Source of the DNA: Patescibacteria group bacterium
Lineage (GTDB): Bacteria; Patescibacteriota; Microgenomatia; UBA8517
Direction of reading: 5' to 3'
Assembly (NCBI GenBank): GCA_035291665.1
Contig: DATDRP010000003.1
Span: forward strand, 20,549-84,548
DNA length: 64,000 nt
Part shown: positions 1 through 64,000 of the stretch, one piece after another
How the letters are laid out: the number at the start of each line of letters is the position of its first letter
How positions within the stretch are numbered: position 1 is the first letter of the stretch
Notes under the pieces: model-generated
What the model saw: the letters and a program-made list of their open reading frames with translations, nothing else
Told to the model about the DNA's origin: nothing
Database searches by the model: none
Position numbers and translations under genes: made by a program

Positions 1-543
1 TATTCGGCATCGGTAGACTTTGACGGAGGCGATGATTACGGCGCAACAAGTAATGCTTCAATAATAGCCTCTAATACTTCCACATATACAAACTTATCAT
101 TCGGCGGTTGGTTCAAGCCAGCAACGTCCCCGACTTCCGACACCTTTATTATGAAAGGTAATGGAAATACGACAAATGAATTCAGACTGACAACGGATGC
201 CAGCGCGTATCCGCAATGTGAGATCTATTACTCTGCTGCCTGGCATGTTATTGCAAAAAAGACAACTGCCCTTGCATCGTCCGCATGGACTCACCTACTT
301 TGTACGTATGACGGTACAAATGGAAGACTGTATATAAATGGTATCCAGGCTGATTATAAGGCTGATACCAATTCTGTTACTTCTTCATCCTCAAGTCCGT
401 TAACTCTTGCATCCGACCCGAATAATGGTTCACGGACAGGTTTCTTTGACGGCCAGATCGACGAGGTTAAGATCTGGAATTACGCTCTGTCGGCTCAACA
501 AGTCAGGACTGATTACAACCGCAACTCAGCCGTTAAGTTCTAA
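1..543 (+). CDS. C-terminal part of a LamG / concanavalin-A-like lectin-fold protein (5' end outside window)
   Basis: Frame 1 is open from nt 1 to the TAA at 541-543. The listed ORF 151..543 is only the portion after an internal Met. The C-terminus 'FFDGQIDEVKIWNYALSAQQVRTDYNR' is the Laminin_G_3-type signature and is paralogous to the C-terminus of the 6088..10860 product. Confidence 0.6.
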   Translation, partial: YSASVDFDGGDDYGATSNASIIASNTSTYTNLSFGGWFKPATSPTSDTFIMKGNGNTTNEFRLTTDASAYPQCEIYYSAAWHVIAKKTTALASSAWTHLLCTYDGTNGRLYINGIQADYKADTNSVTSSSSSPLTLASDPNNGSRTGFFDGQIDEVKIWNYALSAQQVRTDYNRNSAVKF

Positions 544-593
544 CTTTAGTGTCAGATTATCACGGATGGCAAACTGATATACACTGATAAGAT

Positions 594-3500
594 ATGAAAT
601 TTAATATAAAAGATAAAAAGACAGGTTTAATGGTTTCTCTGATCGCAGCGGCTGTAGTTATTCTCGTAATTTCGTTTATTGTGGTAAAGGGACCAAAAAA
701 GAATGAAGAAATTACATTTGAAAATACTGGGAATAAAACACTTGTCATAAACATCGACAAAAACCAATATCTTCCTGGTGAAGAGGTCTATATCCAAATG
801 GCTTCTCTTGACGATCAGGGAAACACTCTTTGCAACAGCAAGCTCGAAATAGTTATAACCAACAACCTACAACCTACCCCCTACAACCTACCCCCTACAA
901 CCTACAACCTGTCTGTATTCCCCTCTACGACCTGTAGTCCTGACAATAACGTTACCAATAGTCCTGATTATTATGCTTATTTCATTCCCAAAGATATTGG
1001 AATTTATAAGATAACACTCAAAAACATTGACACTGGCAACACTGTAAAAACTGAATTTGAAGTGAGAGATAATCCGCCGGATCTGTCCGTCACTCGTTGG
1101 AGTGCAACCCGTATCAATCCTTCCAAATCCAGCCGTTATCCGATGGTGATAACTGTAACAGCAAACGAGGACTTCATAGGTACAATATCCGATACAATTC
1201 CTGAATCATACAGCTTTGCTTGGACAGGACCGGGAAAAGTTGAAGGGAACTCAATCACTTGGGAAGCGAAATTAAAAAAAGGCGAAAAAACCGAACTTAA
1301 ATATGAATACATACCCGAAAAAGTAAGCCCAAAATTATTTACAATCGGCCCGATTATTACCAGTAAACCACAAAACATTACTAACAACTTACAACTTACA
1401 ACCTACAACTCGACATGGTATATCGCATCTGACTCCGTTATAACCAGCAAAACCACCGGTGGTGATTGGAACGTCGGAGGCTCATGGGTTGGTGAAGTTG
1501 CACCTGGGACGGGAGATTCGGCGGTGATTGCTACAACCGGCGCAAGTACCATCGTTTTAACAAGCAGTCCGACTGTTTTGGCATTAACTATTAATAGTGG
1601 TTCTATTCTCACCAATAATTCCACCGCTCAAACTCTCACACTGACCACCACTTCTGTAACACCTCTTACCAACAGTGGAACATTTACACCGAGCACATAT
1701 ATAACAATTGTTGTCAACGGAGCCGCCGCCATAAACCCAGTACTTTCTGGGACTTGGACCGGCAGTAGTTCTTTTTATAACCTGGAATTCAGACCGGCTC
1801 TCGGAACAACAGCCAGAACTTACACGATGGGTACCGCTTTTACGGTTAACGGAAACATGATCCTTTATCCCACCACAAGCTCAGAAAGAGCTCTTACTGT
1901 TACCCTGAGCGGTACATCGACTGTGGTCGGAACAACCACGCTCAACGGTACCGGATGTAATGACGCCGGAGATAGCACTTCCGGCTCTTCAGTTCTTAAT
2001 ACCAACGCGCAAACTTTTTCTTCCGGAAAAATCGATATCAAAGAAAACGCTGAATTTTGTATACTTACAGGAAGCGCTGCTACAATTACCTTAACAGGCA
2101 CTTCCGGGACACTTTTAACTAATCCAAATGCCGGTTCTTTTACACAATCCACTTCTACCATCAATGTTACAAGCACCTCCGGCCCGGTACAGTTATTTTC
2201 AGCTGCTGAAACTATCTATAACCTAACCATCAATTCCTCCTCGGCAACCACTGTTGTCAACTCAGGTGCAACACCGACATTTGCATCCAGCGGTGCTTTG
2301 ACTATTACTTCAGGAGTTTTGAATTTTGATACAGGAGTAACAGGTCCGGGAAACAGTACCCTAACAATCGGAGCTTCTGGAACACTGTGTCTGGGTGGAA
2401 CTGCCGCTGCAACAAACACCAGTGTAACCTGCAATACCGGAGCCACCTCAACTTCTGCGATCCTAATGCCATCTTTTACAACTTACACTTTTGACGCATC
2501 ATCAACTGTTATTTTTCTTTCAGATATTGACCTAACCGCAGCAAATGTAATTTCCCGGATAGCCGGTAATAGCTACGGCAATCTCTATCTTTATCCTACA
2601 TTTGTCACAACATCGCGCGCATATACTTTTGAAACAGGAACTTTAAGTATTGCCGGTAACTTTACGATTAATCCAAACGAATCGGGCGCGGGTTCTCCTG
2701 TTCTAACAGTAAACTTGGGCGGAACAACCACCATTGCAGCTGGAAAAACTACCACAATTACTGCAACAAACAGTGCCGCCTCCAACTTAAACCAAGCCGC
2801 CAATACCAACACACTTTCTTCAGGGAAAATAGATATTGCTACAAAGGGAACACTCACTGCTATTACAACAGGCACTATTACTCTCACCGCCACATCAGGT
2901 ACCCTTTTTACCCGTGATACAAGCGGCTCTCCAGGAACTTTTACACAAGCTTCTTCAACTATTTCTGTAACCTCAGCCTCAGGTCCGGTACAACTGTTCT
3001 CTTCCACTAATACTATATATAGTTTGACAATTAATTCAGCTGCGGCAACTACTGTTGTCAACTCAGGTGCAACACCGACATTTGCATCCGGCGGAGCTCT
3101 GACTGTCACATCAGGAGTTTTGAATTTTGATACAGGAGTGACAGGTCCGGGAAACAGTACTCTTACAATCGGAGCTTCTGGAACGATGTGTCTGGGTGGA
3201 ACTTTGGCTGCAACAAACACCAGTGTAACCTGCAATACCGGAGCAACATCAACAACAGCTATCCCAATGCCATCATTCACAACATATACATTTGATGCAG
3301 CTTCAAAAGTAATTTATCTATCGGATGCAGATCTCACCGCAGGTAACGTAATCTCAAGATTGGCTGGTGGAAGCTACGGCAATCTCTACCTCTATCCAAC
3401 ATTTGTCACAACATCCCGCTCCTACACTCTCGAAACCGGAACTGTCGGCATAGCCGGAGATTTAATTATTAACCCTGATGAATCGGGTGCGGGTTCTCCA

Positions 3501-5537
3501 GTTCTAACAGTAAACTTGGGTGGAACAACCACCATCGCAGCCGGAAAAACTACCACAATTACTGCAACACACAGTGCTTCATCCATACTTGATGTCAATC
3601 CCGGTTCCAGTTATGACTTCTCAACAGGACTCTTGGTAACCGGTACCGGAGGTACATTAGACGCAACCAGTGCTTCCTCAACAATCACATTAACAGGAAC
3701 ATCAGGTACGCTATTTTCAAATAGCGGAACTTTTACAATAACCAGCGGAACTCCGACCGTATCAGTTACCGGAGGGACCGGAACAACCTTAAACTCAGGA
3801 ACGATCACTTTTTATAATTTAACAATCTCACCATCAGGAACAAGTACAATCAATGCTTTTACAGACGATTTAACGGTCACAAATACCTTAAATGTCGCCA
3901 CTGGCGACACATTTTCCCTACCTTCAGGTCAAGATCTGACTCATTCCGGTGCAACTCTGACCTTAGACGGAACAATTTCAGGGTCCGGCAGGTACATTTA
4001 CCAAAGCGCTACTGCTTTTCCGGCAACCGGAGTTATAAGTTCCGTTCTTCGTATGGACTCAACCAACAATGACCAAACTATGTCAGGGACACAAACGTAC
4101 GGAGGTAATGTTGAAATCTATAACAACTCAACTTCTGCCCGAGTCATTACATTAGGTACAGCCGGAAGCCAAACTCTGACTTACAGCGGCGATGTCACTT
4201 TAAATGCGGCAAATAGCGGAAGCGTCAGCTTAACTGCTTCAGCTACCTATAATCCGGCCGTAACAATATCAACCGGAAATCTCGCGGGCACTGCTGGAAA
4301 CGGAACTGAAAATATTACAACCGGGACTGGAACCTGGATCGTGGGTGGAAGCGTTGATCTGACAAATGTCGGAACATTCACGGCTACAGGTGGGACTTTC
4401 CAAATGAACGGTGCGAGTAAAACTTTGACTTCCTCGGGTAAGTCTTTTAACAATTATTCCGTAACGGGCGGATCCGTCCAGTTTGCCGATACAACCGATA
4501 TCGACGCCGATCTTGCTATAACATCAGGAACTTTGGATTTGAACGGACAAACAATTACAATTGGAGGCAGTTTTGATAATGACGCTGCAATGTCCCACAA
4601 CAATGCTTCTGTTACTTTCAATGCCGCATCCGGAGCCAAAACTATCGATGCCGACGGAACGGGGGCCGATGCTTTTTACGATATAACTTTTGACCAGGGA
4701 ACATCTGCTTCATGGCAGATAACCGGAGCGCTTGATGCTGACCATAATTTTACGATTACCGACGGGACTGTTGACGCCAATGCTCTCGCTATCAATGTCG
4801 GAAACAATTGGGCCAACAGTGGAGGAACCTTTACTTCAAATTCAAATGTCGTTACGATGGATGCGCAGGATGCCGGTAATACTTTAACCGGTACAATGAC
4901 GGGGACCTCGTCTTTCTATGATCTGGTTTTCAACGACGGAGGTAGTTCCGGCGCTTGGTCTTTCGCCGCCAATTCTGCAACAATTACTCATGATTTTACT
5001 ATAACAGCTGGAGTTGTTACTGCTCCTTCTACAACTCTCACCATTGGTGAAGATTTCAGGAATAATGAAGCAACAGGGTCTTTTGTTAATAACTCCGGAA
5101 CGGTAACTTTTAATACAACTAACCCATCCTATCTTTTATATGCAGCCACAACCACCTTTTACCATCTTATTATTTCAACAGCAACCAAGCAGGTATATTT
5201 TGAAGATACCGACGGAGTCGTCACCGATATCAATGGCAGTCTTACGATACAAGGAACTGATTGTGATATTAATCGGGTTTTCTTAAACTCGAATCTGGAT
5301 GATGAGGATTGGGAAATTGATGCCACTGATGCGGGTTTCGGCAATGTTGATATAGATTATGCCGACGTTGAAGACTCAACAGCCAACGGAGATCAGATAA
5401 CGGCCAATAATTCGACTGCAGACAATTTGGGAAACACAAATTGGAGTATCGTTGCCGGTGCATGCAATCCGGTGACTCCCAATCAACCGAATGTTCGTGG
5501 TAATCTTAAAATTAAAGGAGGGGTAAGGATTCTCTGA
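594..5537 (+). CDS. Giant (1647 aa) secreted/surface protein with N-terminal signal-anchor and T/S/G-rich parallel beta-helix-like repeats (adhesin-like)
   Basis: Long ORF with an N-terminal hydrophobic helix (LMVSLIAAAVVILVISFIVV). Repetitive 'TLTGTSGTL...VNSGATPTFAS...GVLNFDTGVTGPGNSTLTIGASG' units typical of beta-helix adhesins. Contains an internal 267-aa tandem duplication. Confidence 0.6.
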   Translation: MKFNIKDKKTGLMVSLIAAAVVILVISFIVVKGPKKNEEITFENTGNKTLVINIDKNQYLPGEEVYIQMASLDDQGNTLCNSKLEIVITNNLQPTPYNLPPTTYNLSVFPSTTCSPDNNVTNSPDYYAYFIPKDIGIYKITLKNIDTGNTVKTEFEVRDNPPDLSVTRWSATRINPSKSSRYPMVITVTANEDFIGTISDTIPESYSFAWTGPGKVEGNSITWEAKLKKGEKTELKYEYIPEKVSPKLFTIGPIITSKPQNITNNLQLTTYNSTWYIASDSVITSKTTGGDWNVGGSWVGEVAPGTGDSAVIATTGASTIVLTSSPTVLALTINSGSILTNNSTAQTLTLTTTSVTPLTNSGTFTPSTYITIVVNGAAAINPVLSGTWTGSSSFYNLEFRPALGTTARTYTMGTAFTVNGNMILYPTTSSERALTVTLSGTSTVVGTTTLNGTGCNDAGDSTSGSSVLNTNAQTFSSGKIDIKENAEFCILTGSAATITLTGTSGTLLTNPNAGSFTQSTSTINVTSTSGPVQLFSAAETIYNLTINSSSATTVVNSGATPTFASSGALTITSGVLNFDTGVTGPGNSTLTIGASGTLCLGGTAAATNTSVTCNTGATSTSAILMPSFTTYTFDASSTVIFLSDIDLTAANVISRIAGNSYGNLYLYPTFVTTSRAYTFETGTLSIAGNFTINPNESGAGSPVLTVNLGGTTTIAAGKTTTITATNSAASNLNQAANTNTLSSGKIDIATKGTLTAITTGTITLTATSGTLFTRDTSGSPGTFTQASSTISVTSASGPVQLFSSTNTIYSLTINSAAATTVVNSGATPTFASGGALTVTSGVLNFDTGVTGPGNSTLTIGASGTMCLGGTLAATNTSVTCNTGATSTTAIPMPSFTTYTFDAASKVIYLSDADLTAGNVISRLAGGSYGNLYLYPTFVTTSRSYTLETGTVGIAGDLIINPDESGAGSPVLTVNLGGTTTIAAGKTTTITATHSASSILDVNPGSSYDFSTGLLVTGTGGTLDATSASSTITLTGTSGTLFSNSGTFTITSGTPTVSVTGGTGTTLNSGTITFYNLTISPSGTSTINAFTDDLTVTNTLNVATGDTFSLPSGQDLTHSGATLTLDGTISGSGRYIYQSATAFPATGVISSVLRMDSTNNDQTMSGTQTYGGNVEIYNNSTSARVITLGTAGSQTLTYSGDVTLNAANSGSVSLTASATYNPAVTISTGNLAGTAGNGTENITTGTGTWIVGGSVDLTNVGTFTATGGTFQMNGASKTLTSSGKSFNNYSVTGGSVQFADTTDIDADLAITSGTLDLNGQTITIGGSFDNDAAMSHNNASVTFNAASGAKTIDADGTGADAFYDITFDQGTSASWQITGALDADHNFTITDGTVDANALAINVGNNWANSGGTFTSNSNVVTMDAQDAGNTLTGTMTGTSSFYDLVFNDGGSSGAWSFAANSATITHDFTITAGVVTAPSTTLTIGEDFRNNEATGSFVNNSGTVTFNTTNPSYLLYAATTTFYHLIISTATKQVYFEDTDGVVTDINGSLTIQGTDCDINRVFLNSNLDDEDWEIDATDAGFGNVDIDYADVEDSTANGDQITANNSTADNLGNTNWSIVAGACNPVTPNQPNVRGNLKIKGGVRIL
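2020..3620 (+). repeat. Internal tandem duplication, 2 x 801 bp (~85-90% identical), inside the 594..5537 CDS
   Basis: Copy 1 'ggaaaaatcgatatc' at 2032 and copy 2 'gggaaaatagatatt' at 2833. 'caatcggagcttctggaac' occurs at 2365 and 3166. The period of 801 is a multiple of 3, and substitutions are of all types. Confidence 0.8.
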
Positions 5538-5656
5538 TTTTGTAATAAAATGAAAAATTAATGATAATTCAAAACTTAAAATATGATTTACACAGATAAA
5601 AAGCGGATTAACACGGATAATTATAAATTGACCTAATTACCTAATTGATCTAAATA

Positions 5657-6016
5657 ATGAACCAGGCACCAAGTAAAAACAAATACAACCTGGAGGAAAG
5701 AACAGCCAAGTTCGGTGAGATGATAATCGAACTTTGTAAAAAGATACCTAAAAATGTCATTACTATTCCGATCATTAATCAATTAATCAAGTGTGCAACT
5801 AGTATTGGAGCGAATTACTGTGAAGCTGATGACGCGGAAAGCAAGAAAGATTTCAAACATAAGATCGGTATCTGTAAAAAGGAATCCAGAGAATCCAAAT
5901 TCTTTTTAAGGATGCTGGCAAAAGCAGTTCCTGAATTTAAAGAAGAGATCAAGTCACTCTGGCAAGAAGCAAAAGAAATCAATCTGATATTTAATTCGAT
6001 TTATAAAAAGGTTTAG
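5657..6016 (+). CDS. Four-helix-bundle protein (23S rRNA intervening-sequence protein / Avd-like family)
   Basis: 119 aa. 'SIGANYCEADDAESKKDFKHKIGICKKESRESKFFLRML' matches the family pattern (SIxxNIAEG ... DF ... KE ... E ... YWL). Flanked by short inverted repeats (5628-5650, 6048-6072). Confidence 0.7.
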   Translation: MNQAPSKNKYNLEERTAKFGEMIIELCKKIPKNVITIPIINQLIKCATSIGANYCEADDAESKKDFKHKIGICKKESRESKFFLRMLAKAVPEFKEEIKSLWQEAKEINLIFNSIYKKV

Positions 6017-6047
6017 TCATTGTATATTGGAGTTTGGGGTTTGTTTT

Positions 6048-6072
6048 GAAATTAGGTCAATTAGGTTAATTA
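6048..6072. repeat. 25-bp element AAATTAGGTCAATTAGGTTAATTAG; perfect inverted copy at 14140-14165, related inverted copy at 5628-5650
   Basis: Reverse complement = CTAATTAACCTAATTGACCTAATTT, which is identical to 14140-14164. The 5628-5650 copy 'TTGACCTAATTACCTAATTGATC' shares ACCTAATTGA. Confidence 0.8.
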
Positions 6073-6087
6073 GAAATTCACAAAGGT

Positions 6088-9000
6088 ATGATAAAAAGAA
6101 TATTTAATGGTATAAGAAGAGGACGAAGAACAAGATTAATTCTTGCTGGTTTACTAATTTTCATCGTTCTTCCCTTTGCAATTAATACCCTACTGAATAT
6201 CAATTCTCAAGGAGTACGGGCTGATACATTCCTCAAATTTGATGAAGGGTATGGGACAAGCTCAGCAGTTAACGACAGTAATGGTGCTGTTTCAGCCGGT
6301 TCAATAACGGGCGGCACCTGGAAAACGGAAGATCTTTGTTTTGACGGGAAGTGTCTTTACTTTGACGGTAACGGGGATTTTGTCTCTTTTGCCGATGATG
6401 CTGATCTTGATTTTGCCGGTTCCGATTCCTTCTCCCTCATGGGTTGGTTCAGACATGCTCCTTTTACACCCTCCGTTGATATCGACCACGAAACCGGAGA
6501 CACCAGCCAATATACTTCCCTCACCGACCCCGATAGTGATCTTTCCGTTACCGCCGCAGCTGCCCAAAACGGCACCAATTACGGCCTGGCAGTCCAGATC
6601 GATGACACGACGGCTACTTACGGTAGAAAAGACATTACCGCCAACACCAGCGGAATCGCCAGGTATAGTTTCTATTTCGATATCAATAATTTAACAATGT
6701 CAGAGGCTGGTGATGAATTTACGTTTGCAAATATATACAATAGCGGTGTAAACTCTACTTCCTTTGTAAATGTCAAACGATTTTCCGGAGTTTACACACT
6801 TCGAGCTGCTATAGTAGATGATGCCGGTGCTGCCTCTTACACGAGCTACTACACTATTACAGATGCACCCCATTATGTTGAAGTCGAATTAAAGCGGGCT
6901 TCAACTGTTTCATCCAGTGACGGTACTGTGCAATTATGGATCGACGGGGTTGCCCAAGAAACCAAGACCGGCGTAGACAATTACGACCGGTTTAACGATT
7001 TTTGGTCAGTCCGCCTGGGAGCAGTTAGCAGTATAGACGCCGGTACCTCCGGCACCTTTTATGTTGATGAGCTGGAAATATTCACCGGCACACCGCAGGC
7101 AATTCTCGCTAAATACGAAGCTACCGAAGTTGAAGGTGGCTACAAGGTATATCTTGAAAACAACGGTCGGTTGGACTGCGGGATCGACAATGAAAACACT
7201 TACTTCCCCTCGGATTCTGCCTCTACCAACTCCTCCAACTACGATGACAACCGCTGGCATCACTTCGCCTGTGTCAAAAACGGTACCACTTCCTTAACTT
7301 TGTATTCTGACGGAAACCGGGTCGGATTGGACGATTCCATTACCTCATCCACTCTGGAAAATAACAATCTTTTTTATATCGGAATAGACGGCGACGGCGC
7401 AGCCAATGATTACCAGGGTTTTATTGATGAAGTTAAAATTTATAGAAGTGCCAAAACCGCGACTGAAGTCAAAGGCGATTATGTCAAAGGCTCAACTCTC
7501 GGAGAAACCTCCGCATCATTTCTTAAAGACCAATCCCCTCTTTCCGACGGCCTGGTAGGATATTGGAAAATGGATGAAGCTTCAGGTGATGCCGCTGATT
7601 CATCCGGAAATGGAGTTACCTTAACTAATCAAAGTACCGTTTCATACGTAGGAGGAAAATTCGGAAATAGTATTGATCTTGTTCCCGCTTCGACAGATTA
7701 TTTCTCAACTGCGACAGACATAAACGGCATCCAGTCCATTTCCTTTTGGGTATATCCCGATGATGTAACGGCCAATTACTTTATCAGTTATTCCGACACA
7801 GTCTATATCAGCGTTTCCTCCGGAACATTAGCCGCCAACGGCTTTACCGGCACTTTTTATGTCAATGGTAAAGCTTCTACTACTCTGGCTGTCTCAACCT
7901 GGCAATTAGTTACTGTCACATTCGCTTCTATAAATGCCGCAGATACGTACGTTGGTCGTGTAGGTACTACTGCAAATTATATGGATGGAAGAATCGATGA
8001 AGTCCGCTTCTATACCCGGGCACTCTCCCCCGGTGAAATCACCAATCTATACAATTGGGCTCCGGGACCTATAGCTGAATTGAAATTTGATGAAGGAACG
8101 GGAGAAACTCTCTATGATTCTTCGGGCAATGGTTATTCTGCAAGCGCCATAAACGGAAATACCTGGGTCCAGGGAAAATACAGCAAAGGTATATGGTTTG
8201 ACGGATCTGCCGATTATATAAACGTTTCAACCGGTTTTGGAACATTTTCTCCATCCGGAGCTACTTCCATCTCTGCCTGGGTAAATTCAGAGGTTACCGA
8301 TTCTGCAAGACATATGATCTTATCTCTTACCGGTACTAATACCATTTTTGTAATGAATATCGAAGAAAACAATAACCGCTGGCTTGCCCAATCTGGAAAA
8401 GCCGGGGTTGGCGGTGATGATTGCAGTGGTACCGATGTAATCACCAATGGAACTTGGTATCACGTAACCGGTGTTTTTGCAGACAATAAGATCAAGCTTT
8501 ATGTCAATGGAAGTTTGGTAAACACCTGCGATTATAATTTCTCTCTATCTGCTTCAGACAGCACTAATACCTGGCATATCGGCAATTACGAAGAAAACAG
8601 CAGTCTCTATTACTACTGGAAAGGTATCATCGACAATCCTAAAGTTTATAACTACGCCCGGACGCAAGCGCAAATCATCGAAGACATGAATGCCGGCCAT
8701 CCGGCACCGGGATCCCCGATAGGTTCTTCTGTTGCCCACTGGAAGTTTGATGAGGGCGGATTGGATATGTGCTCAGGACTGACCAACGATTTCTGCGATT
8801 CATCCCTCAACGCAAATGATCTGGCATTTTCTACCACCACCGGTGGATTTACCAATTCCGGTAAATTCGGCAGAGCCTTTAACGGTGACGGGGCAGTCTG
8901 GGCTTCCCGAGCCGATGACTCTGACTTTGACGTTGGTACCGACAGTTTTACCATTTCCTTTTGGATGAAATCCGATAATTCCGGAGGCAGTGGCACCCAA

Positions 9001-10860
9001 TACATCGTCAATCGGGCTAGCGCCACCATCGCTGGGTTTGGTGTCTATGGCAATTCATCAGGCAATATCGTTTTTGGGGTGGATGATGATACTTCCTGGG
9101 GACCGGACGCAACTGTCACCACCACCTCCAATCTGTACAATCAGTCCTGGCATAATATTGTCGCTGTCAAAACCACCACTTCCAAACTGGAAATCTATGT
9201 TGACGGAGTATTGAATAACCAGTCGACAGCCAGTATCCCCACTGGATCTCTCAGTAACGACCTCACTATTTACCTTATGGACCGGGACGGGGCTAACAAT
9301 GGCGACGAATTCATCGGTGATCTGGACGAAACTCAAATTTTTCTTTCCGCCTTGACTGCAGATCAGGTTAAAGTTCTATATAACCAAGGCTCAGCAGTTG
9401 TCTGGGGAGCAACGTCCACCGATTCCTCCGGCAACGCCAGCTGGTCCTCCACAAACGAGTATTGCCCCCCCGGCCAGGGTTCAACTTGCACCGCCCCGAT
9501 TGTCGAATGGAATTTTGATGAAAATACGGGCCAATATGTCTACGACATTTCCGGAAACAATGTTTGGGGTTGCCTTGAAGATGCCAATTGCAGTAGTCCC
9601 ACTGTCGGAACTGAGGATCCGAAATGGTTTCCGGGAAAAATTGGTTCAGCCTTATCTTTTGACGATACGGATGATGCCGTTTTTATTCCTGATAACGCCA
9701 CTATTGATATTGGCACATCCGACTTTTCGATCGAAGCCTGGATATATCTGAATGATTACAGCTCTGCAACAGACGATATGATACTAAACAAAAGAGAAAC
9801 TGGAATAGGTGACTCCTGTACATCGGCGGCTGCCAACGGCTATGCAATAGTTATCTACACTACCGACGAGCTAGCAGTAGACGTATGTGCTAACCCCAAT
9901 GGTTGGGAAATGTACTCGGCAGCCCAGGCACTTCCAGCTGGCGGCTGGCATCATGTTGTTGCTGTTATTAACCGCACTACCTCCACAAATAGTCTAATCT
10001 ATCTTGACGGAATGTCACTTAGCGTTATACGTACAGGAACCATGCCTACTGCAACAATAGCCAACACTTATAATATTTTTCTTGGAGCTCAATATGGCAA
10101 TGGAGACCTGGATTTTAATGGCAAGATCGATCAGATGAAAATCTATAATTACATCCGCACCCCCGCCCAAGTCGCCTGGGATTATAACCGGGGCAAATCA
10201 ACAGGTTGGTGGAAAATGGACGAAAATACCGGAACAACAACAAATGACTCAAGCGGAAATGCTTATCACTCCCAAACATTTAACGGTGCGACTACCTGGA
10301 CAACCGGTAAATACAATACCGCATTGACTTTTGATGGTACCGACGACAATGTCAGAATCACAGAAGGGACAAAAATTGATTTGGGAGCAACCACGGATAA
10401 CTATTCTGTCTCAGCTTGGTTTAAAACGACTACTAACTACACAACGAACCCCGGTGCGATAGTTGCCAAAGATGACGGATCAGGAGTTTACCCCTTCAGC
10501 CTGCAGGTAAATACCTCCGAACAACCCTGCATAGTTATGAATGACGGCTCTGCCCGTACTCTTTGCGGAACATCAACTGTCAATGACGGAAACTGGCATT
10601 TTATTACAGGTGTAAGAGATGTTTCGGGTGATACTACCACCCTTTACATTGACGCCATCAGGGTCAATTACCAAACCGATCCAACAACTGCAACCATGGT
10701 AAATGATGACAATGTCTCCATTGGAAATTCAGGTGCGGGAAGCTATCTCACTAATGATTTCAACGGTCAAATCGACGACGTTAAACTGTGGAATTATGCA
10801 TTAACCATTCAACAAATCAGAACTGAATATACCGGCGGGACGCTGAAATTCGGACCCTGA
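6088..10860 (+). CDS. Giant (1590 aa) secreted multi-LamG (concanavalin-A-like lectin/glucanase fold) repeat protein
   Basis: N-terminal signal-anchor (LILAGLLIFIVLPFAI). At least six repeats of the jelly-roll signature 'G-x-IDEVKIY/IW-x-x-AL-x-x-x-Q/E-I/V' (GFIDEVKIYRSAKTATEV, GRIDEVRFYTRALSPGEI, GDLDETQIFLSALTADQV, GKIDQMKIYNYIRTPAQV, GQIDDVKLWNYALTIQQI). Confidence 0.65.
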   Translation: MIKRIFNGIRRGRRTRLILAGLLIFIVLPFAINTLLNINSQGVRADTFLKFDEGYGTSSAVNDSNGAVSAGSITGGTWKTEDLCFDGKCLYFDGNGDFVSFADDADLDFAGSDSFSLMGWFRHAPFTPSVDIDHETGDTSQYTSLTDPDSDLSVTAAAAQNGTNYGLAVQIDDTTATYGRKDITANTSGIARYSFYFDINNLTMSEAGDEFTFANIYNSGVNSTSFVNVKRFSGVYTLRAAIVDDAGAASYTSYYTITDAPHYVEVELKRASTVSSSDGTVQLWIDGVAQETKTGVDNYDRFNDFWSVRLGAVSSIDAGTSGTFYVDELEIFTGTPQAILAKYEATEVEGGYKVYLENNGRLDCGIDNENTYFPSDSASTNSSNYDDNRWHHFACVKNGTTSLTLYSDGNRVGLDDSITSSTLENNNLFYIGIDGDGAANDYQGFIDEVKIYRSAKTATEVKGDYVKGSTLGETSASFLKDQSPLSDGLVGYWKMDEASGDAADSSGNGVTLTNQSTVSYVGGKFGNSIDLVPASTDYFSTATDINGIQSISFWVYPDDVTANYFISYSDTVYISVSSGTLAANGFTGTFYVNGKASTTLAVSTWQLVTVTFASINAADTYVGRVGTTANYMDGRIDEVRFYTRALSPGEITNLYNWAPGPIAELKFDEGTGETLYDSSGNGYSASAINGNTWVQGKYSKGIWFDGSADYINVSTGFGTFSPSGATSISAWVNSEVTDSARHMILSLTGTNTIFVMNIEENNNRWLAQSGKAGVGGDDCSGTDVITNGTWYHVTGVFADNKIKLYVNGSLVNTCDYNFSLSASDSTNTWHIGNYEENSSLYYYWKGIIDNPKVYNYARTQAQIIEDMNAGHPAPGSPIGSSVAHWKFDEGGLDMCSGLTNDFCDSSLNANDLAFSTTTGGFTNSGKFGRAFNGDGAVWASRADDSDFDVGTDSFTISFWMKSDNSGGSGTQYIVNRASATIAGFGVYGNSSGNIVFGVDDDTSWGPDATVTTTSNLYNQSWHNIVAVKTTTSKLEIYVDGVLNNQSTASIPTGSLSNDLTIYLMDRDGANNGDEFIGDLDETQIFLSALTADQVKVLYNQGSAVVWGATSTDSSGNASWSSTNEYCPPGQGSTCTAPIVEWNFDENTGQYVYDISGNNVWGCLEDANCSSPTVGTEDPKWFPGKIGSALSFDDTDDAVFIPDNATIDIGTSDFSIEAWIYLNDYSSATDDMILNKRETGIGDSCTSAAANGYAIVIYTTDELAVDVCANPNGWEMYSAAQALPAGGWHHVVAVINRTTSTNSLIYLDGMSLSVIRTGTMPTATIANTYNIFLGAQYGNGDLDFNGKIDQMKIYNYIRTPAQVAWDYNRGKSTGWWKMDENTGTTTNDSSGNAYHSQTFNGATTWTTGKYNTALTFDGTDDNVRITEGTKIDLGATTDNYSVSAWFKTTTNYTTNPGAIVAKDDGSGVYPFSLQVNTSEQPCIVMNDGSARTLCGTSTVNDGNWHFITGVRDVSGDTTTLYIDAIRVNYQTDPTTATMVNDDNVSIGNSGAGSYLTNDFNGQIDDVKLWNYALTIQQIRTEYTGGTLKFGP

Positions 10861-11017
10861 TGATAAAACTCCACCCCGCTTACTCTTAATGCATTTATAG
10901 TTTACTCAATTAATATCAATTTAATCGTGTTATAGCCGTTTAATACATGGATATAAGACATCTGTTATTTGCCATTTCATCTACTTGGGTTTTTAAAAGA
11001 ATGTATAATCAGAAAAA

Positions 11018-11614
11018 ATGAGCATCCTGGATCCGAAGGACTTTTCAAATCAGAATTTATCTGACCGTAAAGTTAAAAGTAATAATTTACCCAGAAGATA
11101 TACCCTGCTGATACTTCTTTTTATTCTGACAGTCATTCCTATTATAGCCGGAGTATATTTTTTGATAATTACTCAAAAGAAAAATTTATCTGTAAATAAT
11201 AGTCAAACTACCGGAAGTGAAATTGAAATCCTTACAAAAGAGATTTCAAAAAGCATAATCCTTCCGGATGAAACTCCTGTACTTGCAACTGTGACGGATC
11301 TTGAAAAAGTGAAGGGTCAAATATTTTTTAAAAATGCACAACTCGGAGACAAAGTTCTTATATATATTCAAGCGAAAAAAGCAATCCTTTACCGCCCAAG
11401 TGGTGGTTTGATAGTTGAAATCGGAACAATTGATCAAAAAACAAAAGACATTCCTGTGGGTCAAAATTCTTTTAACGTAACTCCTTTTGTTACCCCGACA
11501 AAGTTTCCCGACGAAAATATGTATATACCTATCACGTCTCCTTCACCCACCTCCAAAGTAACTCCTTCTGCAACTCCATCCGAAAAACCAGTACCTACCA
11601 ATGTGTTGTATTAA
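11018..11614 (+). CDS. Hypothetical membrane-anchored protein with P/T/S-rich C-terminus
   Basis: 198-aa ORF with a single TM helix (LLILLFILTVIPIIAGVYFLII). The C-terminal 'TPTKFPDENMYIPITSPSPTSKVTPSATPSEKPVPT' is low complexity. No recognisable domain. Confidence 0.4.
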   Translation: MSILDPKDFSNQNLSDRKVKSNNLPRRYTLLILLFILTVIPIIAGVYFLIITQKKNLSVNNSQTTGSEIEILTKEISKSIILPDETPVLATVTDLEKVKGQIFFKNAQLGDKVLIYIQAKKAILYRPSGGLIVEIGTIDQKTKDIPVGQNSFNVTPFVTPTKFPDENMYIPITSPSPTSKVTPSATPSEKPVPTNVLY

Positions 11615-12038
11615 AATAAAGTTTTTTTCAGCATTTCGTTGTTTACCAAGAATCGGTATGGTGTAGGTAAGAGTAATATACTATGCCTGGCAAATACTTC
11701 ATTCAATTGAATTAATTAATATTTACAGACGTAAATACGGACTTAATATTTTTCGAATTAAAATAATTCAATCAATTAAATTATTTAAAATTGTTATCTG
11801 TCAAAAAGTGCTTTAATTGCTTCGCTGTGAAAACAACAAAAATAGCTTCATTTGACTATATACTATATATATAAGATATATTCAGTTACTTAAATGATCT
11901 ATTAATATTCATTAATTATACTTATGATATACCGTTTTTGACTCTTGACAGTCCTTATACCGATGTTACAGAATAAAAACTAATAGTTATTCGATTTGAT
12001 TTGCGACTTTTAGATTGATGTAATTAATTTATATTTTT

Positions 12039-14069
12039 ATGGATAAAGTATTTGAAAAAACAGAAAAATATATCCTCTTTGTACTTGTTCTGATTCTACC
12101 CTTTACAGTACTGTCTCTTTCCTCTAATCCGTATGTTGTTACAAAATTGATGATTTTGGTTTTTGGTCTCTCATTATATTTATTTGTTAAAGCTGTAAGA
12201 ATTATTGCTACAGGTAAAATTACATTTAATTCTACTGTTTATGATCTTCCGGTACTCATAATAGTATTTGCAACGGTTATTAGCACCATCTACCGGACAC
12301 CGAATAAAATGGAAGGCTTACTTCTCCCGGGAACAACAACGGCGATCGTAGGAGCGGCACTGCTTTTTTTCGCTCTGAATCAGATAAAGGAGAAAAGCGA
12401 CATGGCGAAAGTGCTTATATTTTCAGGTGCTATTTATGCTCTTTTTATAATACTCGCCTTTTTGGGCGTCTTTGAAAAAATCCCCCAGCTTCCGGCGTAT
12501 CTCCGGTCAAAAACATATTCACCGGAAGGCGGTTATTTACCGTCAATGATCTTTTTGGCATCACTTTTACCAGTTTCAATTGCTTGGATTTTATCGCAAA
12601 AAGAAATCGCAGAAAAAACAAAGTATATTGCCGCGAGTGTATCTATTGTAGCCGGACTATTATTATCTGTTTACCAAATCCTTCCCGGCAGACCCCTTTC
12701 CCCCAGATTCCCGTCAATGGGAGTTTCCTGGAATATTGCAGTTGATTCCTTGAAAGAAAGTCCTGTACTTGGAGTCGGACCGGGAAATTATTTGTCCGCG
12801 TTTAATAGATACCGACCGCTTTCATATAATTCAACCAATCTCTGGGCAATAAAATACGCAACAGCATCTAACTTTTATTTTCAACTTCTTACTGAAACCG
12901 GACTCTTGGGAATAGCCGGATTGATACTTCTCTTGACATCTTTATACAAAGTCACGAAAAAAGATCTGAAAGAAACCACTCTTGTGAAATGGGGTTTTGC
13001 CGCAATCGCACCGGTTGTTTCACTTACCCTGCTATTGATTTTCTTATTTGCCTTCCCGGCAACCGCACTATTGATAGTGATGCTTTTTGTGCTTCTTTCT
13101 CTTGGGGCTAAGACTAGCCACAACAATGTTAATCTGACTGTACAAAGACTGAAAGATGAAGACACGGGAGTCTTTTCCGCATCAAAAGTACTGGCTTATG
13201 CTGTTGCGATTCCGATGGCAGCTGTTGTTATATATGTAGTCTATATCGGAGGCAAAATATTAATTGCCGAGTACTACTTTAAGAGTTCTCTTGAAAATCT
13301 CGTTCAAAACCGCGCCCAGGAAACATATGACTCAATGAGGCAGGCAATTACTCTTAATCCCCGGGTAGACCGATACCGTGCCACATTCTCCAGAGTTGCT
13401 TTGATTCTTGCTGACGCAATTGCCCGAAAACCCGAGATCACAGAAACGGACCGGACAACAATAACTCAACTTATCCAGCTTGCAATCTCAGAAGGTAAAG
13501 CCAATGTTGCTTTGAACCCGAGAAGAGCCGGAAATTGGGAAGCTTTGGCACGAACTTACCAGTCAATCATCCCGCTGGCCAATGGTGCTGATGCATTTGC
13601 CGCTCAATCATTCAGTCAGGCAATCGCACTCGATCCTATCAATCCTAACTATAGAATTGCCCTTGGAGGTCTATACTTCAATTCAAAAGATTATGAAACT
13701 TCAGCGAGAGTCTTTGAATTAGCGGTTGCATCCAAAGACGATCTCCCTAACGCTCACTATAACTTAGCCTTTACTTATAAAGAGTTGAATAAAATTGATG
13801 CGGCAATACAACAAATGAGTACAGTCCTTGGATTGGTCCAGCCGGGAACGCCAGATTATGAAACGGCTCAAAAGGCTCTTGAAGATTTGCAAAATAAAAA
13901 GAAGGAGCTTAGTCCTGCCGCAACCGACAACCTGACTCCCCCTCAGCAGCCGGAAGACTTATTAAAACCAAAAGTAGAACTTCCTGCAGGTGCACAGCCT
14001 CCCGAAAATGTTATCACTCCAACCACTGCTCCGGGAGCAGAAGGCGGACAGGTAACTCCAACTCCATAA
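12039..14069 (+). CDS. Polytopic membrane protein of the Wzy_C (O-antigen ligase / O-oligosaccharyltransferase-like) type with C-terminal TPR repeats
   Basis: About 10 predicted TM helices in the N-terminal 400 aa. The C-terminus has TPR-like repeats (AQSFSQAIALDPINPNYRIALGGLYFNSKDYETSARVFELAV...AHYNLAFTYKELNKIDAA) and a P/Q-rich tail. The Wzy_C family call comes from architecture only. Confidence 0.45.
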   Translation: MDKVFEKTEKYILFVLVLILPFTVLSLSSNPYVVTKLMILVFGLSLYLFVKAVRIIATGKITFNSTVYDLPVLIIVFATVISTIYRTPNKMEGLLLPGTTTAIVGAALLFFALNQIKEKSDMAKVLIFSGAIYALFIILAFLGVFEKIPQLPAYLRSKTYSPEGGYLPSMIFLASLLPVSIAWILSQKEIAEKTKYIAASVSIVAGLLLSVYQILPGRPLSPRFPSMGVSWNIAVDSLKESPVLGVGPGNYLSAFNRYRPLSYNSTNLWAIKYATASNFYFQLLTETGLLGIAGLILLLTSLYKVTKKDLKETTLVKWGFAAIAPVVSLTLLLIFLFAFPATALLIVMLFVLLSLGAKTSHNNVNLTVQRLKDEDTGVFSASKVLAYAVAIPMAAVVIYVVYIGGKILIAEYYFKSSLENLVQNRAQETYDSMRQAITLNPRVDRYRATFSRVALILADAIARKPEITETDRTTITQLIQLAISEGKANVALNPRRAGNWEALARTYQSIIPLANGADAFAAQSFSQAIALDPINPNYRIALGGLYFNSKDYETSARVFELAVASKDDLPNAHYNLAFTYKELNKIDAAIQQMSTVLGLVQPGTPDYETAQKALEDLQNKKKELSPAATDNLTPPQQPEDLLKPKVELPAGAQPPENVITPTTAPGAEGGQVTPTP

Positions 14070-14139
14070 GAGTAAGAGCTAGAGATAGAGAAAGTGTAAG
14101 TTTAATTCCACTTGCAAGGTGGGCAAATCCTCATAATTT

Positions 14140-14165
14140 CTAATTAACCTAATTGACCTAATTTC
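14140..14165. repeat. Perfect inverted copy of the 25-bp element at 6048-6072
   Basis: 'ctaattaacctaattgacctaatttc' at 14140-14165. Followed (14200-14335) by a 'ggaaattggtaattggatat / tttggaatttggttattgg' module shared with island B and, reverse-complemented, island H. Confidence 0.8.
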
Positions 14166-14338
14166 TGTGTTGGAAACAAGAGAACTTGTTCGACATTAAT
14201 AACCAAGCACCAAAATCCAAATAAATTCAAAATCCACGATTCAAGATGAAAGATTGGAGTTTGGAAATTGGTAATTGGATATCATTTGTAATTTGGAATT
14301 TGGTTATTGGTCATTCGTAAACAATTCGTGATCAGTTA

Positions 14339-15013
14339 TTAATCAAAGATGGCGTCAAAGTACTGATATGTAAATCCGCCTCGATTCACCCACTCTGATG
14401 AAAAACTGCCGTTTGTTATTAATTTTTTGAAGTATTTGTATTCCCCATCTGATGCTTCGCGAAGGATAAACCAATCCCCGTCTTTATTCACAAATCCGTA
14501 ATAAGAATTGGAGGGGTCGCTTGTATCATCGAGTTCGGCTATCCGGTAACCGTCTGTCGGCTGTTTGATGGCAGGATCTATTAGATTTCCACCCGAATCC
14601 TTCAAAGCTACCGTTCCGGGACCGGGTGCGCTTCCGAAGAAAGCTGCATGGGCGCGTTTGGTGAAGATTGAAAACATAAACACCGAAAGTCCTGCCGAAC
14701 CGATGAGCTTTAAAAATGCCCTGCGGTCAAGGTCGAACTTCCGGTTTTCGGGAATCACATCTGCCTCAAGAAGCTCAACCTCATCGCTTCCGGAACCTTT
14801 TTTCTTACTCTTTTTTATTGCCGGAACCGTCGAAATTTTTTGAATAGTTAACGCTTTCGATCTTTTGGGGGTAATCAGAAATCCAAAATATACTAAAAGC
14901 GGTAAGAATATTAACGTTGCAGTAAGCTGGATTGGAGAAGACACGTATGATATCCCCACCAATAACATGAGTGTTACTACAATAAAATTGTAATAAATTA
15001 TCAATTTCTTCAT
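14339..15013 (-). CDS. Hypothetical membrane protein with an internal twin-arginine-like motif
   Basis: 224 aa. Two N-terminal TM helices, then 'DRRAFLKLIGSAGLSVFMFSIFTKRAHA', which is a canonical RRxFLK Tat motif + h-region + AxA, located ~105 aa from the N-terminus. C-terminal globular domain unassigned. Confidence 0.45.
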   Translation of the reverse strand: MKKLIIYYNFIVVTLMLLVGISYVSSPIQLTATLIFLPLLVYFGFLITPKRSKALTIQKISTVPAIKKSKKKGSGSDEVELLEADVIPENRKFDLDRRAFLKLIGSAGLSVFMFSIFTKRAHAAFFGSAPGPGTVALKDSGGNLIDPAIKQPTDGYRIAELDDTSDPSNSYYGFVNKDGDWFILREASDGEYKYFKKLITNGSFSSEWVNRGGFTYQYFDAIFD

Positions 15014-15052
15014 AAATTCAGGCTGACTGCGCTAATGTAATTTTTTACGCTG

Positions 15053-15784
15053 TCACAAAATTTTTATATATTTATCAAGAACAAATCCGTAAATGTTCGA
15101 ATCTAAAACAATTTCATACCAATTGTTCTTATACTCTACATATCCGTATTCTTCACCGTCATTTGCTTTTTTGATAATTTCAAACCCCGTGGAAGGGCCT
15201 GTTCGTATATTGACATAACCAAGGTTTGCCGGAGCAATAATTTTCAACTTGCCTGCAACTTCCCGTTCCGGCTTTTGGGAAACGCTGCCGCTTTCAGTAC
15301 TAACCAAAGTATTATTCTCATTTGAAAACGTTTTCTCCCATTTAGCCGGTTCTGGTTCATGATCTTTTTGTGACTTTACTTTATCGATATTTTTTACTCC
15401 GAGTGCAAAAAATATCATAAAAAGAAAAATCATGATAATAATATTCTTCCTGCCCAGCTTTACCTCTGGGTTTAAGCCTTTTTTAACACTGGCTGTAGTT
15501 TTTACCAAAGTTATAAGAAGGTATAAAGGAACAGGAAGAAATACGAATTGAAAAATTAAAGTTTTTATATCTTTTGAATTAGCAAACCCGCTGATGCTTA
15601 AAAAAATCGCAAGAATTGTGCATATGAACATAAAACCAATACCGGAAAAACTGGCCAGTTTACCTTCTTTTTTCGAAGAAATTCGGGAAGCGTAATTACC
15701 GGGATTGGAAATGGCGGTTTTTTCTATTTTGGAATCATCCGAAACGGGGTGATTCGATTTCTCATTAAGGACAGTATTCTTCAT
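15053..15784 (-). CDS. Membrane-anchored protein with C-terminal SH3b (bacterial SH3) domain
   Basis: TM helices in the N-terminal half. C-terminal 'GYVNIRTGPSTGFEIIKKANDGEEYGYVEYKNNWYEIVL...GFVLDKYI' has the SH3_3 pattern. Confidence 0.5.
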   Translation of the reverse strand: MKNTVLNEKSNHPVSDDSKIEKTAISNPGNYASRISSKKEGKLASFSGIGFMFICTILAIFLSISGFANSKDIKTLIFQFVFLPVPLYLLITLVKTTASVKKGLNPEVKLGRKNIIIMIFLFMIFFALGVKNIDKVKSQKDHEPEPAKWEKTFSNENNTLVSTESGSVSQKPEREVAGKLKIIAPANLGYVNIRTGPSTGFEIIKKANDGEEYGYVEYKNNWYEIVLDSNIYGFVLDKYIKIL

Positions 15785-15794
15785 TGGGTATTTA

Positions 15795-16553
15795 TTACTG
15801 TTTATTTGTTTCTCTCAGATACGGAAAATTGGTCCAGCCAACTGTTCCGTCAAGAAGTTTTATTTGATACCAATTGGCCTCTTTTTTCAAATACTCATAA
15901 ATAAGGCCATATTCCATCTTACCTATAATTTTTGAATTGTTGAGCTTTTGTTCATAGACATCACAGGTTGCGTATTTTGAATCAGATAAAGTAAGGTATC
16001 CCAAAAGCGGTGCTTCTGTCGGGGTTGGCGTAACATCCGCCTGGTTTTCCAAGGTCGCCAAAAGATCGGCCAGTTTAGTCACATCACCTGAAACTCCCAG
16101 GATTTCATTCAAACTCCTTTGTTCTGCCCGGATTTGCGAAAGCTCCTCTTTGATTGAAGATAATTCTTTGGTAATTCCGGAGTTATCGTCTTTGGCGGTG
16201 CTTACAGTTGCCTCCTTGGTGCTGGCAGCTTCGGTATCTGTTGAAAGAACCTGTTTATTATCAGACGTCAGAGGTAATTTCCTTGTTCCGTTTATAAAAT
16301 AAGAAACAGCTCCTGTTATGATTATCAAAACCATAACCGTTAACAGTTTGGCAGCACTAATTGGAGTTGCGTTTTTAGCAAAAGCATTATCTTTTACTTT
16401 TCCTGCACGAATCCCGGTAAAAGCCAATACCGGAACAAACATGGAAAGCAGTATCACATTTACCGGCATCGGGAAAAACAGTATTGTAACAACAAAAAAT
16501 ACAACTGTAAAAATTAACAGATAGTAATAAAGAAATTTATCTATTTTCCCCAT
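15795..16553 (-). CDS. Membrane-anchored protein with C-terminal SH3b domain (paralog-like neighbour of 15053..15784)
   Basis: N-terminal TM helices, central coiled-coil (EELSQIRAEQRSLNEILG), and a C-terminal 'GKMEYGLIYEYLKKEANWYQIKLLDGTVGWTNFPYL' SH3b-like segment. Confidence 0.45.
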   Translation of the reverse strand: MGKIDKFLYYYLLIFTVVFFVVTILFFPMPVNVILLSMFVPVLAFTGIRAGKVKDNAFAKNATPISAAKLLTVMVLIIITGAVSYFINGTRKLPLTSDNKQVLSTDTEAASTKEATVSTAKDDNSGITKELSSIKEELSQIRAEQRSLNEILGVSGDVTKLADLLATLENQADVTPTPTEAPLLGYLTLSDSKYATCDVYEQKLNNSKIIGKMEYGLIYEYLKKEANWYQIKLLDGTVGWTNFPYLRETNKQ

Positions 16554-16786
16554 GATTCATTTTAACAAACAACAAGCTACTAATTAACTGCTAATTTAAA
16601 ATCACTAATTAATACAAATTCCTATTCGTGATAATTCGCGTTTCCCATTAGTGAGTAATTCGTGATTATAATACAATTGCAATTCGTGAACCTAATATCT
16701 TAATATCGAATCACCTAGTATCTTTTTTGGTAATTCGTAGCCAACTCTTGCAATTTATATCTTTTTGGCCTATATAATGACTAAAT

Positions 16787-17293
16787 ATGAAAAAAGAATA
16801 TACACTCCTTTTTATTGCAGGACTTTTTCTTCTTGCCTACTTACTTGATGCAGTTGTAAACCCGCTTGGCGTCCGACTGCCAACACCTTACCATTACTTT
16901 ACGGGTGAATACCTTTACAAATATCCATTTACAACAGCATCAATTGTCATTAAAGCAATAGGTCTTTTTCTTACACCTCTTTGGCTCTTTTCGTTCATGG
17001 GGAAAAAATATTTCCTGAAAGGCATCATCTTATTGATACTGGCTGTTTTAATGCAATTGTACGCTCTCCAGGATATCGTTACGCGTGCAGCAGTAGTACC
17101 GATTGAGTGGTCTTTATCAATTTCGATGGCCGGTGTCGCCCTTTTCATTCCTGTAGTATTATTTCTCTTCGGCGGCATTATCGCAAAAATCTTTGGCTTG
17201 GATAAGGAAGAGTTGGATGCAGAAGAAGAAGATGATGACGAAGGTATATTAACCGGTGAGAGTGAAAGTGAAACAAAAGAAACTCAAGGCTAA
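16787..17293 (+). CDS. Hypothetical polytopic membrane protein with acidic C-terminal tail
   Basis: 168 aa with 4 hydrophobic helices. C-terminal 'EELDAEEEDDDEGILTGESESETKE'. Confidence 0.4.
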   Translation: MKKEYTLLFIAGLFLLAYLLDAVVNPLGVRLPTPYHYFTGEYLYKYPFTTASIVIKAIGLFLTPLWLFSFMGKKYFLKGIILLILAVLMQLYALQDIVTRAAVVPIEWSLSISMAGVALFIPVVLFLFGGIIAKIFGLDKEELDAEEEDDDEGILTGESESETKETQG

Positions 17294-17345
17294 ATCCTCA
17301 AATCAATAAGGGTTATTTTTCCCAAGAAAAAGTGTATTACAAAAG

Positions 17346-17747
17346 TCAATTATTGTTCCTTGCTTGTTGAGCCCGGGTAACAAGATTCCATACAAATTTT
17401 TGACCGACTACCACCAGAACTCCGAGATATAAAGCCCATCTCCAACCAGAAATACCGAATCCCAGTACGTTTGCCACACGGGTAATTAACCATATTCCAA
17501 GTGAGTTTACAACCCAAAAATAAATCCAGGTGACCGTTCCCGCTTCATATTTTATTCCCCGTGACATAATAATATCCCAAGCTGTCCAAACCAATACCGT
17601 CAGCCAAAAGGACGAATAAATTGCCGCTTCAACTGTTGTAAATTTCCAAGTTCCAAAGACAAAATCATTCGGAAAAGCCTTACCCGCGAAATAAAAAAGT
17701 AAGAAGTTTATCAGCCAAAATGCAAGATATAATACGTGGTTATACAT
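17346..17747 (-). CDS. Hypothetical small membrane protein
   Basis: 133-aa ORF with 4 predicted TM helices and several aromatic residues. No recognised family. Confidence 0.35.
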   Translation of the reverse strand: MYNHVLYLAFWLINFLLFYFAGKAFPNDFVFGTWKFTTVEAAIYSSFWLTVLVWTAWDIIMSRGIKYEAGTVTWIYFWVVNSLGIWLITRVANVLGFGISGWRWALYLGVLVVVGQKFVWNLVTRAQQARNNN

Positions 17748-17799
17748 TATTTTCTCTCACCTCCCTCAAGAATATAGTATAACAACTTTACCGAAGGTA

Positions 17800-17968
17800 A
17801 AGAAGAGAAAAGATATTGATTGTAAGCGGTAGGAAGTGAGATGTGAGAAGTGAGTTGTGAGTGATGGGTAATTAGTCTTAAGTATCCAGTTGTACGCGGT
17901 AAGTTGTAGGTTGTAGGAAGTGAGTTGTAGTAAATTAGTAGTAATTCGTGATAATAATTCGTGACTAA
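17800..17968. repeat. Composite intergenic repeat island A (GT-rich C-depleted module + AATTCGTGA array)
   Basis: 'ggtaggaagtgagatgtgagaagtgagttgtgagtgatgggtaattag...gtaagttgtaggttgtaggaagtgagttgtag...gtaattcgtgataataattcgtgactaattagtgattcac'. Almost no C on the + strand. Confidence 0.7.
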
Positions 17969-18703
17969 TTAGTGATTCACGCCTAAAACTATTCTTGCAT
18001 CGATATTCTCCAAGTCATCCGTTTCATAATCGTTTATTTTTAATAATTTTTTCGTATCACTTATGACAACATCCAGTTGATCTTCTTTATCTTTCGATAT
18101 AACCAATAAGTTCTCATCATTTCTTGTTGTATTCCCCGTTTCCACGTTCGTATATCCCAACTCTTCGAAATCGCTTGCAATGCTGCCGGCCAAACCGGAG
18201 GTCCCTGATCCGTTCAGAATTTCCAGACGAACTTCAGATCTTTCCAGATCTGTGTTTGCGGGTGACTGGTCAACGGTTGAATCGGATTCAGCAACAATTT
18301 CAACTGCTTTCGTTTCGATTGTATCTGCCTGCTCACCCATATCAACATCAACTTTACTACCTTCTTCAGACGGATTTATCTTTGTTCGTGAGAATAATGC
18401 TAACGATGTTGCCGAAATAATAATAATCATACTAATTAAAGAAAGAATAAATATTTTTTTATTACTTTTTTCCAAAGGAATTTCTTCCTCTACGTCCGAA
18501 TATCTCATTTCATCAGCAGTTGAGACAAAACCCGGTAATTCCTGATTTTGCGGTGAAGGTTTATCTGATGCGAGATGCCTGGACGCGGATTTTGTTACAC
18601 CGGACTCATTTTCTTCCTTGACGGTCATCGATTCGGGAACATATGAACCGGATTTTGTTTTAATAAATTTCTTCTTGGCCATAAAACTTGCTTCAAAACT
18701 CAC
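17969..18703 (-). CDS. LytR_C (LytR/CpsA/Psr C-terminal) domain membrane protein
   Basis: Single TM (IFILSLISMIIIISATSLALF). C-terminal 'VRLEILNGSGTSGLAGSIASDFEELGYTNVETGN...NLLVISKD' matches the LytR_C pattern (VxVLNGSGxxGLAxxxaxxLxxxGFxV). Confidence 0.55.
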   Translation of the reverse strand: MSFEASFMAKKKFIKTKSGSYVPESMTVKEENESGVTKSASRHLASDKPSPQNQELPGFVSTADEMRYSDVEEEIPLEKSNKKIFILSLISMIIIISATSLALFSRTKINPSEEGSKVDVDMGEQADTIETKAVEIVAESDSTVDQSPANTDLERSEVRLEILNGSGTSGLAGSIASDFEELGYTNVETGNTTRNDENLLVISKDKEDQLDVVISDTKKLLKINDYETDDLENIDARIVLGVNH

Positions 18704-18947
18704 CTTCCAGGCTCGTTTTGATGCCTTTCGGCAAGATTATATGAAGTATTTTGAAATCACTTCATAGTCACACAACCACTCTTGTATTACCCATTATGAC
18801 AAATGTAATATGTATGTACAAACCCAATCTCAGTTATCAGTTTTCGGTAGTTTGTTGTCGGATGTCAGTAAGTCAGTTAAATTGTAAATAGAATACCGAC
18901 AAATTGTATTTTGAAAACAAAAAAACCGATACCCGAAAACCGAACAT

Positions 18948-20579
18948 ATGCTGCAAATTCAATTTTTACTTATTAACGCTCACTTTACGATAAACCTTTT
19001 GGTCGCATTGGTTTGCTTTGCTGTCGCATGGCTTTATTTTGACGCTTGGCTCGGCCGTAAGGATATCAGGGAAGGAACAAAAATGCTCGGATTTTTATTT
19101 CTATCTCTGTCATTCATAGTACACTCAACCTATATTGAACAGACTCTCCTGGAAACTTCTCTAATCGGCGTAAAAACCATAGAAATCTTAACCGTAGTTT
19201 TCAGAACATTGGGTTATCTGGTTCTTATAAGCGGTCAAATAATCGATCCTTTGCAGCCGCTTCCGACTTATCGGTCGCAAAGCAAGGAGAAAGGATTCGG
19301 TATAAAAAATCCAAAAGCCCACGCACTTTTGATACTGGGTTCAATCCCCTTACTCGACAGTGTCAATTTTCTTTTTCCTGTGTTGGCAATCATTACGGCG
19401 TTTTTGTATATCAGGCGGGCTACCTTGGGTCTTGAATTTCACCTTCGCACCATCGGTTACAGCTTAACAATACTTTCCATAAGTGAGCTTTTTCATCTGG
19501 CAAGCCTTTTCAGAAGTACGGATAACATTAATATCATTAAATTGGTGGGACCTTTCGGGCCACTCTGGATAATAGAACATGCCCTCTTAATATTTTTTAT
19601 GGTTATTTTAGGGCGCTGGGTGTGGAGTTATTTGGCAAAAAGACTCGAAACGCAAATGTTTATGATATTCACTTCCGTTACTCTTGTAGTTTTTTTAACT
19701 ACCGCGGTATTTTTTACATCCGTCTCGATAAAAAACTTTCGCGATGACATTTTGTCCAATCTGAAAATAAATGTTAAAGTCCTGCAATATACACTGGAAA
19801 GTAAAAAGGCGGAAACGCTTTCCGATTCTCAAGTCATAGCCCAAAATCGGGAAATCATATCGGCTGTATCAGAAAAGGACAGAAAAAAACTGGCTGACTT
19901 GACCATTGAAATGCTTTTGACAAAAAAACAGGATTATTTGGTTGTTACTGATGAAAATGGTGCGATCCTTATTCGGGCTGACGATCCTGAAAAGGCCGGA
20001 GGGTCTTTATCCGACGATCCTTTGGTAAAACGCGCTTTAACCGGCGAACCGACAGCGGGTTTGATTACAAAAGAAGGCGTACTGGCACCAACCGTATCCG
20101 TGCGGGCTTCGTCCCCGGTTAAAAACGGTACTGATACAATCGGAACTGTTACTATCGGAACAACCGTTGATAACGCATACGTAGACGGTTTGAAAGACGC
20201 TACAGGGCTTGATGCAAGCATTTATGCTGATAATGTAAGGTCAGCAACAACATTCATTGCATCTGACGGCAAAAGCCGCTGGGTTGGTATTAAAGAAGAG
20301 ACTGAAGAAGTCAAAAAAACCGTGCTTGGAGACGGAAATGATTATCAGGGGTCAGTAAATATTCTTAATATCCCATATCTTGTTTCTTTCTCTGCAATAA
20401 AAAGTGTCGACCAGAATTCCATTGGGATGCTTTTCGTCGGTCGTCCTGAGGTTTCTACACTTGAAGCGGCAGCTAAGCTAATTGAACAGACATTCTTAGT
20501 GACTGTAATACTTCTTATTGTCTCCACAATCCCCGCTTATTTTATTTCAAAATATATAATTGACCAAATCAAGACTTAA
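18948..20579 (+). CDS. Polytopic membrane sensor with extracytoplasmic Cache-like domain and no transmitter (kinase) domain
   Basis: About 8 N-terminal TM helices, then a ~270-aa predicted extracytoplasmic region flanked by a final TM helix (FLVTVILLIVSTIPAYFISKYII). The ORF ends 6 aa after that helix, so no HisKA/HATPase is present. Confidence 0.45.
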   Translation: MLQIQFLLINAHFTINLLVALVCFAVAWLYFDAWLGRKDIREGTKMLGFLFLSLSFIVHSTYIEQTLLETSLIGVKTIEILTVVFRTLGYLVLISGQIIDPLQPLPTYRSQSKEKGFGIKNPKAHALLILGSIPLLDSVNFLFPVLAIITAFLYIRRATLGLEFHLRTIGYSLTILSISELFHLASLFRSTDNINIIKLVGPFGPLWIIEHALLIFFMVILGRWVWSYLAKRLETQMFMIFTSVTLVVFLTTAVFFTSVSIKNFRDDILSNLKINVKVLQYTLESKKAETLSDSQVIAQNREIISAVSEKDRKKLADLTIEMLLTKKQDYLVVTDENGAILIRADDPEKAGGSLSDDPLVKRALTGEPTAGLITKEGVLAPTVSVRASSPVKNGTDTIGTVTIGTTVDNAYVDGLKDATGLDASIYADNVRSATTFIASDGKSRWVGIKEETEEVKKTVLGDGNDYQGSVNILNIPYLVSFSAIKSVDQNSIGMLFVGRPEVSTLEAAAKLIEQTFLVTVILLIVSTIPAYFISKYIIDQIKT

Positions 20580-20611
20580 ACCACGAATTGGCTACAAATT
20601 TTTATAACAGA

Positions 20612-20720
20612 TTTCAAGAAAACCACCGAGTCGGACTCGGTGGATGAATTGAATTCTGATATGTCATCCTCCGTTAAAGGAAACCCCCGAGTCGGACTCG
20701 GGGGAGGATGTCATGATATT
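20612..20720 (-). ncRNA. Candidate structured small RNA / RNA element, copy 1 (minus strand), ending in an intrinsic terminator
   Basis: Outer stem ATGACATCCTCC...GGAGGATGTCAT (20661-20672 / 20704-20715) encloses the hairpin CCCCCGAGTC-G-GACTCGGGGG. The 3' hairpin CCACCGAGTC-C-GACTCGGTGG (20623-20643) is followed on the minus strand by TTTTCTTGAA. Second copy at 58480-58598 has compensatory stem changes. Confidence 0.5.
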
Positions 20721-20791
20721 AAACTACAAATGCAGATATCGACTAAAGTGGATATTCATTAAGAGCTTGTACTATAATCATTTGTATACAT

Positions 20792-21199
20792 ATGCCTAAA
20801 GTACTTCTAATTGAAGATGATCCATTGGTTGTAAGGATGTATCAGAAGATACTCACTTTTGAGGGTTTCCAAGTAGAAAGCGCGCCCGATGGAAGAGAGG
20901 GTGTCATGAAAGCAAAAGAAGTGAAACCCGATCTTATTTTTTGCGATGTGATGATGCCCAAAATGAACGGCATTGAAGTCTTGGAGCTACTCAAATCAGA
21001 TGCCGAGACAAAAGAAATTCCAGTTATAATGCTTACCAATTTATCCGGAACTCACGATGCAGAATTGGCGCTTCAGAAAGGTGCGTTTGCCTATATGGTA
21101 AAAAGCGAATACCGTCCGAAAGAAGTTGCGGCCAAAGCAAAAGAACTTATTGCGGGTTTAAAACTTACTCCGAGTGCACCCCAGGTATCGGGAGAATAA
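20792..21199 (+). CDS. Stand-alone response-regulator receiver (CheY-like REC) protein
   Basis: 135 aa. 'KVLLIEDDPLV...DLIFCDVMMPKMNGIEVL...IPVIMLTNLSG...AFAYMVKS' has the phospho-acceptor Asp and conserved Lys. No output domain. Confidence 0.8.
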   Translation: MPKVLLIEDDPLVVRMYQKILTFEGFQVESAPDGREGVMKAKEVKPDLIFCDVMMPKMNGIEVLELLKSDAETKEIPVIMLTNLSGTHDAELALQKGAFAYMVKSEYRPKEVAAKAKELIAGLKLTPSAPQVSGE

Positions 21200-21379
21200 A
21201 ACACTGTAACCAAGCAACCGAATTTCCAATTACGTAATTGATCTAATTACTAAATAATTACCAATAACCAAGCATCAAATTACAAATAATAATTAATTTA
21301 CAAATATTAATCAGGTATTAATTGTTAATTTTCTCAATACAGATAGTTTTTTTATTGAAATTTAGTGATTGTAAATTTG

Positions 21380-21583
21380 TTTGGAAATTGGAATTTGGTA
21401 ATTGGATATTTAGGTATTAGGTTGTAGGAAATGGGAAATGAGTAGTGACTAGTGGGAAGTGGGAAATGGAGATAAGCAAGTAGGTTGTAGGAAATTAGTA
21501 GCAATTCGTAGCTAATTGGAAGTATTTCGTGAACTTAATATCTTAATATCGAAGCACATAATATCTAACTGATTCGTGTTTAA
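21380..21583. repeat. Composite repeat island B (TAATTG/GGAAATTGG module, GT-rich module, AATTCGTA array, 33-nt 3' motif)
   Basis: 'ggaaattggaatttggtaattggatat' is shared with 14255-14285. 'ggttgtaggaaatgggaaatgagtagtgactagtgggaagtgggaaatgg'. 'cttaatatcttaatatcgaagcacataatatct' at 21534-21566. Confidence 0.7.
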
Positions 21584-21991
21584 CTAATTCTTCGTCGCTG
21601 CTTTGGGTATTTCCTCGCGCGTATAACCGGCAAGTATTTCTTTGATTTGGGCTACGATTTCCTTCGGTTTGTTTTGTGATTTCACAATATATTTAACAGC
21701 TCCCAAATCAAGTGCTGTGTCAACATCTTTATCCCCCGAGAGGTTGGTAAGAACAACTACAGGTATATTTTTGAGGTCGGGGTTGTTTTTGATTATTCGA
21801 AGGACATCAATACCGCTCATTTTTGGCATCATGATATCAAGAAGTATCATTATTGGTTTGAAACTCTTCAACTTTTCAATTCCTTCTTCACCGTTTCTGG
21901 CCATCTCAACATCAAACCCTTCAAACTGGAAAACAGTCTGATACATTCGGGATACAAGGGGGTCGTCTTCAACAATTAAAACTTTAGACAT
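21584..21991 (-). CDS. Stand-alone response-regulator receiver (REC) protein
   Basis: 135 aa. 'KVLIVEDDPLV...ILLDIMMPKMSGIDVL...IPVVVLTNLSGDKD...KYIVKS'. Confidence 0.8.
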   Translation of the reverse strand: MSKVLIVEDDPLVSRMYQTVFQFEGFDVEMARNGEEGIEKLKSFKPIMILLDIMMPKMSGIDVLRIIKNNPDLKNIPVVVLTNLSGDKDVDTALDLGAVKYIVKSQNKPKEIVAQIKEILAGYTREEIPKAATKN

Positions 21992-22100
21992 GGTTCACTA
22001 ATTTTATACTAATTTTCACTAATTATATTCCATAAAAAACTCGTGATCAATCAATTCGCGTTTTTAATTCGCAATCAATTCGCGATTTAATAATTCGTAG

Positions 22101-24251
22101 CTAATTCGCAGCTCTAGCCAGAGGCAGACTCACCTTAAAAACCGATCCTTTGCCTTCAACCGACTCAAAACCAATTTCCCCTTTCATCTTCTCCACCAAC
22201 ATTTTTGTTATAAAAAGTCCCAAACCGGTTCCTTCAACATCTTCCGTACCTTCGGTTTTTGCCCGAAAGAATTTGCTAAAAACTTTTTTGTGGTCTTTTA
22301 GCGGTATTCCGTATCCCGTATCGGAAATTTCCAAAATAACGTGTTTCCCGGAAACGGCACTCTTTACAACAACCCTTCCTGCTGGTTTATTATATTTAAT
22401 CGCGTTAGAGAGAAGATTTTCCAAAACATCCCTGAGCTTTTGCTCATCTGCTTCGACAATAGCGGATGCAATTTCATAATCCTCATCCAAGATCACTCTT
22501 TTTTCCTGGGCAATTGAGGCAACCTGTGAGACCACGCTTTTTACTGTTGCCATAAAATCCACCTTTGTAAGTTCAAGTTCTATTGTGCCTGATTCAGTTC
22601 TTGCTATTTCCAAAAGATCATCCACAAGATGGTTTAACCTCTGATTGGCTTTCTCGATGGCATCAAAATTCTCCAATGTATCTTTGTCCATCTTTATTTT
22701 CTCGTCTTTTATAAGACTGACAAAACCATTAATTACCGTAACCGGTGTCCGCAGTTCGTGAGTTGCGATAAAGACAAACTCGTCTCTGAGTCGTATAACT
22801 TCCTGTGCTTTTTCGAGTTCGCGCTTTTGCATTTTGCGTAATTCCAGAGTTCGTTCTTCAACTTTTTGCTCAAGTGTGTGGGAAAACTCCTGTATCTTTT
22901 TAAAAGCTTGAGCGTTGGAAAGAGCGACTGCCAACTCAGTTGAAAGAATTTCCAATACTCCCAAATCCTTATCAAAATAAATATCACCGGATTCTTTTTC
23001 TCCCAGAAGTAAATATCCGACAGTTCTTTCGTGAGTAGAGAGTGGCACAAATACCGACACAACGTACTTTCGCATAATTTTTTTAAGTCTCCCTTCCTCC
23101 ATTTCTTCGAAAATTTGCGACCTGCCGCTGGCTGCAAGGTCTTTAAGCTCCGGAAAAGTCGGAAATGAATAATTTGTACTTCTATCACCAAAGACGTCTT
23201 CGATCTTTCGTGCTCCCAGAACGAATATAGCAGCTTTTGAAAAACGCAAGTTTTCCTTGAGAACTGAAAACATGCTTGCGGTCAGATCCTCAAGATCCAA
23301 AGTTGAAGCTAATATCCGGGAAATTTTTTTTAACAACTCATTGGAATGAAAATGTCCTTTGTAAAAAATATTATCTGTTAGGTCTTCGAAAAGCCTCAAA
23401 AGCGGTTGGAAAGAGTATGCGATTATTAAAGCTAATATTGTTGAAGATACAATATTGGAAGTTGACGTTCTTACATTCGTAATATAAGAAGTAATCAGAA
23501 AAAATCCTCCAGCGTAAAGTAAACCCAATGTAATTGCGAGCAATATATATGTTATAGACCGGGCAACTACCAAGCGAATATCCATAAGTCTATGTTTTAG
23601 TATTGCGTACGTAATAATCAAAGCCATTGCGACATTAACAAAAGGTCCGATATAAATAAGTCTGTAATTACCCAATTGAGGCAGGATTACATTCGGTACA
23701 ATGCCAATAACCATAGGGAGCATGCTTGCAAGTAATACATATCTAATTTGGGATCGAATATTACCTTTTAATCTCATCATACCTCTAATAAGAATTACCA
23801 AAGCTGTGTTATAAATAATCCCCAGGTAAATAGCCCAAATAATATAAACCGGACCTAGAATTACAGAATTACCTTGGTCGTCAAGAATAATCCGTTCAAT
23901 CCAGAGATTGGTATTAAAAAGTGGTATAAAAAAAATAAAAGGGACTGTTACCAGCAATATTGTCCAAATTTTTTCAGGAAATTTGCCGTTAACCAAGGTA
24001 TAGGAGAAATAAAAAATCGCAGAAGGAACTATGCTTCCGGAAACATAAATCATCCTACTCCAAAATAAAGCAGGCTCTTGAGTCTTAGATAATCTGAAAA
24101 ATGCAATTGCAAATGCCCAAACAATAACATTTAGGATAAAAACCGAAAATGATAGATTTAATGGATTTTTGGGATTCTTAACAAGAACTACTAAAAAAAC
24201 TGGTATTGATAAAATTCCAGACAATATGAGCGCCAAATCTATGATATTCAT
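22101..24251 (-). CDS. Sensor histidine kinase with N-terminal multi-TM sensor region
   Basis: N-terminal half has ~8-10 TM helices. H-box 'FVFIATHELRTPVTVINGF'. HATPase_c motifs 'ISDTGYGIP...GTGLGLFITKMLVEKMKGEIGFES'. Confidence 0.8.
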   Translation of the reverse strand: MNIIDLALILSGILSIPVFLVVLVKNPKNPLNLSFSVFILNVIVWAFAIAFFRLSKTQEPALFWSRMIYVSGSIVPSAIFYFSYTLVNGKFPEKIWTILLVTVPFIFFIPLFNTNLWIERIILDDQGNSVILGPVYIIWAIYLGIIYNTALVILIRGMMRLKGNIRSQIRYVLLASMLPMVIGIVPNVILPQLGNYRLIYIGPFVNVAMALIITYAILKHRLMDIRLVVARSITYILLAITLGLLYAGGFFLITSYITNVRTSTSNIVSSTILALIIAYSFQPLLRLFEDLTDNIFYKGHFHSNELLKKISRILASTLDLEDLTASMFSVLKENLRFSKAAIFVLGARKIEDVFGDRSTNYSFPTFPELKDLAASGRSQIFEEMEEGRLKKIMRKYVVSVFVPLSTHERTVGYLLLGEKESGDIYFDKDLGVLEILSTELAVALSNAQAFKKIQEFSHTLEQKVEERTLELRKMQKRELEKAQEVIRLRDEFVFIATHELRTPVTVINGFVSLIKDEKIKMDKDTLENFDAIEKANQRLNHLVDDLLEIARTESGTIELELTKVDFMATVKSVVSQVASIAQEKRVILDEDYEIASAIVEADEQKLRDVLENLLSNAIKYNKPAGRVVVKSAVSGKHVILEISDTGYGIPLKDHKKVFSKFFRAKTEGTEDVEGTGLGLFITKMLVEKMKGEIGFESVEGKGSVFKVSLPLARAAN

Positions 24252-24260
24252 CTGAAGTAA

Positions 24261-25187
24261 CTATTTGGGAACAATTAAAAATCCGGCTGTTCTACCGGTG
24301 CCCTTGCCAAAAACTATCTTTTCCTGGACATTCCCTACTTGGCTAAGATAATAATTCATTTCCTCGGGAGTTCTCAACGGGGCGTATTTCTTCAAAATTG
24401 CAGAAAAGCTACGCATAAAATCTCTGCCCTCCGAATTCGTTTGCGCCATGGCTATTACTCCAGCTAGTCTTTCCTGTTCCTCCCGCGGTTTTTTCTTTCC
24501 TATTTCAAGCATCTCATCGAGCATCTCATCAGGGTCAAAATGTTTAGGATCCAAGCTTGTTACAAAAAACTTGTCGCCACCAATTCTGAAAAAGTTATCC
24601 ACTACTCCTACCATTGTATCTGCAGGAAAATAAGATGCAGAAAAAACCGATACTCCTAACCATTTCCCGGAATCTTTTACAGGAAGGTGATCTGGCATAC
24701 CTCTCGAATAATCATGCAATAAAAACTGAGCCTCTGAAAGCCTTTTTGAAGCAACCATGGAATCGAGTTTAGGTTGACTGGCATCTCTTGCGAGTTGCGA
24801 TGAATCTATTGCCAGGTAAGATACCGCGCCATTGGTTCTTTCGGCAATATGTGTGGCAAGCGGACAAAGTCCGGCTCCAAAATCAAATACCCTGTCACCC
24901 GGCATTGGAGAAATAGCTCTGACCACATCACGTCGAAATTCGGTTAAATTCTCAACTAAAGGTTCATAAATTTTCATTCGTCCTGGTATATGTTTTTGCC
25001 AAATACCAGCCATTTCTTGTCCATAAGACTTCATGAAAGATATTTTTGTATCAGTAGGCAGTAGATGAACAATTGTCATCATTTCGCCTGGAGTAAGGTC
25101 TTCACCAACTTTGTAGCGATTGTGGATCATTTGTACTGATCGAGGATCTATTAATGTTGGTTTATTAATGCCAGTTTCGGGCGTCAT
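24261..25187 (-). CDS. Putative class I SAM-dependent methyltransferase-like protein (co-oriented with the RR-HK genes)
   Basis: 308 aa. 'RVFDFGAGLCPLATHIAE' resembles methyltransferase motif I (hh-D-h-G-x-G-x-G). The rest is unassigned, so this is a weak call. Confidence 0.3.
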   Translation of the reverse strand: MTPETGINKPTLIDPRSVQMIHNRYKVGEDLTPGEMMTIVHLLPTDTKISFMKSYGQEMAGIWQKHIPGRMKIYEPLVENLTEFRRDVVRAISPMPGDRVFDFGAGLCPLATHIAERTNGAVSYLAIDSSQLARDASQPKLDSMVASKRLSEAQFLLHDYSRGMPDHLPVKDSGKWLGVSVFSASYFPADTMVGVVDNFFRIGGDKFFVTSLDPKHFDPDEMLDEMLEIGKKKPREEQERLAGVIAMAQTNSEGRDFMRSFSAILKKYAPLRTPEEMNYYLSQVGNVQEKIVFGKGTGRTAGFLIVPK

Positions 25188-25236
25188 ATTATTTACTATA
25201 TATGCTTATATTGATCATTGCATCATCTGATATTAT

Positions 25237-25614
25237 TTAAGTTTTTTTACTATTCAGTAGTTCCTCAATTTTCCGTCCTAATTCTTTTGGTTCGGCATCC
25301 TTTTTCACCCAATAATCAACGGCTCCTTTTTCCTTTGCCAACTCTGAATCATATTTACCTGATAAATTGGTAAGTATTACAACGGGAATATTTTTTGTAT
25401 CCGGATCTTCCTTAAGCTTCTCCAATACCTCCATCCCGTCGGGTTCGGGCATCATGATATCAAGAAGGATGAGATCGGGAAGTATTTTTTTAGCTTTATT
25501 CAAACCTTCAAGTCCGCCAATTGCTACTTCAGAATCAATATCACTGAAAGAGAGGGATTTCTGATACATCCTCGCAACCAGCGGTTCGTCTTCAACAATT
25601 AAAACCTTTGTCAT
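25237..25614 (-). CDS. Stand-alone response-regulator receiver (REC) protein
   Basis: 125 aa. 'KVLIVEDEPLV...LILLDIMMPEPDGMEVL...IPVVILTNLSG...DYWVKK'. Confidence 0.8.
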   Translation of the reverse strand: MTKVLIVEDEPLVARMYQKSLSFSDIDSEVAIGGLEGLNKAKKILPDLILLDIMMPEPDGMEVLEKLKEDPDTKNIPVVILTNLSGKYDSELAKEKGAVDYWVKKDAEPKELGRKIEELLNSKKT

Positions 25615-25840
25615 AGATATAAATAACTTTTAATTGAACAATTAATAAGGACCTTCATAAATTTTCCTCCCTATTAATTTTAGGAAAATTTCCAAAGAAC
25701 CTTGCATTTTTGCTTTGCAAAAGTGTTAATACTTTCGTCATGTTTCAGAATAACTATTAATTGTGACATTATTAAAGTCACATTAGGACGCTTCAATTAC
25801 TTTAATTTAAAATTAGCTTAAAGTTCAATAGGATGTTTTT

Positions 25841-26218
25841 TTACAGCGACGAAGGTTGGAGAATTTTATTTATCTTTTTACCCATCTCTTTCGGTTTAAT
25901 ATCTTTTTTAACCCAATAATCAATAGCGCCTTTTTCCTTTGCAAGATCCATATCATTTTCCCCGGACAAATTGGTAAGCATGACAATCGGGATATTTTGT
26001 ATTTCAGGATCTGTCTTAATTTTTTCGAGTGCTTCGATCCCATTCATTCCCGGCATCATAATATCCATCAAAACAATATCAGGCTTCCAATCACGCGTTT
26101 TGGCAACTCCATTTTCACCACCCATCGCAAGTTCTACTTCAAAGTTATCGAACGCCAATGCTTTCTCGTACATTCTTGCCACCAGCGGCTCATCTTCAAC
26201 TATTAAAACCCTTGTCAT
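25841..26218 (-). CDS. Stand-alone response-regulator receiver (REC) protein
   Basis: 125 aa. 'RVLIVEDEPLV...IVLMDIMMPGMNGIEAL...IPIVMLTNLSG...DYWVKK'. Confidence 0.8.
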   Translation of the reverse strand: MTRVLIVEDEPLVARMYEKALAFDNFEVELAMGGENGVAKTRDWKPDIVLMDIMMPGMNGIEALEKIKTDPEIQNIPIVMLTNLSGENDMDLAKEKGAIDYWVKKDIKPKEMGKKINKILQPSSL

Positions 26219-26354
26219 ATTGCTACAAATATACTACGTATTCAAAACTAATTAATCTACAAATTATTATAGTACATGTGTTTGAAAGATATCCACTCAA
26301 ATTATTCTTGTATTCGAAGCTTAATTTGAATAAAATTCGTAGCTAATTTGTAGC

Positions 26355-28136
26355 CTAACCTTTTGGTAAAACCAGTTCAAATTCCGAACCTTTATCGACT
26401 TTTGATTTAACAAGATAAACTTTCCCATTCATGGCATCCGCTAACATCCTCGATATATAAAGTCCAAGCCCAACTCCTTGGGTTGAATCGTGTTTATAAA
26501 AATCCTCCCCCACCTGTTGAAATTTCTTAAACAGCATTTTTTGATCTTTTTCACTCATACCTCTCCCCGTATCGGAAACATTAATTTTTACACTATCTTT
26601 TTCTTCCAGCACTTTAATCGTGATTCTACCATTGTCAGTGAATTTATTTGAATTACTGACAAGATTATAAATAACTTGATTTACTTTTGTCCGGTCTGCA
26701 TAAACCTTAATATCTTTATCCTCATGGTATTCAATTAAATTTCCTTTCTTTGTTGCCGGTGATGCGAGCTCTCCCAAGACGGCGTTTACTTCATCAGAGA
26801 CCGAAAAGCGTTCGGTTTTAAACTGCACTCTATTATGCTCAAGTGACGATACTTCCAGAAGTTCATCAACAATTGCAATAAGCCTCGCGGCTGAGGTGTC
26901 AATGTCCTGCACCATTTCAGCAAGGTCTTTCTCGGTAACTTTCGCCGGATATAAATTTTTAATAAGATCAACATTTCCTTTTATGGCTACCAGTGGAGTG
27001 CGAAGTTCGTGGGATGCCAGGGCAATAAATTCGTCTTTGCTTCTTTCCAATAGCCTTTCGTCGGTGACATCCTCAAGAAGGATTACTGTTCCGATTGTGT
27101 CAGTTCCCCGTTCGACATTCGCCGCAATTAAACTGAAGATGCGGTTGATATATGTCACATCTTTGGTATAAACCAATTCTTCACTCTTATCTAAACTTTT
27201 TTGAACTTTCTCGACATCGAAATTCTTCGTCAGAATCTGCTTTATGGTCGATAAGTTCTCGGTAGAAAATAATTTTTTAACTTTATTATTTATCCTGCTA
27301 ATGGCTCCGTCTTTGTCCAATAAGATATAACCAACCGGCATACTATCAATAGATGTGACAAGTGTCGCTTCTATTGACTTTCCATAGTCCTCAGCTAAAA
27401 CAAAGGCATTGTGGGTTGACAACAAAAGTCCGGTAAGCGCAAGTATATAGCTTACGAGTCTGATAAGAACTGACATATAAAACATTAAATCACCCGGATT
27501 TGCAGACGCAAGGTAAAAAGGTATTTGGGAAAGAAGTAGAGCAATAAGCGCGGTTATAAAAACCTGGTCAAAAAATTTCTTCTTCCAAGTTCCTTTTGTA
27601 AGATAACCAAATATTGTAACCAGAAGAAGTGCACTCGAAACGGCTATCGCTATCAGTGCGGGAATCTTTACAAATAAAAATGAAATTGTGAGAAAAATAG
27701 AAAAAAACATTGAAAGCAAAAATATCTGATTTTTCAATTTACCCTTGTGTCCGACATTTCGAATTGATTCATTAGTCCAAACAAGATAACTCAGAAAAAA
27801 TATAAGGGATAATAAAAGTGTTGCGGGGTCTGATACTTTCCCCGAAAGAAGAAGTGTTGGCTTAACCAAGTAGAAATAAAAATCCAAAACCGAAGCACCT
27901 AAAAAACCAAAACCGATGAATGCATACTTTGATTTGTTTCTTGTGTCAAATTTAATCAGAGATACTGCACATGCAACAATCGAAACAATTACAATAAAAG
28001 AGCCTATTATCGGGAAAAATGATACTCCCAGAGTGCCTTTGATACCTCGGGTCAAAAGATACAGCGAAACAAAATAAAAAATTGTAATTAGGTGAAAAAC
28101 CAGTCTGTTGAGGTGTTTTTGGGCAAGGTCTTTCAT
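26355..28136 (-). CDS. Sensor histidine kinase with N-terminal multi-TM region and cytoplasmic PAS-like segment
   Basis: H-box 'FIALASHELRTPLVAIKGN'. HATPase_c 'VSDTGRGMSEKDQKMLFKKFQQVG...GVGLGLYISRMLADAMNGKVYLVKS'. N-terminal 260 aa hydrophobic. Confidence 0.8.
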   Translation of the reverse strand: MKDLAQKHLNRLVFHLITIFYFVSLYLLTRGIKGTLGVSFFPIIGSFIVIVSIVACAVSLIKFDTRNKSKYAFIGFGFLGASVLDFYFYLVKPTLLLSGKVSDPATLLLSLIFFLSYLVWTNESIRNVGHKGKLKNQIFLLSMFFSIFLTISFLFVKIPALIAIAVSSALLLVTIFGYLTKGTWKKKFFDQVFITALIALLLSQIPFYLASANPGDLMFYMSVLIRLVSYILALTGLLLSTHNAFVLAEDYGKSIEATLVTSIDSMPVGYILLDKDGAISRINNKVKKLFSTENLSTIKQILTKNFDVEKVQKSLDKSEELVYTKDVTYINRIFSLIAANVERGTDTIGTVILLEDVTDERLLERSKDEFIALASHELRTPLVAIKGNVDLIKNLYPAKVTEKDLAEMVQDIDTSAARLIAIVDELLEVSSLEHNRVQFKTERFSVSDEVNAVLGELASPATKKGNLIEYHEDKDIKVYADRTKVNQVIYNLVSNSNKFTDNGRITIKVLEEKDSVKINVSDTGRGMSEKDQKMLFKKFQQVGEDFYKHDSTQGVGLGLYISRMLADAMNGKVYLVKSKVDKGSEFELVLPKG

Positions 28137-28204
28137 TATTTATATGTAAGAAGATTCCCTGCGAAAGAGGAATCTTTGTCGAAAGTGTTCAAGAATCCTT
28201 CAAA

Positions 28205-28594
28205 TCAGCCGGATTTCGACGCCGAACCTAAATATTTTTCAACCAAATCGCCTAATTTTGCTATATCGGTTTTACTTTTAATAAGATAACCGGCGGCACC
28301 TTTTTCCATTGCAAGTTCCGCATCATTTTTCCCGGAAAGATTCGTAAGCATTACGATCGGAATTTTTGCCGTTTTGGGATTGCTTTTTAATTTATCCAAG
28401 ACTTCAATTCCGTCGGGTTCCGGCATCATAATATCAAGGAAAATAAAATCAGGATTTTCTGATTCTGCTTTTTCAAGTCCTTCTTTCCCGCCGATTGCCA
28501 GAACGGTATCATACTTTGCGAACCTGAGGGCTTTTTCATACATTCTTGCCACCAGCTCTTCATCTTCGACTAATAGTACTTTCACCATAATCAC
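28205..28594 (-). CDS. Stand-alone response-regulator receiver (REC) protein
   Basis: 129 aa. 'KVLLVEDEELV...FIFLDIMMPEPDGIEVL...IPIVMLTNLSGKND...GYLIKS'. Confidence 0.8.
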   Translation of the reverse strand: MIMVKVLLVEDEELVARMYEKALRFAKYDTVLAIGGKEGLEKAESENPDFIFLDIMMPEPDGIEVLDKLKSNPKTAKIPIVMLTNLSGKNDAELAMEKGAAGYLIKSKTDIAKLGDLVEKYLGSASKSG

Positions 28595-28654
28595 TAATTA
28601 TACACGAATTAAAATCACTAATTTACTACTAATTACATGCTAATATTAACCTGA

Positions 28655-29056
28655 ATGGCCAAATTAATCTTCCCTAAATTAAGTTATACCATAATGGGAA
28701 TCCTTTTTCAGATTCATGCAAAACTCGGGAATCAATATCAAGAAAAATACTACCAACGAGCATTAGAATCGGCCTTAAAAGAACATGATATAAAATATAA
28801 AAAAGAACTCAAATCGGACTTATTTTATAACGAAGTAAAGATAGGGAAATATTTTCTCGACTTTTTGATTGAAGATAAAATTATATTAGAGTTAAAGACT
28901 AAACCCTTTTTTACTGGTCAGGATATAAGACAGGTTTTAGCTTACTTAAAAGCCAACAATAAACGTTTAGGTATTCTGGCAAATTTTAGAACTGGAAGTC
29001 TCACATATAAAAGAATTATTAATAACCACTACACCCCATTCATAAATAATTCGTGA
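28655..29056 (+). CDS. GxxExxY family protein (PD-(D/E)XK-like fold)
   Basis: 133 aa. 'HAKLGNQYQEKYYQRALESAL...DFLIEDKIILELKT' matches the GxxExxY signature and the downstream D...E.K motif. Gene is flanked by AATTCGTGA-type repeats. Confidence 0.7.
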   Translation: MAKLIFPKLSYTIMGILFQIHAKLGNQYQEKYYQRALESALKEHDIKYKKELKSDLFYNEVKIGKYFLDFLIEDKIILELKTKPFFTGQDIRQVLAYLKANNKRLGILANFRTGSLTYKRIINNHYTPFINNS

Positions 29057-29105
29057 TTCCTATTCGTGAGCAATTCGTGATTTAGTGTATTAAATTCGTA
29101 AGTAA

Positions 29106-31457
29106 TTAGTGATCAGCCAACGGCAGTGTCAGTGTGAATGTGCTTCCTTTCCCAAGATCGCTTTCCGTAAGAACCAAATCCCCATTCATGATACGTGCAA
29201 ATTCACGGCTGATATATAATCCCAAACCCGTACCTCCGGCTTGTCTTTGTGTGATGTCATCCATAACTTGCTGGAAACGCTGGAATAAAAGATTCTGCTT
29301 GTGTTTTGCAATCCCCATTCCCGTGTCGGAAACATCCACCCGCAGCATTTTTCCATCAATTGTATTTCTGACAGTAATACCTCCTTCACCTGTAAATTTA
29401 ATTGAGTTTCCGATGAGATTAATAAGTATTTCTTTGAACAAGCCTTCATCCGCAGCAATAAATTGGTTTTTGGGATCTTCAATATTTTCCGCTTTAATAT
29501 ACAGTCCTTTATTTTTAGCCAAAGATTCCAGTTCATGAATAATCTGTTTTGTAATAAAATTGGCGTCTACTTTTTCCATTTTAAATTTAAGCCGCGCCTG
29601 ATCAAGTCGGGACACATTCAAAAAATCAGATACCAGTTTGGTAAGTCTCTCGGCAGAAGTTTGTGTATCCTGAAGAAGCTGTAAATCCACTTCGCTGAGA
29701 TGGCTTTTTCCGTATCCCGCTTGGATCGTATCAAGGTTTCCGGAAATAATTGTTAATGGTGTGCGGAGTTCGTGCGATGCAATAGAAAAAAAGTCATCTT
29801 TCTGCTGTTGAAGGCTCACTTCCTCAGTAATGTCATGAATAATTCTTACAACACCTGCAAAGGATCCTTCAACCGTGACAGGTGAAGCGTTGATGCTTGC
29901 ATCAATCAATCTTCCCGATTTGCTTTGAATTTTTAATTTGGTTTCTCTGTTTTTTGCCGTAACTGCAGCGGTGTCGCTAAGATGGGCAGGGGAAATCGGT
30001 TTACTTTCTTTATCAAATGCTTTGATCGTGTCGGAATAATCTCTTCCGATAAATTCATCCGACTTGTACCCAAATGTATTCTCAAATGAAGGGTTGACAT
30101 AAGTTACCATCCCTTTACTGTCGGTTAATATTACCGCTTCTCCGGTATTTTCAAGGATGGCCTGGCTTTTTACCTGCTCTTCTTTGAGGGCATGAGAACC
30201 GGATCGAAGTTTTGCCTGAATTATGATTTCTGCTTCCTTTTCCTCTGAAGCATCACGGAATATTTTGATAGCGCCTTTTACCTCGCCATCGATGATAAGC
30301 GGTGTTGTCATTGAAACTATCGGGAATTTCCTGCCCGAGGATTCGACATAGTAATAATGATTGGCATCAAGATCGGTAATAATCGTTACCGCTTTTTTAA
30401 GTACCTGTACCGAAACTCTTTTTTCTAAAGGAATTTCCACTGTTCCTTCATATGCTTTTGCAAGTTCGCTCCATGATTTTCCGATAATTTCGCCTTCGGT
30501 AAGACCTAGTATTTTCGAGGCTGCTGGATTTACTAGATTTACTTTATAATCGGGCCCTATTACCAAAAGTCCTTCACCCATTGAGGAAATTATCAAATTT
30601 ATTCTATCCCTTTCCTCTTTCAGATTTTGTTCAAGGTTTTTTTCATCTTCAAGAACTTTCAGTAGCGTATCCCGTCTCTCCTCCAACTCCTTTTTTGCGT
30701 TTTCAAGCTCCTCTTTTTGTCTTACCAGTTCATGCATTACATTTTTCTGATCAGTAATATCTCTTTGAATCGCAAGAAAGCCTATCAGTTCACCTTTTTC
30801 ATTTGCGATCGGATTGACTGAATTGCTGATGATAATTAAAGTTCCGTCTTTCTTTTTATTAATCATCTCTATATTGACGGGCTTTTTTGATGTAATAGTG
30901 TCCCAAAACCGGGCATAAAATTCAGATGTTTGTTTTCCGGATTTTAATAGTCTGGGGGTTTTTCCTTTCCACTCATCTTGTGTATACCCATAAGTGTTGG
31001 TAAATGACGGATTAACATACTGTAAAATTCCATTTTCATCGGTGATAAAAATAACATCATTGGAGCGTTCAATCCCAAGATGGAGGGCTAACGTATGTTC
31101 CTTCAACTGGATTATCTTTTTTGTTGAATCAGTAAAATAACCAATAACGTAGGAAACCAGAATCATTCCTATTCCGCCGACGATTGGCTGATAATAGATG
31201 TCATTAAACGTTGCTCCGGAAGTAAGATAGACAAAGATAAAGTTAATAACAAAAGCGAGAGATCCGCTAACAACACCTGTTTTCATTCCAAAGACAGCGG
31301 GAAATGTCAGTATGGGTACAGCAATAGCAGCCTGAGCAATATTTCCGACAATAGGAAGTCCGATAACAAGGCCTGCAATATAAAATATTACCGAAGATCC
31401 GGCAATCAGAACTTTCCGCAAGTTTTTATTATTAAGAGTTTGGGCAGGTTCGGGCAT
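29106..31457 (-). CDS. Multi-PAS sensor histidine kinase with N-terminal membrane domain
   Basis: 783 aa. N-terminal TM helices. At least two PAS-like modules (NDVIFITDENGILQYVNPSFTNTYGYTQDEW; GEAVILTDSKGMVTYVNPSFENTFGYKSDEF). Coiled-coil, H-box 'FFSIASHELRTPLTIISGN', HATPase_c 'VSDTGMGIAKHKQNLLFQRFQQV...GTGLGLYISREFARIMNG'. Confidence 0.8.
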   Translation of the reverse strand: MPEPAQTLNNKNLRKVLIAGSSVIFYIAGLVIGLPIVGNIAQAAIAVPILTFPAVFGMKTGVVSGSLAFVINFIFVYLTSGATFNDIYYQPIVGGIGMILVSYVIGYFTDSTKKIIQLKEHTLALHLGIERSNDVIFITDENGILQYVNPSFTNTYGYTQDEWKGKTPRLLKSGKQTSEFYARFWDTITSKKPVNIEMINKKKDGTLIIISNSVNPIANEKGELIGFLAIQRDITDQKNVMHELVRQKEELENAKKELEERRDTLLKVLEDEKNLEQNLKEERDRINLIISSMGEGLLVIGPDYKVNLVNPAASKILGLTEGEIIGKSWSELAKAYEGTVEIPLEKRVSVQVLKKAVTIITDLDANHYYYVESSGRKFPIVSMTTPLIIDGEVKGAIKIFRDASEEKEAEIIIQAKLRSGSHALKEEQVKSQAILENTGEAVILTDSKGMVTYVNPSFENTFGYKSDEFIGRDYSDTIKAFDKESKPISPAHLSDTAAVTAKNRETKLKIQSKSGRLIDASINASPVTVEGSFAGVVRIIHDITEEVSLQQQKDDFFSIASHELRTPLTIISGNLDTIQAGYGKSHLSEVDLQLLQDTQTSAERLTKLVSDFLNVSRLDQARLKFKMEKVDANFITKQIIHELESLAKNKGLYIKAENIEDPKNQFIAADEGLFKEILINLIGNSIKFTGEGGITVRNTIDGKMLRVDVSDTGMGIAKHKQNLLFQRFQQVMDDITQRQAGGTGLGLYISREFARIMNGDLVLTESDLGKGSTFTLTLPLADH

Positions 31458-31571
31458 ACATTCATATTAACAAACAATACCTCACTAATTAATTGCTAAT
31501 TCCAATTGGAGATTAATTCGTGTTTCTAATTTGTGAGTAATTAGTGATCAAAATTCGCTTGCAATTCGTGA

Positions 31572-33821
31572 TTAAATTTCTTCCATAATTCCCTTAATCT
31601 CTTCCTCATTCAAAACCCCCGTTACAACTTTGACTACACTTCCCCGGCGGTCCAAAAACAAGTGGGTCGGGAGTGAGTTGATATTCAATTCTTCCATTAG
31701 CTCACCATCTGCATCGACGACAATATCGTATTCATATTGCCCGCGGCGAGAAAAAATTAAAACTCTGGATAGAGTTTCCTGACTTGCGATAACTGCACCT
31801 TTTATTGTCCGGTCCTTTAGTAACCTATCCAATACTGACACCTGTTCAATAGCCAGCGGGTTCCAGCTTCCGATAAAGCTAATTACCGCATTGTCTCCTC
31901 TTAAATCCCTGATATCGAATACTTTGTCGTTTATTGTGGGAAGATTAAAATTATCAAGAATTTTCCCCATCAGAGGATTTGAAATATTACCAATCTCAGC
32001 TTGTTTTATCCTGATAAGAGCTTTTTCGGTTAAATATTTTACAAAACCGAACCTGAAAAAACCGAAATTCAACCCGCTTGCTTTGGAAAGTTCAAAATCG
32101 GAATTCAAGACCGTTGATCTTTCTAAAGAAAATATTTGGCTCGTCAGAATGTCATAGCCTGATGCTTTGACTGTTAAATAATATGTTCCGGGCGGAAGTA
32201 AATATTGGTAAACACCATCTTTTATGTCTTGCGGATTGTCCTGTCCGAAAGTCTTCCCATCCCAAACATTCCAGATTTTTGTTAACGGATCCTGGACATA
32301 GACCGTAACTTTTCCTTTTGAAATAGATTTACCTGATTCCTTATCGCTTATTTCACCGGGTCCGACAACCAAAATTTTGTTTAATGTTTTTGTTGTAATG
32401 TTACCTGCTCCATCAACAGCTTTTGCCGAAAGATCATACAATCCGACTTCAGGAAAATTAATAAATCCCGACCATAGCCCCGTATCAACCGATTGATCGA
32501 GTGGAAATGTCAGATCACCTGCATAAAGCGTCACTTCGGATGGACCGCCAACGGTAGAAAGGGTTACCTTGTGGTCAATTCCCGTCATCGTGATAATCAC
32601 ACCTTCTTCGTTCGGGATAAGGGGTTGCGGGCCTACCGATATCAAATTTCCCCCAACTCGCGGAGGAAGCCTGTCGATGACAAGAATTATTGTCTCAGAT
32701 TTTCCTGTATTTCCCCGTTCATCAAGAGCTCTTACAATAACCTCGTAATTTCCATCTTCAAAAACATAAGGCAGGAAATCAAAAGTTACTTCATCGGTCC
32801 CCAAGTTTTCAGTATTATCGGCTGGCAGCCAATTCTCCCCTCCGTCTGTTGAATATGAAACGCTTGCGACTTCTTCATTATCGGTTGCCGTTCCTTCAAT
32901 AACCGGAGGTTCGGTGTAACTTGATTCAATATCGGTCGTCAGGCTCACCCGGGGAGCAGTTCTATCAACCGGAATTGGCGTGGGGGTTGGAGTTGACGTA
33001 GTTGTAGTAGTGGTAGGAGTTGGGGTTGAAGTTGCTGTTGCGGACGTCGGAGCAGCAGTCGCTCCGGTTGCAGAAGTTGAAAACGTATATTCACTTGAAC
33101 AACCTTGATTACCAGAACCATCAGTCGAACACACGCGGTAATAATAAGGCGTACCGGCCGCTAAAGACTGGGTAATTGTTAAGGAATGAGAAGTAACCAT
33201 TTGTGAACCACTTGCCGAAAAAGGATATATTTGCTCCTCCGCATTAACGTCATACTGAACTACAGAACTTGCTGATTCATTAGTCGTCCAAGTAATAGTT
33301 GCGGAACCTGTTGTGATTGAACTCGCGGTGACATTTGTAATTGTTGGTGCTGTAACATCATTTTGGCCAGTGACCGTAAAAATCAAACTTCCAGTACAAC
33401 TTACCGGATTTGCTCCACCGCTATCATCGGAAACCTGAACAACCCAATCGCTGGAAGCACCTTCGATATCTCCAATGCTTAATGTTATAGTGGGGCTAAT
33501 CGAGGCTCCGGGAGCTAAGGAGGTCGATGCATAGCGAAACGTATATGAATCATTTGCTACATCTACATACCAGGAAGGATATATAGAATAACCTTGAAGA
33601 GTGGTTTCATTATGTGGCTTATATAATCTAATCCACAACACATTTGCAGACGGATCGCCATTTGTAACCGTGAATATATATGGAGACTGTACATTTGGTT
33701 GGTTATCTGTAGGTGTTGCGGTTGCAATACAAGATTCGATAGCTGCCTTTACGTTCACAGGAAAAATAATTTTAGCCAAAAAAACAAGGAATAATATAAC
33801 TAATAAAATAAATTTTCTCAC
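31572..33821 (-). CDS. Secreted FN3/Ig-like repeat surface protein with P/T-rich linker and C-terminal thioredoxin-like (TlpA/redoxin-like) fold lacking CxxC
   Basis: Signal peptide. 'TAPTITNVTASSITTGSATITWTTNESASSVVQYDV' is FN3-like. A (T/P)n linker. The C-terminal 'VFDIRDLRGDNAVISFIGSWNPLAIEQ...PTHLFLDRRGSVVKVVTGVLNEEEI' aligns to TlpA/ResA-type redoxins, but WCxxC is replaced by WNPLA. Confidence 0.5.
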   Translation of the reverse strand: MRKFILLVILFLVFLAKIIFPVNVKAAIESCIATATPTDNQPNVQSPYIFTVTNGDPSANVLWIRLYKPHNETTLQGYSIYPSWYVDVANDSYTFRYASTSLAPGASISPTITLSIGDIEGASSDWVVQVSDDSGGANPVSCTGSLIFTVTGQNDVTAPTITNVTASSITTGSATITWTTNESASSVVQYDVNAEEQIYPFSASGSQMVTSHSLTITQSLAAGTPYYYRVCSTDGSGNQGCSSEYTFSTSATGATAAPTSATATSTPTPTTTTTTSTPTPTPIPVDRTAPRVSLTTDIESSYTEPPVIEGTATDNEEVASVSYSTDGGENWLPADNTENLGTDEVTFDFLPYVFEDGNYEVIVRALDERGNTGKSETIILVIDRLPPRVGGNLISVGPQPLIPNEEGVIITMTGIDHKVTLSTVGGPSEVTLYAGDLTFPLDQSVDTGLWSGFINFPEVGLYDLSAKAVDGAGNITTKTLNKILVVGPGEISDKESGKSISKGKVTVYVQDPLTKIWNVWDGKTFGQDNPQDIKDGVYQYLLPPGTYYLTVKASGYDILTSQIFSLERSTVLNSDFELSKASGLNFGFFRFGFVKYLTEKALIRIKQAEIGNISNPLMGKILDNFNLPTINDKVFDIRDLRGDNAVISFIGSWNPLAIEQVSVLDRLLKDRTIKGAVIASQETLSRVLIFSRRGQYEYDIVVDADGELMEELNINSLPTHLFLDRRGSVVKVVTGVLNEEEIKGIMEEI

Positions 33822-33910
33822 GGCAGGTTCCTTTTTTAGAATAACACTTCACTCGATTAATATAAATTGTGCAATTTATAATGATGAAGTTTAAAATATA
33901 AATAAAATAA

Positions 33911-36043
33911 TTGATGCTTAGTAAAATGATTCAAGACGAAATTCCAAACCTTATAAAAACTGCAATTGACTATGGAAAGAAAGGAGATCTTAAAAAATCA
34001 ATAAACTACTTCTTAAAAGCTGAAAAGTTATTACCGAATAATCCCTTAATCACCTACAATCTTGGCCATGCTTATCATGTCAGTAAAAAACCTCTCCAGG
34101 CAATAAAATATTTCAAAATAACACTCCATCAATTTCCCAACGATCTTGAATCCATGATTAGCATAGGGAGCTGCTATCAGGAATTAGAAGATTATAGCCA
34201 GGCTGAAAAATATTATAATCATATTCTCAAATATTCGCCCCAACATCCAGAAACACTCGCCAACCTCGGTTCGCTTTGCCTTGAAATGAACAGACCAAAA
34301 ATTGCAATTCGACTGCTTAAAAAAGCTCTCAAATACAATCCGAACTTATCTAAGGCTTACTATAATCTTGCCAACACTTACTATAAAACCGGGCAAAGAC
34401 ATAAAGCTTTAAAACTTTTAAACAAAGCTATTTCTATCGATCCCAAATATTCCCAGGCATACAATCTGCAAGGGCAAATCTATTACGAGTTCGAGAAACC
34501 GGAAGAGGCAATAAAATCACTCGGTGAGGCGATTAAAAATACACCTAACGAAGCCTACTGTTATCTCAATTTAGCAAATATTTTGAAAAACACCAAATAC
34601 AGGAAAAAAGCGATCACACTTTACCAAAAAGCAATAAAGATCATGCCCCGCTTCAGTAAAACTTATCCGCATCTTTATATGCAGTACAGGCAAATATGCG
34701 CATGGAGCAAACTACCTAAGCTTGAAAAAAGAATTAACCATGATAACGTCAAACCTTTCAAAAGATTATTTGTTCCTACTGAAACACCATTCGGTGACTT
34801 ATTCAGAATCGCAGATCCTGCCCAGAACCTTAATATAGCCCGCAGATGGAGCGAGGCAATTGATAGAAGCATGAAGATATTCAATATGAAGTTTAATTTT
34901 ATACCTGCAAAAAAGGATCGCATTAATGTTGGCTACATTTCAGCTGATTTCCAATTTCATCCCGTAAATGTAATCATGTCTCCCTTCTATAAAGAACATG
35001 ATAGAAAGAAATTTGAAATATTTGCTTATTGCTATGGGCCAAAGTCCAGCGATGCATACCGTAAAACTGTCGAGGACGGTGTGGATCACTTTAAAATGAT
35101 TCGAAAAAATCATTTCTCAAAAGCGGCAAGAATTATTTACGAAGACAAAATTGACATATTGGTTGACCTGATGGGATATACGCAAAATTCCATCGTCGAA
35201 ATTTCTGCACTGAGACCCGCACCGATCCAGATATCCTATTTAGGTTTCCCAGGATCGATGGGTGCCTCTTTTATAGATTATATAATTGCGGATAAGATTC
35301 TTATCCCGGAAAATGAACAAAAATTCTACACTGAAAAAATTATTTATATGCCCCGCTGTTATCAAATTAACCATCCTTATTTAGTATCCAACAAAGGTTT
35401 CAAAAGAAGCGATGTCGGTCTTCCTGAAAATAAATTCATCTTCTCCAGTTTCAATCGGCCGGAAAAAATTGAACCGGTGATCTTTGCGTCATGGATGAAC
35501 ATTTTGAAAAAAGTGGAGAAAAGTATATTGCTTCTTTGGGTGCAGCCGGAGATCAAGGATGCAAGAAACAACCTTCTTTACTATACTCAAAAACACGGCG
35601 TTGACGTCAGACGGATATATTTTGCGGACCAGCTTCCACTTCCCGAACATCTGGAAAGAATGGGGTTAACTGATCTTTCGTTAGATCCCATGATTTATTC
35701 CGGAGGACACACAACAAGCCTATGTTCATGGGCAGGACTTCCGGTTATTACTATCAAAGGAACGCACTACCTTTCAAGAATGAGCGACAGTATTCTCAAA
35801 GCAATGGACATGGATGAACTGGTTTGCGATAACTTAACTGAATATGAAAAGCTTGCTGTCAAATTGGCAAACGACAAGGAATCTTTATGGGTTATTAAAA
35901 GAAAACTTCTGAAAAAAAGAACTGAATCGGATTTTTTCCATACAGAAAAAAATATAAGATACCTCGAACAAGCTTATTTGAATACTTTTGAGATTTATCA
36001 AAAAGGTGGGAAACCTAGACATATAAATGTCTCCAAACTTTAG
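33911..36043 (+). CDS. TPR-repeat protein with C-terminal GT41 (O-GlcNAc transferase-like) glycosyltransferase domain
   Basis: N-terminal TPRs (AYYNLANTYYKTGQRHKALKLLNKAISIDP...). The C-terminal 'INVGYISADFQFHPVNVIMSPFYKEHDRKKFEIFAYCYG' parallels the OGT catalytic-domain start (R-h-GYVSSDFxxHPxSHLMxSI...FEVF). Confidence 0.6.
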   Translation: MMLSKMIQDEIPNLIKTAIDYGKKGDLKKSINYFLKAEKLLPNNPLITYNLGHAYHVSKKPLQAIKYFKITLHQFPNDLESMISIGSCYQELEDYSQAEKYYNHILKYSPQHPETLANLGSLCLEMNRPKIAIRLLKKALKYNPNLSKAYYNLANTYYKTGQRHKALKLLNKAISIDPKYSQAYNLQGQIYYEFEKPEEAIKSLGEAIKNTPNEAYCYLNLANILKNTKYRKKAITLYQKAIKIMPRFSKTYPHLYMQYRQICAWSKLPKLEKRINHDNVKPFKRLFVPTETPFGDLFRIADPAQNLNIARRWSEAIDRSMKIFNMKFNFIPAKKDRINVGYISADFQFHPVNVIMSPFYKEHDRKKFEIFAYCYGPKSSDAYRKTVEDGVDHFKMIRKNHFSKAARIIYEDKIDILVDLMGYTQNSIVEISALRPAPIQISYLGFPGSMGASFIDYIIADKILIPENEQKFYTEKIIYMPRCYQINHPYLVSNKGFKRSDVGLPENKFIFSSFNRPEKIEPVIFASWMNILKKVEKSILLLWVQPEIKDARNNLLYYTQKHGVDVRRIYFADQLPLPEHLERMGLTDLSLDPMIYSGGHTTSLCSWAGLPVITIKGTHYLSRMSDSILKAMDMDELVCDNLTEYEKLAVKLANDKESLWVIKRKLLKKRTESDFFHTEKNIRYLEQAYLNTFEIYQKGGKPRHINVSKL

Positions 36044-36066
36044 AATTTTGATCTGCAACCAATAAA

Positions 36067-37620
36067 TTAGGAAGACAATTGATTGATTATTACTTGCGCT
36101 TTTTGGACAAGTGCATCCGCTTGTTCGTTAGTAATTTTATTTCCGCTCTGCGCCTCAACTGCATTGATAAACGCCTGAAGTGAATTGATCGCCGCCTGAT
36201 CATTGTTTTCATTTACATCGCCAAGAGCACTTTGGGCTGTTTCAAGTTTTTGGTCTAAGCTATTCAGTATCCCGTTCTGGAAATTATACGAAATAACCAG
36301 ATCAACAAGGCTTTCTATTTGTTCAGTCGGTGATGGAACTTGGAAAAATGGATATACTCCCATATCGGCTCTTGTACCATCGGGGTCAAGGGGGCTATTT
36401 GGATCCCCTGAATCAATCGAAGGAGAAGAGCTTGTTAAATGATAATCTCCGTTTAATAAATCTACAAAAAGAGGATCTATGTCTAAAATTCCCACACTAT
36501 TTGTATCTGGCCAACCCCCTTGGATCAGACTATAATTTATATTTGCAAGAGTATACGATCCACCTCCAAATTCTGGTAGAGTAATAGGACTGTTAGAAAA
36601 TCCCGTATTCCCCCAAACGATTGAATTTGAAATATTAATCCAACCGCCCCAGTCTCTGTAATTCCTTATCTGTACAACAGTCTCATCTGATAATACCTCA
36701 CTTGTATTTCCAACAATCGTTGTATTACTTATTTCTAAAATCGAGTCATTACCATAATAGATAATACTTCCTCCCGTCTGGTGATTATTAGAAAATTCAC
36801 TATTGTTGATTACAAGCCATCCACCTTGCCAATCCGTAAATGAAAAATCATAATTGTCCCTTACTATAGTATTATTAAACGTTAGTGGAGGGTTTAAATC
36901 TCCACCAATACCACTATTCCCTATGACAGTTACATTGAAGTTATTATTATTTTCGATTAAAACATCATTAAGAGTTGCTCCCGCGCCAGCAACACTCATA
37001 CCACCATTATTGTTCATAAACCTAGAATTCGTAAAGGTAACGAATCCACTTTGCCCCCACTGACTACCTTCAATTTGAATGATACTATTCCCTGCATTAG
37101 TCTCATCTTCGTAATTGCTAATTTCAATATTATCGACTAAAGAATTTGGGGAACTTATAAAACAAACTGCTCTTCCCTCTTGGGCGATGTTATTATTAAT
37201 TATCAAGTCCTGTAATGTAATCGAGGAATCTCTAACATATACACCTCCACCACATCTTGGATTTCCACTCGAAATGATAGTACCCGAACCCCCGATGACC
37301 GTAAATCCCTGAAGTTTTGCTAAATTAGATTCACCAGTTACTGCACTTACAACAGATGAATTAATTCCTGTACCATCAATTGTAGTAAAAGCAGCTCCAT
37401 TTCCTTGTACAACAATGTCCTTTCCCTCAAAATTAATAACCTCGTTGTATGTTCCTGCAGCTACATTTACAACATCCCCTGTTTGAGCAATATCAATTGC
37501 AGATTGTATTGTTGAGTACTGTGAAGGAACTTCAAGTTGAGATGCAAATACTTTACCGGGAAATAAAATAAAAAATGGAGTTAAAACAGATACCAAAACC
37601 AATTTTAGATTATTCTTCAT
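36067..37620 (-). CDS. Secreted right-handed parallel beta-helix repeat protein
   Basis: Signal peptide. 'IQSAIDIAQTGDVVNVAAGTYNEVINFEGKDIVVQGNG...TIDGTG' is the typical beta-helix N-cap. Repetitive N/G/S-rich turns. C-terminal helical tail. Confidence 0.5.
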   Translation of the reverse strand: MKNNLKLVLVSVLTPFFILFPGKVFASQLEVPSQYSTIQSAIDIAQTGDVVNVAAGTYNEVINFEGKDIVVQGNGAAFTTIDGTGINSSVVSAVTGESNLAKLQGFTVIGGSGTIISSGNPRCGGGVYVRDSSITLQDLIINNNIAQEGRAVCFISSPNSLVDNIEISNYEDETNAGNSIIQIEGSQWGQSGFVTFTNSRFMNNNGGMSVAGAGATLNDVLIENNNNFNVTVIGNSGIGGDLNPPLTFNNTIVRDNYDFSFTDWQGGWLVINNSEFSNNHQTGGSIIYYGNDSILEISNTTIVGNTSEVLSDETVVQIRNYRDWGGWINISNSIVWGNTGFSNSPITLPEFGGGSYTLANINYSLIQGGWPDTNSVGILDIDPLFVDLLNGDYHLTSSSPSIDSGDPNSPLDPDGTRADMGVYPFFQVPSPTEQIESLVDLVISYNFQNGILNSLDQKLETAQSALGDVNENNDQAAINSLQAFINAVEAQSGNKITNEQADALVQKAQVIINQLSS

Positions 37621-37678
37621 TCAGTTAGCCCATTCTAACACATATTGTCAAACAATCGGTTTTTTTGTAAATTGAAGT

Positions 37679-40567
37679 ATGGCAATAACAGTCGTCCAAA
37701 ACCTGACACCAATTACAGAAGCAGACAGCACCACCGGATGGGTTGCCAGTCAGGGTACAACCGCAGCCGATACAGGCGTATACAGGGAAGCAACAGCCTC
37801 CATCGCTACAGAAATCCGTACTGCAGGAATGCAATATTTAATGTTTACAAGTACTACAACATGGAATCTGAGTAGCACTCATATCTACGCATGGTTAAAC
37901 TATCTTTTCGCAGCCGATTTGCAAAATAGAGCAACCGGAGGAATCAGAATCCGGGTTTCGACGACGTCCAGCGTAAATACCAACTACGGAGAATGGTATG
38001 TCGGAGGTTCGGATACCTATGGTGGAAGTTGGCGCTGTTTTGCACAAGACACATCGGCTGGTTTTAATGCAACATCCGGCACTCCACCAACTCTCTCTTC
38101 AATTGTAGGTGTAGGCTTTTCCTTTAATATTTTGAATACAGGTAAGGCTGTCGAGTCAACATTCGTCGACGCGATCCGCTATGGGGACGGTGTAACGGTT
38201 TATGCAGATGATACTGCAACTTATACAATGCAAAATATTTATGACGCCGTGGAAGCAAATACCAACGGTGCGGCTGCCGGAATAATCAGAAAAGAAGGAG
38301 GAGTCTACCTTGTTCAAGGGAAACTGCGTTTCGGAGATGCGTCAGGTACCAACTCCTTCTATTTTTCAGATACTAACCAAATTCTCGTATTTGAAGACGC
38401 AAACGTTTCGGCTTCACATTATGAAATTCTGGTTCAGGGAAACTCTACCGGAAACACTAGATTCCAACTGGGATCAGTGACTGGCAGCGGAACTTCTATG
38501 GTCGGATCGGAAGGTTTCGTCATTAAATCCGCAAATACATCACTACCCTTTGCTTTTAATGCAACCGATAACGATATTCAGCAATTTAAAATGTACGGAA
38601 GCACACTAGTAAATGCGGGTACTGTCAATCTCGGTAGTACTTCAACCGCGCTTGGAAAATCCGGATCGACGATACATCTTGTTGACAATAACTTTACAAA
38701 TCCGACACAGGTTGTCAGAAATATATCAAGTTCTGCTTCAGAAAATTATTCTGTCAGAAATAATATTGTATCTGCGAATAGCTCAAGGGCATCGCTTAAT
38801 ATATATGACGGAGTTACAACGACATCCGGCCAATGGACAATTACCGAAGGTAAAGGATTTGAAGACTCTGCAACGGCTGCAACTGTTACCGTTTCCGGTG
38901 AACCATTTCCTAATACGACTGCAAATAAACCATATGTTTCAGTATTGGATAGCGCTTCGGCAATATGGAATCTAAACGATGTGAGTGACAGCGCTGGAGG
39001 AAGAATTAGTGTTACCGACCAAACGGAAATAGCTTTTGATGGAAATTCAAATGGACAAGTTAATGAACAATACACTGTTACATGGAAAACCCAAACACCG
39101 GAAGGTACTGCTGTATCAACATCCAGGGTGAAAATAGTTGCAAGCGACAATGGTTCCGGAAGCCCTGCACTCGAAAACGAAGGATCGAGTAATGGCACTG
39201 GAGATGCAACTACTACATATTTACGTGCAAGATTTGTTCCAAGCGGCGCATCATCATTAACCACTACTACTCATGTCCCGGCTGCATTCAAAAGCTATAA
39301 ATACGGGAAGCTTCCCTTCTACACATCAGCTACAATTAATCAACCTGTTTCTGTTACCGCTACACATACTCCGGATCTTTATCAAGTAGAAACAACTGCT
39401 GCAACTGCTGTCTCAGCAGGAGAATCCGGAACTGCAGTAAGCATTTTGGAAGCTTCAACAAATGAACATTCATTAATTAAATTTGTCAATGGAGCAGGCG
39501 GAACTTTATCCAATGATGATACTATCACTGCATCAGGAGCTTCTCCTGCAACAGGACAAGTCGTAGGGAAAATTATTGAGGGCGATAGTGCTGCTGGAAC
39601 AATTCTTCTTGATAACCGAAACGGATCAACTTACGATAACGGGGAAACTTTAAGCAACGGTTCGGGCTGGACCGCTAACTATACAAACAGCTCCGAACAA
39701 AGGTTCCACTGGATTGTCGACGCCGGATTAAGTCAATCACGATCAGCTCAGACACTTTATGACTATATAATGGCTAAACTTGATGAAGCCACAGCAGATA
39801 CTTCACCTACCATTGACAAACTGATAATCGATGGAAGGGCAGAATTTGGTACTCCTTACCAGGGTGTATCAACAAGTCCTAATAAATTTAAGACTGTTAG
39901 GAATGTTTCTTTGACTCGCGGATGGGCGATCGCGAATTTAAACAACTTAAGCTTAATTACACAGTTCACTGACAATGCTGGAACCGCTTTCACTCCAGCC
40001 GCGACTGTTAACCTAACAGTCACAATAAAAAATCAGGCTGGTACTAACCTTGCGGGTGTTGAAGTAGCAATTTTCCAGGACAACGCAGCAAGAACCGTAG
40101 TTCTTGCTTCCACTCCCACTGATGAAGATGGTCAGGTGACAACTACTGTTGTTTCAGGACTTGGAGCTATCATCATCCGTGCCCGCCAAAGCACCGAAAT
40201 TGCCACTTTTCTAACATCTCAAGCATTCACCTCAGAGCTTGTAACAACAGTTGAATCAAACCATAATTTTCAAACTGGTGATCCGGTTGTTTACAGCAAG
40301 GATGGCGGCAGCGCAACTATTGGTTTAACGGAAGGAACAACCTATTATGTCCGTGAAGATACTGCCAACACATTGTATCTTTATGATACTGCTGCTCACG
40401 CAGTCGCAGGTGGTGGCACCGGATTGAAGGATCTGACAACAAATGGTGCTGAAACACACCAACTAAACCCGGTTAGGTATGTTGCCGGAAGTGCAACAGG
40501 AACTGTCGGTTCAACTGACTTCTCTTCTCAAATCACGTTAGTAACGGATAATATTGCGACGGGGTAA
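37679..40567 (+). CDS. Large (962 aa) S/T/G-rich hypothetical protein, member of a local 3-gene paralog family; no signal peptide
   Basis: No N-terminal hydrophobic segment. Shares with 41041..43479 and 44215..47055 the segments '...QTLYDYIMAKLDEA...' / 'LLSQIYEYLKYVTRGG' / 'LTDIYAYLQYYLRDGQ' and a beta-rich low-complexity composition. Confidence 0.45.
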   Translation: MAITVVQNLTPITEADSTTGWVASQGTTAADTGVYREATASIATEIRTAGMQYLMFTSTTTWNLSSTHIYAWLNYLFAADLQNRATGGIRIRVSTTSSVNTNYGEWYVGGSDTYGGSWRCFAQDTSAGFNATSGTPPTLSSIVGVGFSFNILNTGKAVESTFVDAIRYGDGVTVYADDTATYTMQNIYDAVEANTNGAAAGIIRKEGGVYLVQGKLRFGDASGTNSFYFSDTNQILVFEDANVSASHYEILVQGNSTGNTRFQLGSVTGSGTSMVGSEGFVIKSANTSLPFAFNATDNDIQQFKMYGSTLVNAGTVNLGSTSTALGKSGSTIHLVDNNFTNPTQVVRNISSSASENYSVRNNIVSANSSRASLNIYDGVTTTSGQWTITEGKGFEDSATAATVTVSGEPFPNTTANKPYVSVLDSASAIWNLNDVSDSAGGRISVTDQTEIAFDGNSNGQVNEQYTVTWKTQTPEGTAVSTSRVKIVASDNGSGSPALENEGSSNGTGDATTTYLRARFVPSGASSLTTTTHVPAAFKSYKYGKLPFYTSATINQPVSVTATHTPDLYQVETTAATAVSAGESGTAVSILEASTNEHSLIKFVNGAGGTLSNDDTITASGASPATGQVVGKIIEGDSAAGTILLDNRNGSTYDNGETLSNGSGWTANYTNSSEQRFHWIVDAGLSQSRSAQTLYDYIMAKLDEATADTSPTIDKLIIDGRAEFGTPYQGVSTSPNKFKTVRNVSLTRGWAIANLNNLSLITQFTDNAGTAFTPAATVNLTVTIKNQAGTNLAGVEVAIFQDNAARTVVLASTPTDEDGQVTTTVVSGLGAIIIRARQSTEIATFLTSQAFTSELVTTVESNHNFQTGDPVVYSKDGGSATIGLTEGTTYYVREDTANTLYLYDTAAHAVAGGGTGLKDLTTNGAETHQLNPVRYVAGSATGTVGSTDFSSQITLVTDNIATG

Positions 40568-40576
40568 ATATGAATC

Positions 40577-40987
40577 ATGAATTATGAATTAAGAAGTATG
40601 AAGAAAGAATTAAAGAAAATAAAAAATTTTACGGATTTGAATGTTTGGAAAGAAGCCCACAAACTTGTACTTACCGTGTATAAAATAACTAAGAAATTTC
40701 CTAAAGATGAACAATTCGGCTTGATAAACCAATTAAGACGTGCAGTTGTTTCAATAACATCTAATATTTCAGAAGGATTTAGCAGATATTCTTATAAAGA
40801 AAAGTCCCAATTTTACTTCATGGCACTTGGATCCCTAACGGAAGTTCAGAATCAATTAATAATAGCTAAAGACTTAAAGTACATTACCAGCAATGAATAT
40901 TATCAACTAGAAGAGTTGACTGTTGTTGTAAGTAAATTACTAAACGGTCTTATCAAAGTATCTAAAACTAAAATTCATGATTCGTGA
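40577..40987 (+). CDS. Four-helix-bundle protein (23S rRNA intervening-sequence protein / Avd-like family), second copy
   Basis: 136 aa. 'SITSNISEGFSRYSYKEKSQFYFMALGSLTEVQNQLIIAKDLKYIT' is the family signature. The palindromic motif GAATCATGAATT occurs at both flanks (40571-40582 and, reverse-complemented, 40971-40982). Confidence 0.7.
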   Translation: MNYELRSMKKELKKIKNFTDLNVWKEAHKLVLTVYKITKKFPKDEQFGLINQLRRAVVSITSNISEGFSRYSYKEKSQFYFMALGSLTEVQNQLIIAKDLKYITSNEYYQLEELTVVVSKLLNGLIKVSKTKIHDS

Positions 40988-41040
40988 TTTATTGATGTTT
41001 AATACCATGATTCATAATTCTTGATTCGTGATTCAAATAT

Positions 41041-43479
41041 ATGAGTAGTGTAATTCTCACCAATTGGACAGTTTTCTATTCGGATGATACCGGAGCCGGA
41101 AATGGATATAAACAAATCCGCTGGACGGGTGCTGGTGCACCTGAAACAAATACTAACACAGCGAATGAACTTTATTCAGCGGTTGCCGACCTCTTTTCCG
41201 TCCCAGCTCAAAATAATGCAAACGACACTGTCCCGATGCAGGCAGTAACACCAACCGTTTATAATATCGGATCATTCGACGCAGGTGATCTTGAACCTTG
41301 GTTTATCGATCCTGTCAGCATCCGTCATTTAACCGGAGGGTCACTTGAGTCTGTAAATTGGACCAGGGATTTGACTGCACGAACTGGTTCAAGAGGAATT
41401 GTAAAAATTCCCCGCTCAGGATCCAACATTGTTTCTGGTGATGTCGGAACGACAATTACCAATGACACCGATGGCGATACCGGAACATTACTGTATGTTG
41501 AAACAAGCTATTTGTGGATCAGGCCAACAAATAACTTGGCGGGTAATGATTGGGATTCAACAGGCACTACAACAATTACCTGTAATACCCATAGTGATTC
41601 CCAAACCGGTGCAAGCACAAATGGCGAGCGTCTTTGGTCAAATATTTACACACTTGGTACTATTGCAGCAAATACCAGAATTTATATCTACCAAAATTTT
41701 TCACCTATCACAAACTTCTGGGGCGACGGACATGTTGACAGGTTGTATTTGGTTAATGACGGATTTGATGCGGGTCTTATTGACGATGGTCTTCTTACAA
41801 TTTTTGCCAGACAGTATGGAATTCTTTACGATCACTATTCTATCGACGTGACTCTTGGCGGCCGCAACCCTGTCCCTTTGGCCACATCTGACGATACAAA
41901 CAATGATACAGGTTACCGGTCAATGACAATCACCGGCGCTACAGGTAATTATATTGAGGGAGAAGTAATTTCTAATGGTACCAATGCAAGCGGCATTGTT
42001 ACTTTAGAAACGGGAGATCCCACTACCACCCTATACTATTATCTGGTCGGTGATCTGACTACTGATTTTTCAACCTCTCAAACCATAACCGGAGCTACCT
42101 CCAGTGTAACCGGAACCTCAGGGACATTTGCAAATAATGGTCCCACAGCCTTATCGGGTATAACTATTACCTTTGGCCAAACTCAGGAAGACATCGGCGT
42201 CGGTGGCAACCAACCTTATGATGTCTCAATAAATTGCGGCGGCTACCTACTAAGTCAAATTTACGAATATTTAAAATATGTCACCCGGGGAGGAAATATC
42301 AGTGATATCGATTCCGGGGGGCAAACAGTTACGGGACAACGCTATATTACTGCAGGCGACGTCAGACTCTCCTATGACAGTCAAACAGTTAATTTTTTGG
42401 AGGGGGCGACCCTCACAGGTCAATCTAGCGGAGCAACCGGAATCATTACCGCCGACCACGACGCTGGAACTACAGGAACGCTTATTGTCCGTGATGTACG
42501 TGGAACTTTTCAAGACAATGAAAATATCCAAGACGATCAAGGTACTCCGGGTAACGCGGATATTATTGCAACGGGTGGAATCGAATCGACTTTGGTTCAA
42601 AAAGCTGCACCTTTCGGAACTTTTGCCGGAGGTGTATTTTTTGGTGCAAGAGGAGTTTGGATTCACAGTATGCACTCGGATGATGCCAATAACTATGAGC
42701 TCATCGACTCAAATGGAGTTGTCCGAAATCCCCCTCTAACAGTTTCAATATCTGTTCATGTTGAAAACTCTTCCGCTACCGCTATCGAAGGCGCACAAGT
42801 ATTTGTCCGGAAATCGGGTTATTACTATAGTTACACATCAGCAGCCGGAAACAATACTGCTGATACGGATTTTATTGTAACAGGAGCAGTCGACACCGAT
42901 CTGCCTCAAACCGGGTGGCTGCATATTTGGGATGCATCAGCAAATACCAAGCAAAACTATCGTTATCAAAGTTGGTCGACTTCAACCAACTCTACTTTTC
43001 AGCTGAACACTGCAGTATCCGGGTCCGCAACCAGTACTCACGCTGATCCAACCACCCACCTTGTTTCAACCTCAACAAACTTTTTAACTTCAGATATCGA
43101 AGAGGGCGACACGATAAGAAATACGACAACCGGTGCTTGGGCAATTGTCGATGAAATTGTTGATGCGGATAATATTACAACTTCCGCTTTATCAAGCGGT
43201 CAATGGACAAGCGGTGACGGGTTTTCTTTTCATACTCTGGCCATTAATTACGAAAACGCTGTAGACAAGGTGGACATCCCGATTTTTAACGGCCAAACAA
43301 ATGCGAGCGGCAACGTCTCATCAACTTATGGCGGTTCGCTACCAATTTCTGTTATCGTGAGAGTCAGATCAAACCAAGGATCACCAAAATATATTCCATA
43401 CAACACCTCAGGGACCGTTACAACGAACGGGTATTCGCTTAATGCCGTATTAACGCAGGATACGGTAGCAGGTACTTAA
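41041..43479 (+). CDS. Large (812 aa) S/T/G-rich hypothetical protein, paralog of 44215..47055
   Basis: 'AAPFGTFAGGVFFGARGVWIHSMHSDDANNYELIDSNGVVRNPPLTVSISV' vs 'QAPFGTLAGGVFFGAQAVWVEGMSSTDNNNIKFTDAGGTLRQPFTSITLSI' in the downstream gene. No signal peptide. Confidence 0.45.
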   Translation: MSSVILTNWTVFYSDDTGAGNGYKQIRWTGAGAPETNTNTANELYSAVADLFSVPAQNNANDTVPMQAVTPTVYNIGSFDAGDLEPWFIDPVSIRHLTGGSLESVNWTRDLTARTGSRGIVKIPRSGSNIVSGDVGTTITNDTDGDTGTLLYVETSYLWIRPTNNLAGNDWDSTGTTTITCNTHSDSQTGASTNGERLWSNIYTLGTIAANTRIYIYQNFSPITNFWGDGHVDRLYLVNDGFDAGLIDDGLLTIFARQYGILYDHYSIDVTLGGRNPVPLATSDDTNNDTGYRSMTITGATGNYIEGEVISNGTNASGIVTLETGDPTTTLYYYLVGDLTTDFSTSQTITGATSSVTGTSGTFANNGPTALSGITITFGQTQEDIGVGGNQPYDVSINCGGYLLSQIYEYLKYVTRGGNISDIDSGGQTVTGQRYITAGDVRLSYDSQTVNFLEGATLTGQSSGATGIITADHDAGTTGTLIVRDVRGTFQDNENIQDDQGTPGNADIIATGGIESTLVQKAAPFGTFAGGVFFGARGVWIHSMHSDDANNYELIDSNGVVRNPPLTVSISVHVENSSATAIEGAQVFVRKSGYYYSYTSAAGNNTADTDFIVTGAVDTDLPQTGWLHIWDASANTKQNYRYQSWSTSTNSTFQLNTAVSGSATSTHADPTTHLVSTSTNFLTSDIEEGDTIRNTTTGAWAIVDEIVDADNITTSALSSGQWTSGDGFSFHTLAINYENAVDKVDIPIFNGQTNASGNVSSTYGGSLPISVIVRVRSNQGSPKYIPYNTSGTVTTNGYSLNAVLTQDTVAGT

Positions 43480-43618
43480 ATATAAAAAATAAGTCAGCTC
43501 GAATTGGTAATGGGGATTACAAAAATAATCTCCAATAGGGTCTTGATTTTATACCGGCATATAGTTCATATTAAATATATGCATTTTGTAGACTGAGGCT
43601 ACTCGGAGTAAATGCCGA

Positions 43619-43999
43619 TTGTTCATGAAAATTAAAATTGTCAGATATCCATATTATGATCATAAGGTTGGCGAGATCGTAAATTTCGGTGAAGAAAAGA
43701 ACCGGTCACTTGTTTCATTCCAAAAAGCAGTTTGGGTTGATGATAAAGGCAATCCCCCTGTCGAGAAAGGCAGGAAGAAATTAGTAAACCAAGCAAAAAC
43801 ATTGTTATCGAAATCGTCCAATAAACCAAAAAAATTTCTTTCAAATAAACTATCCGAAAAGGTTCAGCAAAAGAAAAAAGAAATTCAAATTGAAGATGTT
43901 CAGAAACCTGTTGAATTAAAAACACAAAATTCTGAAGGGGCGAATTCTGAAGACGATAAGGCAGTTGAAAAGAAAAGTTTTTGGGATCGCTTGAAATAG
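43619..43999 (+). CDS. Lys-rich hypothetical protein
   Basis: 126-aa ORF, 'KKLVNQAKTLLSKSSNKPKKFLSNKLSEKVQQKKKE'. Ends 1 nt before the next ORF (43999 / 44001). Confidence 0.35.
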   Translation: MFMKIKIVRYPYYDHKVGEIVNFGEEKNRSLVSFQKAVWVDDKGNPPVEKGRKKLVNQAKTLLSKSSNKPKKFLSNKLSEKVQQKKKEIQIEDVQKPVELKTQNSEGANSEDDKAVEKKSFWDRLK

Positions 44000-44000
44000 A

Positions 44001-44204
44001 ATGAAAATTTTTAATCTGCATTCTAACGCGAAAAAAGAAGTAAAAAATTTAAAAAAAGTTTCTCATGAAGAATATGATCAATTGGGTAAACTAAAATCAA
44101 ATCAATACGTAGAATTTACGGTAATCGGCAAAAACAGGTCATGGATTGATTTCATGCCTTTGAAGGTTTTCAAGAAATTAAATCCTAATGTAATATTAAA
44201 ATAA
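44001..44204 (+). CDS. Small hypothetical protein
   Basis: 67-aa ORF tightly packed between 43619..43999 and 44215..47055. Co-orientation and spacing suggest co-transcription. Confidence 0.3.
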   Translation: MKIFNLHSNAKKEVKNLKKVSHEEYDQLGKLKSNQYVEFTVIGKNRSWIDFMPLKVFKKLNPNVILK

Positions 44205-44214
44205 CTAATTAAAC

Positions 44215-47055
44215 ATGGCTATCCAAAACGACTTTACGATTTATCCGGCAACAAAAACAATACGTCATACTTCAGGTACTGCCGTATACGACACGGTCGA
44301 TTTTTATACCTGGTTAATGGACACCTTTGACGAACCGGGATATCTAACATACGAAACACCGATCAGGTATAACACACCTACATCATTCACTATGATTAAC
44401 GGTTGGTTTTTGGATAATGGTGACGGCGATGGTGTTACAGTTGCATTGGGAAATATTCTTCAATATCTGACCGGCGGAGGTATTGATACGTCAGGGTATT
44501 CAACAGTAAATGATCCGATTTTAATGGTAGATATGGACGGAACAACGGACTTTGTATACTCCGATCTTGATAACACTGTTGTTGCAAATACCACAGAGGA
44601 TGTCGGACCTCTGCTTGCTTTTAAAAACGACTACCCGGCAGCAGGTAGGGCAAGAATTTGGGTGAGGGATACAAACACACATGGTGCAATTTCAGATAAT
44701 GACACCATTGCAGTTACCGGTGGGACAGGTGCTGGTGATGCTCTTGGTGCGTCAGCCAGCGGAGACGAAATCTATCACAACCTCTTTACAATTGCTTCAT
44801 TCCCGACTGATGTTAATCCCCAAGTTTATGTTTATCAACGTCACCCTGTAACGGCAGGAAGCTATAACGTTAGGGTTCGTATTGCCGAGTGGTCGGCTTT
44901 CACCAACTGGGATCGGGGTTCCATTGATGTACTTATTCCTGTACAGCTTGGTGGGGCTGCGATTGATGGTGGAAATATTTCAACATTTGTACGTCAAACC
45001 GGAGACACCTTTACTTATGTTACTTCTACTCTTACCTCTTCCGGTAGAACACCGATCGCTACGGAAACTTCAGCCGATGAGGTAAACATCACTAAAGGTG
45101 AGCACTATCTCCTCTATGACACTTCCAACACAGGTTCCTTCTCTGTTGACGATGTCATATCAAACCGTGACCTATCTGCAGGAATTCCGCCGGATTGGTA
45201 CGCCGAAGTTGTTGCCGTAGACGAATTTGCAAGCACGACCGAGGGTATGCTAACACTTCGGGGGTTAAGAGGGGTAATTGCAAATAATGATGCAATTTTT
45301 GTCAGTAATGTCCAGGAAGCTTTGGTAAACGGTAAAGTTGGTGATACCTATTTCACCTACACCGGAGGTACGGATCCAACAACACTTGATCAAGTCATGA
45401 CAGGAAGTTCATCAGGAGCCAAAAGGATTCTCCGGGGTGTTGACGCAACAGAAAATTATTTAGTCCTTCAAGATGATCCAACCATAACCGGCTCAAACCG
45501 TAATGCATACTACAAAGACTTTACAACCGGCGATACTGTTACAGGAGCGACCAATGGATCAGTTACCCCGGACGCTACTTCGGTAACCTTAATTTCCGGC
45601 TATAACGATATAACAGTTGCACATGTCAACGGAACTATAGTGGTCAACGGTTTTTCCGGAACATTCCTGCGCGGTGAAAGAGTCACCTGGACAGGTGGTG
45701 GACCGGCAATTGTGATTTATACAGATGGCTCCAGTACGATGACATTGGGAAATGTCGAGGACGAAACAGCCCTTACCACAAGCGGTTTAACAATTACAGG
45801 ACAACGATCCACTGCAACTTGCACTACTAATGGAACCGGAGGTATGACAGATAGCAATACCCAACAGTTCAACTTTACTCTCCAATCATTCGCCGCAAAC
45901 TATTCTGTCTTTATTCAAGGGGGTTCAATTTATAACGCCAGTAGTGAAGGAAGATCTCTTACCGATATCTATGCCTATTTGCAGTATTACCTTCGAGACG
46001 GTCAGGATATATCAAGCAGGGTGATTTACACTTCAGATGCTTCGAGTATATTAGAAGTCGCCGCAGAGGAATACGTCAAAGCTGACGTCGACTACTCTGC
46101 TACCAAGCAGGCTCCTTTCGGAACATTGGCTGGAGGAGTTTTCTTTGGAGCACAAGCAGTCTGGGTTGAAGGTATGAGTTCAACTGATAATAACAATATC
46201 AAGTTCACTGATGCGGGCGGAACTCTAAGACAACCTTTCACCTCCATCACCCTATCAATAACAAATACAAGAGAATTCGATAGAATCGCTGTTTATCCTA
46301 AGCATTTAACATTATCGCTTCCGAATAAAACTCAGTATACAAGTCACGCGACAACTAATGCTTTGAGTGACACAACATTCGACGCTCCCGATACGGTCAC
46401 TTTCCCCAACGACACTCCGACGTCCGGAACTTTTATTGTTGTTGATAATTCAGCCAGTGAGGAACACAGATACAGATATTCCGCTTTTGACAATCTCGGC
46501 GGTACAGGAACTAATGATGGAGAATTATTCCTTCCTTCCGATGCGTCACAGGGGGGTGCTGTTGCGGGTACAGCAACAGGTGGGTCAGATGGTCAAACTC
46601 TCTTTGATTCAGCAGCAAGTTTTGGCGGCACTGAGGATGTCGTGGTTGGAGACATAATAAGAAGAACCAATAACGAAGGCGGATGGGCATATGTTGTGAC
46701 TGTTAATTCAACAACGCAATTGACTACTACACTATTCAACGCAGGAATTACTGCCGGATGGGATGAAACAGCAACAGCCGACGCTTATGAAATTAATGAA
46801 TTAGTAGTTGCTTATACTGGTTCCGATACGTTTTTCATCCCCTATCTGGATACAATTGAAGATGTCGGAGATGACGGCTCACCCGGTTCTGTAACTCAGT
46901 CTCTTACTTATGTTTCTGACCGAAACGTTGTGGTTGAAGTAAGAAACGTCCAAAATACAACCCAAATCCAGCCGTTTAAAACTACAGGTACTATTGGATC
47001 AAACGGTTTAACCCAGTCTGTCATCCGAAATGAAGATACAGTCTACGGAACATAA
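44215..47055 (+). CDS. Large (946 aa) S/T/G-rich hypothetical protein, paralog of 41041..43479
   Basis: See paralog evidence above. N-terminus 'MAIQNDFTIYPATKTIRHTSGTAVYDTVDFYTWLMDTFDE' is similar in pattern to the 41041 gene N-terminus. No signal peptide. Confidence 0.45.
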   Translation: MAIQNDFTIYPATKTIRHTSGTAVYDTVDFYTWLMDTFDEPGYLTYETPIRYNTPTSFTMINGWFLDNGDGDGVTVALGNILQYLTGGGIDTSGYSTVNDPILMVDMDGTTDFVYSDLDNTVVANTTEDVGPLLAFKNDYPAAGRARIWVRDTNTHGAISDNDTIAVTGGTGAGDALGASASGDEIYHNLFTIASFPTDVNPQVYVYQRHPVTAGSYNVRVRIAEWSAFTNWDRGSIDVLIPVQLGGAAIDGGNISTFVRQTGDTFTYVTSTLTSSGRTPIATETSADEVNITKGEHYLLYDTSNTGSFSVDDVISNRDLSAGIPPDWYAEVVAVDEFASTTEGMLTLRGLRGVIANNDAIFVSNVQEALVNGKVGDTYFTYTGGTDPTTLDQVMTGSSSGAKRILRGVDATENYLVLQDDPTITGSNRNAYYKDFTTGDTVTGATNGSVTPDATSVTLISGYNDITVAHVNGTIVVNGFSGTFLRGERVTWTGGGPAIVIYTDGSSTMTLGNVEDETALTTSGLTITGQRSTATCTTNGTGGMTDSNTQQFNFTLQSFAANYSVFIQGGSIYNASSEGRSLTDIYAYLQYYLRDGQDISSRVIYTSDASSILEVAAEEYVKADVDYSATKQAPFGTLAGGVFFGAQAVWVEGMSSTDNNNIKFTDAGGTLRQPFTSITLSITNTREFDRIAVYPKHLTLSLPNKTQYTSHATTNALSDTTFDAPDTVTFPNDTPTSGTFIVVDNSASEEHRYRYSAFDNLGGTGTNDGELFLPSDASQGGAVAGTATGGSDGQTLFDSAASFGGTEDVVVGDIIRRTNNEGGWAYVVTVNSTTQLTTTLFNAGITAGWDETATADAYEINELVVAYTGSDTFFIPYLDTIEDVGDDGSPGSVTQSLTYVSDRNVVVEVRNVQNTTQIQPFKTTGTIGSNGLTQSVIRNEDTVYGT

Positions 47056-47077
47056 ACTTATTTAATAATTGGGAGTT

Positions 47078-47584
47078 TTAATTCTTACTTCTTAACTCAT
47101 CTTTTTCCAGTTTTGCTCTTATTGTAAGCATTTCAAGCCCTTTTGCGGTTTCCCCTAAGACATAAAGAAGCTGTCCGTAATTGTAATATGCGGCTTTATA
47201 TCTGGGATAAATGTTAATTGCCCGCCGGTAGCACCTTTTTGCATACTCATGATTACCCATTGATGTATAAACATTTCCCAAATTGTTATAAATTACGGCA
47301 CTATAAGGCTTTATACTCAGCGCTTTTTCAAAAATATCCTCTGCTTCTTTCAGAAATCCTACATTTTTAAGCGCGACTCCCAAATTACAGAATGCCCGGA
47401 AGAAATTTGGATCGAGCCGGATCGCATCTTTGTAGCTATTTATTGCAGAGGGTAAATTGCCGTTTTTTAACAAGGAATTCCCCATCTGGTAATAAATTTT
47501 GGCTTGCTTGCGTTTCATAATTAGATGAAAACCAAGTGCTCTTAACCCTCGGTTGTTTATTATATATAATCTATTATATGGCAC
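47078..47584 (-). CDS. TPR-repeat protein
   Basis: 168 aa. 'YYQMGNSLLKNGNLPSAINSYKDAIRLDPNFFRAFCNLGVALKNVGFLKEAEDIFEKALSIKPYSAVIYNNLGNVYTSMGNHEYAKRCYRRAINIYPRYKAAYYNYGQL' gives 3-4 TPR units. The true start may be the internal Met at 47518. Confidence 0.55.
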   Translation of the reverse strand: MPYNRLYIINNRGLRALGFHLIMKRKQAKIYYQMGNSLLKNGNLPSAINSYKDAIRLDPNFFRAFCNLGVALKNVGFLKEAEDIFEKALSIKPYSAVIYNNLGNVYTSMGNHEYAKRCYRRAINIYPRYKAAYYNYGQLLYVLGETAKGLEMLTIRAKLEKDELRSKN

Positions 47585-48921
47585 TTAGAGTGTATTGGTA
47601 TGAGAACCCGAGAATAATTGAGATTCCGCTTCCGGCAACAGAAATTACTATTCAGGACTTGACTGATCAGATTAAAGATCTTGAAGACGAACCTGCAAAT
47701 CTTGCCTTCCCGATTTTGGTAAAAACCTTCGGTAAGCAGCCGTTGGGAGCAGGTGTTTATGTAGGTATCACAGCTGAACTGCAAAATGCCAAAGTGTCTT
47801 TTGCAGCCAGAGATGGAACCGATATCCCACCGGAGGTGCTTTGTACAATCTCCGGTGGAAATTTGGTTGCTGTCGATGAAAATGGCGTTCCTATGAACCC
47901 AATACACCCGACTGCGTATACTCAAGTTGTTCTTGCCCAGTCCTCCTCGGCAACAATTGCCACACCGCCGTCGGACTACAGTTTGCTGTATCTTGTGGAG
48001 TCACTGCGGGGAAACCACGCATCGGTTGGGAACATTTGGTACTGGGACCCGGTTAGCGGGTCTGATACCAATGACGGGACCACGCCATCAAACGCAGTGC
48101 AAACCTTCGCTAAGGTTCAATCACTTTCTGATTTGGCAAACGGGGTTAATGATATCGTTTTCGCGCTCGTTACCGACCCATCCGGTATTACAACGGTTAC
48201 AAATGAAAATATTAATATCACCTCTTCTACACCAGGCATGAAACTCCGGGGGCCGGGGTATGCCTTTCAATTCAAACCGGCAACGGCGGGTAGCGATGTG
48301 ATTACAATATCTGCCGACAATGTTGAAGTCAGCGGCTTTTATATCCAGCCAAAATCTCCGGGATCCGATAACGGTATCACGGTAACCGGTGATAGTGCTC
48401 TTATTAAAGATATCTGGGTTGATACGGCAACCGCCAATGGAATTGATATCAGCACTTCCTCAAGAACCAAAATTGAAAAGTGCGTCATCGAAAACTGCAC
48501 CGGAAACGGAGTTAATCTTGGCGCGTCAACGATCAAATCCAATATCACAACCTGTATCATCTCCGGTTGTGTCAACGGGGTTGATCTAGGAGGGTCGGGG
48601 TTAACCGACAATATCCTGGAAAATAATGTTATTTATAATAATTCCGGTTATGGGATTGATATCGGTGCCGGAGTTTTGCGGACGGGTGTTCGGATGCATC
48701 ACACGTTTTCTAATAACACTTCGGGCAGTTATTACGACGAACCGCCCACTGCAGCAAAATACACTTTTGTCGAAGAAGGTGTTGCAACCGGAGATATAAA
48801 CGCTATTGTAGATGCAGTTTGGGATGAGGTTATCTCACCTTCCGCCCATACCGGTGCCCAATCAGCGGGTAAAACTCTTCGCGATGCAAAAACAAAAGCC
48901 ACTCTGGCATCACTTAAGTAA
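47578..48921 (+). CDS. Right-handed beta-helix (pectin-lyase fold, tailspike-like) protein
   Basis: Repeats 'GNGVNLGASTIKSNITTCIISGCVNGVDLGGSGLTDNILENNVIYNNSGYGIDIGAG' are typical parallel beta-helix rungs. No signal peptide. The start is placed at the ATG at 47578, because the track's GTG at 47536 overlaps the divergent TPR gene. Confidence 0.45.
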   Translation: MALRVYWYENPRIIEIPLPATEITIQDLTDQIKDLEDEPANLAFPILVKTFGKQPLGAGVYVGITAELQNAKVSFAARDGTDIPPEVLCTISGGNLVAVDENGVPMNPIHPTAYTQVVLAQSSSATIATPPSDYSLLYLVESLRGNHASVGNIWYWDPVSGSDTNDGTTPSNAVQTFAKVQSLSDLANGVNDIVFALVTDPSGITTVTNENINITSSTPGMKLRGPGYAFQFKPATAGSDVITISADNVEVSGFYIQPKSPGSDNGITVTGDSALIKDIWVDTATANGIDISTSSRTKIEKCVIENCTGNGVNLGASTIKSNITTCIISGCVNGVDLGGSGLTDNILENNVIYNNSGYGIDIGAGVLRTGVRMHHTFSNNTSGSYYDEPPTAAKYTFVEEGVATGDINAIVDAVWDEVISPSAHTGAQSAGKTLRDAKTKATLASLK

Positions 48922-48934
48922 TTTTGTAAATTAG

Positions 48935-49235
48935 AGATAAGAAAAAAAATGGGATGTGGGAAGTGGGTTCTAAGTAATAGGTTGTAAGCAGTAAGTTGTA
49001 GGAGGTAGGTTGTAGGAGATAGGTTATAGGAAAAGAGAAATGAGTTGTGGGAAGAGAAACTGGGAATGAGATGTGAGTTGTGAGTAGTGGGAAATACAGA
49101 TAAGAAATTAGGAATATAGGAATTAAGAAATTTAGAATAAAGAGAATAGAGAAATAGGAAAAATAATTGCGGAAGGGAGATTGATAATTGTAAAATAAAT
49201 CCTATATTAATGGTGTTGTGAAGACTAACGAAGTA
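48935..49235. repeat. Composite repeat island C (modules X and Y)
   Basis: Module X 'gggatgtgggaagtgggttctaagtaataggttgtaagcagtaagttgtagg' and module Y 'gtgggaaatacagataagaaattaggaatataggaattaagaaatttagaataaagagaatagag'. Only ~5 C in ~240 nt on the + strand. Confidence 0.75.
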
Positions 49236-49427
49236 TTACTCAGCTTTTGGATCGGTCGGCTCTTCTTTGACTGCTTTTTCGAATTCACTTTTAGCCTGTT
49301 TTATGCCTTTTGTGGTTTCACCGGCTTTCTTGCCAAGACCTCTGAAAATTGCTCCACCGAAGAATAAAAGTACTACTAAAACGATAATGATAATTTCGGT
49401 CGTTCCGATATTTTGAAGAAATCCCAT
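49236..49427 (-). CDS. tatA: Twin-arginine translocase subunit TatA/E family
   Basis: 63 aa. 'MGFLQNIGTTEIIIIVLVVLLFFGGAIFRGLGKKAGETTKGIKQAKSEF' gives N-terminal TM + FG hinge + amphipathic helix. Flanked on both sides by GT-rich repeat islands. Confidence 0.7.
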   Translation of the reverse strand: MGFLQNIGTTEIIIIVLVVLLFFGGAIFRGLGKKAGETTKGIKQAKSEFEKAVKEEPTDPKAE

Positions 49428-49439
49428 ATTAAAAAATAT

Positions 49440-49900
49440 ATTAATACTAAGATTCCCGAATGTCCAGTAGCAGTTTTACCCCATATTAGTAAAGGGTGAC
49501 AGAAAATTAGATTTAAGTTTAAGTTGTATGTTGTAGGTGATAGGAAGTGAGTAATGAGAAGTGAGATGTGAGAAATAAGAGTTAAGAGGTAGGTTGTAGG
49601 TGGTGGGATGTGGGATGTGAGTGGTGGGAAATACAAATAAGAATTTAGGAATACAGGAATTAAGAGAAAAGAAATGGGATGTTGGAAGTGGGTTTTAAGT
49701 AATAGGTTGTAAGTAGTAAGTTGTGGGAAAAAGGTTGTAGGTTATAGGTTATAGGAGCGAAGTTAGAAATATAGAAATTTAGTATTTTGTTTTAAGTTTT
49801 CAATTGAAGAACATTGGCCATTTAGCATTCGTATCTCGTCTCACGTATCACGTATTACATCGCTTGGTTTGAAAAGTACCGAACTAACAAGATCTCATTG
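49440..49900. repeat. Composite repeat island D (modules Y then X, then 'CGTATCTCGTCTCACGTATCACGTATTAC' module)
   Basis: Y: 'gtgggaaatacaaataagaatttaggaatacaggaattaagag'. X: 'gggatgttggaagtgggttttaagtaataggttgtaagtagtaagttgtggg'. These are the same modules as island C in swapped order. The tail module is shared with island F. Confidence 0.75.
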
Positions 49901-49934
49901 ACAGTTTCGATTACATCAAATTAATATTACCTGT

Positions 49935-50606
49935 ATGCCTTCAGCTTTATACAATAGAAAATACGTACAGAATGGCTACTATTATATTTATCACAAGTCC
50001 TCGGGAGGAAAAGAATTATTCCGCGATGAAGATGACTATTTGAATTTTGTTAAAACTTTTCAATATTATTTGACATCACCCACCGGTAAACCTCTAAGTC
50101 AAACAAAAAAAGAGGATTTAACCCAAACACCTTCACATATCCAGCTCTCTTTCAGGATACTACTGTTTGTCCTTCTACCCAAAAGTATACACATATTAAT
50201 CCGACAAAATACTCCCCCTCAGACCAACAATAATATAACTAATCTGATGCGAAGACTTTCTATCACTTATTCGATGTACTATAAAAACAGATACGATACT
50301 CATGAAAGCTTATTTGATGGGAAGTATAAAAATATTAATATCCCCGACAACGAAAAACTTCTTTATTTGTCCAAACATATTCACAGAATGCCCCTTGACC
50401 TTTATCCGCAGGAAACACTTGAGAAATACATTTACTCCAGTTATCCCTTTTATATTGGTGTGGCCGGCAAACCCGATTGGTTAGATACAAAAATAATATC
50501 CGATATACTCTTACGGTCAAGTCCGGGTTTGGGATACAAAAATTTTGTTGAAAATTCACACCTTGGCAAAGACTTGGATAAGAAATATATCGTGAATGGG
50601 GGTTAA
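49935..50606 (+). CDS. IS200/IS605-like Y1 (HuH) transposase / RAYT-like protein with degenerate HuH motif
   Basis: 'NGYYYIYHKSSGGKELFRDEDDYLNFVKTFQYYL' corresponds to the N-terminal block (YHVxxRGNxRxxIFxDDxDxxxFL). 'KSIHILI' sits at the HuH position, where the first His is replaced. 'ITNLMRRLSITYSMYYKNRY...SLFDGKYK' corresponds to the LxxLxxxYT...WQxRY(K) block with the candidate catalytic Tyr. Confidence 0.5.
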   Translation: MPSALYNRKYVQNGYYYIYHKSSGGKELFRDEDDYLNFVKTFQYYLTSPTGKPLSQTKKEDLTQTPSHIQLSFRILLFVLLPKSIHILIRQNTPPQTNNNITNLMRRLSITYSMYYKNRYDTHESLFDGKYKNINIPDNEKLLYLSKHIHRMPLDLYPQETLEKYIYSSYPFYIGVAGKPDWLDTKIISDILLRSSPGLGYKNFVENSHLGKDLDKKYIVNGG

Positions 50607-50692
50607 CAACCAATAATTAAATCTATATATCTGTTTTTTGGGACTCTTGATCAAACTATAAGAAGAAAGTATGATTAGGAAACAATAAATTT

Positions 50693-50938
50693 ATGTTTTC
50701 CAACATCGGCGTCACTGAAGTTATTATCATCATCTTGGTTCTGACTGTGATTCTCGGCAGTAAGAAAATGGGAGAACTTGCCAGCAATGCCGGACGGGCT
50801 GGCGCTGAGCTAAAAAAAGTCAAAAAGGAATATGAAGCTGCTATGAAAGAATTGGACAAGGAAATCAACGTTGATGATGAAAAAAAAGAAAAATCAGAAA
50901 AGAAAGATTCTTCAGAAAAAAAAGGAGGTGAGCTTTAA
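50693..50938 (+). CDS. Tat translocase subunit, TatB-like (TatA/B family with extended charged tail)
   Basis: 'MFSNIGVTEVIIIILVLTVILGSKKMGELASNAGRAGAELKK' has the TatB-like 'LG' hinge instead of FG. The long K/E-rich C-terminal tail is TatB-like. It overlaps the next tatA by 1 nt (TAATG). Confidence 0.55.
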   Translation: MFSNIGVTEVIIIILVLTVILGSKKMGELASNAGRAGAELKKVKKEYEAAMKELDKEINVDDEKKEKSEKKDSSEKKGGEL

Positions 50939-51078
50939 TGGCTAATTTTGGAGTACCGGAACTTCTCATTATTTCATTAATACTTGTGTTCATGTTCGGA
51001 AGCAGAAAAATTCCGGAATTCATTAAAGGTATGGGTCAGGGAATCAAAGAATACCGAAAAGCTGTAAGCCGTAAGTAA
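50938..51078 (+). CDS. tatA: TatA family protein (46 aa; absent from ORF track because <60 aa)
   Basis: ATG at 50938 overlaps the upstream stop (TAATG). Translation is MANFGVPELLIISLILVFMFGSRKIPEFIKGMGQGIKEYRKAVSRK, with stop TAA at 51076-51078. Canonical TatA TM-FG-amphipathic helix. Confidence 0.7.
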   Translation: MANFGVPELLIISLILVFMFGSRKIPEFIKGMGQGIKEYRKAVSRK

Positions 51079-51100
51079 ACCTTGGATTTCAACGTAAATT

Positions 51101-51835
51101 ATGCCCAAAACGCAGGAGCTTCAACTTGAAGAGTCCATAAATAAATATTATCCGTTTCTGATGGAAATCAGGAAAAGACTTTTATTCCTGGCAACAATCT
51201 TTGTGGTTTCCGCAGTCGGGGGATTTTTTTATTACGAACGGATTGTCAGAATAATTGTTGATTTTTTGTCGCTTGACGGCATCAACATTGTTTTCACCTC
51301 GCCTTTCCAGTACTTAAATCTTGCCGTTGATGTTGCCTTCCTGGTCGCAGTAATTGTTATCTTTCCGGTAATCATCTATCAGATAATAACTTTCCTACGT
51401 CCCGCTCTCAAAAAAAGTGAGTACAATTTAATGATCTCCTTAATCCCCATTGGTTTTTTCCTATTTATATTCGGCTTCATCTACGGAGTTGTCATGATGC
51501 GCTATGTTATGCAACTATTTTTCGAAAAATCAGTCGAGCTTAATATCGGCAACATGCTGGATATAAGCTCGCTACTTTCCAAAATAGTATCAACTTCAAC
51601 TTTTATGGGTTTAGCTTTTGAATTTCCAATCGTTGTCACGGCTTTGGTAAAACTTAAAGTTATAAAACTTAAAGTCGTTTCCCAACAAAGAGTTTACGCC
51701 TGGTTTGCATCCCTGATCTTCGCGGCAATGCTGCCGCCTACGGATCTGCTTTCTTTGGCACTTCTGACTATGCCTCTTGTAATCCTATTCGAATTTACGC
51801 TATTATTTAACAGATTATTTTCTTTGAGAAAATAA
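51101..51835 (+). CDS. tatC: Twin-arginine translocase subunit TatC
   Basis: 244 aa, six TM helices. 'GLAFEFPIVVTALVKLKVI' and 'AAMLPPTDLLSL' match conserved TatC segments (FE-PV, P-TD). Confidence 0.8.
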   Translation: MPKTQELQLEESINKYYPFLMEIRKRLLFLATIFVVSAVGGFFYYERIVRIIVDFLSLDGINIVFTSPFQYLNLAVDVAFLVAVIVIFPVIIYQIITFLRPALKKSEYNLMISLIPIGFFLFIFGFIYGVVMMRYVMQLFFEKSVELNIGNMLDISSLLSKIVSTSTFMGLAFEFPIVVTALVKLKVIKLKVVSQQRVYAWFASLIFAAMLPPTDLLSLALLTMPLVILFEFTLLFNRLFSLRK

Positions 51836-51912
51836 TCATATTATAAGTCCGGTTAGATTTGGGCACTTGCCAAGCCCGATCGCACCTAACCATAGAGAGG
51901 GAGTGATAGTAA

Positions 51913-52059
51913 ATGTTAAGAGGTATTGGAACTACAGAACTATTAATCATTGCTGTTGTACTTTTGGTGTTGTTCGGAGGTAAGAAGTTGCCTGAACTTG
52001 GAAAAGGAATCGGAGACGCTATCCGAGAGTTCAGAAATTCAATGAAGAATAAGGAATAA
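51913..52059 (+). CDS. tatA: TatA family protein (48 aa; <60 aa, not in ORF track)
   Basis: SD GGGAG lies 9 nt upstream of ATG 51913. Translation is MLRGIGTTELLIIAVVLLVLFGGKKLPELGKGIGDAIREFRNSMKNKE, with stop at 52057-52059. Confidence 0.7.
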   Translation: MLRGIGTTELLIIAVVLLVLFGGKKLPELGKGIGDAIREFRNSMKNKE

Positions 52060-52110
52060 TTTTTTACTTTAAAAAAATAAAAAGTTTCGGACTGCTTCAT
52101 CTTTGTTTGT

Positions 52111-52509
52111 ATGGGATTGATATCGCCGTTATTTTCGCTTATTGCACCGTTTATTATTTGGCCGGTTGAGTATCTGTTGCCTTTTCCTTATTTAGTCGAA
52201 GAAGTCTACAAGTCAATACTCGTACTTCTCGTGGTTAATGACAATCTTTCAAAGAAGGATCAAGCACTTCTTGTTGTTGTTAACGGAGTATTATTTTCAA
52301 TTTCGGAAACATTCTTCTATTTTATTAATATCTATAAAGTCGGTTCTCTGACAACAGTTTTGGAGCGACTTATTTCTACCACCCCGTTACACATTGTTAC
52401 GATTTTAATTATTTTCTATTTTGCAAAGAAAAATAAGAAATTGTTGCCAATTGGTTTTTTTGTTTCGGTAATCCTTCATTATTTATTTAATTTGATGATT
52501 GGAAAATAA
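52111..52509 (+). CDS. Small polytopic membrane protein, possibly CPBP/CAAX-type intramembrane protease-like
   Basis: 132 aa with 4 TM helices. 'VEEVYKS' (EExxxK), 'ILHYLFN' (HxxxN). Short for the family, so a weak call. Confidence 0.25.
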   Translation: MGLISPLFSLIAPFIIWPVEYLLPFPYLVEEVYKSILVLLVVNDNLSKKDQALLVVVNGVLFSISETFFYFINIYKVGSLTTVLERLISTTPLHIVTILIIFYFAKKNKKLLPIGFFVSVILHYLFNLMIGK

Positions 52510-52564
52510 ACGGGTAAGATAGTTGCGCATATAATTAATATTGTCCTGTATAATCGCTACAAAA

Positions 52565-52730
52565 TATAATCTCTGATGTGAGAGTTGAGAGATGAGATGT
52601 GGGAAGTGAGAAGTGAGTTGTAAGCAGTAGGTTGTAGGTAATAGGTTGTGGGAGGTAGGAAATTGGTATATTCCTAATATCTTAATATCGAAGCACATAA
52701 TATCTCTCCTATTCGTGATCAGTTCGTGAT
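52565..52730. repeat. Composite repeat island E (GT-rich module + 33-nt 3' motif + TTCGTGAT pair)
   Basis: 'gatgtgagagttgagagatgagatgtgggaagtgagaagtgagttgtaagcagtaggttgtaggtaataggttgtgggaggtagg', then 'cctaatatcttaatatcgaagcacataatatct' (52673-52705), then 'attcgtgatcagttcgtgattc'. Confidence 0.75.
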
Positions 52731-53297
52731 TCAAAGAATCCATTGAAGAAAAACTGTCGCAAACTCATCCTCAGAAAAATCAATCAGTGTTTTTGCTCCC
52801 ATTTGTTTGTAAAAATTCAAAGACAGGTTGGTCGTATCGCTGACGTAAGAATATATTGCTTTCATGCTATTTTCTCTTGAAAATTTGATGGCCTTCTTGA
52901 AAAGTCTCGATCCGTACCCCTTATCCCGATATTCCGGCCGGATATACATATACATCAACTCATAAGAAGGTTTAATCATGTGGTAATCCTCTGAAACCCA
53001 TTTTTCTTCTTTAAAAGTTTTTTCCCAAAAATTCATTTTCGCATCCGAAAAACCAAAAACACAAAAACCAACGTAGTTGTCGCCGTTTTCATCTTCTTGA
53101 AATATTACATGTACTTTGGAGTTTGAATCTTTGTCGCGAAGGTCAAATTCTTTGGAAATTCTTTTTACAAATTTTTTATAAAAAGTATCACCGCCTACAA
53201 TCTCTGAAATTTGCATTATTTCGTCACGGACCATACCCAAGTATATTTCAAATGGGATTTTGTAGTAAAGATTACTTTGTAGGTCAAAATAGAGCAT
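52731..53297 (-). CDS. GNAT family N-acetyltransferase
   Basis: 188 aa. 'YMYIRPEYRDKGYGSRLFKKAIKFSRENSMKAIYSYV' is acetyl-CoA-binding motif A (R/Q-x-x-G-x-G/A). Confidence 0.65.
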   Translation of the reverse strand: MLYFDLQSNLYYKIPFEIYLGMVRDEIMQISEIVGGDTFYKKFVKRISKEFDLRDKDSNSKVHVIFQEDENGDNYVGFCVFGFSDAKMNFWEKTFKEEKWVSEDYHMIKPSYELMYMYIRPEYRDKGYGSRLFKKAIKFSRENSMKAIYSYVSDTTNLSLNFYKQMGAKTLIDFSEDEFATVFLQWIL

Positions 53298-53304
53298 ACG
53301 GCAA

Positions 53305-53631
53305 AAGCACTATGGCCAGGCGCTAGGTATAAGGTAGTGAGAAGTGAGAAATGAGATGTGGAAATTGAGATGTGGGAAGTAAGTGGTGGGAAGTGGAAAA
53401 TAGGTTGTAGGAGGTAGGATATCAGGAATATAGGAATTAAAGGAATAAGTAGTTTCGTTCTTCTTTTTTCGTCTCTCGTATCCCGTATAACTTGTCACTT
53501 GTTACGTATTACTTTTCCCCTACCGCTTGATATCTTTCCTATTCGAGTTCAATTCGTAGCTATAATTCGTGATAATTAGTGATGTAAATTTGTGAGCTAA
53601 ATTCGTGAGTTCAATTCGTCTTAACTCGTAG
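53305..53631. repeat. Composite repeat island F (GT-rich module, 'TCGTCTCTCGTATCCCGTATAAC...ACGTATTAC' module, AATTCGTGA array)
   Basis: 'ggtagtgagaagtgagaaatgagatgtggaaattgagatgtgggaagtaagtggtgggaagtggaaaataggttgtaggaggtagg', then 'cgtctctcgtatcccgtataacttgtcacttgttacgtattac', then 'caattcgtagctataattcgtgataattagtgatgtaaatttgtgagctaaattcgtgagttcaattcgt'. Confidence 0.75.
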
Positions 53632-56478
53632 CTAATTAGTAGACATACTCGTGTAGCTCTTTGAGACCCATCCCAATAGGTCTTTATCATATTCTATTTG
53701 GTACCAGTCATCTTTCTCGGAGATTACGCTATACGAATCACCGGGATTTACTTTCGCCACCTCAACACCATCCGGTTGACTTCTGACTCGAAGCCAGCCT
53801 GTCGGCGTTTCAGTTATCTTAATTTCAATAGGTTCTGCGTCAGCTACTTTTTCTTCTGATTCTTCTGAAGCGTTGGATGTGACAATATACTTATTTTCTA
53901 TCCAACCGGATTTTTCAGAACCGTCCGCTAATGCTATTTCAACCCAATCTCCGTCCTCGCTGACTTTCACAACCTGTTCATCGTTTTTTACATCAAATAA
54001 TATCTCGCCATCTGTATCCGGAAGGTTCCGCACCTGAATATCAGCCTCGGAATCAGACTTCAATCTTACAAATTCAACTCCCCCGACCGATTCTTCCTGG
54101 TTGGCTGTCTGTGCAACTTCTTCCTTGGTTTTGGTAACTTCCTGATCGCTCACTGCCGGCGTGTTGGACGCTGCCGGTACGTAACGAAGAATCAATGCCG
54201 TTGTGAATGATGAAGTAACCGCAACTATCATCAAAGGCAGTGCCGTTCGCAATAAACCCTTAAATCCACCCCTTTTCTTTTCAGGCTGGGTTGCTTTTTT
54301 CTTATTTTCAGGCTCTACCTCCTGAACATGATCCTGAGAAAGCTTTTTCTTTTTTCTGCCGGAAATCATTCTCATGTAAAGCGCCAGGAAGACAAAACCT
54401 GTCGCCATGATGATGATGAGTCCCCAAACTGCAATAGCCTGAGCACCTCCGACAAATCCAAATAGCGTACCGGTCGAACCAGCTTGCGTCACCAGCTCTT
54501 TTAGTTTATCCATCTTCTCAGTTACAGCTTGAAGCTCAATCACAGCTTCACGATAATTTCTGATCTTCTGTTCAGGTGTTTGAGCTGTAGCCTGAAGGTT
54601 ATTGATTTTATCCAAGGATACATTAATGTCGCTTGTCAGAGTTACACCCTGGGCAAAAAAAGCCGTTCCTTCCAGTGGTTTGGAAAGCTCTTCCGCTTGT
54701 TTACGAAGACTGTCGATTTCATTGTCAGATATCACCCAAATGTCTTCCACTCTGACGGCAAAGACTTTGGTTTCGGCTGGTTCAAGTTCGAACTCACCTT
54801 CAATATAGTATTGATCTTTCTCTGTATCGTACTGGACTTTTAATCCTTCATCCACCTCTATGATATCTTCTTCTCTGACTTCAGGAGGAAGATAATATTT
54901 TATTGGTACGCTTTGAGAAACAAGAGTTGAGGGATTCGTGATCATTGATTTAAAAACCATGCTCCCTTCTTCAAGCCAAAAGTTGGAAAATGACGTTCTT
55001 CCACCCTTGGCCAAAAGCATTTTGTTTGATGAGATGAGTGCTTTAAGAGTAAGTAGCGAATTTTTAATCTTGGCAACAGCAGTACTTCCGAAAGACTTCG
55101 ACTCTGTTACAGCGCTGGCTTTTGGAATTCTATTTATAGCAAGTATGCTTTTTTTGAGATCCTCTACATTCTCGGGTTTAACCTGGTTTTTAGAATCGCC
55201 TATCGATGATAAATATTGGTCCACCTGGTTATTTTTTGTATCTAATACCAAAACTGTTTCTTCGACGTCTTTGATTTTTCCGAAAACTGTCGGCTTACTT
55301 GAGCTGTCGCTTGAATCTCCGATCATTTTTTCCAATATCGAAAGATAGTTTGTGAGACCGGCAAGCTCGCGTTTTGTATTTGGTGTTTTTCCGCTTGTTG
55401 ATAATGAATTCTTCGCATAAGCCACAACTTTTTTAATCGCTTTCACCTGGTCATTTACATCGGGTAGAACATCCCAGTTCCAGGAATCGGAAAGCCAATT
55501 CACCTGACCAAAAAACGAATTGACCGATCCGGAATCGCTTTCATCCCCAATCACCGAATCCAGCTCGGTTAAATTGTTCATAAGCTCCTCCTCGCTTAAC
55601 GTATTCCATTTTGAGCTTATGTTGGACGATTTACTCTGAATATATTGATTGTTAATATAAACCTGAGTCGCAATACTCTTTGATTGCGTCAGTTTTTCAG
55701 TTAGATCCTGGTTATCCTCTTCGATAAAACTTTCAATAATTGGTTTATTGACCAGCTTTTCCAAGAGGAGTCTGTTTTCTTTAATCGTTTTTTTAACATC
55801 ATTTAAATCTGCTGACACATTGGTGATATTCGTTGCGTTATCGATATCGGTCTTTGTTGCAAGATTTCCGCTTGTCAGGGTTGTACCGGTAAGTGTTCTT
55901 GTGGATGAATCCCAGATGTTGGTAACCAGAGATCCGAAACCCGTCAGAGTCCTGCCTGAATAATTCCAAATGTCATACGCTAGGTTTCCAAAACCCGAAA
56001 GTGTTTTGTTGGAATAATTCCAAACTGCTGAAGCGATTGAACTGGTTGTCAGACTGCTTGCTGTATCGCTGACTTCAAAGCTCTTATCTATACATAAATT
56101 CTCTGTTCCATTGGTACAACAAACCCGTGATCTATAAAATCCCGTTGCAGTTGGTGCTGTAAAATCTTTATGGTACCAACCATCAGTCTCCATAGTCATC
56201 AAAGCTCCGTTATGAATAAGGTTGTTGCTTTGATCGCGTGTGGTGATTGTGCAGGTGTAACCGGCAACAATTGGTGTATAGGAGTCATCAAACAGAAATT
56301 CACCGACAGTGCAATCAGTATCAGGAGTACAAACATTTGAGCTGCCCGACGCAGCCTTAACAAGATCAGCTCTCATCAAGGCTGCGCTAAATAACAAAGC
56401 TAAAATAGCTTTAAAGCCAAAACCTTTAGCGGTTCTTGTATAGCTTTGAGATTTAATTGTTAATTTTTGGGCAGTCAT
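53632..56478 (-). CDS. Large (948 aa) envelope protein: signal peptide, extracytoplasmic N-domain, coiled-coil, two TM helices, tandem C-terminal SH3b domains
   Basis: N-terminal signal (ILALLFSAALMRADLVKAAS). TM 'LFGFVGGAQAIAVWGLIIIMATGFVFLALY', then a K-rich loop, then TM 'LLRTALPLMIVAVTSSF'. C-terminal 'GWIENKYI' and 'GWLRVRSQPDGVEVAKVNPGDSYSVISEKDDWYQIEY...GWVSKSY' are SH3_3-like. Confidence 0.5.
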   Translation of the reverse strand: MTAQKLTIKSQSYTRTAKGFGFKAILALLFSAALMRADLVKAASGSSNVCTPDTDCTVGEFLFDDSYTPIVAGYTCTITTRDQSNNLIHNGALMTMETDGWYHKDFTAPTATGFYRSRVCCTNGTENLCIDKSFEVSDTASSLTTSSIASAVWNYSNKTLSGFGNLAYDIWNYSGRTLTGFGSLVTNIWDSSTRTLTGTTLTSGNLATKTDIDNATNITNVSADLNDVKKTIKENRLLLEKLVNKPIIESFIEEDNQDLTEKLTQSKSIATQVYINNQYIQSKSSNISSKWNTLSEEELMNNLTELDSVIGDESDSGSVNSFFGQVNWLSDSWNWDVLPDVNDQVKAIKKVVAYAKNSLSTSGKTPNTKRELAGLTNYLSILEKMIGDSSDSSSKPTVFGKIKDVEETVLVLDTKNNQVDQYLSSIGDSKNQVKPENVEDLKKSILAINRIPKASAVTESKSFGSTAVAKIKNSLLTLKALISSNKMLLAKGGRTSFSNFWLEEGSMVFKSMITNPSTLVSQSVPIKYYLPPEVREEDIIEVDEGLKVQYDTEKDQYYIEGEFELEPAETKVFAVRVEDIWVISDNEIDSLRKQAEELSKPLEGTAFFAQGVTLTSDINVSLDKINNLQATAQTPEQKIRNYREAVIELQAVTEKMDKLKELVTQAGSTGTLFGFVGGAQAIAVWGLIIIMATGFVFLALYMRMISGRKKKKLSQDHVQEVEPENKKKATQPEKKRGGFKGLLRTALPLMIVAVTSSFTTALILRYVPAASNTPAVSDQEVTKTKEEVAQTANQEESVGGVEFVRLKSDSEADIQVRNLPDTDGEILFDVKNDEQVVKVSEDGDWVEIALADGSEKSGWIENKYIVTSNASEESEEKVADAEPIEIKITETPTGWLRVRSQPDGVEVAKVNPGDSYSVISEKDDWYQIEYDKDLLGWVSKSYTSMSTN

Positions 56479-56510
56479 TTAATTTTTATTATGTTTTGCT
56501 TTTTATCCGG

Positions 56511-56651
56511 CTACTCGCGGGTAGCCTTTCTGACTTCCCGGATAGATTCGCCGATACCTTTTGCAAGTTCCGGCAGCTTTCTTCCGCCGAATAAAAACAA
56601 CATTATTACACCGATAACTAATAATTCGGTGCTTCCGAAGTTTTGTAACAT
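56511..56651 (-). CDS. tatA: TatA family protein (46 aa; <60 aa, not in ORF track)
   Basis: Minus-strand ATG at 56651. Translation is MLQNFGSTELLVIGVIMLFLFGGRKLPELAKGIGESIREVRKATRE, with stop (CTA on +) at 56511-56513. The listed +-strand ORF 56467..56733 is its antisense artefact. Confidence 0.65.
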   Translation of the reverse strand: MLQNFGSTELLVIGVIMLFLFGGRKLPELAKGIGESIREVRKATRE

Positions 56652-56876
56652 AATTTTATTTCACCCCCTTCCAATCACTAAAAAGCGCATGCATAAAACG
56701 ATTGGTGCGTTTTTTAATGTATATCCAGTATGACTACTATAATAAAATCTTGTCAAGTACTAAATTCTATGCACAATAATCTTATCTTATTCTTATCATT
56801 TATTGAGTTGATAGCCTTGATTTAATAAATATGCATAGATTTGACAGTATGATAAGTAAATGATAATATTTTTTAT

Positions 56877-57833
56877 ATGTTAAGGCTTGATTACCATTTA
56901 TCCCCCACACTCCAACATAACCTACAAAATATTGAAGCGGTGCGGGTAAAAATTCTGACAACCGCACTTTCTCCCAAGCATGAACTCAGATTTAAATGGG
57001 AAACAAAATTATTAAAGATATATTCATCACTATGCCTGTCCGGAAGCGACATATCGAAGAAACAAATAATCGGGATTTTATCTTCAGGTGAAAAGAAAAA
57101 GGCCAACCGGGAGGAATCCGAAATAATCCGCTACAGAAACTGCCTTGACCACATCAGGAATGATTGGATGGCTAGTGGTAAAAACATTGGTACTAATGAT
57201 GTAAAAAATCTTTATGATGTAGCCTTGGTGCCTGTAGGAAGCTTTAATCCATCTTTATTTAATACCAAAGAAAAAGATCTGAAAAAAATTCTTGATTACG
57301 TTCAATCATCAAAAGAGAATCCTATCATTCAAGCCGGAATTGTTCAAATTCAGATTCACACACTGCAGCCTTTCAAAGAAGGGAACGGAATCGTTTCAAG
57401 ATTACTGACTGATCTTATCCTTTATAAAAACGGCTATGACGTCCGTGAGCTTATTGCACCTGAAATCGAGATGTATAACAGGCAAAAATCGCACGACATC
57501 GCAATTGATCTTTGCATAAAGGAAGATTCAATGTCTAAATGGCTTGATTATTTTGTTTATATCACGCTTCTCCAGCTCAAAAATGTCGCAACTGATATAA
57601 CTGAATCAAAATTTCTCACAGATTCAAAAAATTCTAATTTCAATCTTAATTCCAGGCAGAAAAAGATCCTTTTATTCCTTGAGGCTCCGAATAGTAAACT
57701 TGCAAATAAAGATGTTCAGAAAATGTTTAGTGTTTCCCAAATTACGGCGTCAAGAGATCTTTCTCATCTTGCCGGTTTGGGTCTATTGATTGGATACGGT
57801 AAAGCCAGGTCAAAAGTCTATATGAAGTCATGA
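56877..57833 (+). CDS. Fic/Fido-family protein with degenerate active-site motif and C-terminal winged-helix
   Basis: 'IHTLQPFKEGNGIVSRLL' aligns to HPFx(D/E)GNGRxxR with His->Gln and first Arg->Ile. The C-terminal 'SRQKKILLFL...VQKMFSVSQITASRDLSHLAGLGLLIGYGKARSKVY' is the wHTH typical of Fic proteins. Confidence 0.55.
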   Translation: MLRLDYHLSPTLQHNLQNIEAVRVKILTTALSPKHELRFKWETKLLKIYSSLCLSGSDISKKQIIGILSSGEKKKANREESEIIRYRNCLDHIRNDWMASGKNIGTNDVKNLYDVALVPVGSFNPSLFNTKEKDLKKILDYVQSSKENPIIQAGIVQIQIHTLQPFKEGNGIVSRLLTDLILYKNGYDVRELIAPEIEMYNRQKSHDIAIDLCIKEDSMSKWLDYFVYITLLQLKNVATDITESKFLTDSKNSNFNLNSRQKKILLFLEAPNSKLANKDVQKMFSVSQITASRDLSHLAGLGLLIGYGKARSKVYMKS

Positions 57834-58479
57834 ACCGTATCGGTACTTCTGTTATAATTTACGTATCGGTACAAATAAGATTCTCCAACAAACAAAAATT
57901 TTAGTGGTTTTAAAGATATCCTATACTTTCGAATTTTATAAATATTTAATTTTGGTTCTTAAAAAATATAATGTTTTATTTTTCATAACGGTACAACTAC
58001 ATTTTTGTATTTTGTTGATAATTTTTTTATAATTTCTTATAAATTTTTTGGGTCTTAAATTGCTAAATTATTAAAATATTTCTAGGTATATTCTTATGTA
58101 CCTTCGGTACATTCATATTTTCCTGCTATTTTTCTAAAAAAACCCAAGTCAGTTATTGATATCCCCCATTGGTCTAACACTGTAGTTTTTTCTAAAGAAA
58201 AATTTCATCATTTTTAATACTTCTTTTTTTGTATTTTAAATTGTTATTCCAATATTTTTATACTGCTCCGGTGCAATTACCCCTCGGTATTTTTCCTCCG
58301 TTATTTCGTATGAAGTAAATTTTCTCTGAAACTAGAATTCTCTTTTCTTATCCCCGAACATACATACATGGTATTTCAGGAAGTTGGATAATTTTTTTTA
58401 GTTTATTATTGATTCCTAATCTTCGTAACAACTATTTATGTAACGGTTGATTATTAAAATATTTGAATTTTTTATATTG

Positions 58480-58598
58480 TAATGACATCCTCCCCGCCTT
58501 AAAAGGCGGGGTTTCCCTAAGGAGGATGACATACCGTGCCCGCCGGCAGGCAGGTCAGAGTTCAATTCATCCACGCCCTAAAGGGTTAGGTTTTCTTG
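58480..58598 (+). ncRNA. Candidate structured small RNA / RNA element, copy 2 (plus strand), ending in an intrinsic terminator
   Basis: Outer stem ATGACATCCTCC (58482-58493) ... GGAGGATGACAT (58521-58532) encloses the hairpin CCCCGCC-TTAAAA-GGCGGGG. Shared single-stranded 'TCAGAGTTCAATTCATCCAC'. 3' hairpin CCTAA-AGGG-TTAGG followed by TTTTCTTGAA. Reverse-complement homolog of 20612-20720. Confidence 0.5.
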
Positions 58599-58858
58599 AA
58601 CGCTGTTATAATTAGATTGTAAATATAATTCTTATAATATAATACAAAATTAATATTAATATTTTAAATTTATCGTTCTTGAAAGTAAATTAATTATAAT
58701 TCTTGAATAGAATTTATATAACTACATAAAAATATACATTTCACTAACTACTATTATATATAACACTATATGTATTAATAGATCTCATAATAGCACTAAA
58801 TACCACTTTATAATTTTTACAACATCTGATATATATAGAGTTATAAAGAGGAATTAAT

Positions 58859-59887
58859 ATGGATGATCAGCAATCAGCTGGACTTTTCAGTATCGGAGCA
58901 GCTTCCGAATATCTAGGAATATCTATTGATACACTAAGAAGATGGGAAAGAAAAGGCAGAATCGAACCCCTACGATCCCCAGGAGGGCATCGCTATTTCA
59001 AGAAGGAAGACTTGGATAATTTATTTGGAAGAAGATACACAAGAGAAGAACCGGCTAACCAATCAACTATGCCCGATAGTACACCTATTGAACAAACAAA
59101 TATTAAGGAAGATGTAACACAACCCTTAAGCAATTTAAACGATAATAATTCAAGTGTAACTGAGAATTTAACGTCTACCCAATCAGCAGATGCAACCGTT
59201 CAAGATACTATATCTAAAGAAGATTATCCGCAACAAACTGCAAATCCTCAATTAAAGACTGAAGTTCCGGAAAATAATCCTCTACAAGAACCAATTTCAC
59301 CTACTCCAGTTGCTATACCCGTTCCAAACCAGAATGAAATGTTAAAAACCATTCCTTATTCGGATCCGGGCGTACCTGCTGCTACCGAAAATATACAAAG
59401 TTCCTCAACTGCACCCGAAGTGCAAGTTGCCTCTCCCCAACCGATAATAGAACTGCCAAAGATCTCGCCGGATGAGTATCCCGATACGAAAGTTTCAAAG
59501 CCGGATCAAATAACTAATGAACCGGTTGCTAAACCTACGGAACCTATTCAAAGCTATGAGAACGATAATACAACACAAAATGCACATTTAGTTGAAGCGC
59601 CTTCTCAGGTTGAAAATGCTAACACACAAGAAACGCTTATACCTGTTACCCCGGTTCCTGAATCTTCATCACAAGTGCCTTTGAATGAAGCTCCAAAACA
59701 ACCTGTATATGAAACAACAAAAGATATTGATAAAAAAATTGAAGAAGTTTTACAAAGCAGTAAACCGAAGAAGAAAATTACAACAGAAACCAAGTTACTA
59801 ATAGCCATAGCAATCGCTATTGTTGTAAACATTATTCTTTTTACACTTTGGTTCAAATCTTACGCTTCAGTATCACCAGTAAACTAA
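58859..59887 (+). CDS. MerR-family HTH protein with long disordered P/T/Q-rich linker and C-terminal transmembrane anchor
   Basis: 'FSIGAASEYLGISIDTLRRWERKGRIEPLRSPGGHRYFKKEDL' is a MerR/excisionase-type HTH. About 230 aa of low-complexity sequence follow. C-terminal 'LLIAIAIAIVVNIILFTLWF' TM helix. Confidence 0.55.
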   Translation: MDDQQSAGLFSIGAASEYLGISIDTLRRWERKGRIEPLRSPGGHRYFKKEDLDNLFGRRYTREEPANQSTMPDSTPIEQTNIKEDVTQPLSNLNDNNSSVTENLTSTQSADATVQDTISKEDYPQQTANPQLKTEVPENNPLQEPISPTPVAIPVPNQNEMLKTIPYSDPGVPAATENIQSSSTAPEVQVASPQPIIELPKISPDEYPDTKVSKPDQITNEPVAKPTEPIQSYENDNTTQNAHLVEAPSQVENANTQETLIPVTPVPESSSQVPLNEAPKQPVYETTKDIDKKIEEVLQSSKPKKKITTETKLLIAIAIAIVVNIILFTLWFKSYASVSPVN

Positions 59888-59889
59888 CG

Positions 59890-60065
59890 AAAGGGATATT
59901 ACGTGCTTCGATATTAAGATATTAGGACTATTTCAATTTTTAATTTCCCTCTTTCCACCACTCACATCTCACTTCCCATTACTCATTTCCAATTTCTTTT
60001 CTCTTTTCTCTTTATTCTAAATTACTTAATTCTTAAATTCCTGTATTCCTAAATTCTTATTTCTA
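59890..60065. repeat. Composite repeat island G (reverse orientation: 33-nt motif complement, then CT-rich complement of modules X/Y)
   Basis: 'gatattacgtgcttcgatattaagatattagg' (59895-59926) is the reverse complement of the 33-nt motif. '...ctctttattctaaattacttaattcttaaattcctgtattcctaaattcttatttc' is the reverse complement of module Y. Confidence 0.7.
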
Positions 60066-60070
60066 ATGTG

Positions 60071-60141
60071 TGGACCGGCCGAGAATCGAACTCGGGACTC
60101 GTCGTTGCGAACGACGCGGTATTCCACTTACCTATCGGCCC
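60071..60141 (-). tRNA. tRNA-Ala (anticodon CGC)
   Basis: Reverse complement folds as acceptor GGGCCGA / CCGGTCC (G3:U70 alanine identity pair; A7:C66 mismatch). D-arm GGTA-AGTGGAA-TACC. Anticodon stem CGTCG/CGACG with loop TTCGCAA (anticodon CGC). T-arm CCGAG-TTCGATT-CTCGG. Discriminator A. CCA not encoded. Confidence 0.85.
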
Positions 60142-60240
60142 TGTGATGGCACTATTATACCAATAAATGAATTTACAAAACACATTAGCCATAGTTCATA
60201 CTCTCTATCTAATATCGAATCACTTAATATCAATTTATTT

Positions 60241-61413
60241 TTACTGAAGTACGTTCAGTGGATTAATATGCACTCCGTTTTGAATTACCTCAAAATGCAA
60301 ATGCGTACCGGTTGACCTTCCGGTTGATCCCATCTTCCCTATCGTATTGCCTCGATTTACTGATTGACCCGGAACCACATAAATTTTTGCCATATGTGCA
60401 TAAAGCGTACGGTATCCATTACCGTGATCGAGAATTACTCTGTTCCCATAACCGAATGCATCCGGCCATCCGGCAACAATTACTTTTCCGGAATCGGCAG
60501 CCAATATATCAGGAGCCGCACGGTTAGCAATATCAAGACCGGGATGATACCAGACAAACCTCTGAGTGATTGTACCCCCTGCCGGCCAAACGAAGGCTCC
60601 TGATGCAACTACAGTACCTGCATCCGGCGTAGTCTGTTTCGTTCTTGTTGTCGGGGACCAAAGAACTTGAGACGGCTTCACTCCGTCAGGAACCATAATT
60701 TCCTGCCCAATAGCCAGAACAAATGTTTCATCGTTGGCAAATGTGTTAAACGGGTAGTTAACAATAACCTGAGGATCTACATCATAAGTTTTTGCGATTG
60801 AATAGACCGTATCGCCCTTTTTTACGGTATGCATTACACCTGTAATTGGAGGGATTTCAAGAACCTGATCTACTTTTATCGAATCTTTGCTTTGAAGATC
60901 GTTTTGCCATCGTATTGTATCTGTAGTTACCCCGAACTTCTCTGCTATTGAACTCACCGTATCTCCGGTTTGGACTTCATAATCAATCACCCCGCCCCGA
61001 ACATTTTCTGAAAAATTAGTAGAAATTTGCGTGCTCTGAGTAGAACTGGTAAGGACTGAAGTTGAGGAAGGAATTGTCCATGGATCAACATTTCGACCCG
61101 GAAATTCTTGGGAGACAATTGGGGCAATAAACATACCCAGCCCAGCCAGGCTTGTCATTCCAAAATGCACCAGCGGTTTTGCATACTTACCTCTTTGGCG
61201 ATACAAAGAAACAACGATAAATCCCTTTCCGGAGTTAAACTTTGACATTGAGAAATTGATTTTTTTAAGAAAATACTCTGTCAGTTCCTTAAAAAATTCT
61301 AATAATAAATCTTTTTCTTTGTGGAAATATTTCTTGAATTTCCGCCGCCCCAAATTGAAGTGGTTTTGAATTACAATCTTTGACGGCAACACCAGATAAT
61401 GGTTTCTCCTCAT
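60241..61413 (-). CDS. LysM-domain M23 family metallopeptidase (peptidoglycan endopeptidase-like)
   Basis: N-terminal TM. Two LysM motifs (YEVQTGDTVSSIAEKFGVTTDTIRWQNDL; HTVKKGDTVYSIAKTYDVDPQVIVNYP). C-terminal M23 'HPGLDIA...YGNRVILDHGNGYRTLYAHM...GSTGRSTGTHLHFEV' (HxxxD ... HxH). Confidence 0.75.
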   Translation of the reverse strand: MRRNHYLVLPSKIVIQNHFNLGRRKFKKYFHKEKDLLLEFFKELTEYFLKKINFSMSKFNSGKGFIVVSLYRQRGKYAKPLVHFGMTSLAGLGMFIAPIVSQEFPGRNVDPWTIPSSTSVLTSSTQSTQISTNFSENVRGGVIDYEVQTGDTVSSIAEKFGVTTDTIRWQNDLQSKDSIKVDQVLEIPPITGVMHTVKKGDTVYSIAKTYDVDPQVIVNYPFNTFANDETFVLAIGQEIMVPDGVKPSQVLWSPTTRTKQTTPDAGTVVASGAFVWPAGGTITQRFVWYHPGLDIANRAAPDILAADSGKVIVAGWPDAFGYGNRVILDHGNGYRTLYAHMAKIYVVPGQSVNRGNTIGKMGSTGRSTGTHLHFEVIQNGVHINPLNVLQ

Positions 61414-61526
61414 GACTTGGTTTGTATTAAAACATTATATTATACCAAAACTCTGCGAATTCGTGATCTATGAAGTAGTCAAACAATCCAAAAACTCTTT
61501 TTACCGAAGGTTTAAGGAGTTTATAT

Positions 61527-62876
61527 TCAAGAAGTTGTGAGTGAATCCAAAAACTCTTTGTTGTCCTTGGTTTTTTTGAGTCTTTCCAATAGAGCTTCCG
61601 TCCGTTCATCTTCCGAAACCATCTCAAGCATACGTCGGAGTGTATACACCTTTTGCAGAATATCTTTACCGTAAAGAAGCTCCTCCTGGCGGGTGCCCGA
61701 TCTTGTAACGTCAATTGATGGGAAAATTCTTCGGTCTGCCAATTTTCGATTAAGGTGCAGTTCCATATTTCCCGTACCTTTGAATTCTTCATAAATAAGG
61801 TCATCCATTCGCGAACCCGTATCAACCAAACAGGTTCCAATGATTGTCATTGATCCGCCGTTTTGAATCTTTCTTGCCGCTCCGAAAAATTTCTTTGCAG
61901 GATATAAAGCAACCGGATCGAACCCTCCTGTTAGAGTTCTTCCCGATGTGGGAAGTGCCAGATTGTATGCCCTGGCCATTCTTGTTATTGAATCCAAAAG
62001 AACTACAACATCCATCCCCATTTCAACCATCCTCTTTGCTTTCTCAAGCGCAAGTTCTCCGACTCTTGTTTGGGCATCGGGTGACTCGTCAAAGTTTGAT
62101 GATGCGACTTCACCCAATCCGTTGGTGACTGTATTCATATGCATCCTGATGTCCGTTACTTCTTCCGGACGCTCCCCGATCAAAACCGCCATCAAATGCG
62201 CTTTTACATCGGATTTTCCATCCTCGGCAAAGTTTTTCGCAATCCCTGTAATAACATCTTTCAAAAGCCACGTTTTACCGGCCTTTGGAGGAGATACAAT
62301 AAGTCCTCTTTGTCCAAAGCCGATTGGCGCAACGAGATCAATTACTCGCGTTGTCAAAGGTTCTGCTCCGGTCGATAGAGTGATATGTTTGTCGGGGTAG
62401 ACTGCAGTCATGCTGTCATAATCAGGTCTCTCCAATAATTTTTCAGTGTCGGAACCGTTTACCTTCTCAACTTTCAAAAGCCCCCAATATCTTTCGTTTT
62501 CTTTCGGTGAACGCGCTTGTCCGCCAACCAAATCACCTACTCGCAGATTGAATCTTCTTATCTGTGAGGCTGAAATATAAACATCTTTATTGGAAGGGGT
62601 GAAATCAGGTCGGAGAAGTCCTGACCCTTCATTGGCAATATCCAGTACACCCTCGACATATTCTGTAGGAAGATTAGCGTCAGGCATATAACGGTCATAA
62701 CCGTTTTGACGATAGGGTTCATCCTGAACCGGATTAACATCATTGACAGGTGCTTCCGCTTTTATTGGTTCCGGCTTCTCACCTACAAGATTTTTAACTT
62801 CGTCAACGGGTTTTACATCATTTCCGGGATCCAAAATTTCGTCTTTATCAGTCTTAGTGGACTTCTTTGTAGCCAT
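61527..62876 (-). CDS. rho: Transcription termination factor Rho
   Basis: N-terminal RNA-binding OB region '[14 protein letters not shown]...[44 protein letters not shown]'. Walker A 'SPPKAGKT'. '[13 protein letters not shown]' and the C-terminal '[39 protein letters not shown]' are highly conserved Rho blocks. Confidence 0.9.
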
Positions 62877-63064
62877 TAAATTAATTCGTACAACATAATA
62901 ATAAAAATAATATGTCGAAAAATTCTTAGGAAGTAGATCTCATTTTAGTGAGGCCATCTCTAACTAGTTACGATTGTATATACAAGCCTCGGCATTGTCA
63001 AGGCTCACTAAATTTTAGTTGTTTTTGTGCAACTTATTACTTGTTTCTTGTTTCCCAATTAGAC

Positions 63065-63841
63065 TTATACTTTCTCTGCTATTACCAGTAGTCTTCTCCA
63101 TGATGTCCCCGGAGGATCGCAGGTTTGCATAACGAGTATCTCTTTTCCGAAATCTTTGAATATATACGACGTATCCCCGGCTTCAACAATTGTTACTTCG
63201 GTAACTTTATATAAAAAGCGTTCCTGCCTGAAAAAAACGATTATTTCATCGTCAATATCCAGCTTTTTAAGATCATAAAAAACAGCATTGTATTTTTGAA
63301 TTTCGGATGCTGTTCCGGTCGAATGGGAAAAGAGGTAAATATTTTTTCCATATCCGGGAAAATAAGTTCCCTTGGTATGAGCTATACCTTCTTTCAACGC
63401 TTCAAGATATTCTGTTTCGTTATTTGGATCAACGTTTTCAATGACATTAGAAAATGCTGAAATTTTCGGTATGGCAACCGAGAATTCTGTACCGATTCCG
63501 TAACTCTCAGCTTCTCTGACAATCGCCTCGATATTTTCTTTTTTTGGGGTAGGAGCAATAACATATTTATACGGATCCATTTCAGGTGCTTTACGATTTG
63601 TACCGTTCTTTAATAATGGAAATAAAATTACAATCGTCAACCCCAACGCCAAAAATGTTATAAAAGTCCCGGTGTTTTTCAGCAACCTATAAGAATAGAT
63701 ATGGGGTTTTGAGTATTTATTTTCCAATTTTTGCCGGTACAATATTTCTTTGTCTTTTTTGGATAAAAATGTACCGCTTCTTTTTGCTTCCCTCTCCTTC
63801 CACACTTTTGCAAAGTCTTTTGTATCCCGCATATAATTCAA
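63065..63841 (-). CDS. Sortase family transpeptidase
   Basis: N-terminal TM (FITFLALGLTIVILFPLL). 'IAHTKGT' (His), 'VMQTCDPPGTSWRRLLVIAE' (TLxTC active-site Cys followed by conserved Arg). Confidence 0.6.
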   Translation of the reverse strand: MNYMRDTKDFAKVWKEREAKRSGTFLSKKDKEILYRQKLENKYSKPHIYSYRLLKNTGTFITFLALGLTIVILFPLLKNGTNRKAPEMDPYKYVIAPTPKKENIEAIVREAESYGIGTEFSVAIPKISAFSNVIENVDPNNETEYLEALKEGIAHTKGTYFPGYGKNIYLFSHSTGTASEIQKYNAVFYDLKKLDIDDEIIVFFRQERFLYKVTEVTIVEAGDTSYIFKDFGKEILVMQTCDPPGTSWRRLLVIAEKV

Positions 63842-63884
63842 TAATACACTTTTAAAAAGATGGAATTTGTAAGACGAAATTTTT

Positions 63885-64000
63885 CACCACCCTCATCCCA
63901 TTTCCCATCTCTTACCACTTACTTCTCACAACCTGTCTCCAAAATCCAAAACCAAATCCCAAATTCCAATTTCATCTCCCTTTTCTCTATTCTCTTAGTT
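63885..64000. repeat. Repeat island H (reverse orientation, G-depleted on + strand)
   Basis: 'caccaccctcatcccatttcccatctcttaccacttacttctcacaacctgtctccaaaatccaaaaccaaatcccaaattccaatttcatctccc' is the reverse complement of GT-rich and GGAAATTGG-type modules. Continues beyond the window edge. Confidence 0.6.

Follow-up and report, generated by a model that had tools for sequence, protein, structure and literature searches.

The segment 5626-6078 of the 64-kb stretch of DNA analysed here (the window; contig DATDRP010000003.1 of a Patescibacteria group bacterium, a MAG from the Rifle aquifer) is, judged by comparison with homologous sequences, a discrete gene cassette with sharp, conserved ends. 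Our best explanation, to which we assign a probability of roughly 60%, is that this element (cassette 1) is a horizontally spreading gene cassette of the 23S rRNA IVS type which lives in operons and whose stem would be processed by RNase III. Its parts and neighbours are listed in Table 1 together with two further cassettes and the ORF-less hairpins of the window.

Table 1. Coordinates of cassettes, arms, genes and ORF-less hairpins in the window (nt; strand given where assigned).
Feature	Positions	Strand	Description
Upstream neighbour of cassette 1, 1647-aa protein	594..5537	+	No Pfam match
Cassette 1, CTAATT-type	5626..6078	+	453 nt; ends set by comparison with ~40 homologous elements
5' arm of cassette 1	5626..5656	+	Tandem AATTGAC-CTAATT-AC-CTAATT-GAT-CTAAATA; pairs with 6050-6071
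Four-helix-bundle gene, 119 aa	5657..6016	+	PF05635/TIGR02436
Inner part of 5' arm	first ~30 nt of 119-aa ORF	+	CCAGG/CCAAG units
Inner 3' arm	6017..6048	+	TTGG/TTTGG units; pairs with 5649-5685 in MFE fold
Outer 3' arm	6049..6078	+	AAATTAGGTC-AATTAGGTT-AATTAG-AAATT
Downstream neighbour of cassette 1, 1590-aa multi-LamG protein	6088..10860	+	Six Laminin_G_3 stretches
ORF-less arm pair	14124..14328		CTAATT units, then CCAAA / TTTGG hairpin; weak fold, z = -1.1
ORF-less arm pair	16580..16662		CACTAATT / ATTCGTG type
ORF-less long hairpin	21225..21420		CTAATT/CCAAG + TTTGG units; MFE z = -3.3
ORF-less arm pair	21998..22108		CACTAATT / AATTCGCG type
Cassette 3, cargo GxxExxY / PDDEXK_3 gene (28655-29056)	28590..29113	+	Arms of CACTAATT / AATTCGTG units
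Cassette 2, ATGAATC-type	40568..41040	+	473 nt between stop and ATG
Cassette 2 gene	40577 (NCBI start: 40598) to 40987	+	PF05635, E = 1.6e-38

Gene content and arms of cassette 1

The sole ORF of cassette 1 encodes a basic protein (pI 9.25) that matches both PF05635 (23S_rRNA_IVP; E = 1e-12, 48.6 bits at a cut-off of 33.8) and TIGR02436 ("four helix bundle protein"; E = 3.5e-19), and whose nearest solved structure is 2RLD (E = 3.7e-12). The GC content of the cassette is 0.33, compared with 0.45 in its flanks. The ATG of the downstream LamG gene follows 9 nt past the cassette end, and the upstream 1647-aa gene has no clear or usable orthologue elsewhere, its best match covering 65% of the query at 37% identity. 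A reading made earlier from the letters of this DNA and their ORFs (the sequence-only reading) had described the neighbours as a giant beta-helix gene and a giant multi-LamG gene; the Laminin_G_3 stretches bear out the latter, while the beta-helix assignment of the upstream gene is unconfirmed by any Pfam match. No transposase or recombinase was recognised in or beside cassette 1, nor any transposase domain in the window ORFs that were scanned, and Rfam returned nothing at the cassettes, its only match in the window being a tRNA. A scan around cassette 1 for promoters and terminators revealed no promoter excess over shuffled sequence and, between cassette gene and either neighbour, no terminator-like site, which fits transcription by read-through.

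The arms of cassette 1 are built of tandem 8-9-nt units of the form (N2-3)CTAATT. That the 119-aa gene is bracketed by an inverted repeat, as the sequence-only reading had it, was reproduced: the left string TTGACCTAATTACCTAATTGATC lies at exactly 5628-5650, and the right string AAATTAGGTCAATTAGGTTAATTAG is present in inverted orientation, its position being 6049-6073, one base to the right of the 6048-6072 given earlier. The arms contain a perfect 13-nt inverted pair (5626-5638 / 6050-6062) and can also pair in other registers, because they consist of tandem units. The outer 3' arm has an exact 28-nt inverted copy at 14138-14165, and the TTGG/TTTGG unit type of the inner 3' arm recurs in homologues of the cassette. 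In the predicted RNA fold, by MFE and by centroid alike, the flanks pair over 21 bp at the termini, as helices of 13 and 8 bp separated by a 1-nt bulge. Long-range pairs total 44 (5626:6071 to 5685:6017); they extend into the ORF over its first ~30 nt, and among them are inner helices such as that of 5662-5672 with 6027-6037. The folding energy of the cassette as a whole (491 nt folded) is unexceptional (z = -1.1), and a further whole-cassette fold is likewise not significant (z = -1.3).

Relatives in other genomes

A scan of one genome per species yielded 80 loci with relatives of the cassette 1 protein at 52-79% amino acid identity, 72 of them with complete flanks. Their labels comprise many lineages of Patescibacteria as well as Ignavibacterium, Melioribacteraceae, Bacteroidales, Gammaproteobacteria, Omnitrophota, Verrucomicrobia, Planctomycetota/Phycisphaerales and Thermodesulfobacteriota. 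Taxonomic labels of MAGs may be wrong on short contigs, but several of the matches lie on contigs of 140 kb-2.8 Mb, so that mis-binning does not account for the spread over phyla. On long contigs, the amino acid identity is 70% for the complete Ignavibacterium chromosome (CP070637), 76% for Saccharibacteria, 69% for Bacteroidetes, 63% for Gammaproteobacteria and 61% for Phycisphaerales. At the level of the whole family, PF05635 relatives of the cassette 1 gene fall into 6461 clusters (50% identity, E <= 1e-3), or 1148 at E <= 1e-10. No relatives were found in the viral contigs scanned with all three cassette proteins.

The inverted repeats accompany the gene in these genomes: the median flank-IR score of the 72 relatives is 14.25, compared with 7.5 for 386 control ORFs from the same loci (Mann-Whitney p = 4e-22), and half of the relatives exceed the 95th percentile of the controls. 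Together with the inverted repeat around the gene at 40577, this upholds the earlier proposal of a small, self-contained cassette flanked by inverted repeats. CTAATT units are common to about 30 of the relatives. Against a background of 0.086 per 100 nt, CTAAT occurs 121 times and ATTAG 9 times in the 100 nt upstream of the relatives, and the proportions are reversed downstream (ATTAG 132 times, CTAAT 18 times). The elements begin with 5'-AATT(N1-3)CTAATT... and terminate with ...AATTAGAAATT-3', outside of which the sequences are unrelated, and it is by these common ends that the window element is fixed at 5626-6078. No target-site duplication is evident outside the AATT in the CTAATT family. 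More distant relatives carry other arm units, for example AAATGAC/ATCCAAA and GAATGAC.

The ratio dN/dS lies between 0.04 and 0.2 in 28 of 29 pairs of relatives, indicating that the four-helix-bundle protein is functional and under strong purifying selection. Among these pairs dS rises to 0.7-2, which means that synonymous sites are saturated, whereas the arm motif persists and is thus more strongly conserved. The conservation of the arm units as sequence, and not just as pairing partners, suggests that a protein recognises them in DNA or RNA; their reader is plausibly the pentameric four-helix-bundle protein that the cassette itself encodes or, in the sister family, the nuclease. Own arms match only slightly better than the arms of foreign elements (19.1 vs. 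15.5, p = 2e-4), and the numbers of units in the left and right arm of an element are uncorrelated (rho = 0.23, p = 0.21). Mismatches within arms comprise 92 G.U and 103 A.C (p = 0.47), which is no signature of selection for an RNA stem on the sense strand. The RNA duplex energy of the flanks did not discriminate relatives from controls, because GC content differs between genomes. Look-ups of P0362 and P0329 for recent transposition returned the same context only, in many samples. Some insertions occupy the same site in related MAGs (e.g., L045, L047 and L048).

Insertion between co-directional genes

The recurring feature of the insertion sites is a tight stop-to-start junction of co-directional genes. 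Relatives of cassette 1 sit between the stop codon of one gene and the ATG of the next. The cassette ATG follows the upstream stop at a median distance of 49 nt, and the next gene's ATG follows the cassette stop at a median of 95 nt (arms included); the 3' end of the element typically lies 5-20 nt ahead of that ATG. Both neighbours are co-directional with the cassette in 58 of 66 cases, as opposed to 340 of 478 other genes (88% vs. 71%), a modest excess. An rRNA location was found for none of about 70 relatives; all those with flanks lie between ORFs. The neighbours at about 70 other loci are unrelated genes. The idea that the cassette repeatedly lands between paralogous surface-protein genes is therefore not sustained: besides the unrelated neighbours elsewhere, the neighbours of cassette 1 show no detectable paralogy to those of cassette 2, and the two cassettes belong to different lineages (see below). 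The GC skew of the cassette strand is positive in 51 of 69 and 23 of 26 loci and opposite in the window. A single-stranded DNA or lagging-strand orientation, as in IS200/IS605-like elements, was rejected on the grounds of this positive skew.

Cassette 2 and its empty orthologous site

Cassette 2 likewise encodes a four-helix-bundle protein, whose nearest structure is 2GSC (Xanthomonas XCC0516; E = 4.8e-18). Its arms consist of ATGAATC / GATTCAT units and form an inverted repeat at 40565-40600 / 41006-41041, with 51 long-range pairs in the predicted fold (40578:41035 to 40642:40973). The cassette 1 and cassette 2 proteins share no similarity by BLASTP, and this, together with the different arm units, marks them as separate element lineages. 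ATGAATC-type units are also found in relatives of cassette 2 at about 76% identity in other contexts (L172 and L182). The relative at L182 also precedes a giant LamG gene.

The junction that holds cassette 2 was compared across genomes by way of orthologues of the downstream 812-aa gene, and it shows presence/absence polymorphism as well as independent occupation by another element. In one of these genomes (L090) the site is empty: TAAtgcaATG joins the two orthologues where the window has 473 nt, the orthologue of the 962-aa upstream gene being full-length and 40% identical from end to end, and the downstream orthologue having 807 aa. A second locus (L091) has a spacer of 47 nt, and in a third (L089) another four-helix-bundle element, which is decayed and has GCAAATGA units, fills the junction. 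AAATAT is present at both ends of cassette 2 (40566-40571 and 41035-41040), and it could equally be an extension of the inverted repeat; deletion of the cassette with one AAATAT copy would leave a spacer of 4 nt, like that of the empty orthologue. The comparison of empty sites that had been proposed for these cassettes thus succeeded at cassette 2, while for cassette 1 the exact pattern of left flank, N{0,30} and right flank had 0 matches among metagenome contigs.

A second cargo family and ORF-less hairpins

The cassette architecture is common to a second cargo family, the GxxExxY PD-(D/E)XK proteins, and to ORF-less hairpins. The gene of cassette 3 matches PF13366 (E = 5e-28) and TIGR04256 (98.7 bits), and it lies within a 37-nt inverted repeat of 78% identity with 33 long-range pairs in the predicted fold. 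For 62 non-identical metagenomic relatives of cassette 3, the median flank-IR score is 16.25 vs. 7.5 in controls (p = 3.5e-18), and 74% of them are above the control 95th percentile. Their arm units are TACGAAT, CTCTAAT, GCGAAT, TACAAAT or TACAGAT, and the elements are packed in the order stop, element, ATG. Besides the ORF-less hairpins and arm pairs, solo unit arrays occur in the window as well; unit clusters number 4 and 10, compared with 0.7 and 0.6 in shuffled sequence.

A possible mode of life in operons

On the explanation we prefer, cassette 1 would lie between the stop of one protein gene and the start of the next in the same direction, and not in an rRNA helix; with neither promoter nor terminator predicted, it would be transcribed by read-through within the host operon. 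Within the host transcript its arms are predicted to fold into a stem of at least 21 bp. The stem would be cleaved by RNase III, as experiments have shown for rRNA IVSs; this would release the cassette RNA and leave the adjoining genes expressible, and such excision from the transcript would render the insertion tolerable and harmless. The IVS-type explanation has its limits in the slight margin between own and foreign arms, the absence of a G.U excess, the unexceptional folding energies and the modest excess of co-direction. The failure to find an empty site for cassette 1, a target-site duplication in the CTAATT family or a recognisable transposase or recombinase in or beside the cassette also counts against it.

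Alternative explanations

The arms might instead act on DNA, as multi-site terminal inverted repeats comparable to those of Tn7, Mu and foldback elements, with the RNA stem as a by-product; the cassette would then be cut and pasted by its own four-helix-bundle pentamer, by the GxxExxY nuclease or by a transposase acting in trans. We consider this unlikely, although by no means negligible. The unit sequence has been kept across phyla, beyond what complementarity demands and despite saturated synonymous sites, foreign arms pair nearly as well as own arms, and the sense strand lacks a G.U bias, all of which would suit a role in DNA. A PD-(D/E)XK nuclease as one of the cargo families, the basic nature of the cassette proteins (pI 9.3-9.7) and the AAATAT at both ends of cassette 2, removal of which in one copy together with the cassette restores the 4-nt spacer, point in the same direction. 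However, the CTAATT family shows no evident target-site duplication and no known transposase fold was encountered. The strand of the cassette moreover follows that of the adjoining genes, with positive GC skew and no lagging-strand bias, and the precedent of the rRNA IVSs is one of RNA processing. It is improbable that cassette 1 is an ordinary resident host gene, vertically inherited and non-mobile, with hairpins that stabilise its mRNA or control translation: such a gene would be in keeping with the strong purifying selection on the protein, with same-site insertions common to related MAGs and with a GC content of the element that tracks that of the host (r = 0.86), but the GC of the element is below that of its flanks in 76 of 77 loci, and relatives of 60-79% amino acid identity are scattered over unrelated phyla next to unrelated neighbours. 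The sharp conserved ends, as well as the empty orthologous site and the different element in the same junction at cassette 2, also speak against it.

Internal nulls were chosen for the inverted-repeat tests because short degenerate repeats are unusually abundant in the intergenic DNA of the window. That the inverted repeat is merely a chance by-product of DNA rich in short tandem repeats was tested in this way and is not supported; we regard it as very improbable. A flank-IR score of at least 13, that of cassette 1, is reached in just 1.3% of the 1722 pairings of unrelated flanks made within the window (0.6% and 0.5% for the scores of cassettes 2 and 3), although these intergenic regions are crowded with degenerate repeats and some unrelated pairs score very high, with a maximum of 35.5. 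Among 43 window genes, the three cassette genes take ranks 1-3 (5657 and 40577, encoding four-helix-bundle proteins, and 28655, encoding PDDEXK_3), and the same arms surround relatives whose genomes are not repeat-rich in this way. The fold common to PF05635 and bAvd had led the sequence-only reading to a link with DGRs, and an orphan or remote DGR accessory gene (Avd) could in principle serve the adjoining lectin-like surface proteins. Like bAvd, the products of the PF05635 cassettes are small basic four-helix-bundle proteins, and the related structures 2GSC and 2RLD are pentamers (five chains each). The cassette 2 protein has sub-threshold matches to the Avd models NF033474 (31.9 bits, cut-off 80) and PF22296 (34.2 bits, cut-off 40), and a large LamG gene lies downstream of cassette 1, as it does at L182. 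In contrast to bAvd, however, both scores remain under the cut-offs, the cassette 1 protein has no match to the Avd models at all, and the cassettes come without RT, TR or VR. As the sequence-only reading had noted itself, there is no reverse transcriptase (RVT domain) in any large ORF scanned in the 64-kb window and no repeat pair resembling TR/VR; apart from 2137-2436 / 2938-3237 (83%), which lies inside the 1647-aa ORF, the giant genes on either side contain no long direct repeat, and those elsewhere in the window are degenerate arrays between genes or paralogous response regulators. Known DGR targets have C-type-lectin or Ig folds and not the ConA-like fold of LamG, and with the unrelated neighbour genes at about 70 other loci the DGR link falls away almost entirely.

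Comparison with known elements

ORF-bearing IVSs of 23S rRNA are known from Coxiella burnetii, Leptospira, Xanthomonas and Brucella (PMC4990558), and 23S_rRNA_IVP ORFs have been reported in insertions of both 16S and 23S rRNA in CPR (PMC11270868). The Coxiella IVS measures 428-444 nt and has a PF05635 ORF in its loop, tandem heptamers (GACAGAT x3) before the ATG and a 28-bp terminal stem that is cut by RNase III, while its ORF is reported as decaying (PMC4990558). The PF05635 cassettes described here share with the 23S rRNA IVSs the size of about 430-480 nt, the PF05635 (S23p) ORF in the loop, complementary ends with a stem of 20-30 bp (here predicted), direct repeats of 7-9 nt up to the start codon (here CTAATT units, 8-9 nt), the sense orientation in the host transcript and a sporadic distribution suggestive of horizontal transfer; the TACAGAT units of some GxxExxY cassettes are a further likeness to the Coxiella IVS. 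They differ in that they lie between protein-coding genes and not in helix 25 or 45, and in that their ORF is under strong purifying selection, unlike the decaying ORF of Coxiella. Excision by RNase III without religation is known for the rRNA IVSs, whereas here it is a predicted stem that resembles a substrate.

Resemblances to mobile elements of other kinds are more partial. Like the Correia/NEMIS elements of Neisseria, which are co-transcribed MITEs processed by RNase III and carry no ORF, the cassettes are small intergenic insertions bounded by inverted repeats, apparently read through, with long predicted hairpins. The TIRs of Correia elements are simple and accompanied by a TA duplication, and the elements occur in a single genus, whereas the cassettes possess arms of unit arrays and a conserved gene and form a phylum-spanning family. 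With MITEs and DNA transposons in general they have in common terminal inverted repeats with sharp ends and, at cassette 2, presence or absence at an orthologous site, but neither the element nor any window ORF that was scanned encodes a known transposase. Short tandem units also make up the intergenic arrays of cyanobacterial STRRs, which are of 7-nt scale, and the TIRs of FB transposons, and the cassette arms are arrays of this kind. We know of no description of STRRs bracketing genes of the PF05635 or GxxExxY type, and FB elements are eukaryotic, of kilobase scale and associated with other proteins. A promoterless small ORF, imperfect inverted repeats and co-orientation with the host transcript are also reminiscent of integron cassettes; these have attC at the 3' end only and stand in arrays beside an integrase, and neither a cassette array nor an adjoining integrase was seen here.

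Implications

A full-text search of the literature outside subscription journals yielded work on rRNA IVSs and scattered mentions of a "four helix bundle protein", and no account of operon-resident PF05635 or GxxExxY cassettes flanked by inverted repeats, or of their conserved ends. The cassettes in operons may be the general form of which the rRNA IVSs are a special case. A bolder proposal, which we put forward tentatively and with the odds somewhat against it, is that rRNA IVSs and operon cassettes constitute one phylum-spanning class of autonomous mobile elements. The ends of such elements would be read by their own protein, either the pentameric four-helix-bundle protein or the GxxExxY PD-(D/E)XK nuclease, their targets would be highly transcribed junctions, and their remains would be the ORF-less hairpins and arrays of CPR and perhaps the STRRs of cyanobacteria.

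What rRNA IVSs are and where they come from, and what the very large PF05635 family does, are questions that date from about 1990. The design of an ORF plus foldback in ordinary operons, with defined ends, an occurrence in many phyla, an empty site and a nuclease as alternative cargo, makes a tractable system for addressing them. The cassettes also account for one category of wrongly annotated N-terminal extensions and of contig breaks in assemblies of CPR, and for much of the repeat-rich intergenic DNA in the genome from which the window derives.

The insertion junction at locus 2

The four-helix-bundle cassette at locus 2, which separates genes of 962 and 812 aa, carries the direct repeat AAATAT on both sides (40566-40571 and 41035-41040). 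When the cassette is removed together with one AAATAT copy, the flanking genes are left joined as TAA-ATAT-ATG, and this 4-nt spacer is comparable to the TAA-tgca-ATG of the empty orthologous junction in another genome (L090). The AAATAT copies could represent a target-site duplication, or they could merely be an extension of the inverted repeat.

In L089 the orthologous junction is occupied by another four-helix-bundle element, not that of locus 2, with its ORF split into parts of 79 and 53 aa, and a Y1 transposase gene (PF01797) is located 5 kb downstream (these observations lie at 3540-4075 and 8769-9407). The junction at L091 (4950-5000) has a 47-nt spacer including aattctaac...attaggttaa, which could be a remnant of an element with the CTAATT-type arms of cassette 1.

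Arm units and cassette orientation

ATTCGTGAT occurs at 13 sites in the window, compared to 0.73 expected, and all 13 are on the + strand. The left arms read CACTAAT, not CACGAAT, and are combined with ATTCGTG in the right arms, resulting in a systematic T.C mismatch for which no wobble pair is available on either strand. The cassette with the GxxExxY / PDDEXK_3 gene as cargo (28590-29113) has a - strand gene on either side and runs antiparallel to both, a placement that departs from the usual co-directional one.

Intergenic repeats and other features of the window

Many intergenic regions are filled with degenerate G-rich heptamers (GTGAGAA / GGTTGTA / GTGGGAA), which form long arrays in a single orientation, and the complementary CCTACAA repeat is also found within coding DNA, at 854-908 inside the 1647-aa ORF upstream of cassette 1. 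Adjoining the arrays is a recurrent conserved motif of ~31-43 nt, TAATATCTTAATATCGAAGCACATAATATCT. Five stand-alone response-regulator paralogues are interspersed with histidine kinases between 20792 and 28594, and several short ORFs, below the threshold of the ORF list, appear TatA/E-like by eye (e.g. MLRGIGTTELLIIAVVLLVLFGGKKLPELGKG).

Coordinates of repeats and other features in the window
Feature	Positions	Strand or orientation	Basis
ATTCGTGAT sites, examples	14324, 16624, 29049, 31564, 41024, 53565	+	
G-rich heptamer arrays	17823-17956, 21409-21523, 48926-49170, 49518-49790, 52562-52681, 53322-53434	one orientation	
G-rich heptamer arrays, towards the window's right end	59940-60070, 63886-63930	inverted (complement)	
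Motif TAATATCTTAATATCGAAGCACATAATATCT	16693-16735, 21536-21578, 52675-52717		repeat families D10, I9
Motif TAATATCTTAATATCGAAGCACATAATATCT	59882-59926	inverted	repeat families D10, I9
Response-regulator paralogues, stand-alone	20792, 21584, 25237, 25841, 28205		
Putative TatA/E-like short ORFs	50690-51090, 51914-52060		by eye
Putative TatA/E-like short ORFs	49220-49430, 56500-56660	-	by eye
GC-rich hairpin repeats (catcctcc...ggaggatg)	20640-20720, 58490-58580		sequence reading
AT-rich non-coding stretch, 1 kb	57834-58858		sequence reading
tRNA	60071-60141	-	

Relatives in other genomes

Database proteins of the four-helix-bundle family frequently have N-terminal extensions of 30-60 residues (150-175 aa in total), as would fit gene callers starting within the stop-free repeats of the 5′ arm. 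Many members are carried on contigs of 0.5-3 kb, which is consistent with assemblies having been broken at the elements. On a Levybacteria-type contig (L182, 2001-4390), a relative of the locus 2 protein (76% identical) is preceded by pilin-like genes and lies immediately 5′ of a 1530-aa LamG giant; this adjacency could be a coincidence, or operons of this kind could be mildly preferred in Microgenomates.

Follow-up and report, generated by a model that had tools for sequence, protein, structure and literature searches.

What kind of sequence occurs twice, 38 kb apart and in opposite orientation, in a 64,000-nt stretch of patescibacterial DNA (the window, by which we mean that stretch at its full length)? 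The two look-alike segments lie at 20603-20714 and 58482-58610, where an earlier note made from the letters alone had placed them. That note took them for a small structured RNA gene, on the minus strand at copy 1. Our analysis keeps the pair and its paired structure and gives up the gene: each copy is very probably a non-autonomous miniature of the IS200/IS605 family, of IS608/IS1341 type, made up of fused left and right ends only, and the functional strand is opposite to the one proposed. Such palindrome-associated transposable elements (PATEs) are miniature IS200/IS605 derivatives described from haloarchaea and other prokaryotes (PMC4615843).

Each segment (~110-130 nt) consists of four conserved blocks around two GC-rich hairpins of differing sequence. 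The window has exactly two occurrences of the 20-mer TCAGARTTCAATTCATCCAC, where 0.03 are expected, and a covariance model built from 14 family members recovers as the sole full copies in the window 58482-58610 (minus strand, 104.6 bits) and 20603-20714 (plus strand, 101.3 bits). The likeness stops sharply at both edges, which rules out that the two are parts of a longer duplicated DNA segment, the objection that the earlier note had raised against itself. GC skew over the window gives no switch in replication direction to account for the opposite orientations.

On the strand favoured by the earlier note, copy 1 folds at -48 kcal/mol (z = -5.6 against shuffles), and copy 2 also folds better than its shuffles (z = -3.3). 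The central structural claim, that the hairpins are unlike between the copies yet self-complementary, was borne out: pairing is kept in both copies and across 23 family members, in whose alignment 98.2% of cells are paired. Double-sided changes occur in 16 pairs, among them seven of the eight in hairpin A and six of the seven in hairpin B; none of 500 shuffles reaches the observed pairing or covariation values, a comparison to be read with the alignment having been fitted to the model, which favours pairing. In diverged members the left long-range helix covaries from TTCAA/TTGAA to TTCGA/TCGAA or CTTCGCA/TGCGAAG, and the outer right helix carries a compensatory change from A-T to G-C in loci L048 and L181. 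The paired structure is real and under selection. Two details of the original description needed amendment: the outer helix is present but contains one constant mismatch, and copy 2 keeps its self-complementarity overall but has a decayed hairpin A with three unpaired positions. A resemblance of hairpin A to hairpin B inside each copy was also considered; it holds for copy 1 only.

Species-representative genomes and metagenomes were scanned for the 18-mer GGATGAATTGAAYTCTGA. Woesebacteria GW2011_GWA1_39_21 has at least seven near-identical copies, and two further species representatives of the Woesebacteria have one each; a Parcubacteria genome has a diverged relative, and the metagenomes gave about 12 more sites; unrelated coding sequence accounted for ~49 of the 58 matches in genomes and ~75 of the 102 in metagenomes. 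Matches in a phage (L015) and in Rhodospirillales (L056), which have the 18-mer beside a terminator and no other feature of the family, were treated as chance. Altogether there are 25 unique combinations of flank and element with identical edges, and the distinct sites of insertion in Candidatus Woesebacteria number at least 20. Applied to the fetched loci, the covariance model also finds diverged members that lack the exact 18-mer, as well as a second, related family ending in ...GAGAATA-hairpin-TAGTTTAT; copies of the main family sit immediately after this ...TAGTTTAT end. Homologues with the structure preserved, which the earlier note had proposed to look for, thus exist and were found both by the 18-mer scans and by the covariance model.

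The left half of the family layout reads (T)TAT, then, from the element edge, AACAG..TTCAAGAAAA-hairpin A-GGATGAATTGAAyTCTGA; after an optional insert, the right half reads TATGTCATCCTCC..GGAAA-hairpin B-AGGATGTCAT, where the element ends. TTAT stands directly 5' of AACAG in ~19 of 21 copies, with CTAT and TAAT once each. The termini (TTAT before AACAG... and ...GTCAT) are not inverted repeats of one another, the subterminal hairpins are paired in every full copy, and no direct repeats that would mark a target duplication occur beside any of ~21 copies. The linker GGATGAATTGAATTCTGA is the same in every main-family copy except at one Y position. Truncated, tandemly expanded and hairpin-inverted variants also belong to the family, and unrelated inserts occupy the same junction point between left and right ends in L135, L141, L153, L116 and L098b. 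These variable inserts, like the one in copy 2, fit a point at which internal insertion-sequence DNA was lost.

The contexts of the copies are varied. They lie between rpsC and rplP, after rplP, around recG, by tyrS, and directly 5' of a glmS ribozyme, and two genes, for a glycosyltransferase and an acetyltransferase, have a copy fused to their final codons; beside this range, the REC and MerR genes that adjoin the two window copies, and to which the earlier note had drawn attention, are coincidental neighbours. Relative to neighbouring genes, ~11 copies are co-oriented and ~6 opposed, with the others mixed or undetermined. In L104 an element occupies the rpsC-rplP spacer, which in L100 has none; on either side the flanks align at ~88%. 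The empty site in L100 reads ...ATTTGTCAT directly before TGG rather than a clean ...TTAT before TAG, and it could be a near-precise deletion remnant instead of a virgin site. The dCache-REC spacers of relatives, considered as empty sites for copy 1, are rearranged in those relatives and were unusable.

When the family consensus was compared by blastn with annotated collections, the right ~45 nt alone matched, always on the top strand. A match in an E. coli plasmid covers the last codons and downstream sequence of a gene annotated 'RNA-guided endonuclease InsQ/TnpB family protein'; the transposase genes of a Salmonella phage and a Pseudomonas plasmid are likewise matched at the extreme 3' end of tnpB. 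The match in Sulfolobus virus SMV1 extends exactly as far as the right-hand limit annotated for 'transposon:IS element-IS200-605'. The right ends are alike in plan: GGAAA-CCCCGCC TTTTAA GGCGGGG-AGGATGTCAT in the Woesebacteria family; GGAAT-CCCCGCCC TTTA GGGCGGGG-AGGATGTCAA in Pseudomonas, with AGGATGTCAA also the terminus of the Salmonella-phage tnpB element; GGAAC-CCTCGCCC TTTA GGGCGGGG-AGGAAGTCAG in SMV1, with AGGAAGTCAG at the annotated boundary; and, in a viral contig, a TnpB-like ORF followed by GAAA-CCCCTGAC TTTA GTCAGGGG-AGGATGTCAT. Hairpin B is homologous to the 3'-terminal hairpin of tnpB elements, both in where it lies and in being of the type CCCC...GGGG. Directly 5' of hairpin B, TTGGGGAAA aligns with the last tnpB codons (..GGGGGAAT..) of full-length relatives, which points to a tnpB-bearing element, shortened by internal deletion, as the source. 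The full-length relatives examined showed no counterpart of the 12-bp outer helix in which the right terminus is paired, and the genome and metagenome scans gave no full-length element with the left-end 18-mer.

The ends were compared with those of IS608. There, the left cleavage site C_L lies 19 nt 5' of the left palindrome IP_L, outside the insertion sequence, and the right site C_R lies 10 nt 3' of IP_R, inside it; the guides, which read the cleavage sites, are the 4 nt directly 5' of each hairpin foot (PMC3201880). Guide G_L AAAG is paired with C_L TTAC, and G_R GAAT with C_R TCAA (PMC5934647). The Woesebacteria element has, on the left, TTAT, 17 nt ending in AAAA, and hairpin A and, on the right, GAAA, hairpin B and 10 nt ending in TCAT. 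Guide and cleavage site change together at their fourth position in all variants seen (AAAG/TTAC, AAAA/TTAT, GAAT/TCAA, GAAC/TCAG and GAAA/TCAT). The left end of the Pseudomonas tnpB element, TTAT followed by CAAGCGGGTCGTAAAA-CCCCGCC GTTCA GGGCGGGG, has 16 nt ending in AAAA before its hairpin, the same plan as the left half of the Woesebacteria element. As far as sequence can tell, both ends of the element follow the IS608 rules, the guide/cleavage rule itself being taken from IS608 biochemistry. The likeness extends to the CCCC...GGGG hairpins, the placement of the guides, a left site outside and a right site inside the element, and the pattern of guide/cleavage pairing. The Woesebacteria element differs in its tetranucleotides (TTAT/AAAA and TCAT/GAAA, in place of TTAC/AAAG and TCAA/GAAT) and in having neither tnpA nor tnpB; its hairpins are perfect, whereas those of IS608 contain a bulged T. 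The features of both copies are collected in Table 1.

Table 1. Positions in the window of the two miniature elements and their parts; guides and cleavage sites are proposed by analogy with IS608.
Feature	Position	Strand	Remarks
Copy 1, proposed target and left cleavage site C_L, TTAT	20602..20605	+	Outside the element; 17 nt 5' of the hairpin foot
Copy 1, whole miniature element, 109 nt	20606..20714	+ (top strand)	Edges common to at least 20 other copies
Copy 1, proposed left guide G_L, AAAA	20619..20622	+	4 nt directly 5' of the hairpin foot
Copy 1, hairpin A, left-end palindrome IP_L, CCACCGAGTCGGACTCGGTGG	20623..20643	+	Nine perfect pairs
Copy 1, conserved linker GGATGAATTGAATTCTGA	20642..20659	+	3' of IP_L; forms a helix, through its 3' part, with CAGATTTCAA (20608-20617)
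Copy 1, outer helix 5' strand, ATGTCATCCTCC	20661..20672	+	Partner strand is the element's final 12 nt
Copy 1, proposed right guide G_R, GAAA	20680..20683	+	Relatives have the combinations GAAT/TCAA, GAAC/TCAG, GAAA/TCAT
Copy 1, hairpin B, right-end palindrome IP_R, CCCCCGAGTCGGACTCGGGGG	20684..20704	+	
Copy 1, right terminus AGGATGTCAT, 10 nt	20705..20714	+	Ends in proposed cleavage site C_R TCAT, 20711-20714
Copy 2, whole element, 126 nt	58482..58607	- (top strand)	Covariance-model match
Copy 2, right terminus	58482..58491	-	
Copy 2, IP_R	58492..58511	-	
Copy 2, G_R	58512..58515	-	
Copy 2, outer helix 5' strand	58521..58532	-	
Copy 2, additional GC-rich sequence inserted where left and right ends join	58533..58554	-	Missing from copy 1
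Copy 2, linker	58555..58572	-	
Copy 2, decayed IP_L	58571..58590	-	
Copy 2, G_L	58591..58594	-	
Copy 2, TTAT target and left cleavage site	58608..58611	-	Arranged as in copy 1

A search of Rfam, which the earlier note had suggested, returned nothing on the repeats at gathering thresholds: across the whole window, Rfam at those thresholds together with ARAGORN gave only a tRNA-Ala at 60071-60141, and a tRNA-like or other known RNA at the repeats was set aside on the same searches. A permissive scan did match copy 2 to HgcC (RF00062); the match, at 58473-58595 on the minus strand, scores 31.7 bits where gathering requires 50, and its strand is opposite to the one assumed in the earlier note. Neither copy 1, with no match at E below 10, nor L048 is matched, and every copy with the common hairpins scores as HgcC at 26-37 bits on the top strand (best 36.7 bits, under the 50-bit gathering threshold). 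The similarity takes the form of full-length model alignments on the same strand, with elements in the same order: a hairpin, GAUGA..GAAC, an optional middle hairpin, a CCCCGCC..GGCGGGG hairpin and an AGGAnGUCAn tail. Differences are the scores below gathering, the two variants without a match, and the middle hairpin, which is usually missing in the Woesebacteria family. To our knowledge, HgcC is known from archaea only. In Thermococcus kodakarensis, transcripts of HgcC RNAs begin within IS605-type transposase genes and run in their direction, and in Thermococcus they are also expressed from loci without a transposase (PMC4247193); HgcC RNAs and a PATE-derived Halobacterium RNA have a right-end-like tetraloop in common (PMC4615843).

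Together, the dispersal of the copies, the empty site, the right-end homology, the end rules, the lack of terminal repeats, the HgcC similarity and the covariation of the hairpins lead us to identify each copy, with high confidence, as a PATE. Like known PATEs, the elements are ~100-140 nt long, non-coding, dispersed in intergenic DNA and built of fused ends that each bear a subterminal hairpin; they have no terminal inverted repeats, they make no target duplication, and their right end is homologous to that of tnpB-bearing elements. The IS608/IS1341 type to which we assign them normally carries tnpB. They differ from described PATEs in their host, a member of the Woesebacteria (CPR), for which we came across no account of such elements, in the lack of an autonomous partner among the sequences searched, in the extra 12-bp helix between the right terminus and an internal segment, and in the unusual conservation of the left-end linker.

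By analogy with IS608, from which we infer both the transposition chemistry and the identity of the transposase, a Y1 HUH transposase (TnpA) supplied in trans would bind both hairpins on single-stranded top-strand DNA. The guide tetranucleotides would pair with TTAT and TCAT and so allow the transposase to locate the cleavage sites, and a single-stranded circle would be excised and re-inserted 3' of another TTAT, with no target duplication. The ~12 nt before and including the guide GAAA would be a remnant of the tnpB C-terminal coding region. On this model the hairpins would covary because the transposase would read their shape on single-stranded DNA: hairpin sequence would be free to drift as long as it folds, while linkers, guides and cleavage sites would be constrained in sequence, and the two constraints combined would produce the pattern that had first drawn attention to the pair.

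The mobilizing enzyme was sought by tblastn. With TnpA and TnpB of annotated elements as queries, the window and the fetched Woesebacteria loci (~0.5 Mb of flanks) gave no homologue of either gene, and a query with an IS608 TnpA sequence likewise gave no match in the window or those loci. None of ~25 copies has tnpB beside it, the right-end-proximal sequence in common with tnpB elements being ~45 nt. The window's sole Y1-transposase homologue, at 49935-50606, has both the first HUH histidine and the catalytic tyrosine replaced and is predicted to be catalytically dead. With two diverged copies only, one of them with a decayed hairpin, and no better Y1 homologue than this, the window copies are probably relics.

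There is a small chance that the PATEs are kept and moved by a RAYT-like Y1 protein, or have been co-opted as top-strand guide-like RNAs or bottom-strand intrinsic terminators, or both. The first part of this, a REP/RAYT-like system in which a RAYT-like Y1 protein of Woesebacteria and other CPR bacteria, not a classical TnpA, maintains and moves the elements, is by itself improbable. The gene in question is widespread: a syntenic, single-copy RAYT-like Y1 protein of 227-229 aa (PF01797 at 8.6e-13; REP_Tyr_transpos at 4.9e-12, below its cutoff) is encoded next to a TPR gene in several Woesebacteria and has more than 7,800 relatives, with HUH motif and catalytic tyrosine intact in L181, L183 and L186. 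In L181 the gene and an element copy are 3 kb apart. However, these genes have their own flanking palindrome, TTGACA(A)GGG...CCC(T)TGTCAA, which is a different one; a search to 10 kb from the gene in L183-L186 met no family copy; and the homologue in the window, 31% identical to the RAYT-like protein, is the one without the two catalytic residues. Like REP/BIME or REPIN sequences, the elements are small palindromic repeats scattered through genomes that also have RAYT-like genes, and a Y1 HUH enzyme presumably acts on them. They differ in that their two hairpins are direct, not inverted, that they lack a GTAG-type head, and that the RAYT-like genes go with the other palindrome.

We consider it distinctly improbable that the elements are orphan guide RNAs, that is, omega/reRNA-like guides read from the top strand for a TnpB encoded elsewhere, with the 3' flank as guide and TTAT as target-adjacent motif, which would help the element to persist after excision. 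TnpB guide RNAs reportedly derive from the right end of the element, and it is the right end of the Woesebacteria family that is homologous to the segment forming the 3' end of the tnpB-element guide scaffold. The sub-threshold HgcC similarity runs across the whole model, and Thermococcus HgcC RNAs are expressed within tnpB genes as well as from transposase-free loci. Against this, searches of the window and of ~0.5 Mb of Woesebacteria flanks gave no tnpB homologue, there is no conserved promoter, and of the element only ~45 nt are tnpB-proximal sequence, the left half being left-end sequence. Known TnpB guide scaffolds measure ~100-150 nt and reach into the tnpB coding region.

The reading from which the earlier note started, in which the minus strand at copy 1 encodes a free-standing small regulatory RNA that ends in a 3' hairpin and U-tract and sequesters GGAGG in its outer helix, is very improbable. 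Both copies do fold well on that strand, both copy 1 hairpins are intrinsic-terminator-like there, a sequence weakly resembling a promoter (9 of 12) is present upstream of copy 1, and the helices covary, though pairing is symmetric between strands. A dispersed multi-copy unit without a conserved promoter, homologous on its opposite strand to tnpB-element ends, is nevertheless not what such a gene with its own terminator and a sequestered Shine-Dalgarno would look like: the copies, at least 20 of them, are not in syntenic loci, lie in either orientation relative to neighbouring genes, and have no conserved sequence upstream of the supposed 5' end, and both the transposon right-end homology and the HgcC homology are on the other strand. 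The terminator, described as a hairpin followed by TTTTCTTGAA, stood in part. Copy 1 has a terminator-like score, but neither hairpin of copy 2 scores as one, and past the U-tract another 13 nt are conserved, as far as TTAT; a terminator does not need them, and they argue against this reading. Seen from the element's own strand, the terminator look is the left-end hairpin with the AAAA guide and linker read from the bottom strand, and the supposedly single-stranded conserved TCAGA(A/G)TTCAATTCATCCAC is the left-end linker read the same way. Where an element is antisense to genes (~6 of 21 sites), its hairpins may act as terminators as a side effect.

The loops bear on the strand as well. On the top strand they are of the types GUGA, GUAA, UUCG and UUCA, thus including GNRA (GTGA, GTAA) and UUCG loops, and of ten wobble-type departures from pairing seven fall on this strand (7 G.U versus 3 A.C); loop types and wobble excess weakly favour the top strand, the wobble asymmetry being too weak to decide the strand alone. 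Two other candidates were rejected. Small ORFs begin at an ATG in the helix, with lengths and frames not conserved between the copies, and the flanking stem that a C/D-box-like kink-turn in GAUGA...CUGA requires would need the 3' strand of hairpin A, which is already paired.

Least probable of all is that the two copies bound a composite element, or an invertible segment, of 38 kb: they are inverted at that distance and the gene order around both differs from that in relatives, but they belong to a family of solitary insertions in many unrelated contexts, enclose ordinary core genes (two-component systems, Tat genes, surface proteins), differ wholly in both hairpins and so are no recent pair, and flank an interval that is inverted in no related contig.

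The identification of the copies as PATEs removes a false lead, in that a covarying "sRNA" turns out to be a pair of transposon ends. It also has consequences for the genomes that carry them. The elements can supply codons and stop codons to genes and put terminator-like hairpins between genes. Repeats of this type break metagenome assemblies: the window belongs to a Woesebacteria-like CPR bacterium known from groundwater metagenomes at Rifle, and several contigs of its species break inside or beside the two copies described here. That guides and cleavage sites covary in bacterial, archaeal and viral relatives alike confirms, from natural variation, the recognition rule of IS608, and our results suggest that the sequences grouped in Rfam as HgcC are best taken as derived from IS200/IS605 ends, with relatives in bacteria. 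Were the PATEs kept by a RAYT-like protein or co-opted, they would represent a domesticated transposon-end system in an ultra-small genome and bacterial counterparts of the archaeal HgcC RNAs. On the reading preferred here, a known kind of element, the IS200/IS605-type miniature, is now documented in Woesebacteria (CPR), where it had not been noted before.

Among the copies of PATE, the miniature IS200/IS605 derivative, one in Woesebacteria RIFCSPLOWO2_01_FULL_39_61 lies immediately 5' of a glmS ribozyme whose 54.8-bit score exceeds the gathering threshold. Two others, from loci L141 and L153, have identical left flanks but different right flanks, and their hairpin A loops are in opposite orientations (TGAA vs TTCA), which suggests either recombination between copies or flipping of the hairpin. 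A diverged relative in Parcubacteria RIFCSPLOWO2_01_FULL_48_18 (L025 / L094) retains AAAAACC-hairpin-GGATGAATTGAATTCTGA, has a different right half, and is enclosed in its entirety by a 15-bp helix (GTTCACCCCGTTACAA / TTGTAACGGGGTTCAT).

A second family of miniature elements, related to PATE, terminates in ...GAGAATA-hairpin-TAGTTTAT. PATE copies insert at its terminal TTAT, giving rise to tandem element pairs.

The window itself also carries other repeats. Many of its intergenic regions carry purine-rich arrays with a 7/14-nt periodicity (GTGAGAA GTGAGTT GTAGGTT GTAGGAA...), and these exhibit a strand bias relative to the adjoining genes. Single-domain response-regulator genes are densely clustered with HisKA and PAS kinases, and their REC paralogues have DNA-level repeats in common (families D4, D9 and D11). 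Spacers around this two-component cluster contain repeated 12/24-nt units of the AATTCGTGAT type, together with a 30-nt box, TAATATCTTAATATCGAAGCACATAATATC; both may be regulator binding sites.

Coordinates of elements, repeats and genes
Feature	Locus	Positions	Strand
PATE copy with glmS ribozyme	L036	7070-7403	-
PATE copy pair	L141	39-176	
	L153	65-202	
Parcubacteria relative	L025	around 5167-5184	
Second-family element	L168	7385-7503	
	L153	1987-2085	
	L179	1980-2092	
	L042, L043, L053	upstream of PATE copies	
Purine-rich arrays	window	17822-17935, 21411-21516, 48926-49045, 49520-49770, 52562-52681, 53324-53436	
Purine-rich arrays, complement	window	854-909, 1355-1410, 59945-60065, 63886-63930	
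Two-component cluster	window	20792-31457	
AATTCGTGAT-type units	window	16632-16690, 17942-17976, 22052-22086, 29023-29113, 31490-31572	
TAATATCTTAATATCGAAGCACATAATATC box	window	16693, 21536, 52675, 59895 (inverted), 60210	
Y1 homologue, 223-aa ORF	window	49935-50606	+
RAYT-like genes with palindromes	L181	5300-6070	
	L186	9960-10720	

The window also encodes a protein distantly homologous to the RAYT-like Y1 transposases found in other Woesebacteria (tblastn E 3.6e-23, 31% identity). Because Ser replaces the first HUH histidine (LPKSIHILI) and His replaces the catalytic Tyr (SKHIHRMP), this protein is probably inactive. In relatives the RAYT-like gene follows a TPR gene, whereas the window homologue does not.

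Many contigs carrying the RAYT-like gene are just 1-2 kb in length, as if assembly had broken at flanking repeats. A species-specific palindrome, TTGACA(A)GGG..CCC(T)TGTCAA, occurs three times at the RAYT-like genes of Woesebacteria: on the upstream side, on the downstream side, and within the gene, where it is in frame and at a conserved position. Together, these genes and their palindromes resemble a CPR version of the REP/RAYT arrangement.

Follow-up and report, generated by a model that had tools for sequence, protein, structure and literature searches.

A receptor-binding module, probably of phage origin, linked to Tat genes in Patescibacteria chromosomes

A block of genes for fibre-like and tailspike-like proteins in a Patescibacteria chromosome is best read as a receptor-binding module captured from a phage, linked to Tat genes and exported to the cell surface as a fibre/spike set; we give this statement as a whole a probability of roughly 0.55. 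That the block is phage-derived, fixed, Tat-linked and not a prophage is very probable. Tat-dependent surface display of its products is put forward tentatively and is itself doubtful. The tail-fibre genes are kept intact without the rest of the phage, directly upstream of Tat in dozens of CPR lineages, which suggests that they now serve the cell itself. Full-text search of the literature found no description of the locus.

Gene content of the block

The window (the whole stretch of 64,000 nucleotides that was analysed) encodes two-component systems, Rho, a sortase, an M23/LysM peptidase and Tat, and one of its large proteins, g3, is 100% identical to a protein labelled "Patescibacteria group bacterium". 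Pfam and other profile scans detected no capsid, terminase, portal or integrase gene in the window, in agreement with a sequence-only reading that preceded this work, and no reverse transcriptase either. The four large ORFs that had been delimited in that reading are real and intact, at 447-962 aa (Table 1). The module would comprise the fibre-like g1, g2 and g3, the tailspike-like bh and c2 as an accessory.

Table 1. Features of the block, its upstream neighbour and the downstream Tat-PrsW-SH3 locus (window coordinates)
Feature	Position	Strand	Description
Upstream gene	36067-37620	-	Signal-peptide-like N-terminus; weak Pfam matches FIMAH, DUF5123
g1	37679-40567	+	962 aa, Thr/Gly-rich
IVP/Avd-like	40577-40987	+	Four-helix-bundle protein (23S rRNA-IVP / Avd-like); PF05635 1.6e-38; phrog_3206 'Avd protein of DGR' 6e-16
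g2	41041-43479	+	812 aa, member of g2/g3 ('G') family
o126	43619-43999	+	126 aa, Lys-rich, conserved in related CPR loci
c2	44001-44204	+	67 aa, immediately upstream of g3
g3	44215-47055	+	946 aa, all-beta multidomain, G family archetype
TPR protein	47078-47584	-	168 aa, TPR_1 2.4e-25; between g3 and bh
bh	47578-48921	+	447 aa from ATG; tailspike-like
TatA-family gene	49236-49427	-	63 aa, PF02416 3.9e-7
IS200-like ORF	49935-50606	+	223 aa, IS200/REP-associated tyrosine-transposase-like; weak NCBIfam NF047646 2e-3
Tat operon	50693-52059	+	tatA (81 aa), tatA (46 aa), tatC, tatA (48 aa); PF02416 1e-5, 5e-10, 2e-17
tatC	51101-51835	+	244 aa, PF00902 6.5e-40
PrsW-like	52111-52509	+	132 aa, PrsW-family intramembrane protease-like; PF13367 5.7e-6
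GNAT	52731-53297	-	188 aa, acetyltransferase; PF00583 6.7e-12
SH3 protein	53632-56478	-	948 aa, envelope protein; SH3_3 6.8e-17

The large proteins had been called rich in serine, threonine and glycine, which holds for threonine (14-15%, background 9.7%) and glycine (10-11%, background 7.6%) but not for serine, ordinary in g3 at 7.7%. As had also been noted for g1, g2 and g3, these proteins, and bh with them, have no hydrophobic N-terminus and no TM segment, their maximal Kyte-Doolittle mean over 19 residues being at most 1.25, against 2.0-3.0 for true signal or TM proteins nearby. More than 40 homologs share the family N-terminus from their first Met onwards, so the missing signal peptide is not a start-codon artefact; signal peptides in the orthologs, which would have pointed to such an artefact, are absent too. 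The minus-strand gene upstream of g1 does look secreted, as supposed, while for its putative beta-helix Pfam gave only weak matches (Table 1).

The description of g1, g2 and g3 as three paralogs sharing the motif APFGTxAGGVFFGA stands for two of them. On sequence grounds g2 and g3 are paralogs, matching by BLASTP at 1e-23 in the C-terminal part and 9e-15 in the N-terminal part, and both contain the motif (in g2 as APFGTFAGGVFFGA at residue 523, in g3 at residue 633). It does not occur in g1, which forms a separate family without BLASTP similarity to g2 or g3. What g1 has in common with the G family is a C-terminal stretch, over the last ~50 aligned positions (hhalign probability 92%, E 5e-7), whose sequence pattern resembles that of a prealbumin-like beta-sandwich. 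Ahead of this stretch g1 has the conserved N-terminal domain (~320 aa) of a phage 'g1-like' family and a variable middle.

None of g1, g2 and g3 matches anything in Pfam, PHROGs, NCBIfam, PADLOC or PDB. For g3 the structure prediction and Foldseek search proposed earlier were carried out: the AF2 model (pLDDT 86.9, pTM 0.78) has no match in PDB, by fold or by profile, and only weak ones in BFVD, to large phage structural proteins. Judged by the secondary structure of the model and by the alignments, g3 seems to begin with a domain of ~290 aa; several small beta domains then lead to a conserved core with APFGTLAGGVFFGA, and the C-terminal region appears beta-sandwich-like with an insert. Full-length homologs of g3 number more than 200, with identities of 38-70%; those that carry a name are nearly all "Patescibacteria group bacterium", and its profile collects 2187 cluster representatives at E<=1e-3.

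The mechanically called bh ORF begins at GTG 47536; the start at 47578 is supported by orthologs that begin MAIRV or MALxF. The protein consists of an N-terminal domain of ~120 aa common to phage homologs, a right-handed beta-helix at ~150-400 and C-terminal helices. The beta-helix, already recognised from the sequence, was confirmed by Pfam (PF13229 2e-10; NosD 1e-7), by the AF2 model (pLDDT 81.6) and by Foldseek. Matches in PDB at E~1e-5 include the tailspikes Det7 gp208, CBA120 TSP2 and phi29 gp12 and fibres of phage 7-7-1, alongside glycan-active enzymes (GH136 lacto-N-biosidases, Pel9A), the fold match being generic with TM ~0.3; pectate and rhamnogalacturonan lyases and alginate epimerases are also among the best folds. 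Polar residues D192, E250, E305, D344, N345, R368 and R372 of the helix are invariant. There are 425 bh homologs, the best 120 of which are 50-71% identical, mostly 431-456 aa long, and span Woese-, Roizman-, Ames- and Beckwithbacteria and WWE3.

Counterparts in viral contigs

Many viral contigs of IMG/VR contain genes like g1, g2/g3, c2 and bh as a colinear set, arranged c2, (c3), g1-like, G, bh. Among 77 viral loci, a G gene is followed by a bh-like gene in 53, with a g1-like gene as well in 34. When the window proteins were compared with these loci, homologs were found only for g1, g2, c2, g3 and bh, and marginally for o126. For g1 they occur in 49 viral loci (best match L022, 35% over 789 aa, E 4e-100), and a protein of a phage-like 38-kb contig (P0126) is 54% identical over residues 1-320. 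Homologs of g2 lie in 75 viral and 70 genome loci (best viral match L046, 40% over 838 aa); in related phage contigs the g2-type protein is fibre-like and encoded upstream of c2 and g3. The c2 family, present in 24 loci by clustering, likewise precedes large fibre genes in phage contigs, directly or with c3 between; the window c2 itself, which belongs to no Pfam or NCBIfam family, has matches in 16 viral and 15 genome loci and may be an assembly factor. Relatives of g3 in IMG/VR number 157, and the nearest (50-57% identity) are on phage-like contigs of low GC, whose hosts may be CPR bacteria.

The flanks of the viral loci contain virion genes. In L011, whose G protein is 50% identical to g3, the module comes directly after a baseplate hub/tail lysozyme (1.6e-15) and a wedge (1.6e-21) gene, and a tail protein is also encoded. 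Other flanks encode a portal protein (2e-19) with a weak terminase match (L067), a major head protein (3e-23, L069), a tail protein (5e-52, L036) and minor tail/tail spike proteins (L015). Because the same gene set recurs beside baseplate, tail, portal and major-head genes, we take the block to be homologous to a phage tail-fibre/tailspike module, and the resemblance earlier proposed from composition and folds is now borne out by homology. The GC content of the viral loci spans 31-68%, so their hosts are probably diverse.

Known modules of fibres and beta-helix tailspikes (CBA120 TSP1-4, Det7 gp208, phi29 gp12) are similar in several respects: (i) in phage genomes they are encoded after the baseplate and tail genes; (ii) the proteins are conserved in their N-terminal domains and variable elsewhere; (iii) they combine a right-handed beta-helix, as in bh, with the lack of signal peptides and an adjacent small accessory gene. 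The CPR module differs in that sequence and profile comparisons matched it to none of the characterised fibres and spikes and to no PHROG, in that g3 has no solved structural neighbour, and in standing alone in a cellular chromosome, without the tail.

Linkage to Tat genes in CPR chromosomes

A GTDB scan gave 63 loci, 37 of them with TatC within 10 kb, and 35 of these 37 also have bh; TatA and TatC are found in none of the 77 viral loci. The one-strand order G, bh, tatA(n)/tatC is kept in 39 of 41 non-redundant CPR loci, followed by the PrsW gene (27 related genome loci) and then the SH3 protein, the last conserved member, with orthologs in 28 genome loci and a motif C..GEFLYDD. Lineages with this linkage include Pacebacteria, Roizman-, Shapiro-, Beckwith-, Gottesman- and Levyibacteria. 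In some lineages bh and tatC are translationally coupled; a complete Beckwithbacteria genome shows an overlap of 4 nt (ATGA), and two further lineages have gaps of 6 and 8 nt. In the reverse direction, starting from metagenome TatC loci with at least 4.5 kb upstream, bh was found in 18 of 25. In the other seven the module is missing from the 10 kb upstream, which shows that Tat can do without it. A neutral ancient insertion site could persist simply through deeply conserved CPR envelope gene order.

Across ~40 CPR genomes with the block beside tatA/tatC, bh in most cases shows 41-69% identity along its entire length. Median identities to the window are 46% for bh (full length in most), 41% for TatC and 34% for G (partial coverage). 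Thus, bh diverges about as slowly as TatC, and variation is greater among the G proteins. In NJ trees, the Tat-linked G genes fall into at least five clades interleaved with viral clades, a polyphyly that could be partly artefactual since these trees carry no support values. There g2 groups with L086_818, and the sister group of this cluster includes the proteins at the same upstream position in L003, L008-L010 and L085.

In B. subtilis, phoD-tatAd-tatCd encodes a minimal TatAC translocase beside its substrate. The CPR locus is similar in having only TatA and TatC types, in an organism reported as predicted Gram-positive (PMC9166423), and a gene for a large folded protein immediately upstream, co-oriented and in places overlapping tatC. 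It differs in that TatA is multiplied, with 3-7 copies in most CPR loci (range 1-7), and in that PhoD has a canonical twin-arginine signal while G and bh have none. Among the module proteins and their conserved neighbours, neither a twin-arginine signal nor a CPR-specific N-terminal extension relative to phage homologs was found. The SH3 protein starts with a signal peptide and an N-terminal domain that contains Cys, has hydrophobic (TM-like) segments and ends in two SH3_3 domains; among 26 signal peptides of its orthologs, only 4 have RR and 15 a basic c-region. The TatC position matching E. coli E15 is Glu in 33 of 37 proteins (Asp in three, Gln in one) and that matching E103 is Glu in all 37. 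We take these two to be the signal-binding residues of E. coli TatC, and their retention suggests that CPR TatC probably still needs canonical RR signals, which speaks against Tat export of the module.

The sequence-only reading had also raised a novel surface system exported by some other route, and for this the tight Tat linkage, a matter of gene order, offers an unexpected lead. G and bh proteins would fold and oligomerise in the cytoplasm, like their phage homologs, which would explain their lack of Sec signals, and would assemble as a fibre-plus-spike complex to be carried across the membrane by the adjacent Tat translocon. Tat exports folded oligomers, including signal-less partners ('hitchhiking'). 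Since the module proteins have no twin-arginine signal, export would most plausibly be piggy-back on a signal-bearing partner. At the surface, the complex might make contact with other cells as an adhesin or as a spike that depolymerises glycans, and the G proteins would be diversified by recurrent allele exchange with phages.

Other readings and inserted genes

An intracellular anti-phage or phage-manipulating module, with a merely incidental Tat linkage, is unlikely, though it comes next after captured surface fibres. The fibre and spike homologs would join or compete with the baseplate fibres of a virion, so that assembly is poisoned or progeny retargeted. This would suit the absence of an export signal, the retention of N-terminal (presumed docking) domains relative to phage homologs, the interleaving of highly variable G proteins with phage clades, as an arms race predicts, and the position of the closest g3 relatives on contigs that may infect CPR. 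However, PADLOC gave no match, the near-fixed length of bh, ~431-453 aa in most loci, and its TatC-like conservation fit a housekeeping role better than an arms race, and the overlap or near-abutment of bh and tatC in several lineages is left unexplained. We know of no demonstration of such a fibre-decoy defence anywhere.

Phage capture is well known to yield domesticated tail particles, and the phage module is attached to tails that bear a baseplate. The block could then supply the fibres of a tailocin, a contractile injection system or a GTA-like particle, released by lysis and needing no signal peptides, with sheath, tube and baseplate encoded elsewhere in the genome. Like R/F-type pyocins, other tailocins, contractile injection systems and T6SS, it consists of cell-retained phage structural genes under purifying selection with receptor-binding parts swapped with phages. 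Those systems keep sheath, tube and baseplate, whereas here only fibres and spike are present, linked to a protein-export operon: neither precomputed Pfam annotation nor Pfam scans revealed genes for sheath, tube, baseplate or lysis within 10 kb, be it in the window or in L001, L005, L007, L085 and L086. The tailocin-like remnant suggested earlier is therefore unsupported. CPR genomes of 0.6-1 Mb also leave little room for a cluster of at least 15 genes, of which none has, to our knowledge, been reported in CPR, and we regard a tail-like particle as distinctly improbable.

Of the same low probability is a set of cytoplasmic or membrane-associated glycan-modifying enzymes in envelope biogenesis, with bh as lyase, hydrolase or epimerase and G proteins as carbohydrate-binding partners, the phage homologs being derived and Tat adjacency reflecting a general envelope neighbourhood. 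The enzyme folds matched by bh, its many invariant polar residues and neighbours such as PrsW, the SH3_3 protein, GT41/TPR and an O-antigen-ligase-like gene are in keeping with this, but the G proteins have no enzyme-like match, and the spread of the module through phage structural regions of 31-68% GC favours phage origin. Such enzymes would still need an export route, because known beta-helix glycanases act outside the cell.

A decaying or cryptic prophage tail region without cellular function, as also proposed from the sequence, would account for a phage-derived module with selfish-looking genes (IVP, IS200-like) interspersed and for a related module adjoining an integrase in L003, but it is largely refuted, and very improbable, given the intact ORFs, full-length orthologs at one chromosomal site in dozens of genomes (~40) of many candidate phyla, a bh that diverges no faster than TatC and the absence of other phage genes.

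Several small genes lie within the module or between it and the SH3 gene. The IVP/Avd-like gene, between g1 and g2, has no homolog in the viral loci, and IVP genes recur within the corresponding locus in L086, L093, L094, L115, L119 and L120. An Avd-like four-helix-bundle gene beside fibre-like proteins recalls the surface or tail proteins that DGRs diversify in CPR and phages; unlike those, the window has no reverse transcriptase and no template/variable repeat (TR/VR) pair. o126 matches no Pfam or NCBIfam family, and its homologs are spread over 9 genome loci and 1 viral locus. The TPR protein has no viral homologs; in L085, L090 and L092 a minus-strand tpr gene likewise separates G from bh, and in L086, L140, L144 and L148 one follows bh. 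The IS200-like ORF is inserted within the Tat cluster, and homologous 'Y1_Tnp' genes are present at the locus in L001, L007, L086, L138 and L140. GNAT is found at the matching position in the closest related loci (L085, L086 and L090), and heptamer repeat arrays flank both it and the 63-aa TatA gene in the window.

Phage relatives of the gene block

The four large ORFs of the block, three encoding Thr/Gly-rich proteins (g1, g2 and g3) and one a beta-helix protein (bh), are intact and share one strand. Thr makes up 14-15% and Gly 10-11% of g1-g3, against backgrounds of 9.7% and 7.6%. The sequence-only reading took g1-g3 for three paralogs. This holds for g2 and g3 (E 1e-23 and 9e-15), the only two of the three to bear APFGTxAGGVFFGA and together called G below; g1 belongs to a distinct family, similar to g2/g3 only near the C-terminus, where the final ~50 aligned positions of one stretch match (hhalign 92%, E 5e-7); the sequence pattern of this stretch resembles a prealbumin-like beta-sandwich.

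Features of the gene block and of its surroundings in the window
Feature	Position	Strand	Description
Giant protein	594-5537		1647 aa, no Pfam match
LamG giant protein	6088-10860		1590 aa, six LamG/concanavalin-like domains
GT41+TPR	33911-36043
Secreted protein	36067-37620
g1	37679-40567	+	962 aa
IVP/Avd-like gene	40577-40987		four-helix bundle; PF05635, 1.6e-38
g2	41041-43479	+	812 aa
o126	43619-43999		Lys-rich, 126 aa
c2	44001-44204		67 aa
g3	44215-47055	+	946 aa
TPR gene	47078-47584	-	between g3 and bh
bh	47578-48921	+	447 aa
tatA	49236-49427	-	first of four copies (49236-52059)
IS200/Y1_Tnp-like gene	49935-50606
GNAT	52731-53297	-
SH3_3 envelope protein	53632-56478	-	948 aa

A hydrophobicity scan found no hydrophobic N-terminus or TM segment in g1, g2, g3 or bh; the maximum over the first 40 residues is 0.4-1.2 in the module proteins, against 2.6 in neighbouring secreted proteins. 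No cleavable Sec signal, lipobox or C-terminal sorting signal was found in them, nor an LPXTG motif at the C-termini, which finish ...IATG, ...VAGT and ...VYGT. The absence of signal peptides, which the sequence-only reading had pointed out, is real, because the g3-family N-terminus is conserved from Met1 (41 aligned homologs) and bh orthologs all begin MAL/MAI. Start-codon misannotation, which that reading thought might show itself through orthologs with signal peptides, is ruled out: no such orthologs were seen, and the Met1-conserved N-termini are the same in phage homologs. The neighbouring secreted protein at 36067-37620 was left out of the system, since none of the related or viral loci encodes a homolog of it. 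Scans for promoters and terminators over 36-53.7 kb gave signals that do not exceed shuffled expectation.

Searches of Pfam, PHROGs, NCBIfam and PADLOC returned no match for g1, g2, g3 or c2, a small protein encoded upstream of g3, nor did the PDB by sequence or profile; PADLOC has no matching model for bh or the IVP/Avd-like gene either. Only 2 of 53 phage G homologs match a PHROG, and the PHROGs do not cover the family; tblastn against INPHARED cultured phages with g1, g3 and two phage homologs gave no match, and none of the homologs is a characterised protein. At E<=1e-3 a profile search collected 2187 G cluster representatives (50% identity), and bh has >400 homologs.

Structure prediction and Foldseek were the check proposed earlier. 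For g3, AF2 gave a confident model (pLDDT 86.9, pTM 0.78), all-beta and multidomain; it has no PDB structural neighbour, and its only matches, of low TM, are to large uncharacterised phage structural proteins. The bh model, with an N-terminal domain (1-120), a right-handed beta-helix (~150-400) and C-terminal helices, matches the tailspikes Det7 gp208, CBA120 TSP2 and phi29 gp12 and phage 7-7-1 fibres (E~1e-5), and matches generic non-phage beta-helix glycan enzymes equally well (E~1e-5). Many polar residues of the helix are invariant, among them the acidic D192, E250, E305 and D344, a pattern that would suit a conserved site for binding or catalysis.

IMG/VR has 157 stretches that encode relatives; 77 viral loci, with GC contents of 31-68%, were retrieved and compared by BLAST and clustering. 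Among window ORFs, homologs in these loci are confined to g1, g2, c2, g3 and bh, the module, and, marginally, the Lys-rich o126; the other large ORFs have cellular functions (Pfam scans). G is followed by a bh-like protein in 53 of the 77 loci, and 34 encode a g1-like protein as well, in the order c2, (c3), g1-like, G, bh. The G of contig L011 and g3 are 50% identical; in L011 the module is immediately preceded by genes for a tail protein, a baseplate wedge subunit (1.6e-21) and a baseplate hub/tail lysozyme (1.6e-15). Other contigs encode a portal (1.9e-19) with a weak terminase match (L067), a major head protein (3e-23; L069), a tail protein (5e-52; L036) or minor-tail and tail-spike proteins (L015). 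Given these flanking genes, the contigs are real phages, and the module therefore sits in their tail/structural region; the usual site of tail-fibre and spike genes is behind the baseplate genes.

Phage tailspikes have an N-terminal anchor and then a right-handed beta-helix, the same architecture as the bh model. Phage receptor-binding modules likewise pair a conserved proximal with a variable distal part, as do the g1-like proteins (residues 1-320 common, variable beyond) and the bh-like proteins (common N-terminal ~130 aa, length 172 to 1506 aa); in G the N- and C-terminal parts are common and the middle varies. From phage genomic context and predicted bh architecture, the module resembles a phage fibre/tailspike set, in line with the likeness first suggested from sequence, and by sequence and model it has the features by which that class can be recognised.

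Two further gene families accompany the module in phage contigs and are lacking in the window. One, c3 (~120-165 aa; C-terminal ...LW....I.LYDR..K), lies just upstream of the g1-like gene (L003, L013, L015, L020, L022, L055, L060 and others). The other, c5 (L019, L029, L030, L052, L069), has a conserved C-terminal W(R/Q)I.R....WADG...FD.VWDDR..L.Y domain, in some cases with collagen-repeat regions.

Linkage to Tat genes across the CPR

Downstream of bh the window encodes tatA (minus strand), an IS200-like ORF, tatA, tatA, tatC, tatA, a PrsW-like gene, a GNAT (minus strand) and then the SH3_3 envelope protein (minus strand), an arrangement repeated in other contigs of the Patescibacteria radiation (CPR). 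A scan of GTDB species representatives gave 63 loci, titled Pace-, Ames-, Davies-, Collier-, Shapiro-, Roizman-, Beckwith-, Gottesman-, Levyi- and Saccharibacteria, with a few contigs binned with archaea, Planctomycetes, Desulfarculales or Bdellovibrio-like MAGs. TatC lies within 10 kb in 37 of the 63, and 35 of those 37 also have bh; none of the 77 viral loci encodes TatA or TatC. In 39 of 41 non-redundant loci, one or more G genes, bh and tatA(n)/tatC follow in this order on one strand. The bh stop and tatC start overlap by 4 nt (ATGA) in a complete Beckwithbacteria genome and are 6 and 8 nt apart in two further lineages; the module is probably co-transcribed with the Tat operon. Starting conversely from TatC, in metagenome loci with enough upstream sequence, we found bh in 18 of 25, G in 16 and neither in 7.

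TatA is multiplied, with 1-7 copies per locus (mode 3 in the 41 non-redundant loci), while TatC is single. Multiple TatA is unusual for 0.6-1 Mb genomes without the usual cofactor-bearing Tat cargo. Many carriers of a typical CPR locus are TPA MAG records titled 'uncultured Gammaproteobacteria' or 'Pseudomonadales' (L088, which is the same contig as L001, L093-L095, L097, L101, L104, L107, L108, L110 and others); these titles look like taxonomic mislabels, because the gene content matches Patescibacteria loci. All that PMC9166423 notes is that Microgenomatia, Paceibacteria and Saccharimonadia have TatA and TatC. Our full-text searches turned up no description of a G-bh-Tat locus, nor any of a lone phage receptor-binding module that is linked with Tat genes throughout a broad radiation of bacteria.

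Median identity to the window proteins is 46% for bh (full length in most loci), 41% for TatC and 34% for G, often partial; bh has thus diverged like TatC, and G more. In NJ trees without support values, Tat-linked G genes split into five or more clades, with viral clades in between; the window clade is nested among low-GC contigs (L010-L012) and has L003 inside it. The bh tree, also without support values, has three or four chromosomal clades, one holding about two-thirds of the chromosomal sequences. The G components are unusually variable and apparently exchange with phage alleles. In CPR giants of 2,250-4,263 aa (L001:1-7423, 3020 aa; P0268, 4263 aa; P0339, P0362, P0363) the G-family N-terminal domain is embedded, usually far from the giant's own N-terminus; it is therefore also found fused into much larger proteins.

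We put a probability of roughly 0.85 on the module being phage-derived, fixed in the CPR, Tat-linked and not a prophage. The comparisons indicate a captured phage receptor-binding set, kept under purifying selection beside a Tat operon in many CPR lineages. It belongs with domesticated phage structural genes.

Possible roles and alternative explanations

Like phage fibres, the fibre and spike proteins would fold and assemble into oligomers inside the cytoplasm; Tat would be the sole non-lytic exit for such folded cargo, and the surface complex would be an adhesin or a glycan-cutting spike. We hold this Tat-dependent display tentatively, at odds well short of even. B. subtilis encodes a minimal TatAC system beside its own substrate (phoD-tatAd-tatCd), and linkage to tatA/tatC is a property that the module shares with the substrates of such systems. 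Canonical Tat substrates carry an N-terminal S/T-R-R-x-F-L-K and a mildly hydrophobic region, whereas the module proteins have neither: no twin-arginine (RR) motif or hydrophobic N-terminus was found in g1, g2, g3, bh, c2, o126 or their orthologs, and no RR signal among the conserved neighbours of the module. The signal peptide of the SH3 protein has RR in only 4 of 26 orthologs, and the one combination of RR and hydrophobic N-terminus in the window, in an unrelated 198-aa ORF at 11018, looks like a membrane anchor. In CPR TatC the counterparts of E. coli E15 and E103, the signal-recognition residues, are both still glutamate; export would therefore need an RR-bearing partner. That some CPR Tat operons lack the module counts against the export step.

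A more elaborate proposal, which we think unlikely, is that many CPR lineages have an organelle-like system in which a cytoplasm-folded complex of G and bh leaves through a multi-TatA/TatC translocon. The complex would be exported without RR signals of its own by an expanded translocon encoded in the same operon, and would be retained at the envelope together with PrsW and SH3, both conserved; episymbionts would use it to bind, or cut into, the surface of other cells. The export mechanism could possibly be categorically new. The SH3_3 protein and its 25 orthologs have long signal peptides, with a basic c-region residue in 15 of 26 that resembles a Sec-avoidance feature, and their N-terminal domain has a conserved Cys motif, C..C.(V/I)GEFLYDD.Y.P.....C.

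Less probable again is an intracellular role as fibre decoys or in phage interference, which would fit both the absent signals and the arms-race pattern of G but is at odds with the TatC-like conservation of bh and with its coupling to tatC. A role of bh as an envelope glycan enzyme, which overlaps with the display model and would still require export, is improbable. We give as little credence to a tailocin encoded elsewhere in the genome, for which there is no supporting gene nearby; the tailocin-like remnant earlier envisaged for this site has no support, because sheath, tube and baseplate (gp25/gp6-like) genes are lacking both from the 64-kb window and from the 10 kb around five related loci (L001, L005, L007, L085, L086). 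A decaying prophage, including the degenerate tail region once suggested, is essentially excluded: Pfam scans agree with the initial impression that the window has no capsid, terminase, portal or integrase, reverse transcriptase is lacking too, no phage genes adjoin the module, its ORFs are intact, and it occupies the same site in about 40 genomes.

The proteins g1, g3 and bh are each 100% identical to those of a 'Patescibacteria group bacterium'. The rest of the window is ordinary chromosome, with histidine kinases, a LamG giant protein, an O-antigen-ligase-like gene, GT41, Rho, a sortase, an M23/LysM peptidase, MerR and tRNA-Ala. Neither giant protein has homologs in viral loci or in most related loci. 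A diversity-generating retroelement (DGR) target was considered and rejected: an Avd-like gene is present, yet there is no TR/VR-type repeat (30-58 kb) and no RT among the scanned window ORFs. The module counts as none of the following, since each has a defining feature that was looked for and not found: prophage, tailocin, DGR target, known defence system, canonical Tat substrate, Sec adhesin.

Much of bacterial diversity falls within the CPR, and the general view is that most of these bacteria live attached to other cells; to our knowledge, their attachment molecules are largely unknown apart from type IV pili. Here a large protein family without an entry in any family library tested is common to phages and CPR cells, and in the latter G and bh are wired to a Tat operon. 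If surface-exposed, they would rank as strong candidates for structures of host contact, and Tat would gain a purpose in cells that lack its usual redox-enzyme cargo; if intracellular, they would represent an undescribed way to interfere with phage tail assembly. The organelle-like arrangement, if true, would explain why cofactor-poor CPR retain Tat and would provide the first phage receptor-binding proteins repurposed as Tat-dependent cell-surface appendages. Either way, the module adds a new family of phage baseplate-distal proteins, supplies a defined operon on which Tat export can be assayed and offers links between CPR phages and their hosts.

Repeats, inserted genes and glycosyltransferases

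Tandem arrays of a purine-rich heptamer (RTRRGWW; e.g. GTAGGTT GTAGGAG GTGGGAA), 100-250 nt long and mostly intergenic, occur at 48926-49130, 49524-49785, 52562-52681 and 53337-53452, where they bracket the two small minus-strand genes for TatA and GNAT, and also at 17833-17930 and 857-910, the last within the 1647-aa ORF as the reverse complement AACCTAC.

IVP/Avd-like genes recur at varying positions inside the G-bh-Tat locus of different CPR genomes (besides the window, L086 with three copies, L093, L094, L115, L119 and L120), with no accompanying RT or TR/VR repeats; possibly they are selfish or accessory elements with a preference for the locus. The IS200/REP-associated tyrosine-transposase-like gene (Y1_Tnp; weak family scores) is also present in L001, L007, L086, L138 and the L140 locus, and its position varies, inside the Tat cluster in the window and between G genes elsewhere.

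In CPR loci and phage contigs alike, the Thr-rich fibre genes are found in the company of glycosyltransferases. Those of CPR loci are TPR-GT41 proteins (O-GlcNAc-transferase-like), represented in the window by the GT41+TPR and TPR genes; in phage contigs, phrog_2170/3408 glycosyltransferases and a nucleotide-sugar epimerase lie directly upstream of the module (L067:6888-8072, L009:4184-6126). This association hints at cytoplasmic glycosylation of the fibres.
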